20,000 bases of DNA from an uncultured virus (IMG/VR IMGVR_UViG_3300030104_003374). Lineage: Duplodnaviria > Heunggongvirae > Uroviricota > Caudoviricetes. Each line of letters starts with the position of its first letter. Position 1 is the first letter of the stretch. The stretch is taken from IMG/VR virus record IMGVR_UViG_3300030104_003374. One strand, written 5' to 3'. This document shows, in pieces, positions 1 through 20,000 of this stretch. The notes under the pieces were generated by a model. The model searched no databases and was not told the origin of the DNA. It was given only the letters and a program-made list of their open reading frames with translations. The position numbers and the translations under genes were made by a program.

Positions 1-1377
1 GAGTTTAAAGAAACTATTAGACAGATTCAAGCTAATAAAAACTTTGTTAAGCTTGATGAAAATGGTGAGTTTTATATTAATGAAAAAACTAATAAGAAAC
101 TTAAAAGAGTTAGTAATATAATATCTGTTAAACCTGAAGATAGTAAATTACTTAAATCTGCTCAAACTATTGGAACTAAAGTAGATGAGTTAGTAAGAGA
201 CTTTTTTGCAGGAAATCTTAAGCAGAACTTAGCTGATTATAAGTTAACTGATAATGTTCAAGTTGTTGAAGATTTTCTTAAACAATTAGAAAATACCGCT
301 TTATATAAAAAGATTAAAGATGGTTCTGAGATTATGCTAGCAAATGATATAGTTGTTTATAATGATGATCTAGGTGTTGCTGGAACAGTTGATTTACTTA
401 CCTATGATAAAAATGGAAATGTCCGTATCTATGATATGAAGACAATGAGAGGAGATAACTTTACTGAAAAGTATAAAGGAGATACTAAGAATAAATATGA
501 AAGTACAAAGTTTGGTAAGTCTAAAAAGCAAAAGCATACTGAGCAGTTATCTATGTATAGAATATTACTAAATAATACACATGGTTTAAGAGCTAATACT
601 TTAGGAGTTATGCCTATATCTATTATGTATAAAGAAGGTGATACTCAAACTTCTCAATTACAGTTAATGAAAGGACAGGGCTTTGCTCCGGTTGCTATAA
701 GACAAGCTAAGTTAACTGATCCAAGAAAAATAGATACTTTAGTTAGAGAAAGAAAAGATCTTACTGGAAAAGATTTAAAAGAAATTAATGATTTTAAAAA
801 TGATATTGTAAAAGCTAATGCTGAAAGACTAGATGAATTAGAATTAGAATTAGCTATGGATGCTGATGTTAGTATTGCTGGTTTAGAAGCTTTACAAGAA
901 CTTATTAATCAAAGACGTGAGGATTTAAGTAGTGCTCCTATATATGATATAGCAGATGCTCCCCCTGTTATAGGTAAGCCGGGGATGAAGTTTGCTGTTG
1001 TAAACCAAACTAGAATAAATCCTGCAGATAATAAGAGTGCTATGTTAGAGAAAAATGATGTGGTTACTTGGGTTAAATCAGATGCTAAATCTATTACATT
1101 AAGAAAGGATGAAAATGGGAAAAGTACAGAATATAATGTTAACTTTGATCAGATCAAAAATTATATAAACGTGGAAGAATTAAATAAAGCAAATGCTCAA
1201 GAGGTAGAGGTAAAAGTTAAACCTGCAGAAATTAATAACTCTAATAATAATCAAGAAAATATACAGAGTATGATTGCTGATCCTAAACAAATGGCAAAAT
1301 TAGCTGAAGAAGGTAAAAACAAAACTGCTGCAGAAATAGCAGCTGAATTATTTAATGAGGAAAGCGATTGTAAGTAA
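1..1377 (+). CDS. 3' part of a large putative virion/ejection protein with a PD-(D/E)XK nuclease domain (5'-truncated by the window edge)
   Basis: Frame 1 is open from base 1 (EFKETIRQIQANKNFVKLDENGEFYINEKTNKKLKRVSNII...) into the listed 334..1377 ORF, so Met at 334 is internal. It ends ...EESDCK-TAA, 12 nt before the next giant gene. Confidence 0.9.
   Translation, partial: EFKETIRQIQANKNFVKLDENGEFYINEKTNKKLKRVSNIISVKPEDSKLLKSAQTIGTKVDELVRDFFAGNLKQNLADYKLTDNVQVVEDFLKQLENTALYKKIKDGSEIMLANDIVVYNDDLGVAGTVDLLTYDKNGNVRIYDMKTMRGDNFTEKYKGDTKNKYESTKFGKSKKQKHTEQLSMYRILLNNTHGLRANTLGVMPISIMYKEGDTQTSQLQLMKGQGFAPVAIRQAKLTDPRKIDTLVRERKDLTGKDLKEINDFKNDIVKANAERLDELELELAMDADVSIAGLEALQELINQRREDLSSAPIYDIADAPPVIGKPGMKFAVVNQTRINPADNKSAMLEKNDVVTWVKSDAKSITLRKDENGKSTEYNVNFDQIKNYINVEELNKANAQEVEVKVKPAEINNSNNNQENIQSMIADPKQMAKLAEEGKNKTAAEIAAELFNEESDCK
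100..630 (+). other. PD-(D/E)XK (RecB/Cas4-like) nuclease domain
   Basis: Motifs occur in the expected order: RVSNII, IGTKVDELVRDFF, GVAGTVDLL (Asp codon 391), IYDMKT (D-x-K, 433-441), QLSMY (Q-x-x-x-Y, 544-558). No Fe-S cysteines. Boundaries approximate. Confidence 0.8.
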
Positions 1378-1389
1378 AAAAATATAGTT

Positions 1390-4300
1390 ATGAAACTAGC
1401 TTGTGCACCAAGTGTAAAGAGAATAAAATCTCTTATACAATATATACAAAAAGGTATAGATGAAAAAGGTAAAGATATCAACCTTAATAGAACTATGCAG
1501 TTTATTTTTGATGGTAGAAAGGCAGCTCAAGATAAAGCAAATGAAAATCTTCCTGACAGTCAAAAGCTTGATTCCACTATAGTAGCGGCTGAGTTAGTAA
1601 AGCATGTTCCGTTTATTGCGGTCAATGACTTGATGAGAAGAAATATACAAACTAATAAAATACAAGACTTTTATAATGCTCATATTCTTTTTAATAATCC
1701 TGAAACAGGTTTAGAGAATATTATAAAACAATTTACTATTGACGTAAATAGAGCACAAGCTGCTGTACAAACTAGTAATAAAGCTGCAAATACAGAATCT
1801 CAAAATAGTACAGATCAAGCAAATGAAAAAGTAGATGTAACTCCTCCTGTAAGATTAAAAACATTTTCTCCACTGACCGGAACTATTACACCTTTTGTTA
1901 AGATAAATCCTAATAACAATCAAGTTACTATTGAGAAAGAAGATAAGAATAAAACAACTATAATAAATACATTAAATGCTTTAAGTTTAGAAAACCAAAA
2001 GGGAAATGGTTTATATGATTTTATATATCAAGGTACTAGACTAAAACTTAAAGCTGTTAACTTAAATAAATTTAATAATCAAAAAGATTTTGTAGCTGAT
2101 AAAAAATACTTAGATGAATTAGATAGTACTACAAGACAAGAAGTATTACGTTCAAGAAAATTAGTAGGTTCTAAAAAGAATGTTGAAGGAGTTCTTCAAG
2201 AAAATGATAGAGCTATATTAGTGGTTACTGATCAATACGGTTATCCTATTAGATTTAGTGAGGAGGGTAATATATCTAGAGATGGTACAGGACAAATTGT
2301 ATATCAATTCTTAAGAAGTGTAAAGAATGGAAAAGTTACTGATATATATGGTAGAGAAGAACAAATAGCTGATCCTTTAATAGTTTCTGAATCATTAGGT
2401 ATAACATTTGAGGAAGCTAAAAAAAGAATAGATGAAGAGATTTCTGTACTAGAAAAGTTAAATGAAAGAGTAGTAAAAAATAAAGAAGATGTTATTTTAG
2501 ATATAACAGGTTTAACTGAAGGAGTTTCTTCTACTCTAAGTGGTAAAAAAATTAAGATAAATAGTTTAGAAGTTTTACCAGGAATGACTGAAGCAAAGGC
2601 AAAAGGAATTGTCAAGTCAATAGAAATATCTCCAAATGATGCTATAGGTATTAAATCAGGTTTTCCTTTTGTAATGATTAATGGTAATCCATATGCAGTA
2701 GATAGACCAACAATTGAAAAAGAACTTGCAACAGAAATAGCAGAAGTCTTAACTAAAGATATACCTACTTCTGAAAGAGTTGATTTTATAGATCAGTTCT
2801 TACCTATTGCAAGTGCTAATGAATATGCAAAAGGAAGAAGGAGTTATAAATTAAATGCATCTGATAATGGTTCACTTTATTTTGAATTAAGAAATGGTCA
2901 AGTAATTAATTTATCCCCAAATAAACTATCTGATATAACTCAACAAGATAAAGATACTATTGTAGAAGCTTTAACTACTGGTTGGGAAAATAGAGGTGTA
3001 GGTAGCCCAATGAACTATAATAAAAAACTACTTAGTGAAAATAGTTATGACAGGTATGATATTAAAACGGGTAAGTTTAAAAGAGACCAAGACTATATTG
3101 AATTTTTAGGATCTCAAAATGCTGATATAACATTGAGTGATTTGGATGCAGGATTTTATAATCAGCTTATTCAATTTGGTAATCCCGATAGTCAGATAAG
3201 TAAAGATGTAAACAAAGCTAATCAGAAAAGAGATACCAGAAGTACTAGAAAAAGAACTAAAGATAATTTAGTTGAATTTTTCCAAAACAATGAAGATACT
3301 AAAACTATACCTGTTAAGGTATCTTCACTGACTCAAGCAATGGCAAGACAAGATCAAAGAATGGCTTTAGAGAACCCTCTTACTGGTCCAATGTTGTCCA
3401 CTGTTGTCCGAGATGTTAATACTCTTGTAGGAGTAGAAACAGGAGATACTGTTGAATTAAAAATAGTAACAGAAGAAGATCCTGATTTTTATCCAGATAC
3501 TATTGGTGTTTATTTTAAAGGAAATAAAATAGCTGTTATAGCTGAAACTGATTTTGATAATGCTGCTGAAAAAGAAGCTTATTTAAAAAATCAAAAAGAA
3601 GAAGAAAAAATTATAACTAAAAATTTAAATAATGAGTATATAAGTAATACTTTATTATCTAAAACAAGTAGTTCAAATACTAATGCCGCTAATACATTTA
3701 AGTCAGGTAAACATTTTAGAAGAGGTTATTCTTTAAGTAAAGTTACTCAACAGCAAATTAATGATGCTAAAAAGTGGTGGGCTAATTCTCCTTTAAATAA
3801 ATACATTGAATTAGATCCACTAATTAATGCTGTTAATTCAGATCAATTTGCAAGCTTTGTTATAAATGCAGCTGCTTTGGTTGATCCTAATGCACCATTA
3901 GCAAAGGTTGGGATAACTGCTAAAGGTACAGAAGTTGATTTATATCATGAAGCATGGCATGGGTTTACACAATTATATTTAACTCAAAAACAAAAAGATG
4001 AGTTATATGCTGAAGTTAAAAAATTACCTAAGTATAAAAATAAATCTTCATTTGAAATAGAAGAAGCTTTAGCTGAAGATTTTAGAAACTATGCTAAGAA
4101 TCCTAAAATAAAAAAAGGTAGACCTAAGCGTAATACAATATTTAGAAAGATCTTAAACTTTATAAATAAATTACTTAATAAACTTCCTGGTATTAAAATA
4201 AATAATACAGATGCTAACATTGATGTATTAAGTATACCTAGTGTAAAAGAGTTATATGATAATCTTTATCTTGCTAGTTCTGATCCTAAGTATGCAGAAC

Positions 4301-7300
4301 AAATAATGAATAACTATACTCCTCTTGTACAGAATACTTATTGGTATGAATTAAATAGAGGTATAAGAAGAACAGATAATGCTAAGTTTGATGCACTAAA
4401 TGATTTTGATTCTAATAAGATTGTTAATATAATTGATAGTGTTATTTCTGATATATCAAATGAAATAAACTATGATAGACTTACTACTAATTCTGCTAAT
4501 CCTAAAGCTGGAACTTTAGGTGTTATTTTAAATAAATCTGCCCGTAAAGAAACATATGATATTGTATTAGAAAGATTTGAAAATAAGTTAAAAGATTATT
4601 ATAAAGAGTTAGATAAGATATCTAAGATGCCTTCATTTAATGATATTAAAACTCTTAGTGATATTAAAAAAAATGCAGCTGGTGTACTTAAAGGAGCTGA
4701 AGGAGTTAATGATAAATATATTTTTACTAGAGCTCAGGTTAATTCATTTGAAAATCTAAATGCTGATATAGAAAAAGGGGAAAGAATATTAGGTTCAAAT
4801 TTTAGAGGGGTAGATATTATTAGTGATTACTATACACATACTGATGCTAAAATAAAAAATAGACCTGTTGAAATAATTGTAGTTAATAAAATAGAAGATG
4901 CTGAAAGACAGTTATACAATTATAAAAGAGTAGGAGATGAAAGTTATGTAGGAGTTACGGATATAAAACCTGTACCTACTACACAGCTTACGTCTGAACA
5001 ATCTAAAATTTTAGATAACATTAGAATGTTTCAAGCAGCTATAGCTAACTGGGGTGATGAAAACTCTGGTGTTATAAAGTATCATAGAAACAAAAGTAGA
5101 TACTCTATGATTAATAAGGCTTATGATCTTACTAACACTGCTTTAATAGAAGAACAACAAGAGATAGATGAGATACTTAATCCAGAAGAAAAAGATTCTA
5201 GTATTGTTCCTGATAAGAGTATAGGTAAAAAATCTTTACTACAGTTAGCTGAGAAAGAAGCTTCATATATTATAGGAAGTTTACATAAAGTAGATATTAA
5301 TGGTAATGCTGTATTTAATGAGCAAGGTTTTAGAGAACTTGCAGACTTTAATGAAAGCTTTAATGTAATAGCTAACCTTATACAAGGTGTTAAAGATCCG
5401 GCAAAAGCTTATAATATATTAAAAGAAGCATCAAAAGATTTTCCTGTATTAAAAGAACTTATACAATTAAAGTTAACTGATCCTTCATTACCAATTAATC
5501 ATGAGTATGACTTTGATATAGTTAGTGCATTCTTTCATACATTTAAAAAACCAAAGATTGATTATTTACAATTAACTGCGTTTGAAGAGGATGGTAAATA
5601 TAACCTAGCAGTTACTCAATCTGATTTAGATGTAGACGGTATATTAAGAGAATATAGAGAAGGATTTAATGCTCAACCTGAAGGTAAATATGTTAGTAAA
5701 ACAATTGATAATCAATCAGTTCTTAAACTACAAGATGTTGTAAAAGATTTTACAGATTCTAAAGGAAGACTTAAGAAAGATAAAAGTGTTGAATTTTTAA
5801 ATGCTTTAGGTATTGATGTAGATAACATTAAAAGAATAAGAGAAGCATTTGATAAAGATGCTGTTCAATTCTATGGATTAAATTATATTCATGCTATTAC
5901 AAAAGGATTTGCAGAGATTCAACAAGCAGATCCTAATGATCCATCTGTTTCTGTTTTACAAAAACAATATGCAGAAGAGTTTGTAAAGAGTCCTGCAAAA
6001 GTTTTAGCTAAAAAGATTCCTGCTAAAATAATTACTAATCCTCTATTTAAAGGTAAACCTATAAATCAGTATACTCAAGTAAAACGTATTGCAAACTTGC
6101 AAGCAAAGTATGGAGCTATTACTAAAAATACTGGTATACTAGATGCAAAAGGAAACTTAATATTTAATGTTATTCAAGATAGTTCTGCTACTTATTTAGT
6201 AGATGATGTTAACTCAATGGATAATCTATCTAATGCTTGGTTAAACAGACAAAAAAGTAATACTCCAAATGAATTTGCTTATTTAAGTAAATTTAATCCA
6301 GAGAAAAATACTTTTACAAAAGAATCTATTTTATTAAATAGCGTATTCCGTATTAAAGATGGAGGTAATTATAATAAAAGAAAAGATGATATAGTATTAG
6401 ATCTGTTTGCTACTTCAGGTGTAAATGTATCTGACAGTGCTAAAGCAAGTAATAATACTACTAGTCTATATAGGAATGATAAATTTTCACAAGAGTTTCA
6501 TACATTTCTTTTAGACGGTGTAAAAGAATTTATAAGACATGGTGAAAAGAAATCTGCATTTGGATTAAGAGTTTTAGATTCAGGTTCAAATACAGGAAGT
6601 ATAGTAAGACCTCAAAGACCGGATGGTAAAGAGTATGATAAAAGTTTATATGTTGATGTAGACATGTTTACTCCAGAAGGAGGAGGTTCTGATTATGCAA
6701 TAAACAATATGATACTTCCTTATTTACGTTCTGAGTTTACTAGAATAAAAAGATTTGGTGAGAACAGAGCTGCTTATTCACAGCTTACTAGTTATAATAA
6801 AGAATTATTTAATGGAAGAAAAGCAGGAGAATCATTTACTATGTTTGACGGAATGCTTAGAGATACCACTAAGAATGAGTTATATGCATTACCTATATCT
6901 TCTTCAGTTGATGTCATTGATTACTTAACTAACAATAAACCTGAACTAAAAGAAAAAGTAGTAAAAGAAATAAAAGAGTACTTTGAAGAAGAAGTAAGTA
7001 AGACAAAAGAGTATGCTTTTGATAATAGTAATTATGTAGATGATGCACTAATAAAGAAATTAAATTTACCTGAGTTAGTTACTGAAGGAAAGACAGAGAA
7101 TGAAATTGAACTTTTAAAAGCAGAGAGAAAAACTTTAGAAGTTAATTCACTTTTAAAGGCATATGAGTATAATTCTTTTATTCACAATTTTGAAACAATA
7201 AATCTTATATACGGAGATCCTTTACAGTTTAACTATGTAAAAGAAGATATCACTAAACGTATTGGTGCTTCTGTAGGTGGTGGTAATAATATGATATTAG

Positions 7301-10300
7301 CACAAAACGCAATTAATTGGATTAATAAACAATGGGTAGGTAATAGAGATACTTATGCTTCTATAAATAAAAAGCCTGAATTAACTTATGGTCAAACATT
7401 CAATACAGATGTTATAGAAGATTCTATAAAAGATAGTCTTTATTTACCTATTATAGAAAAAGCAGCTAAAGAAAAGTTTGCAAAAGAGTTTCCAAAAGGA
7501 ACTAAAAAAGAATTAGATGCTTTTGTTAAATCTATTACAGATGGTTATAAAGATATGGAAGAATCAGATGGTGGAGGTTATATATCATTTGATGCTTATA
7601 GAATGTTTAAGAAAGCTTCAAACAAGTGGAGTGAAAATCAAGAAGACTTATATCAAAAACTAATAAAAGGTGAGAAGGTAGATGCAGAAGATGTTGTTGA
7701 TTTCTTTCCCATATATAAATTAGCTTACTATGGTGATATAGCAAACGCTCCAGTAACTGCTACTGCAATGCATAAGTTTGCACTTACACCTCTTATCCCT
7801 GGTATAATATCTCCTGTTCTTACTGATCTGCATAATGCAATGATGGATGAAGGACTGCATTATGTTACTTATGGAACAGGTTCTAAGATAACTGCTTTAA
7901 CCAGAGAACCTGGGAAACTTACAGATATTTTTACTGATAAAACAAGTAGTCAAATAAAAGAAATAACTGAAGAAGATAGACAAAAAGGTAAAAAATTATT
8001 TTATCCTAACGTGTTATATACTAAAGGATTAAAAGAAGTAACAGATGTAAATACCTCTTATAAATCATCAGTTACATTTCCAACACAGCAAAGACCAGTT
8101 CTTTTAGATGCTCTTGTTTCTGTTGGAGAATTATTAAATGAAGATAATAAACCGCTTCTTGATGAATACTATAAACAAATAAGAGATTATACAAAAGCTA
8201 ATCAGTTAGAACTTTTAAATGATATAGGTTTTGAAATAGATAAAAATGGAAGATTTATACCTATTGATGGTAATCTTTCTAAGCTTATGTCAGTTATTAA
8301 AAAAGAACTTGAAAAGAATGAGGTACCTAAAACTCTTAGAGATTTAGTTGATGTTACAAGAACTACCAAATCAAGAAAGGTTGATTTGTCTATATATCCT
8401 AGACCGGATGATATAGAAAAGTTATTAATGACCTTAGTACAAAAAAGATTAGTTAGATATAAAGTTAATGGTGAAGCTCTAGTACAGGGACCTGTAACAA
8501 TGTGGAAAGACTTGTGGGCAACACAAGAAGTTATAAAAGATAAAAGTAAGCAAAGAGAATTACTTGGAACAAATGGACTTGTTTTCTATACTCCAGGTAA
8601 TGCAGCTCATACTGCAATAACTATGCAAGGACCTTTTGTTAATTTATTAAATTTAGAAGATCCTGATTCTCCAGGTTTAACAATAAAAGATACTGGTGAT
8701 GTAGATAGATTAAATGAATTAATTAAAGATCCTAAATTTAGAGAAGAAAACAGAGAAGCTCTTACAATACTAGGACCTAGAATACCTATTGATTCTGCTA
8801 ACTCTATAGAAATTTTTGAAGTATGGCATTTCTTAAAGCCTGGTGGAGGTAATCAAATTATTGTCCCTACAGAAATTGTAGCTAAGGCAGGTTCTGACTT
8901 TGATGTTGATAAGTTAAATATGATGTTTCCTCATATAGGTAAAGACGGTAAGATTTTAAAAACTAAGTTTTCTGAAAAAGATTTAATATCTGAAATAGAA
9001 AGAGGAGATAAACAGAATACTGTATTAGTTGAAGACTATAAGAAGGCCAAGTTTAATGAGTTACTTAAAGTAATGAAAGATATACTTTTATTACCTGAGA
9101 ATTATATTAATCTTATTAAGCCAAATGAAACAACTCTTGTAGAAAATCAAGTAGATTATTTACAAACAGCAACTGGAGGTTATAGTAGATTTGAAAACTT
9201 ATATACTAAAGATGAAGGGAGAAGAAGTATTAAAGGTAAAAAAGCAGTAAGCCCAACGACAACTTTAAGTACATCTTATATTTTAGAAAAACATGATGCA
9301 AACTTGACAGGGGCTGGTCCTTTAGGAGTTATTGCATTAGTAAATAAAATGCATAGCTTATATAAGTCAGTAAACTTTATGATGCCTCAAACTTATATTG
9401 TTAGTAATAAATCTAGAATGATTCATAGGTTATTATTTGACCATAATAAAACTGGTAAAAATATTTCTCTTGCTCATGAATATAATAAAGATAATGCAAG
9501 AATATCTGATGTAATATCTCATTTATTAAATGCTTTATTAGATAGAGGAAAACTTCAATATCCTGTTGATTTAAAAGCTACACCTGAAGGAATTAATATG
9601 GTTAGTTATTTAGTACAAGCAGGAGTTAAACAAGATGAGGTATTTTTATATATGAATCAACCTTTAATTGTTGAATACTTAAATGAGCAAGCAAGATTAA
9701 AAGGTGCTTTTGCAAAAATAACTGGAGAAGATACTAACAAGGTACAACAGAAAGCTGCAGAAAATGTATTGAATTCTCACTTTAATGAAGAACAATTAAG
9801 TAATATAATAGCTAATGCAAACAATAGTAGAAATGGTAGTAGACTAGATAAGAAAAGACCGTTGCCAAAAATAAATACTATTCTTGAAAAGAATCTACCT
9901 TACTCTTCTCTTTATATGACTAATAAGTATTTAAAAAACGGAATTAATAAGGATGTTTTAAAAAAACAAATTGAAGATACTACTCTAATTACAAGTCCTA
10001 CAGATTTGGCTTTATTCTTAAGTTATTTAGAGACAGAGAAAGCAATAAAAGGATTACGCACATTACAACCTATTTCTACTCCAGATACAAACTACACAAA
10101 AACTCTTCAAGAACTTGATGAGGCTAAACAAGCAAGAAGTAGACTTACTGGTGAAGGATTAGATCTTACATCTGTAAATAGACTATTAGATGGATCTATA
10201 CTTACTCCTTTTAAAATTGGTAAACTAGCTGACAGTATAATATCTCAAGCAATGCCCTTAAGATCTAGCCAATGGGTAAGAGATTTTATTTCAGATCAAC

Positions 10301-13032
10301 TTAAAGATTTTGATTCACGTAATGAAATAAAAGCAAGGTTTGGTTCTGATGCGGGTTATGTTAGTAGATTCAGTTCTTCTTTTAATAATGCTATAATAAA
10401 TTCTTTATTTCAAAATAAACTATCAAGATTTGTAGATGGAAATAATAAAGTATTATTGTATCCTGAATCATACAAAGGTAATAAAGTTGAGTTTGTAGAT
10501 GGCAATCCTAATTTTGTAAACGCAGATCCAGTAACTGTTTACGAAGGTAAAATATACATTAATAAAGGAAAGCTTACAAAACAATTTAGAAATCAAGTAT
10601 TTTTAAATACAAATAATACAGAAGAAGGACATTTAAAAAGAGGACTAGATACATTTGCACCACAAGAAAATCCTTTTCCTGCATTTGAAGATTATATAAG
10701 ATACATGATGGATGTAGAGTATATGAAAGAATATCAGTATACACCAAATTCATTAAGTCAAGATAAAGATTTTAGAAACCTTGTATCAAAAACAAAAGAT
10801 TTAGATAAAGCCTTTACATCATATGTATCTCAAAAAGCTTTATCAAATACATTTAATAGAGCCTATATTTTAGGAATAACTAAGTACTCTTACTTTGATC
10901 AAGTAAATAATATTATAAATGAATTTCCAAATCTTAAAGAAGATTATCCAGTACTAGCTCAATTAGCTAAAGCTAAATTAAAAGCTGATAGAAAAGAAAA
11001 AATATTTAGTTTAAATAATAAGATGCTTGTTAAAGGTTCATTAGCAGAAGACTATGATGTTCAGTTGAGAAAGCTTGCTAATATAGGAGTAATGAAATCT
11101 TTAAATGCACAAGACAATCAAAGGATTACTGATGTATTTAAAAAGTTTTCATTAATGAGTGAATATCAAACAGGTACAGGTTTCCATCCTAATAGTCTTA
11201 TGGATATACTTAACCCTTCTCAAAAAGTAGCATTACTAAGAGGTCCTGTTAATAAAGCTGTTAATACAAATTTGAATAATATAGATTTACTTAAAATATA
11301 TAGCAGCTTAATAAATGCATATCAGTTTCAAAACTATTTGATGTCTTCATCAAAAACACAAGATGAATCAGGTATAGTTGATTTAGACGCAGAAGATATG
11401 TTACAGTATTTCCCTGATGGAAAAGAAGTTGATATAGAAGAAGTCTTTCCTGAAACTGTAGAAGAAGAAACTGCTGGGGTTAAACCTGAAAATATATCAA
11501 GTAAAGGTTCAAGCTTTGCTAAAAAATTAACTAATCCTGGAAATAACTTAGAAGTTACGTATAAAGGAAGAAAGTTTAGAAATGCGGAACATGCTTATCA
11601 AACATATAAATCAGGTGAGTTTGATCAAAAGGCTTACAATAGTACTGCATTTAAACCTATAGGTTCTAAACCTGCCAATAAAAATACAAACTATCAAACA
11701 ATGGTTGATATTCTAAAAGCTAAATTAGAACAGCACCCTGAATTAATAGAGGGTATTAATCAAAGAGGTGGATTAGCTTATATAGAACAATCTACTCATA
11801 ATGTAACAGGAGATAAATTTTGGGAATCTAAAGGTCAAAATAAATTTATTGAAGCTTTAGCTGATGCTTATAATTCTACTCAACCAGCTGCTGGGGTTGC
11901 TATATATGAACCTGTTAATATAACATTTCCTAAAAATGCATTTACCATTAAGCCTATTAAAGGTAGACCTGATAAAAAAGCAACAGCAAAATCTAAAATA
12001 GCTACTCAATTTATAGGATTTGCTGAAGGAATAGCCGGAAGTAGTACAGCTAACTATGCTCAACAAGCAGGGTTATTTGCTAATACGGGTAACTATGGAT
12101 CTGATGATGTAATATTTGTTTCTATTGGTGGTAAAAGAGGAAGTGCTCAACTACAAAAATCTCAACAAGACAGAACTATAAGAGAAGCTATTAAAGCTGT
12201 AGAAGCTGGAGCAACTATACTTACTGATAATAAAGCTTATACAGATACTAGTACATACAACACTGGTGAGAAAAGACTTTATGAAAATATGGAGGCTAAG
12301 GGTTATAACTATTCTGAAGTAACTGTAGATGGTGAAACTATAGGTACTTGGAGTAAAACTGTTCAACCAACTGGTGAGGTTACTGAAATAGAAGGTCTTG
12401 GTAAAGTATATTCTGATAATGAAGTATTATCTAAAATAGGTACAGAAGATCAATATCAAAGATATATTAACTCAAAGTTTCCAACAAGCAGGATGAAAAA
12501 TGTTGTTTATAGAGGAACTCCTAGTCAGATAATAAAGAGTGAATATGACCGTACCCCTGCTGCTAATTTAGGTAGAGGTATTTACTATGCAGGTGATATA
12601 AGAAAAGCACGTAAGTATGGTGATAATATATCTACTGCTATTGTAAATATTGAAGATCCTCTCATAGTAAGCATAAATATGAATGATAATAGAGGTTATT
12701 CATCTAACTTAAGTAAAATAAATGCTAAACAAATTACTGTTAATAAAGATAATCTTAATGGTAAAACTTCAATACTTAGTTATGAAGGTTTTCAAAAAGA
12801 GGATTACGTAAGATATAATGATTATACAGGTCATTATATAGGACCTTTAACTGAAGAGGGTCTTCCTGCAGTTAAATTTAGAGGTCAGCGTCTTACTCTT
12901 GATGAAGTTGTTTTAACTTCTCCAGAACAAGTTTATGAATTAGGAACTAAAGAAGATATACAAGGCTTTAAAGAATTTGTAAGAGATGATTGGAATGGAC
13001 CTTATCCTAAAGGACCAGTAAAATGTGTATAA
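1390..13032 (+). CDS. Giant (3880 aa) polyvalent virion RNA polymerase, crAss-like/phi14:2 gp66 type, with zincin, NADAR and ART-like accessory domains
   Basis: Uninterrupted 11.6-kb ORF. It carries the catalytic-type GSDFDVDKL with RIP ~40 aa upstream, an SDGGGYIS motif, HEAWH, and C-terminal NADAR and ART-like motifs. It sits between two other very large genes. Confidence 0.88.
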   Translation: MKLACAPSVKRIKSLIQYIQKGIDEKGKDINLNRTMQFIFDGRKAAQDKANENLPDSQKLDSTIVAAELVKHVPFIAVNDLMRRNIQTNKIQDFYNAHILFNNPETGLENIIKQFTIDVNRAQAAVQTSNKAANTESQNSTDQANEKVDVTPPVRLKTFSPLTGTITPFVKINPNNNQVTIEKEDKNKTTIINTLNALSLENQKGNGLYDFIYQGTRLKLKAVNLNKFNNQKDFVADKKYLDELDSTTRQEVLRSRKLVGSKKNVEGVLQENDRAILVVTDQYGYPIRFSEEGNISRDGTGQIVYQFLRSVKNGKVTDIYGREEQIADPLIVSESLGITFEEAKKRIDEEISVLEKLNERVVKNKEDVILDITGLTEGVSSTLSGKKIKINSLEVLPGMTEAKAKGIVKSIEISPNDAIGIKSGFPFVMINGNPYAVDRPTIEKELATEIAEVLTKDIPTSERVDFIDQFLPIASANEYAKGRRSYKLNASDNGSLYFELRNGQVINLSPNKLSDITQQDKDTIVEALTTGWENRGVGSPMNYNKKLLSENSYDRYDIKTGKFKRDQDYIEFLGSQNADITLSDLDAGFYNQLIQFGNPDSQISKDVNKANQKRDTRSTRKRTKDNLVEFFQNNEDTKTIPVKVSSLTQAMARQDQRMALENPLTGPMLSTVVRDVNTLVGVETGDTVELKIVTEEDPDFYPDTIGVYFKGNKIAVIAETDFDNAAEKEAYLKNQKEEEKIITKNLNNEYISNTLLSKTSSSNTNAANTFKSGKHFRRGYSLSKVTQQQINDAKKWWANSPLNKYIELDPLINAVNSDQFASFVINAAALVDPNAPLAKVGITAKGTEVDLYHEAWHGFTQLYLTQKQKDELYAEVKKLPKYKNKSSFEIEEALAEDFRNYAKNPKIKKGRPKRNTIFRKILNFINKLLNKLPGIKINNTDANIDVLSIPSVKELYDNLYLASSDPKYAEQIMNNYTPLVQNTYWYELNRGIRRTDNAKFDALNDFDSNKIVNIIDSVISDISNEINYDRLTTNSANPKAGTLGVILNKSARKETYDIVLERFENKLKDYYKELDKISKMPSFNDIKTLSDIKKNAAGVLKGAEGVNDKYIFTRAQVNSFENLNADIEKGERILGSNFRGVDIISDYYTHTDAKIKNRPVEIIVVNKIEDAERQLYNYKRVGDESYVGVTDIKPVPTTQLTSEQSKILDNIRMFQAAIANWGDENSGVIKYHRNKSRYSMINKAYDLTNTALIEEQQEIDEILNPEEKDSSIVPDKSIGKKSLLQLAEKEASYIIGSLHKVDINGNAVFNEQGFRELADFNESFNVIANLIQGVKDPAKAYNILKEASKDFPVLKELIQLKLTDPSLPINHEYDFDIVSAFFHTFKKPKIDYLQLTAFEEDGKYNLAVTQSDLDVDGILREYREGFNAQPEGKYVSKTIDNQSVLKLQDVVKDFTDSKGRLKKDKSVEFLNALGIDVDNIKRIREAFDKDAVQFYGLNYIHAITKGFAEIQQADPNDPSVSVLQKQYAEEFVKSPAKVLAKKIPAKIITNPLFKGKPINQYTQVKRIANLQAKYGAITKNTGILDAKGNLIFNVIQDSSATYLVDDVNSMDNLSNAWLNRQKSNTPNEFAYLSKFNPEKNTFTKESILLNSVFRIKDGGNYNKRKDDIVLDLFATSGVNVSDSAKASNNTTSLYRNDKFSQEFHTFLLDGVKEFIRHGEKKSAFGLRVLDSGSNTGSIVRPQRPDGKEYDKSLYVDVDMFTPEGGGSDYAINNMILPYLRSEFTRIKRFGENRAAYSQLTSYNKELFNGRKAGESFTMFDGMLRDTTKNELYALPISSSVDVIDYLTNNKPELKEKVVKEIKEYFEEEVSKTKEYAFDNSNYVDDALIKKLNLPELVTEGKTENEIELLKAERKTLEVNSLLKAYEYNSFIHNFETINLIYGDPLQFNYVKEDITKRIGASVGGGNNMILAQNAINWINKQWVGNRDTYASINKKPELTYGQTFNTDVIEDSIKDSLYLPIIEKAAKEKFAKEFPKGTKKELDAFVKSITDGYKDMEESDGGGYISFDAYRMFKKASNKWSENQEDLYQKLIKGEKVDAEDVVDFFPIYKLAYYGDIANAPVTATAMHKFALTPLIPGIISPVLTDLHNAMMDEGLHYVTYGTGSKITALTREPGKLTDIFTDKTSSQIKEITEEDRQKGKKLFYPNVLYTKGLKEVTDVNTSYKSSVTFPTQQRPVLLDALVSVGELLNEDNKPLLDEYYKQIRDYTKANQLELLNDIGFEIDKNGRFIPIDGNLSKLMSVIKKELEKNEVPKTLRDLVDVTRTTKSRKVDLSIYPRPDDIEKLLMTLVQKRLVRYKVNGEALVQGPVTMWKDLWATQEVIKDKSKQRELLGTNGLVFYTPGNAAHTAITMQGPFVNLLNLEDPDSPGLTIKDTGDVDRLNELIKDPKFREENREALTILGPRIPIDSANSIEIFEVWHFLKPGGGNQIIVPTEIVAKAGSDFDVDKLNMMFPHIGKDGKILKTKFSEKDLISEIERGDKQNTVLVEDYKKAKFNELLKVMKDILLLPENYINLIKPNETTLVENQVDYLQTATGGYSRFENLYTKDEGRRSIKGKKAVSPTTTLSTSYILEKHDANLTGAGPLGVIALVNKMHSLYKSVNFMMPQTYIVSNKSRMIHRLLFDHNKTGKNISLAHEYNKDNARISDVISHLLNALLDRGKLQYPVDLKATPEGINMVSYLVQAGVKQDEVFLYMNQPLIVEYLNEQARLKGAFAKITGEDTNKVQQKAAENVLNSHFNEEQLSNIIANANNSRNGSRLDKKRPLPKINTILEKNLPYSSLYMTNKYLKNGINKDVLKKQIEDTTLITSPTDLALFLSYLETEKAIKGLRTLQPISTPDTNYTKTLQELDEAKQARSRLTGEGLDLTSVNRLLDGSILTPFKIGKLADSIISQAMPLRSSQWVRDFISDQLKDFDSRNEIKARFGSDAGYVSRFSSSFNNAIINSLFQNKLSRFVDGNNKVLLYPESYKGNKVEFVDGNPNFVNADPVTVYEGKIYINKGKLTKQFRNQVFLNTNNTEEGHLKRGLDTFAPQENPFPAFEDYIRYMMDVEYMKEYQYTPNSLSQDKDFRNLVSKTKDLDKAFTSYVSQKALSNTFNRAYILGITKYSYFDQVNNIINEFPNLKEDYPVLAQLAKAKLKADRKEKIFSLNNKMLVKGSLAEDYDVQLRKLANIGVMKSLNAQDNQRITDVFKKFSLMSEYQTGTGFHPNSLMDILNPSQKVALLRGPVNKAVNTNLNNIDLLKIYSSLINAYQFQNYLMSSSKTQDESGIVDLDAEDMLQYFPDGKEVDIEEVFPETVEEETAGVKPENISSKGSSFAKKLTNPGNNLEVTYKGRKFRNAEHAYQTYKSGEFDQKAYNSTAFKPIGSKPANKNTNYQTMVDILKAKLEQHPELIEGINQRGGLAYIEQSTHNVTGDKFWESKGQNKFIEALADAYNSTQPAAGVAIYEPVNITFPKNAFTIKPIKGRPDKKATAKSKIATQFIGFAEGIAGSSTANYAQQAGLFANTGNYGSDDVIFVSIGGKRGSAQLQKSQQDRTIREAIKAVEAGATILTDNKAYTDTSTYNTGEKRLYENMEAKGYNYSEVTVDGETIGTWSKTVQPTGEVTEIEGLGKVYSDNEVLSKIGTEDQYQRYINSKFPTSRMKNVVYRGTPSQIIKSEYDRTPAANLGRGIYYAGDIRKARKYGDNISTAIVNIEDPLIVSINMNDNRGYSSNLSKINAKQITVNKDNLNGKTSILSYEGFQKEDYVRYNDYTGHYIGPLTEEGLPAVKFRGQRLTLDEVVLTSPEQVYELGTKEDIQGFKEFVRDDWNGPYPKGPVKCV
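3780..4190 (+). other. Zincin-like metallopeptidase domain in the RNAP polyprotein
   Basis: LYHEAWHGF (HExxH, 3946-3960, aa 853-857), followed by EEALAEDF (4060-4083, candidate third zinc ligand) and an amphipathic FRKILNFINKLL helix. Boundaries approximate. Confidence 0.8.
7150..9700 (+). other. Two-barrel (double-psi beta-barrel) RNA polymerase core
   Basis: SDGGGYIS (from 7564) resembles the DG motif of QDE-1/RDR-like polymerases. Lysine motifs HKFAL and GSKI follow. GPRIP (RIP 8779-8787) precedes the DxDxD motif DFDVD at 8896-8910 (aa 2503-2507), which matches the DFDID-type site of crAss-like virion RNAPs. Boundaries approximate. Confidence 0.85.
11482..11880 (+). other. NADAR (YbiA-like) domain
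   Basis: Motifs LTN..., YKGRKFRNAEHAYQTYK (AEHAYQ 11584-11601), MVDILKAKLEQHPELIEGI and GDKFWESKGQNKFIEAL correspond to the NADAR signatures (S/A)EHxxQxxK, MxxxxxxKFxQxxxL and DxxW..GxNxLG. Confidence 0.8.
11899..12363 (+). other. Uncharacterised alpha/beta domain (~155 aa) between NADAR and the ART-like domain
   Basis: Compact Gly/Ala-rich segment (IATQFIG, GSSTANY, ANTGNYGSDDVIFVSIGGKRG, AGATILTD, YNTGE) bounded by linker repeats. I cannot name the family. Confidence 0.55.
12430..12990 (+). other. ADP-ribosyltransferase-like domain (ART-PolyVal-like)
   Basis: VVYRGT (Arg codon 12511, where YHG is usual), LGRGIYYAGDIRKARKYG, VNIEDP and a late DEVVL strand (Glu codon 12904) give the strand order of ART folds in phage polyvalent proteins. 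Confidence 0.65.
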
Positions 13033-13067
13033 TAATGAGTATATTTATATAAATAAAAGAATAAGTA

Positions 13068-16000
13068 ATGCCTTGCAGAATATATATAAAAGAACAACTA
13101 GAAGATAAAGTAAAAAGAGAAACTATAGACATGAGAAATATGTCTTATAGAAATGCTCTTAATGCGGCTAGAGCTTACAATGCTAAGACGGGTTATAAAG
13201 TAATTGAAGTTTACTCTGATCAAGATGTAGGTACAGTTAGATCAATTAATATACCTACAGAATTTGTTGATTTTTGGTATCAAAAAGAAGAGATATTTGA
13301 AAATGAGCAACAAGCTAGAGAAATTCAAATGGAAGATGCTCTAAGAGCAGGTATTAAAGAAGAGCAGTTTACAGATAGATATTTATTTGATGAGTCAGTT
13401 CAAGAAGAATTAGATAGTAGTTATATAGATACTGTTGAACAAATAGCACAACAATTTAGTTTAACTAGAGAAGAACAAAAAGCAGATAGAGATTTAGAAA
13501 TAGCAACTAAACTTGCTGAAAAATTTAAAAAATCTTTTGACATTGATTATCAGATAGTTAATGAAAGTGAAGCTAAAGCACTATTAGAAAAATCACCCGT
13601 TCCTTATGATGGAGAAGGAGCTTTCTATTATCAGAATAAAGTATTTTTTGTTGAAGGAAATTTTAATTCAGACACTGTTCTTCATGAATATGCTCATCCT
13701 TTTATAAAAGCAATACAAAAAGATAACCGTGCTTTATTTGATAAGCTATACTATTCTCTTGGTGGTACTACAGAAGGTAGTAGTATTATAGAACAACTTA
13801 CAAAAAAAGCTGAAGAAAAAGGGAATCTAGATTATATTGGATCAGATAGATTTAAAGAAGAAGCTATTGTAAGATCTATTGAATTAGATGGTAATAGAAA
13901 ACTTAATAAAATTAAATCTGATGATGTAGGTTTTAAAAAGTTTATAAAGGATTTAATGTATGCTATAAGACAAGTACTTAGAAAGTTTGCTAAGAAGTTA
14001 AATCTAAAAGCATTAAATACTAATACTAAAGTAGATCAGCTTACAGACATGTTATTAGGTGACGACTTTGTTATTGATACTAGTATACTAGAAGCTTCAG
14101 ACTTTCCAGAGTTTAGAGATCAGCAATTAGACATGATAGAAGAGTTCAAAAAAGTAGAGGCCTCTAAGTTTATTAAAGCTATAAATGATTTTGATTCTTT
14201 AGCTGAACAACAACTTAGTGATTTTAGAAGAACTCCTGGTAAACTAAAAGAATCATTAAAAGGAAAAGAAGGAGAGATATTACTTAAAAATTTAAAAGAT
14301 TTTCTAGGTGATATCAATACAAAAGATATGAGTAAAATCCAAGAAGATAAATTATTGGATGCAATTGCTAACCGTCAAAAAGAATTTACTGCAAGAGCAG
14401 GTGCTATAATATCTAGTGTTGAACATATCTCTATATTTGTTGCACAAATAGATAACATATTAAAAAGTATGGAATCTAATCAGGAGTATTTAGAAGCAGA
14501 AGGAAATGCTAAACTACATTATTACACTACAATACTTGAGCAACAAAAAGCATTCTTAGGTAAAAGTTTACTTCCTACTTTAAATTTATATCCTACAACA
14601 GAAGTATCTAAAAAGATTCAAGCTGTAAAAGGATCAATTGATACAGCCCTTGACACAATACAGAAATATCAGTTTGATTATATTAAAGAATACTTAGCTG
14701 AAGGATCTGAATATATGAACTCTAACATTGTAGCTGACTTTACTAACAATGATGTTAAACTTATTTTTGAAGCATCCGGTTTATCTCAAGATGATGTAAA
14801 TAATTTTGTAAATAAAATAGTAAATAGAGCAAACAAAGGCCCTATTACTAAGTATAACATGAATGATTTAAAGAATGATTTAGGTGGAAAAGAAATTAAC
14901 CCTGGTCAAGTTAAATATTTATTTAAAGCTATACAAAACTTTAGTAGTAATTATGTATCTAAAGAAAAGTTAGATACTGTATTAAAAGGAGAAGGAGGAG
15001 ATATTGGGAAAGTAGCTGCTAACTTAAATGCGTATACACAAATAAATGACCCAGTAATTGGATCATTTGTTATGCAAACAAAAAAGTTTTTATCAGATGC
15101 TGCTATGGAAAGTCAAGAGCAGTATAATACTGTAATGAATAGATTAGTTCCATTATTAAATCAAGTAGGATATAACCCTAATGATACAACTCAGTTGCAA
15201 GATTTATTATACTTTGTAGATAAAGTAGCTGTAGTAAACAAAGAAGGTATACTTGAAGAAAAGGAAGTATATACCTTATTAAATAAATTTAAAGATTGGA
15301 GAAAAGATTATAAGCAACTTACTCATGCTAGAGAGCAGGCTGTTGAACAAGGAGATCAGCAAGCTATAAGACAAGCAAAAGCAGAGTTAGAAGAGTTTGA
15401 AGAAAAGTATATGCATAGACAATATACGCAAGAGTTTTATGACGTTCAAAAAATATGGAGATCTAATGTTGAAGTAACTAATCCTGTAACAAAGGAAGGT
15501 ATGCTAGTAGATAGAGAACTTTCTGAAGAAGCTTATGAAGAAAGAAATACAGCTTTATCAAACTTAAATGCTGCAAGAAAGAATAAGTATATGACAGAAG
15601 ATGAGACTAATCCTGTATCAGAATTAGACGAAGCTGAGAGAGAATATAAAGAACTTTATAACTTAGTAGATGATCAAGGAAACTATAAGAAAGGAGATGA
15701 TCTTAAAAAGACTTTAGTAAGACTTAAACATAGAGAAGAATCTAATAAGTTTTATACAGGAGATACTGACTTAGATGCAATACAAAGAGATCTAAATACG
15801 TTTGTAAATGTTCAATTAAAAGGTAAAGGTATTACTGATTCTAAGGAGATTGAAAGATTAATTGCAGAAGAATTTGGAAATGAGAATATGGTTGAAGCTA
15901 AGTCTCAATTATATTTTGATGAACAGAAAAGATTAAATGACCAAATAAAACAATTAACAGAAAAAGGAGGAGTAAGTGATGTTGCTAGAAGATTAGCTGA

Positions 16001-19000
16001 ATTATATAGACTAAGAGGTTTACAATTATCTGTTGTTTCAACTTTAGGTGTTCCTGATGGAACTGCTTTAACTCAAGGTCAAATACAAAAGTTAAAAAAG
16101 ACTGAAGAAGAAATAGCTAAAGTCCAAAAAGAATATGATTCTCAAACAGGTTTGACTAAAGATGAAATTGCCATACTAGAAAATTATGAAGATATAATTG
16201 CAAGAGAAGGTAAACTAGCTTCTGCAGAACAACAAAAAGAGTATGTTAGATTATCTACTGTTAAAAATAATTTAGGTCTTACAACAACTGAGCAGATTAG
16301 ATTAAGAAAATTGTTTAAAGAAAAAGCACAACTTACTAATAAGAAAGCTACTTCTGAATATATGGATATAATGAATAGTTTAGTAGGTTCTGGAATTGCT
16401 AATTTAGATTATGAAGGAAAACTAGATGATAAAGATCTTAAAAAAATTACTTTTGAGAATGCTGATGACTTTATTAATAATCCTGTTATAGAAAAGCTTA
16501 GAGATAATCCTGCATTCTCAAACTGGTTTGATCAAAATCATTATAAAAAAACAATAAGAGGTAAAGAACAATATGTAAGATTATCTTCTTGGACATCTTC
16601 AACTCCTTCACAATTAAAATATTACGAGACTACTACTTTAATTAATCCTGATACTAATCAAGAAATTGTACTTCCAGGTAAACCTAATTCTAAATACTTT
16701 AGAAGAAGAGTAAAAGATCAGTATAGAACTATACCTTTTGGACTTACTGATAAAGAGAAACAAAAATATGTTGGTACTATAATAGATAATAAAGGAAACT
16801 ATTTACCTAGAGAATATAAAGGAACAGATCCTACAGGAGCATACGATGCTAAATATAAAAATCAAGAATATTATGATTTAGAACAGCAAGATAATACTAG
16901 ATTTAAATTACTTAAAGCAGTTACTGAAGAGTTTTTAAAACTACAAGAAAATAAAGCTTACAGCTCTAAATTATATTTAGATCAACCAAGATTTAGAAAG
17001 AGAGGAACTTTAGAATATGCTCAATCAGGAAAAGTAGGTAAGAAGTCTGCTGCTATATGGTCATGGGCTAAATCTCAATTTAAAAAATCTGTGGATGATG
17101 CTGACTCAGATCCTGAGTACGGTTTTGATTTTGATCCTACTATACACGTTGTACAAACAGATGTATCAGGCCAACCTATAAGCAGAGTTCCTATACAAGG
17201 TTTATATGGATTAGATGCTAGTGATGTTTCTGGGGATGTTTTAGGAGGAATTAGTACTTATTTATATTCTTTAAATGAGCAACAAGCTTTGATAGAGAAT
17301 GAACCTATGATGAAAACTGTAGAGGGAATATTAAAGAATGAAGATAATGCTATAAAGGACATGGCAAAATCAAGTGCATTCATGAATAGAATTACAGGTT
17401 CAATGAGTTTTATTGATAAAGGTAGAAGAGGAACTAAAGAAAATAATAGAGCAGAAGCTTTACGTTATTGGATGGAAAAAGTTTGGTATAATCAAATTAA
17501 TAGTGAGTGGATAGAAAAAAATCCAGGTAAAACTAAACTTGCTAGATTTCTTATGGGTGCTGCAAGTAGATCTTTTATTGCTGGAGATTTACAATCTGCT
17601 ACTAAGAATAGATTTGGTATGACTCTTCAAAAGTTTTTAGAAGCATCTGGAGGAAATTTAATAACATATTCTTCTATGGCTAGAGGAAAACTATTAGCAG
17701 GAAAAGCTACTATGGAAATGTCAGGCAGTGAGATATATAAAGTAGGTTCTAAAGGATATTTGGCCCAACTTATGGAAGGCTTTGATGCTGTACCAGGTAA
17801 ATTTAAAAAAGATTTTGGTAGATCTTCCTCTAGAACTTTTATAAAAGATGCATTAGATGGATCATTTTTATATGATGCTAGAAGATTAATGGAAGTTAAT
17901 GCTGCACAAGAATTATTTTTTGCATTAACAGAAAATCATTTAGTTAAACAAAAGCAACCAGACGGAGAAGTAAAAGAGATATATTTAACAAAAGCTTATG
18001 AGTTAGACAGTAAAGGACAAATAAAACTTAAAGATGGAGTTGATATTGAATATAGTATGAAACCTATAAAGCATACTATAGTAGCAGAAGATACTTTAAG
18101 TACTATAGCTGATACCTATGGTATAACTGTTGAAGAGTTAAAGGAAAAAAATAAGACAATAAAAAGTGATGAGGATCTTAAGAATGGGAAAGAGATAACA
18201 ATATCTAAAGCAAGTAAGTTTAAAGACTTTAAGTTTAGAGTTGCTTCTGTAAATATGAGACTTAATGGTAACATGGCAAGTATAGATAATGCTCAAGCAA
18301 ACAAGTATTTAGGATATAACTTATTTTCATTTTATAGAAAATTTGCTTTACCTATGTTTATGGAAAGATTTCAAGCTAGTGAAAAAGAAGATAATAAATA
18401 CGGAGAAGTCTATGATTGGAATGCAGGAAATACTAAAAAAGGTATTTATATAAGTGCTTTTCAATCAATGCGTAATCTACTTACGGATTATAAAAATTAT
18501 AAAGAACTAATGACTCCTAAAGAAATAGGTGCAATGAAAAAAACTCTTGCTGAAATTGGGTCTATTTTAGCCTTAGCTATGGCTGCTATATTTATATTTG
18601 GTTACGAAGATGATGATCCTGACAGATTTAAAAAATTAGAAGAAAGACAAAAGACTTGGGGTGGATGGTTAGCTAATCAAGCTTTATACATGACTATAAT
18701 GACAAGAAGAGAAAATGAGATGTTTAATCCTCTTTTAGGTTATCAAGAAATGTTTGACTTAGTTAGTAATACTACTATTGCTACTGGACCAACTATAGAC
18801 TTATATCTTAAAATACTTAATGATATGATATACATGATTAGTGGTAATGATAAAGCTGTTTATAAAAGTGATGTAGGTCCTTATCCTTGGCAAGAAGAAG
18901 GTAGTTATAAACTATGGCATCATTTCTTTAGCATCTTTGGACTTAAAGGTAAAAATGTAAATCCTATAAAAGCTATTAAAGATCAAGAGTCATTTAGAAA

Positions 19001-19010
19001 CTTAAGATAA
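13068..19010 (+). CDS. Large (1980 aa) putative virion ejection/cargo protein with zincin, long helical region, LysM and hydrophobic helix
   Basis: Intact ORF 35 nt after the RNAP gene. It has TVLHEYAHPF + KEEAIV near the N-terminus, charged helical segments in the middle, and a LysM plus IGSILALAMAAIFIFGY near the C-terminus. Confidence 0.85.
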   Translation: MPCRIYIKEQLEDKVKRETIDMRNMSYRNALNAARAYNAKTGYKVIEVYSDQDVGTVRSINIPTEFVDFWYQKEEIFENEQQAREIQMEDALRAGIKEEQFTDRYLFDESVQEELDSSYIDTVEQIAQQFSLTREEQKADRDLEIATKLAEKFKKSFDIDYQIVNESEAKALLEKSPVPYDGEGAFYYQNKVFFVEGNFNSDTVLHEYAHPFIKAIQKDNRALFDKLYYSLGGTTEGSSIIEQLTKKAEEKGNLDYIGSDRFKEEAIVRSIELDGNRKLNKIKSDDVGFKKFIKDLMYAIRQVLRKFAKKLNLKALNTNTKVDQLTDMLLGDDFVIDTSILEASDFPEFRDQQLDMIEEFKKVEASKFIKAINDFDSLAEQQLSDFRRTPGKLKESLKGKEGEILLKNLKDFLGDINTKDMSKIQEDKLLDAIANRQKEFTARAGAIISSVEHISIFVAQIDNILKSMESNQEYLEAEGNAKLHYYTTILEQQKAFLGKSLLPTLNLYPTTEVSKKIQAVKGSIDTALDTIQKYQFDYIKEYLAEGSEYMNSNIVADFTNNDVKLIFEASGLSQDDVNNFVNKIVNRANKGPITKYNMNDLKNDLGGKEINPGQVKYLFKAIQNFSSNYVSKEKLDTVLKGEGGDIGKVAANLNAYTQINDPVIGSFVMQTKKFLSDAAMESQEQYNTVMNRLVPLLNQVGYNPNDTTQLQDLLYFVDKVAVVNKEGILEEKEVYTLLNKFKDWRKDYKQLTHAREQAVEQGDQQAIRQAKAELEEFEEKYMHRQYTQEFYDVQKIWRSNVEVTNPVTKEGMLVDRELSEEAYEERNTALSNLNAARKNKYMTEDETNPVSELDEAEREYKELYNLVDDQGNYKKGDDLKKTLVRLKHREESNKFYTGDTDLDAIQRDLNTFVNVQLKGKGITDSKEIERLIAEEFGNENMVEAKSQLYFDEQKRLNDQIKQLTEKGGVSDVARRLAELYRLRGLQLSVVSTLGVPDGTALTQGQIQKLKKTEEEIAKVQKEYDSQTGLTKDEIAILENYEDIIAREGKLASAEQQKEYVRLSTVKNNLGLTTTEQIRLRKLFKEKAQLTNKKATSEYMDIMNSLVGSGIANLDYEGKLDDKDLKKITFENADDFINNPVIEKLRDNPAFSNWFDQNHYKKTIRGKEQYVRLSSWTSSTPSQLKYYETTTLINPDTNQEIVLPGKPNSKYFRRRVKDQYRTIPFGLTDKEKQKYVGTIIDNKGNYLPREYKGTDPTGAYDAKYKNQEYYDLEQQDNTRFKLLKAVTEEFLKLQENKAYSSKLYLDQPRFRKRGTLEYAQSGKVGKKSAAIWSWAKSQFKKSVDDADSDPEYGFDFDPTIHVVQTDVSGQPISRVPIQGLYGLDASDVSGDVLGGISTYLYSLNEQQALIENEPMMKTVEGILKNEDNAIKDMAKSSAFMNRITGSMSFIDKGRRGTKENNRAEALRYWMEKVWYNQINSEWIEKNPGKTKLARFLMGAASRSFIAGDLQSATKNRFGMTLQKFLEASGGNLITYSSMARGKLLAGKATMEMSGSEIYKVGSKGYLAQLMEGFDAVPGKFKKDFGRSSSRTFIKDALDGSFLYDARRLMEVNAAQELFFALTENHLVKQKQPDGEVKEIYLTKAYELDSKGQIKLKDGVDIEYSMKPIKHTIVAEDTLSTIADTYGITVEELKEKNKTIKSDEDLKNGKEITISKASKFKDFKFRVASVNMRLNGNMASIDNAQANKYLGYNLFSFYRKFALPMFMERFQASEKEDNKYGEVYDWNAGNTKKGIYISAFQSMRNLLTDYKNYKELMTPKEIGAMKKTLAEIGSILALAMAAIFIFGYEDDDPDRFKKLEERQKTWGGWLANQALYMTIMTRRENEMFNPLLGYQEMFDLVSNTTIATGPTIDLYLKILNDMIYMISGNDKAVYKSDVGPYPWQEEGSYKLWHHFFSIFGLKGKNVNPIKAIKDQESFRNLR
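13490..14000 (+). other. Zincin-like metallopeptidase domain
   Basis: GAFYYQNKVFFV strands precede HEYAH (13683-13697, aa 206-210). EEAIV lies downstream (from 13857). Boundaries approximate. Confidence 0.8.
18069..18203 (+). other. LysM peptidoglycan-binding domain
   Basis: KHTIVAEDTLSTIADTYGITVEELKEKNKTIKSDEDLKNGKEITI fits the LysM consensus (Y/H)xVxxGDTLxxIAxxYGxxxxxLxxxN...LxxGxxLxI. Confidence 0.85.
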
Positions 19011-19014
19011 TTTT

Positions 19015-19024
19015 AGTATCTTTA
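19015..19024 (+). promoter_or_regulatory. Possible Bacteroidota -7-like promoter element (AGTATCTTTA) inside an 8-bp inverted repeat
   Basis: TAnnTTTA is one mismatch from the TAnnTTTG consensus and lies 13 nt before ATG 19038. A near-identical AGTATATTTA lies at 13038-13047 before the 13068 gene. The AT-rich background weakens this. Confidence 0.3.
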
Positions 19025-19037
19025 CTAAAAACCAACA

Positions 19038-19166
19038 ATGAAATTACTTTCAAAGACAGAACAAAAAAAGAGTGTCTCAAGACCTGGTGTACATGCCAAG
19101 TCTAAGACATCCAATGTTAAATCTTCTAGAAATTATAAAAAGAAGTATAAGGGACAAGGACGTTAA
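19038..19166 (+). CDS. Small very basic protein (42 aa), absent from the ORF track
   Basis: ATG at 19038 after an A-rich leader. Translation: MKLLSKTEQKKSVSRPGVHAKSKTSNVKSSRNYKKKYKGQGR-TAA. It fills the gap between flanking genes. The RPGVHAK...NYKKxYxGQGR pattern resembles small proteins I recall from Bacteroidota phages (not verified by search). Confidence 0.75.
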   Translation: MKLLSKTEQKKSVSRPGVHAKSKTSNVKSSRNYKKKYKGQGR

Positions 19167-19357
19167 CAGTCCTTCCACTCATAAAGTTTATCAAGTTTAT
19201 TTAAATCTCTTTTGTTTAAACCTGATATTTGTGTAAAGTCAAGTTTAAACACTTTACGTTTACCGGCTTTTTCTTTAGATACTAATGCGTATTTTTTATC
19301 TGATGATACATACTTAATGTATATATCTTCTTTTCCGTATTTTGCTTTCATGTTCAT
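19163..19357 (-). CDS. Small basic hypothetical protein (~62-64 aa)
   Basis: (MN)MKAKYGKEDIYIKYVSSDKKYALVSKEKAGKRKVFKLDF...EWKDC. The likely start is 19357 or 19351 rather than 19483, because the longer version runs through the terminator and overlaps the upstream gene. Its stop overlaps the convergent 42-aa ORF stop at TTAA 19163-19166. Confidence 0.6.
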   Translation of the reverse strand: MNMKAKYGKEDIYIKYVSSDKKYALVSKEKAGKRKVFKLDFTQISGLNKRDLNKLDKLYEWKDC

Positions 19358-19367
19358 AATCAAATTT

Positions 19368-19402
19368 AAAAAAAAAAGGGGAACAACCGAAGTCATTCCC
19401 CT
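19368..19402 (-). terminator. Rho-independent terminator with cUUCGg tetraloop
   Basis: The minus strand reads AGGGGAATGAC-TTCG-GTTGTTCCCC followed by T10. The stem is 10-11 bp with two G-U pairs and begins 13 nt after the stop of the 19416 gene. Confidence 0.92.
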
Positions 19403-19415
19403 ATATTTGTAACTA

Positions 19416-20000
19416 TTAAAAATCAAAGTCAGCTTCTGCAGACTCCTCTTCTTCCTCTTCATCTTCAAAATCAAAGTCATCATCTATTGTCACATTAGCT
19501 CTAAAAGCTGTAGGATCTAGTCTTAACTTTGTGACATCTATGTCATTCATTTCAGATGGAGTTTCTTCTTCATGTTCATCACATACCTCAGCTACTGCAG
19601 CTTCATCTTCAGCTATTTGCTCTTCAATTGTAGGTTCAGGAGTAGTTTCAACTATCTCTTCACCTGTATCATCATTAGGATTAGCTACTGCTTTGTCTAC
19701 AAGTTCTTGTACAGTTGTTTCCTCTTCAGATTCAATTTCTGCAATAGAATCTTCTAAGTCTACTTGAGCAGGATCTACAGGAGAACATCCTGTTAAGTCA
19801 TCTAATTGTGCTAGCGGATTTTCTCCGTTAAAGAAAACTTGAGTAAGTTTATCATCACTAACTTGAGTGTCTATGTTATCTAGATCTTTAAAGCCTCTGA
19901 TAAACTCATGAAAGAATCTTTGGTCAATCAACCATCTTATTGGATGAGTATCTTGTAGAGCTTCACTTACATAGTTGTAGAATGTCCATAAGCTATCACT
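19416..20000 (-). CDS. 3' part of a DUF932-like protein with a long acidic C-terminal tail (5'-truncated by the window edge)
   Basis: The frame is open from base 20000: SDSLWTFYNYVSEALQDTHPIRWLIDQRFFHEFI..., so the listed TTG start at 19931 is internal. LWTFYNYVSEAL..H resembles the DUF932 C-terminal W..(Y/F)NAVTE motif. The tail is D/E-rich and ends ESAEADFDF. Confidence 0.65.
   Translation of the reverse strand, partial: SDSLWTFYNYVSEALQDTHPIRWLIDQRFFHEFIRGFKDLDNIDTQVSDDKLTQVFFNGENPLAQLDDLTGCSPVDPAQVDLEDSIAEIESEEETTVQELVDKAVANPNDDTGEEIVETTPEPTIEEQIAEDEAAVAEVCDEHEEETPSEMNDIDVTKLRLDPTAFRANVTIDDDFDFEDEEEEEESAEADFDF

Follow-up and report, generated by a model that had tools for sequence, protein, structure and literature searches.

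Paired cysteines at the facing ends of giant cargo proteins suggest a disulfide-linked chain in a marine crAss-like phage

Why should giant phage proteins that are practically free of cysteine keep single cysteine residues precisely where the end of one protein faces the start of the next? The question is raised by a 20,000-nt stretch of DNA from an uncultured virus (IMG/VR record IMGVR_UViG_3300030104_003374), hereafter the window, in which three consecutive proteins had been predicted to become linked head to tail by disulfides. We mapped these residues in the window, in related loci and in cultured phages, and weighed the explanations that may account for them.

Four cysteines in three giant proteins

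The window contains three consecutive giant ORFs on the + strand, which would encode the first, middle and last links of the proposed chain. P1 (1..1377) is open at its 5' end, and its 458 visible residues are the C-terminal part of a 2348-aa protein; P2 (1390..13032) and P3 (13068..19010) are 3880 and 1980 aa long. Checking the ORFs residue by residue confirmed the original prediction that the 6,318 visible residues include only four cysteines, each at one facing end. The sole visible cysteine of P1 is at position -2 (visible residue 457, in the terminal ESDCK; codon 1369-1371), P2 has cysteines only at residues 5 (MKLAC; codon 1402-1404) and 3879 (second-last residue, in the terminal KCV; codon 13024-13026), and the sole cysteine of P3 is residue 3 (MPC; TGC codon at 13074-13076), the C-terminus of P3 lacking cysteine, as had also been claimed. 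A metagenome contig (L075) that is 100% identical to the window provides the full-length P1, which starts with MAEETPIS, is 2348 aa long and has a single cysteine, at -2, and none at its N-terminus. The whole chain thus comprises 8,208 residues and four cysteines.

Small ORFs of related loci contain 1.13% cysteine, a rate at which ~71 cysteines would be expected here and at which the probability of finding no internal one is ~9e-32. The DNA is rich enough in TGY triplets, as the +2 frame of P2 contains 236 TGT/TGC versus two in frame. Under uniform placement, one cysteine would fall in each of the four 5-residue windows at the facing ends with a probability of 9.4e-12, and chance placement is ruled out (probability ~1e-11). 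Cysteine depletion in itself has precedents: the accessible text of PMC11445570 describes Schitoviridae ejection proteins (N4 gp50, DEV gp71-gp73) as nearly cysteine-free, which it attributes to passage through the oxidising periplasm, and agrees with the earlier statement that the N4 virion RNA polymerase has no cysteine. The Schitoviridae proteins are likewise giant virion RNA polymerases and their ejection partners, with hardly any cysteine, but there, as far as that text goes, depletion is total (0.00075% in gp71 homologues) with no terminal cysteine reported, whereas the window keeps four.

To judge by its motifs and matches, P2 is a fusion of a zincin domain and a crAss-type virion RNA polymerase. 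A putative docking region occupies its N-terminus and a variable accessory region its C-terminus; between them lie the HExxH-bearing zincin domain and the two-barrel core of the polymerase. The polymerase DxDxD motif is present in GSDFDVDK (residues 2501-2508), where the metal-binding DFDVD (D2503, D2505, D2507; 8896..8910, + strand) consists of columns invariant in 25 homologues; the zincin-type HEAWH (H853, E854, H857; 3946..3960, + strand) is likewise invariant in the P2 homologue alignment. Residues 1901-2800 match phi14:2 g066, annotated as 'Catalytic RNA polymerase subunit', in tblastn (E 3e-10, 21% identity, 69% query cover), together with 67 crAss-like records, and the P2 profile matches both phi14:2 g066 (1.4e-33) and crAss001 gp50 (8.5e-28). 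P3 is, on similar grounds, a zincin/LysM protein, with a HEFAH motif (H206, E207, H210; 13683..13697, + strand) invariant among P3 homologues and a LysM peptidoglycan-binding domain at residues 1669-1712 (18072..18203, + strand; Pfam PF01476, 37.7 bits versus a cut-off of 20.9). HExxH is invariant in both proteins, their zincin-like assignment being made by motif and without a Pfam match. Weak PD-(D/E)XK/exonuclease matches were found in the visible part of P1. Neither megablast of the window nor tblastn of P3 detected a match among 50,697 phage records, scanning IMG/VR with the P3 protein alone likewise yielded no relative, and the P3 profile had no match among 14 cultured or annotated crassvirus proteins.

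Conservation and co-variation of the terminal cysteines

An alignment of P2 led us to 63 related IMG/VR loci, which fall into 39 clusters when P2 is clustered at 50% identity. Mapping cysteines in their orthologous trios, as had been proposed, revealed a strong terminal enrichment: the 177 chain proteins (442,866 residues) have 231 terminal cysteines (207 TGT and 24 TGC codons) and 27 internal ones (0.006%, as compared with 1.13% for small ORFs in those loci). Terminal cysteines lie at residues 3-6 on the N-terminal side and at -1 to -10 on the C-terminal side. Among the 63 P3 homologues (24-99% identity), 59 have a cysteine at residue 2-6, which is their only one in 55 cases, and none has a C-terminal cysteine; the four homologues without the N-terminal residue contain no cysteine whatever, and three of these are clearly shorter fragments. 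A cysteine is found in the last eight residues of 41 of 42 P2 homologues and at residue 3-5 of 31, with exactly those two in 25; Cys5 and Cys3879 are invariant columns in 25 aligned sequences whose mean column identity is 23%. In 43 P1 tails (20% mean identity), the only invariant column is the cysteine.

The facing cysteines are also gained and lost together, as the paired test suggested in the original prediction shows. In the 63 loci, ORFs of 400 aa or more meet at 163 junctions: 114 of these have a cysteine on each side, 49 have none, and no junction is one-sided. These counts overstate the number of independent events because related loci are phylogenetically non-independent. When the same count was made by an automatic rule in 29 metagenome loci, six of 60 junctions were one-sided: two correspond to genes broken by a stop or a frameshift, and the other four involve cysteine-rich (10-21 Cys) non-chain neighbours or a non-adjacent ORF, these six cases being accounted for by inspection rather than by a blind rule. 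In cr110_1 gp40, the first cysteine is at annotated residue 17, outside the 3-6 range. P0075, which appeared to lack an N-terminal cysteine, is a truncated gene call (profile position 38 aligns to its residue 1).

Gene fissions and fusions provide further evidence of co-variation. Extra middle proteins in four loci (L013, L035, L054, and L061) have cysteines at both termini, and those of L013 and L035 have homologues in other phages, where they form terminal modules of P2 or P3. Conversely, the cysteine pair is absent at the former junction in P1+P2 fusions (L059, L092/L094, L089, P0087, P0097, P0100, and P0103-P0105), and likewise in those of gut Suoliviridae (cr4_1, cr118_1, and cr55_1); within natural fusions of this kind, the site of the former junction could not be placed by profiles of the P1 tail and of the P2 N-terminus. 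Nor is there a pair where a gene is merely interrupted, be it by a group I intron in the cr108_1 polymerase gene, an in-frame stop (L083 and L086) or a frameshift (L103). Terminal cysteine pairs may thus serve as an annotation aid in these giant genes, as they mark true protein boundaries, while a gene break without a pair flags an intron, a frameshift or an in-frame stop.

The same pattern is found in two cultured phages, phi14:2 (gp67-gp66-gp65) and crAss001 (gp47-gp50-gp49), which both have three giant genes, terminal cysteines and a P2 homologue (g066 and gp50). In phi14:2, the only cysteine of g067 is its last residue, g066 (the virion RNA polymerase) carries cysteines at positions 3 and 2179, and g065 carries one at position 3. 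The crAss001 protein gp47, of 2341 residues, has its cysteine at 2339, gp50 has cysteines at 5 and 2404 and a further, internal one at 1334, and gp49 has one at 5; an inversion has placed gp47 on the strand opposite to gp50-gp49, and its terminal cysteine is still kept. The pattern is therefore conserved, co-varies with gene fission and fusion, and is independent of gene adjacency. Polymerases are shorter in these phages (2180-2412 aa versus 3880 aa for P2), the window proteins carrying extra domains. The chain proteins of phi14:2 (g067, g066, and g065) and crAss001 were all detected in virions by mass spectrometry (MS). Because these proteomics detect the counterparts of P2 in virions, we infer that P2 is packaged and injected; P1, P2, and P3 are most likely carried together in the phage particle, with the RNA polymerase in the middle. 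MS samples of crAss001 virions, both reduced and non-reduced, have already been run.

Nature of the link between facing cysteines

Co-folding of the facing termini had been suggested as a check on the original prediction. We modelled the P1-P2 junction as a complex between P2 residues 1-700 and the last 200 aa of P1 (775..1374), using our own alignments as input, and obtained ipSAE values of 0.67/0.63/0.67, versus 0.02 for the best of three controls (the ipSAE mark is attained in 116 of 157 solved complexes and in two of 215 mismatched pairs). At least 44% of contacts are shared between runs, and the partner pLDDT is only 60. In this model, which covers P1-P2 only, the C-terminal helix of P1 (last ~42 residues, tail residues 159-199 in the interface list; 1249..1371, + strand) docks on the N-terminus of P2 (residues 5-102; 1402..1695, + strand), where P2 residues 5-22, 39-50, and 60-83 contribute to the predicted interface. 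The antiparallel register places P2 Cys5 beside the P1 cysteine; both are in the interface lists, and the Cys5-Cys pair is absent from the model's 25 best pairs.

A structural precedent comes from the cyanopodophage A4 (Anabaena phage A-4L, Saffermanviridae). In its cryo-EM pre-ejectosome, according to the accessible part of the report (PNAS 2025, PMC12002296), gp27 Cys1715 forms a disulfide with gp26 Cys5 and the C-terminal helix of gp27 is inserted into gp26, much as the P1 tail is modelled on P2. The layout is that of the window: gp27 (1717 aa) and gp26 (1114 aa) are consecutive large ejection proteins which have no cysteine other than Cys 1715, three residues from the C-terminus, and Cys 5, respectively. 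A4 gp26, gp27, and gp28 yielded no BLASTP match to any chain protein (E<=1e-5), and the analogy is therefore one of signature only. A4 also belongs to a different phage family with a different genome size (41.7 kb), there is a single link, joining two proteins, and no RNA polymerase, where the window would have a three-protein chain with a polymerase, and the A4 bond is described, in that part of the report, as stabilising a pentameric pre-ejectosome ring, not a linear chain or train. The window would thus work like A4 with proteins that, to judge by their sequences, lie outside the gp27/gp26 families.

By analogy with the A4 structure, we infer that the facing cysteines are joined by a disulfide. 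Internal cysteines would have been purged from P1, P2, and P3, averting mispairing, and one kept within a few residues of each facing terminus; the C-terminal helix of each protein would dock on the N-terminal helices of the next, and the juxtaposed thiols would form an interchain disulfide once the particle reaches an oxidising environment. The product, a covalent and essentially linear P1-S-S-P2-S-S-P3, would resemble the single polyprotein of gene-fused crAss-like phages. We consider it fairly probable that the window contains the operon for the cargo proteins of a marine crAss-like phage, encoding P1, P2 (zincin and virion RNA polymerase) and P3 (zincin and LysM), and that docked termini and interchain disulfides assemble these into such a chain. 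Conservation, co-variation at fission and fusion, predicted docking and the A4 precedent give partial support to the earlier proposal of selection for, and gene-order pairing of, the facing cysteines. Virus particles assemble in the reducing cytoplasm, which counts against a disulfide chain, and the bond would therefore have to form after release. Gut crassviruses keep the cysteine pairs despite their anoxic habitat, an observation which also counts against it.

The pairing rule and the predicted docking would fit any bridge between two thiols equally well, and the proteins might instead dock non-covalently, with the two cysteines jointly holding a metal ion or another bridging group, all the more as P2 and P3 are both Zn enzymes by motif. 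We regard this as unlikely: there is a single thiol per end, with no conserved His, Cys, Asp or Glu beside it (the cysteine is the sole invariant column in P1 tails), two ligands make a poor Zn site, and the A4 structure with the same signature has, in the part of the report available, a disulfide. Disulfides could also be homotypic, yielding P1-P1 and P3-P3 dimers and P2 dimers, rings or polymers. Single-cysteine proteins are able to dimerise, and about six copies of each RNA polymerase-associated protein are suggested to lie together in the crAss001 capsid (accessible text of PMC10172136). Homotypic bonds would, however, leave unexplained the absence of cysteine from the two outer ends, the N-terminus of the first protein and the C-terminus of the last, as well as its gain on both new ends at fission and its loss from both at fusion; moreover, in the model it is on the N-terminus of P2 that the P1 C-terminus docks (controls at 0.02), and the A4 bond is, as far as described there, heterotypic. 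We therefore hold this decidedly unlikely. That each terminal cysteine acts independently, for instance as an acylation site, an anchor to some other component of the virion or a mark for processing or recognition, with the facing layout being incidental, is very improbable given the strict pairing among chain proteins (114/49/0), the loss of pairs on fusion and the lack of a preceding signal peptide or lipobox context at N-terminal cysteines. Finally, the gap is short at most junctions (-14 to +30 nt), and TGT is dominant, as AT-rich DNA would give, but we reject with near certainty a nucleotide-level junction signal (translational coupling, promoter or terminator) of which the codons would be a by-product, because pairs are kept over gaps of 500-1,800 nt (L010, L015, L054, L059, and L061), across an intervening ORF (L089) and between the opposite strands of crAss001 gp47 and gp50, besides which cysteine positions vary and both codons are used.

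Other candidates were discarded. Joining by native chemical ligation or an intein-like process does not agree with cysteines located at residues 3-6, not next to Met, in the 63 IMG/VR loci (residue 2 in the P0061 P3 homologue), and no intein-sized insert is present. Lipoprotein processing is ruled out, as no signal peptide precedes the cysteine.

Implications for cargo delivery in Crassvirales

A literature search which left most subscription journals outside its scope found no paper on terminal cysteines or disulfides between crAss RNA polymerase-associated proteins. The preprint of Drobysheva et al. (bioRxiv 10.1101/2020.03.07.982082) contains no occurrence of Cys, disulfide or thiol, and the accessible text of the crAss001 atlas (Bayfield et al., PMC10172136) describes disulfides only in gp57, tail hubs and rings, none being between cargo proteins. 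That crAss001 virions have disulfides in these other places counts in favour of the proposed chain. The earlier supposition that such a linkage was undescribed thus holds for Crassvirales as searched, but not for ejection proteins at large, since a head-to-tail disulfide was published for A4 in 2025 (PMC12002296, accessible part), albeit between unrelated proteins and not as a multi-link chain.

The Drobysheva preprint also mentions a single giant polyprotein form of the crAss RNA polymerase module, which it supposes to be cleaved into its components. This form has the same domain content as the window, and fused P1+P2 forms were found in our analysis. It was reportedly described by Yutin et al. 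in 2018, the source which the preprint gives for it. The cysteine rule suggests the opposite of cleavage, namely that covalent continuity is the functional state and that split genes restore it by disulfides.

The atlas further indicates, in its accessible text, that crAss001 cargo must partly unfold for tail passage, and that its exit order is probably set by packing and mutual interactions. As the cysteines are 1-10 residues from the termini, a disulfide would leave only tiny side stubs, and a partly unfolded chain would therefore still fit the narrow tail channel. With less certainty than the bond itself, the tether may fix ejection order and stoichiometry and be reduced in the cytoplasm. 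A bolder extension, which we regard as possible but rather doubtful, is that Crassvirales cargo leaves the particle as one disulfide-stitched linear polymer (~8,200 residues here) with the polymerase in the middle, a redox-gated protein train. The bonds would replace the peptide bonds of the polyprotein and survive unfolding, so that one protein would pull the next in a fixed order, until the reducing cytoplasm cuts them, freeing and perhaps activating the polymerase. The proposed tether can be tested directly in phi14:2 and crAss001, two cultured phages which both have the signature.

Crassvirales include the most abundant human gut viruses, and the subject bears on the delivery of their cargo protein, which amounts to several megadaltons and includes the polymerase with which infection starts. 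If the chain exists, an end-to-end covalent tether would be a concrete mechanism for ejection order and stoichiometry and would account for the extreme purge of cysteines, and the 'polyprotein' forms would be the same covalent object obtained by another route.

Cysteine content and identity of the three giant proteins

The window carries three consecutive giant ORFs on the + strand: P1 (1..1377, open at its 5' end), P2 (1390..13032) and P3 (13068..19010). Translation bears out the original prediction that their 6,318 visible residues contain only four cysteines, all located at facing ends (the C-terminus of one protein and the N-terminus of the next), with none in the C-terminal region of P3. 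P1 has a single visible Cys (codon 1369, ...ESDCK*), P2 has two (codons 1402, MKLAC..., and 13024, ...PVKCV*) and P3 has one (codon 13074, MPC...). Full-length P1, available from a 100% identical metagenome contig (L075), is 2348 aa long (start MAEETPIS), with a single Cys at position -2 and none at its N-terminus. Small ORFs of related loci contain 1.13% Cys, a frequency at which the visible proteins would hold about 71, and under uniform placement the probability of one Cys in each of four 5-residue windows at the facing ends is 9.4e-12. The P2 gene contains 236 TGT/TGC triplets in the +2 frame vs. two in frame; as such triplets are frequent in other frames, Cys scarcity is a property of the proteins and not of the DNA.

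Two motifs are invariant in the alignment of P2 homologues, HEAWH (H853, E854, H857) and GSDFDxDK (D2503, D2505, D2507). The region around the latter matches, in tblastn searches, the phi14:2 protein g066 ('Catalytic RNA polymerase subunit') and 67 crAss-like records, and a profile built from the P2 alignment matches both g066 and crAss001 gp50. These motifs and matches identify P2 as a two-barrel virion RNA polymerase of the crAss type, to which a zincin-like domain is fused; its C-terminal accessory region is variable. Within that region (window 11518-11823 and 12502-12807), sub-threshold Pfam matches to NADAR (E 0.004, 17.7 bits vs. a cut-off of 35.1; same stretch covered by PHROG 1017) and to ART-PolyVal (the polyvalent-protein ADP-ribosyltransferase; E 8e-4, 20.6 bits vs. 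31.2) suggest that this stretch may be an injected ADP-ribosylation module. P3 homologues share an invariant HEFAH motif, and P3 carries a LysM domain scoring over the Pfam cut-off. Within visible P1, window 235-720 shows a weak PD-(D/E)XK nuclease match (19.7 bits, under the cut-off of 22) and a match to PHROG 298 'exonuclease' (E 1.2e-7).

Comparison with 50,697 deposited phage genomes revealed no close relative of the phage. Downstream of P3, coding moves to the - strand, with two small ORFs, 19163..19483 and 19416..20000 (5' open), neither of which has a Pfam or PHROG match. A terminator-like hairpin lies on the - strand at 19402..19377 (0.4 expected by chance), and no tRNA was found within the window.

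Conservation and pairing of terminal cysteines

Mapping Cys in homologues, as the original prediction suggested, shows that the terminal residues are both kept and paired. A Cys lies at residue 2-6 in 59 of 63 P3 homologues (24-99% identity) and is the sole Cys of about 2,000 residues in 55 of them, and no homologue has a Cys near the C-terminus; the four lacking the N-terminal Cys have no Cys whatever, and three of these are clearly shorter. A Cys lies within the last 8 residues in 41 of 42 P2 hits and at residue 3-5 in 31, exactly these two being present in 25; hits without the N-terminal Cys include six P1+P2 fusions (1,000-1,700 additional N-terminal residues) and one truncated gene call. 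C5 and C3879 of P2 are invariant across 25 aligned homologues, and Cys is the sole invariant column in 43 P1 C-terminal tails of 20% mean identity. The free chain ends are also conserved, P1 N-termini starting with MA(E/D)E... and P3 C-termini ending with ...(K)xE.FENL(R/K/N); these motifs might serve as contacts with further virion components.

Junctions between consecutive giant ORFs (at least 400 aa, starting at the first ATG) were scored using windows of 8 N-terminal and 12 C-terminal residues. A profile scan of IMG/VR provided 63 loci (39 clusters at 50% P2 identity) with 163 scorable junctions. Cys occurs at both facing ends in 114 of these, at neither in 49 and at one end only in none; the 49 are those upstream of P1. 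The 177 chain proteins (P1, P2, P3 and homologues) of these loci total 442,866 residues, with 231 terminal and 27 internal Cys. Under the same rule, a second set of 29 metagenome loci, retrieved with the P1 fragment, yielded 22 junctions with Cys on both sides, 32 with none and six one-sided. Two of the six involve broken genes (an in-frame TAG in L086, at 9765-9767, and a frameshift in L103), with the expected Cys present in the continuation, and the other four involve non-chain neighbours with 10-21 Cys or non-adjacent ORFs. We regard all six as explained, on inspection by eye and not by a mechanical rule.

The protein directly upstream of P1 in contig L075 (159-3725; 1188 aa, start MATYLQGV) has no terminal or internal Cys. 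Its equivalents of about 1,000 aa in loci L001-L062 are Cys-free in nearly all cases and have no terminal Cys, and crAss001 gp46 and phi14:2 g068 and g070 likewise have none. In these respects, it resembles a cargo or ejection protein outside the chain.

Cultured phages exhibit the same arrangement. The clearest case is phi14:2, where g067 ends in its sole Cys, the crystallised polymerase g066 has Cys 3 and 2179, and g065 has Cys 3; all three proteins were annotated from virion MS. Similarly, crAss001 has Cys 2339 of 2341 residues in gp47, Cys 5 and 2404 in gp50, and Cys 5 in gp49; the masses of these three, 262.5, 276.9 and 154.5 kDa respectively (PMC10172136), add up to about 694 kDa. Among annotated crassviruses (L064-L074), those of the gut allow more internal Cys in chain proteins than the IMG/VR loci (L001-L063): 39 in 50,395 residues in eight gut genomes (hand sum) vs. 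27 in 442,866. A weaker Cys purge in an anoxic habitat would fit, the IMG/VR loci having been taken regardless of habitat.

Covariation with split and fused genes

Four loci (L013, L035, L054 and L061) carry an intercalated fourth protein, which has a Cys at each end. The extra protein of L013 ends in a module that forms the extreme P2 C-terminus of five other phages, while that of L035 equals the first ~560 P3 residues of five other phages. By these matches, the two proteins correspond to P2 or P3 terminal modules of other phages, and the additional boundary bears a Cys pair, whichever direction the change took. Conversely, P1+P2 fusions lack the Cys pair, in L059, L089, L092/L094 and several database proteins as well as in the gut Suoliviridae cr4_1, cr118_1 and cr55_1. 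The two-protein chains of cr3_1 (Intestiviridae) and cr127_1 (Crevaviridae) have one Cys pair; an exception is cr110_1, in which gp40 has no Cys before annotated residue 17.

Splits that are only apparent show no Cys pair at the break, as in cr108_1 and L083. The polymerase gene of cr108_1 (crAssphage, NC_055878; L065 17346-17664) is interrupted inside the catalytic GSD/DxDK motif by a group I intron (Rfam RF00028, 80 bits, E 7e-21), and gp054 and gp053, annotated as 'hypothetical proteins', are exons of a single gene. A single in-frame TAA interrupts the giant chain gene of L083 (17250-17252), and the L103 frameshift lies at about 15500, close to the 3' end of such a gene. The interruptions in L083, L086 and L103 might reflect misassembly, recoding or gene decay.

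Predicted docking of the termini and possible roles of the paired cysteines

Co-folding of the P1-P2 termini, suggested in the original prediction, was run with P2 1-700 (25-row alignment) and the C-terminal 200 residues of P1 (43-row alignment). Docking is predicted, with ipSAE values of 0.67, 0.63 and 0.67, whereas the best control of three scored 0.02. Of 157 solved complexes, 116 attain the ipSAE mark of the model, as do 2 of 215 mismatched pairs, a benchmark that is only rough for custom alignments such as these. The runs share at least 44% of contacts, with a partner pLDDT of 60. In the modelled interface, P2 5-22, 39-50 and 60-83 face P1 tail residues 159-199, and the best residue pairs (P2:P1 tail 11/192, 17/188 and 20/177) are antiparallel, so that P2 Cys5 would meet its P1 counterpart at tail residue 199. 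Their predicted meeting point looks like the end of a helical hairpin whose loop would be replaced by two thiols.

The facing Cys probably form interchain disulfides that, once the particle is released, would hold the docked termini together as a linear P1-P2-P3 chain. Bridging of the facing Cys by a metal or another group is an unlikely substitute, disulfides between copies of the same protein are slightly less likely still, and a separate role for each Cys is improbable. A nucleotide-level junction signal is ruled out, because crAss001 gp47 keeps its terminal Cys on the strand opposite to gp50-gp49 and because gaps of 500-1,800 nt separate the paired ends in several loci.

A single head-to-tail link of this kind, a disulfide joining two ejection proteins, is already known in cyanopodophage A4: cryo-EM shows a bond between gp27 Cys1715 and gp26 Cys5, the C-terminal helix of gp27 inserting into gp26 (PMC12002296). 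These are the sole Cys of gp27 (1717 aa) and gp26 (1114 aa) in the A4 genome, an identical signature to that of P1/P2/P3 although no homology is detectable. Unlike P1/P2/P3, with one Cys per facing end, Schitoviridae ejected proteins have documented Cys suppression and no reported terminal Cys (PMC11445570). The crAss001 atlas (PMC10172136), which included reduced and non-reduced MS samples, places virion disulfides in gp57 and in the tail and reports none for gp47, gp49 and gp50, which were not resolved. The text of the phi14:2 polymerase preprint never mentions Cys or disulfides (Drobysheva et al. bioRxiv 10.1101/2020.03.07.982082). The original statement that such a chain was not known to be described is therefore too broad for a single link, known in A4, and holds for the crAss multi-link pattern, for which we found no description in literature that excluded most subscription journals. 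A multi-link, order-wide Cys pattern in proteins unrelated to those of A4, one that includes a virion polymerase and follows a rule of fission and fusion, seems not to have been published. If the disulfide-linked chain exists, its tether might, more doubtfully, survive partial unfolding, set the order in which the proteins exit and be cut in the cytoplasm.

Follow-up and report, generated by a model that had tools for sequence, protein, structure and literature searches.

Linker-coding repeats as probable in-frame recombination joints for payload cassettes on a crAss-like virion RNA polymerase protein

Results

A giant polymerase protein with a C-terminal payload train

The DNA analyzed here (the window, a 20,000-nucleotide stretch of an uncultured Caudoviricetes virus) carries a giant open reading frame (ORF) flanked by two further genes on the same strand (Table 1). 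A sequence-only reading of the window had taken its product for an RNA polymerase (RNAP), and this identity was supported by the DFDVD motif, a DFDxD motif as named for crAss-like virion RNAPs in a preprint (bioRxiv 10.1101/2020.03.07.982082), and by a tblastn search with residues 1871 to 2900, which matched 67 crAss-like phage records, phi14:2 g066 ("Catalytic RNA polymerase subunit"; E 5e-10) among them. The protein thus resembles the crAss-like virion RNAPs of phi14:2 (gp66, with gp65 and gp67) and crAss001 (gp50, with gp47 and gp49) in its DFDxD motif and by tblastn similarity, and the loci of these phages likewise form a cluster of giant genes. While phi14:2 gp66 has 2,180 aa, the window's protein has 3,880, including a long N-terminal half and a variable payload train of 520 residues. 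Its HEAWH motif has no Pfam match.

Table 1. Features of the window
Feature	Coordinates	Strand	Description
Upstream gene	1..1377	+	PD-(D/E)XK exonuclease-like; 5′ end outside window; 458 aa visible
Giant ORF	1390..13032	+	3,880 aa; crAss-like virion RNAP protein with C-terminal payload train
HEAWH (HExxH), aa 853-857	3946..3960	+	Possible zincin-type metallopeptidase site
DFDVD, aa 2503-2507	8896..8910	+	DFDxD catalytic motif of crAss-like virion RNAPs
R1	11470..11481	+	Half-linker ACT GCT GGG GTT (TAGV); CTGCTGGGGTT at 11471-11481
M1, aa 3365-3496	11482..11877	+	NADAR-like; PF08719, E 2.7e-4, 21.7 bits, below cut-off of 35.1
R2	11878..11898	+	Full linker ACT CAA CCA GCT GCT GGG GTT (TQPAAGV); CAACCAGCTGCTGGGGTT at 11881-11898
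Insertion, 18 nt	11899..11916	+	GCTATATATGAACCTGTT (AIYEPV); window only
M2	11917..12360	+	Conserved ~150-aa alpha/beta, Rossmann-like domain; model pLDDT 89.8
R3	12361..12381	+	Full linker GTT CAA CCA ACT GGT GAG GTT (VQPTGEV); CAACCAACTGGTGAGGTT at 12364-12381
M3, aa 3665-3880	12382..13029	+	ART-PolyVal-like; PF18760, E 2.9e-5, 25.3 bits, below cut-off of 31.2
Cys3879 codon	13024..13026	+	Penultimate residue; M3 and protein end ...PKGPVKCV
Downstream gene	13068..19010	+	1,980 aa; LysM domain; HEYAH at aa 206; weak similarity to phi14:2 g065

The payload train, the last 520 residues, comprises M1, M2, and M3. The best PDB hit of an M1 profile (7 homologues) was E. coli YbiA (2B3W; E 0.012), and M3 gave 0.90 in the Atlas, with 174 features shared with ART-PolyVal clusters. 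For M2, family searches gave no family and comparison of its model with the PDB gave no significant match (best Foldseek E 8.9e-3; best VIA Z 5.3), while its homologues filled 726 representative clusters at E ≤ 1e-3.

The 3,880-aa protein contains two cysteines only, Cys5 (1402-1404) and Cys3879; the sole cysteine of the downstream protein is residue 3 (13074-13076), and that in the visible 458 aa of the upstream protein is its penultimate residue (1369-1371). This terminal-cysteine pattern is common to phi14:2 and crAss001. As a side observation, the positions match the geometry of gp27 and gp26 of cyanopodophage A4, in which cryo-EM revealed a disulfide between gp27 Cys1715, near the C-terminal end, and gp26 Cys5 (PMC12002296); A4 belongs to a different phage group.

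Linker-coding repeats in the window

The sequence-only reading had reported a related in-frame sequence before each C-terminal module, and all three were confirmed (R1 to R3), R1 lying directly behind the conserved end of the polymerase body (...FPETVEEE). With spacings of 417 and 483 nt, each divisible by 3, all of them lie in the frame of the giant ORF; R2 and R3 agree in 15 of 18 bases, and the 11-mer shared by R1 and R2 is G+C-rich (7/11) in DNA of 26-33% G+C, again as reported. Together with the relatives described below, they define a consensus linker, ACT CAA CCA RCT GNT GRG GTT, encoding TQP[A/T]x[G/E]V. Allowing up to 3 mismatches, the degenerate pattern CAACCANCTGNTGNGGTT matched only R1, R2, and R3 in the 20 kb, while shuffled sequences gave a mean of 0.21 matches and reached 3 in 0 of 200 shuffles, a test that is post hoc because the pattern was derived from the same data. 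Exact 11-mer repeats are in themselves not rare, since the ORF has 16 such pairs within 600 nt, R1/R2 being the most G+C-rich of them. Since R1 does not contain CAACCA, it is only a half-linker, and the case thus rests on the relatives and not on the window alone.

Pattern searches revealed no further linker copies and no spare or orphan cassettes in the window, and a relative's 102-kb contig contained one linker match, the known one, and no orphan cassettes. The linker motif was found nowhere else in the 3,880-aa protein or its 1,980-aa neighbor, for example, between the N-terminal half and the polymerase. A strict linker DNA pattern had 26 matches in IMG/VR, which look like chance.

Near-identical relatives differ in their module sets at the linkers

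Over the final 1.07-2.24 kb of the body, three relatives (L037, L039, and L040), metagenome assemblies from separate records and collections, share 94.9-97.7% nucleotide identity with the window. Because M2 was the query with which relatives were found, those that lack it are under-sampled. The four phages have four module sets, NADAR-M2-ART in the window, M2-X1-ART′ in L037, M2-X2-ART in L039, and X3-M2-X2-ART in L040; module presence varies among these close relatives, and the architecture is not fixed. M1 is absent from all three relatives, X1, X2, and X3 are unrelated to one another in sequence, and M3 is 93.6% identical in nucleotides to its counterpart in L039/L040 and 69% to that in L037. 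A TQPxxGV-type linker precedes every module in all four phages, and the terminal cysteine, predicted to stay intact through module exchange, is present whichever module comes last.

The blastn segments break at or next to the linkers and not at unrelated points, in line with the switching at repeats that had been proposed. At R1, homology to L039/L040 stops 2 nt before the repeat and that to L037 3 nt after it; in tail coordinates, segments end at 144 and 159, with R1 at 146-156. Around R3 (1039-1056), segments end at 1044, 1053, and 1056 and start at 1035 and 1038, and against L039/L040 the repeat is common to both flanking segments, M2 and M3. The R2 breakpoint lies 16 nt past the repeat, behind the 18-nt insertion, which is absent from the five relatives aligned there (L001, L002, L037, L039, and L040). 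Moreover, an exact 32-nt direct repeat in L040, TACTCAACCAGCTGGTGGGGTTAATTTAACAT, with the linker inside, flanks a 651-nt (217-codon) cassette; at this site L039 has one 32-nt copy and no cassette, and the two phages are 99.9% identical over the 1,360 nt downstream and 93% identical upstream.

Distant relatives and contigs of other runs

Comparison of the window with L001 revealed ~95% DNA identity across M2 only, beginning at CTCAACCA(A/G)CTGCT(A/G)GGGTTG and stopping at CTCAACCAAC. The M2 domains of L001 and L002 are 88% and 84% identical to that of the window in amino acids, while the body of L001 shows 37% protein identity and that of L002 is alignable only around the catalytic site. The same 18-21-nt linker sequence stands before modules in L001/L038 as well as in L037, L039, and L040. 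Distant relatives permute the order (M1-M2, M2-M3, M3-M2, and M2-M3-M1 were all seen). In run X20, from another study, one contig joins 11898 to 12379, so that NADAR is followed directly by ART and M2 is missing (the shorter side of the join has 37 letters), and another spans 11469-11883 only. M2 was also found within a 14-kb contig with flanks that do not resemble the window, and one contig begins at 12386; the loose contig ends before NADAR (runs X3 and X6) and before ART (run X3) are full linkers.

Against background, the motif was enriched 10-14 times at M2 edges. On the other side of the balance, just 20 of the 40 diverse M2 copies had the loose motif at either edge, as did 5 of the 8 junctions at which different modules adjoin. 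None of the outcomes that would speak against the sequence-only reading (a fixed architecture, breakpoints unrelated to the repeats, or a motif at background frequency) appeared.

Conservation of the linker as DNA and as peptide

In close relatives, the proline of the linkers is encoded by CCA in 12 of 12 cases, versus 24.5% in the window's genes, and GGG is frequent, versus 4.8%. At the two variable sites of these linkers, N1 and N2, all four combinations were seen (GC, AG, AC, and GG), a finding compatible with exchange within the linker or with repeated mutation. Distant relatives encode TQPTVQSV, TQPTSTV, and AQPTSEV with other codons, such as CCT, ACA, and GTA, which suggests that selection acts on the peptide rather than the DNA. 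Since the peptide is kept with other codons, the linker probably also functions as a peptide, either a spacer or a cleavage site.

Discussion

We consider it probable that payload cassettes recombine in frame at the linker-coding repeats, which serve as joints. The payload train would consist of independently evolving domains, each behind a 7-residue linker, T-Q-P-[A/T]-x-[G/E]-V, with an 18-21-nt coding sequence. Every junction carries the same in-frame DNA, and so do related phages. Two linker copies could therefore recombine, either inside a single genome or between phages that infect the same cell, and whole domains would be added, deleted, or exchanged while the reading frame and the C-terminal cysteine stay unbroken. 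The relatives support the earlier interpretation of the repeats as swap junctions; that the exchange is driven by the homology of the linker sequences, which would then do more than mark the junctions that survived, is what we infer. For homologous recombination to be efficient, a length of about 20-30 nt or more is usually required; measured against this, the window's repeats are short (11 nt exact between R1 and R2; 15/18 between R2 and R3). Surviving junctions would also come to lie in linkers if selection favored nothing but intact domains.

The strongest competitor, which we regard as possible but rather unlikely, holds that the linker matters as a peptide, a protease site or a flexible spacer, that the DNA similarity reflects common descent, and that junctions are confined to linkers since elsewhere domains would be destroyed. 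It draws on the retention of TQP[ST]xxV with different codons in distant relatives, the recurrence of TQPSTSV and TQSSTSV among representatives ≤50% identical to each other, and 19 occurrences of the strict motif versus 2.84 in shuffles. Candidate proteases would be HExxH zincin domains, the protein's own (aa 853) or its neighbor's (aa 206); the phi14:2 preprint calls fused polyproteins "likely cleaved" and places a zincin-like protease domain in gp65, and autoproteolytic domain release has been proposed for polyvalent proteins (PMC5512222). It leaves unexplained, however, the exact 32-nt repeat around the L040 cassette, the constant linker length at new junctions, and the non-preferred CCA and GGG codons in close relatives, and the restriction of the motif to the payload train also speaks against it. 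Proline directly after glutamine would, in addition, be an unusual cleavage context. The protease-cleavage alternative of the sequence-only reading, favored by the peptide's conservation, may hold besides recombination.

Chimeric metagenome assembly, with strain jumps or skipped cassettes at short repeats, appears highly improbable. Every relative is an assembly, Logan contigs break at linkers, and an assembly graph built with small k could be misled by the 32-nt repeat; however, the architectures come from separate records and collections and have sequence differences of their own (the 69% identical ART of L037; the unrelated X modules), the cassettes are themselves present, bounded by linkers at both ends, and an M2 84-88% identical in phages with unrelated bodies is not a jump within one population. 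Chance resemblance of ordinary Gln/Pro/Thr/Ala-rich linkers, for which the ORF's 16 exact 11-mer pairs and the post hoc nature of the pattern test might be cited, is made unlikely, to the point of being negligible, by the linkers shared among relatives, the blastn breakpoints, the 32-nt repeat, and the enrichment at M2 edges.

A literature search found no paper describing the linker joints. In polymorphic toxins (CdiA, Rhs, and similar), a conserved short motif borders variable C-terminal domains that are replaced by recombination. The window's system is similar in working, without homology, and differs in having several modules in series, each with its own joint, in showing no orphan cassettes or immunity genes in the 20-kb window or the relative's 102-kb contig, and in its carrier, a phage virion protein and not a secreted bacterial toxin. 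Also alike are the polyvalent proteins of phages and conjugative elements (Iyer, Burroughs, Anand, de Souza, and Aravind 2017; PMC5512222), giant mobile-element polypeptides of very variable architecture with many enzymatic domains, including ART-PolyVal and RNAP. Their authors propose delivery with DNA, and possibly autoproteolytic release, and in one place, taking polymorphic toxins as the analogy, raise a cassette-like variability through recombination; the main text has 0 occurrences of "linker" and 0 of "shuffl", and a defined repeated in-frame linker at which near-identical phages differ is not known to be described there. In the T-even adhesin gp38/tail-fiber loci, variable segments are divided by conserved short motifs rich in glycine, and conserved motifs are said to be the means of genetic shuffling (PMC3157838, citing Tetart et al. 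1998); those units are loops in one receptor-binding domain, whereas in the window an internal virion protein carries the units, each an entire enzyme domain.

For phi14:2 gp66, the authors report packaging in the virion and translocation into the cell. The 3,880-aa polymerase of this marine crAss-like phage is probably likewise delivered into the cell by injection; by homology with gp66, its payloads would be delivered with the DNA, and, to judge from their family names, they may act as counter-defense or host-takeover enzymes.

Giant ORF and its C-terminal modules

Within the window, whose G+C content is 26-33%, the giant ORF was compared with phage records by tblastn using aa 1871-2900 as the query; 67 records were matched, every named one of which is crAss-like. 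The matches included the 'Catalytic RNA polymerase subunit' g066 of Cellulophaga phage phi14:2 (E = 5e-10, 21% identity, 60% of the query), and DFDVD at aa 2503-2507 is the DFDxD catalytic motif of crAss-like virion RNA polymerases, a motif named for these enzymes in bioRxiv 10.1101/2020.03.07.982082. Both the sequence similarity and the motif of the phi14:2 gp66 type of virion RNA polymerase are therefore present in the giant ORF, and the RNAP label previously assigned to it is correct. A phmmer search of PDB sequences gave no match for the polymerase. For the C-terminal part of the protein (aa 2901-3880), tblastn against GenBank phages found no match, and a query with the end of the polymerase body (aa 2901-3360) in IMG/VR yielded four pattern matches, none of which was confirmed.

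Polyvalent proteins combine many unrelated domains in one polypeptide (PMC5512222), and the giant ORF likewise consists of an RNAP body followed by three C-terminal modules, M1, M2, and M3, which are also found separately and in other orders elsewhere. M1 is NADAR-like (PF08719, E = 2.7e-4, 21.7 bits with a cut-off of 35.1), and among PDB entries a profile built from seven homologues matched E. coli YbiA (2B3W) best (E = 0.012); in Pfam searches, none of six long representatives matched NADAR at E <= 1e-3. M3 is ART-PolyVal-like (PF18760, E = 2.9e-5, 25.3 bits with a cut-off of 31.2), and its Atlas score was 0.90, with 23 of 30 matches in ART-PolyVal clusters. Modelling all 541 aa of the tail from a 6-row alignment gave a mean pLDDT of 39.8, too poor for placing domain borders or comparing the NADAR and ART folds.

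M2 was modelled with confidence (pLDDT 89.8) and matches no family in Pfam or NCBIfam (Atlas, 0.75). No significant structural match was obtained for it: the best Foldseek PDB match had an E value of 8.9e-3 and a TM score of about 0.3, and the best VIA Z score, 5.3 to Rossmann-type methyltransferases and HAD phosphatases, lies in a range that is common for VIA. Pfam/NCBIfam, Foldseek, VIA, and Atlas thus allowed no functional assignment. The M2 profile matched 726 representative clusters at E <= 1e-3; among the matches listed, most carriers are giant proteins, crAss-like ones among them, in which M2 may stand anywhere, and module order is permuted among the M2-bearing representatives. In relatives L032 and L035, M2 is N-terminal to the polymerase, and in other relatives it adjoins payloads such as a cpYpsA SLOG domain, an AlkB-like 2OG-Fe(II) oxygenase, and a RecD-like helicase. 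M2 also occurs as a short stand-alone protein, as two tandem copies in L032, and with another domain inserted within it in L035.

Features of the window and of the tails of its close relatives (L037, L039, and L040; X1, X2, and X3 are other modules)
Feature	Position (nt)	Strand	Remarks
PD-(D/E)XK / phrog_298 exonuclease-like ORF, 3' part	1-1377		weak: Pfam E 9e-4 (below cut-off), PHROG E 1.2e-7
Giant ORF	1390..13032	+	3880 aa
Linker R1, before M1	11470-11481		ACT GCT GGG GTT = TAGV, in frame; half a linker only
Linker R2, before M2	11878-11898		ACT CAA CCA GCT GCT GGG GTT = TQPAAGV, in frame
M2	11917-12360		domain of ~150 aa
Linker R3, before M3	12361-12381		GTT CAA CCA ACT GGT GAG GTT = VQPTGEV, in frame
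Next ORF	13068..19010	+	1980 aa; starts 35 nt past the giant ORF's stop codon
Modules after body, window			NADAR-M2-ART
Modules after body, L037			M2-X1-ART'
Modules after body, L039			M2-X2-ART
Modules after body, L040			X3-M2-X2-ART
CAACCAGCTGGTGGGGTT linker, L037	1060-1077 (tail)
CAACCAGCTGGTGGGGTT linker, L039	208-225 (tail)
CAACCAGCTGGTGGGGTT linker, L040	214-231 and 865-882 (tail)

Linkers preceding the modules

The sequence-only reading had described three related sequences, each in frame before one module and spaced 417 and 483 nt apart, and all three were confirmed at these sites. A degenerate linker pattern occurred in the window at these 3 sites only, versus 0.21 expected, and none of 200 shuffles reached 3, in a test devised post hoc; exact 11-mers recurring within 600 nt of each other number 16 in the giant ORF. 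No extra linker copies were found in the window, and the 102-kb contig of a relative contained none beyond the known one. Directly after R2 lies an 18-nt insertion (AIYEPV, 11899-11916) that is absent from the aligned relatives L001, L002, L037, L039, and L040, and that, like a linker, ends in GTT (Val); it may therefore be what remains of an earlier junction.

The strict DNA pattern TCAACCANCTGNTGNGGTT was found at 26 loci in IMG/VR, which were judged to be chance occurrences: none resembles the window's protein, their G+C content is 32-67%, and many have stops in the linker frame. This pattern is overly strict, as the linker of L001 itself escapes it.

Module differences among relatives

Relatives were collected with an M2 query against IMG/VR and a metagenome collection, which gave 2 loci, then 7 of 72 candidates, and then 9 of 273 candidates. 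Four records were set aside: L036 proved to be the window (100% match), L029 lies on the contig of L001, L041 is a duplicate of L030 and L002, and L042 is nearly one of L043; L038 equals L001 over the part seen, leaving 12 distinct relatives. Because every relative came through the M2 search, those lacking M2 are under-sampled.

Across the last 1.07-2.24 kb of the body, L037, L039, and L040 are 94.9-97.7% identical to the window in DNA. In all four, the body finishes in ...FPETVEE(E/D) and the protein in ...PKGPVKCV(Q); the modules carried in between differ (table), the ART' of L037 having only 69% DNA identity to M3 of the window. A TQPxxGV-type linker stands ahead of each module in the window, in these three records, and in L038, and in the close relatives it takes the form ACT CAA CCA RCT GNT GRG GTT before every module. 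The segments aligned between tails by blastn end at or beside linkers, with the linker common to both neighbouring segments.

In L040, a 651-nt (217-codon) cassette stands between exact 32-nt direct repeats, TACTCAACCAGCTGGTGGGGTTAATTTAACAT; L039 lacks the cassette and has a single copy of the repeat. Identity between L039 and L040 is 99.9% over the 1360 nt that run from the first linker to the stop codon, and 93% just upstream. As read from these alignments, such a pattern marks a cassette gained or lost through recombination between the repeats, combined with a recent exchange of the whole tail. Module differences among close relatives were found at the linkers, which supports the proposal that the repeats serve as junctions for in-frame gain, loss, and exchange of payload domains. 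The payload tail as a whole seems to have moved recently between the two polymerase backbones of L039 and L040.

In more distant relatives, M2 is 88% (L001) and 84% (L002) identical to that of the window in protein, while the polymerase body is 37% identical in L001 and alignable only around the catalytic site in L002. The DNA of the window and L001 is about 95% alike, and this likeness is limited to M2, starting at CTCAACCA(A/G)CTGCT(A/G)GGGTTG and ending at CTCAACCAAC.

Other sequencing runs (X3, X6, and X20) provided contigs matching at 85% likeness, in which stretches left uncovered in X3 and X6 are uninformative. One contig of X20, a run from another study, joined position 11898 to 12379, skipping 480 nt with 37 letters on the shorter side; this joint places NADAR directly beside ART with M2 absent and constitutes a fifth architecture. 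Another X20 contig spans 11469-11883 only, which is the NADAR cassette from R1 to R2, one begins at 12386, and a 14-kb contig contains M2 between flanks unlike the window. Where unlike sequence precedes NADAR (X3 and X6) or ART (X3), it is again a full linker. A second X20 joint, 11897 to 12363, was discounted, as it has 20 letters on the shorter side.

Conservation of the linker as DNA and as peptide

In the linkers of the close relatives, the Pro codon is CCA in 12 of 12 cases, versus 24.5% in the genes of the window, and GGG is frequent for Gly, versus 4.8%. This codon usage shows that the linkers are alike as DNA, through common descent or conversion. All four combinations of the linkers' two variable sites are present among the close relatives, as exchange inside the linker would produce; recurrent mutation could yield them too. 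The exchange may be driven by homology, or selection may simply sift the junctions; the exact repeat of 32 nt and the uniform length of the linkers speak for homology.

Distant relatives have the same peptide with other codons (CCT, ACA, and GTA), and variants including TQPSTSV reappear in representatives sharing no more than 50% identity with one another. There were 19 occurrences of the strict peptide motif, versus 2.84 in shuffles; the loose motif was present at 13/40 and 17/40 M2 edges, versus a 3% background, and at 5 of the 8 places where different modules adjoin, versus 5%. The peptide itself is therefore under selection, and from these comparisons we conclude that the linker probably also works as a peptide, serving as a spacer or as a site of cleavage. 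Cleavage had been put forward as an alternative to recombination; the phi14:2 authors expect cleavage of fused polyproteins and note a zincin-like domain (10.1101/2020.03.07.982082), and HExxH motifs are present in the window's proteins. The conserved coding DNA of the linker probably doubles as the site of cassette exchange.

The octamer GCTGGTGG, which we take to be E. coli Chi, was dropped as an explanation for the locus, being found on neither strand of the window. Four linkers of close relatives are CAACCAGCTGGTGGGGTT and thus contain it, which is probably coincidence; the Chi sequence of the host may differ.

Terminal cysteines

The 3880-aa protein contains two Cys only, at residues 5 (1402-1404) and 3879 (13024-13026). 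The next protein has a single Cys at residue 3 (13074-13076), and the upstream ORF, of which 458 aa are seen, has a single, penultimate one (1369-1371; end ...DCK). In phi14:2 (L045), the corresponding residues are Cys1797 of 1797 in g067, Cys3 and Cys2179 of 2180 in g066, and Cys3 in g065; in crAss001 (L047), they are Cys2339 of 2341 in gp47, Cys5, Cys1334, and Cys2404 of 2412 in gp50, and Cys5 in gp49. The three consecutive giant proteins of the window thus carry Cys almost only at their mutually facing ends, as do those of both phages. Despite its likeness to an exonuclease, the upstream ORF has a C-terminal Cys as in a member of the cargo chain; the part within the window has no similarity to phi14:2 g067.

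Among M2-bearing representatives of at least 2500 aa (n = 57), 34 carry Cys within the N-terminal 8 residues and 44 within the C-terminal 8; in representatives of 1500 aa or more (n = 68), Cys accounts for 0.11% of residues overall. The sequence-only reading held that the terminal Cys is kept through module exchange, and this was borne out: all 12 giant ORFs of relatives that end in a stop have Cys within the last 5 residues, irrespective of the last module, and cassette exchange at internal joints leaves the terminal Cys untouched. The facing cysteines suggest a head-to-tail tether, which by analogy is probably a disulfide; cryo-EM of cyanopodophage A4 revealed a gp27 Cys1715-gp26 Cys5 disulfide of the same geometry (PMC12002296).

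Relation to known systems and implications

Polymorphic toxin loci have a border motif before variable C-terminal domains, which the TQPxxGV linker resembles in its working, without homology; they differ in that cassettes able to recombine in, orphan or spare, lie close to the main gene, and none was found here in the window or in the 102-kb contig of the relative. Motif-bounded shuffling is already known in T-even adhesins (PMC3157838), and the polyvalent-protein paper describes such architectures with a hint of cassette-like variability; the words 'linker' and 'shuffl' are absent from its main text (PMC5512222). None of the papers searched combines crAss-like phages, RNA polymerase, and domain shuffling, and the linker motif strings were found in none of the phage papers. 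The observation is confirmed, and its interpretation is supported; we regard the giant ORF as a case of modular polyvalent proteins with motif-bounded shuffling.

It is unlikely, in our estimate, that the joint is all at once a dedicated in-frame recombination site in its DNA, a zincin cleavage site in its peptide, and part of a Cys-tethered cargo chain. If it were, co-infecting crAss-like phages would trade ready-made counter-defence enzymes through the joint DNA, and a loaded, swappable payload train, hanging on the head-to-tail chain of cargo proteins tethered by their terminal cysteines, would be injected ahead of or with the genome, after which a zincin protease of the cargo proteins would free each payload at the joint peptide.

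Proteins that a phage delivers into the cell together with its DNA are the first to act against host defences. If standard in-frame joints separate the payload domains, a phage population could re-equip its injected polymerase by one recombination while the essential enzyme is spared, and the joints render this idea testable by synonymous recoding. If true, it would provide a search rule for payload domains such as M2, namely, whatever stands between two joints, as well as a natural design for exchanging cargo on injected phage proteins, and it would account for the great variety of architecture among the giant proteins of crAss-like phages.
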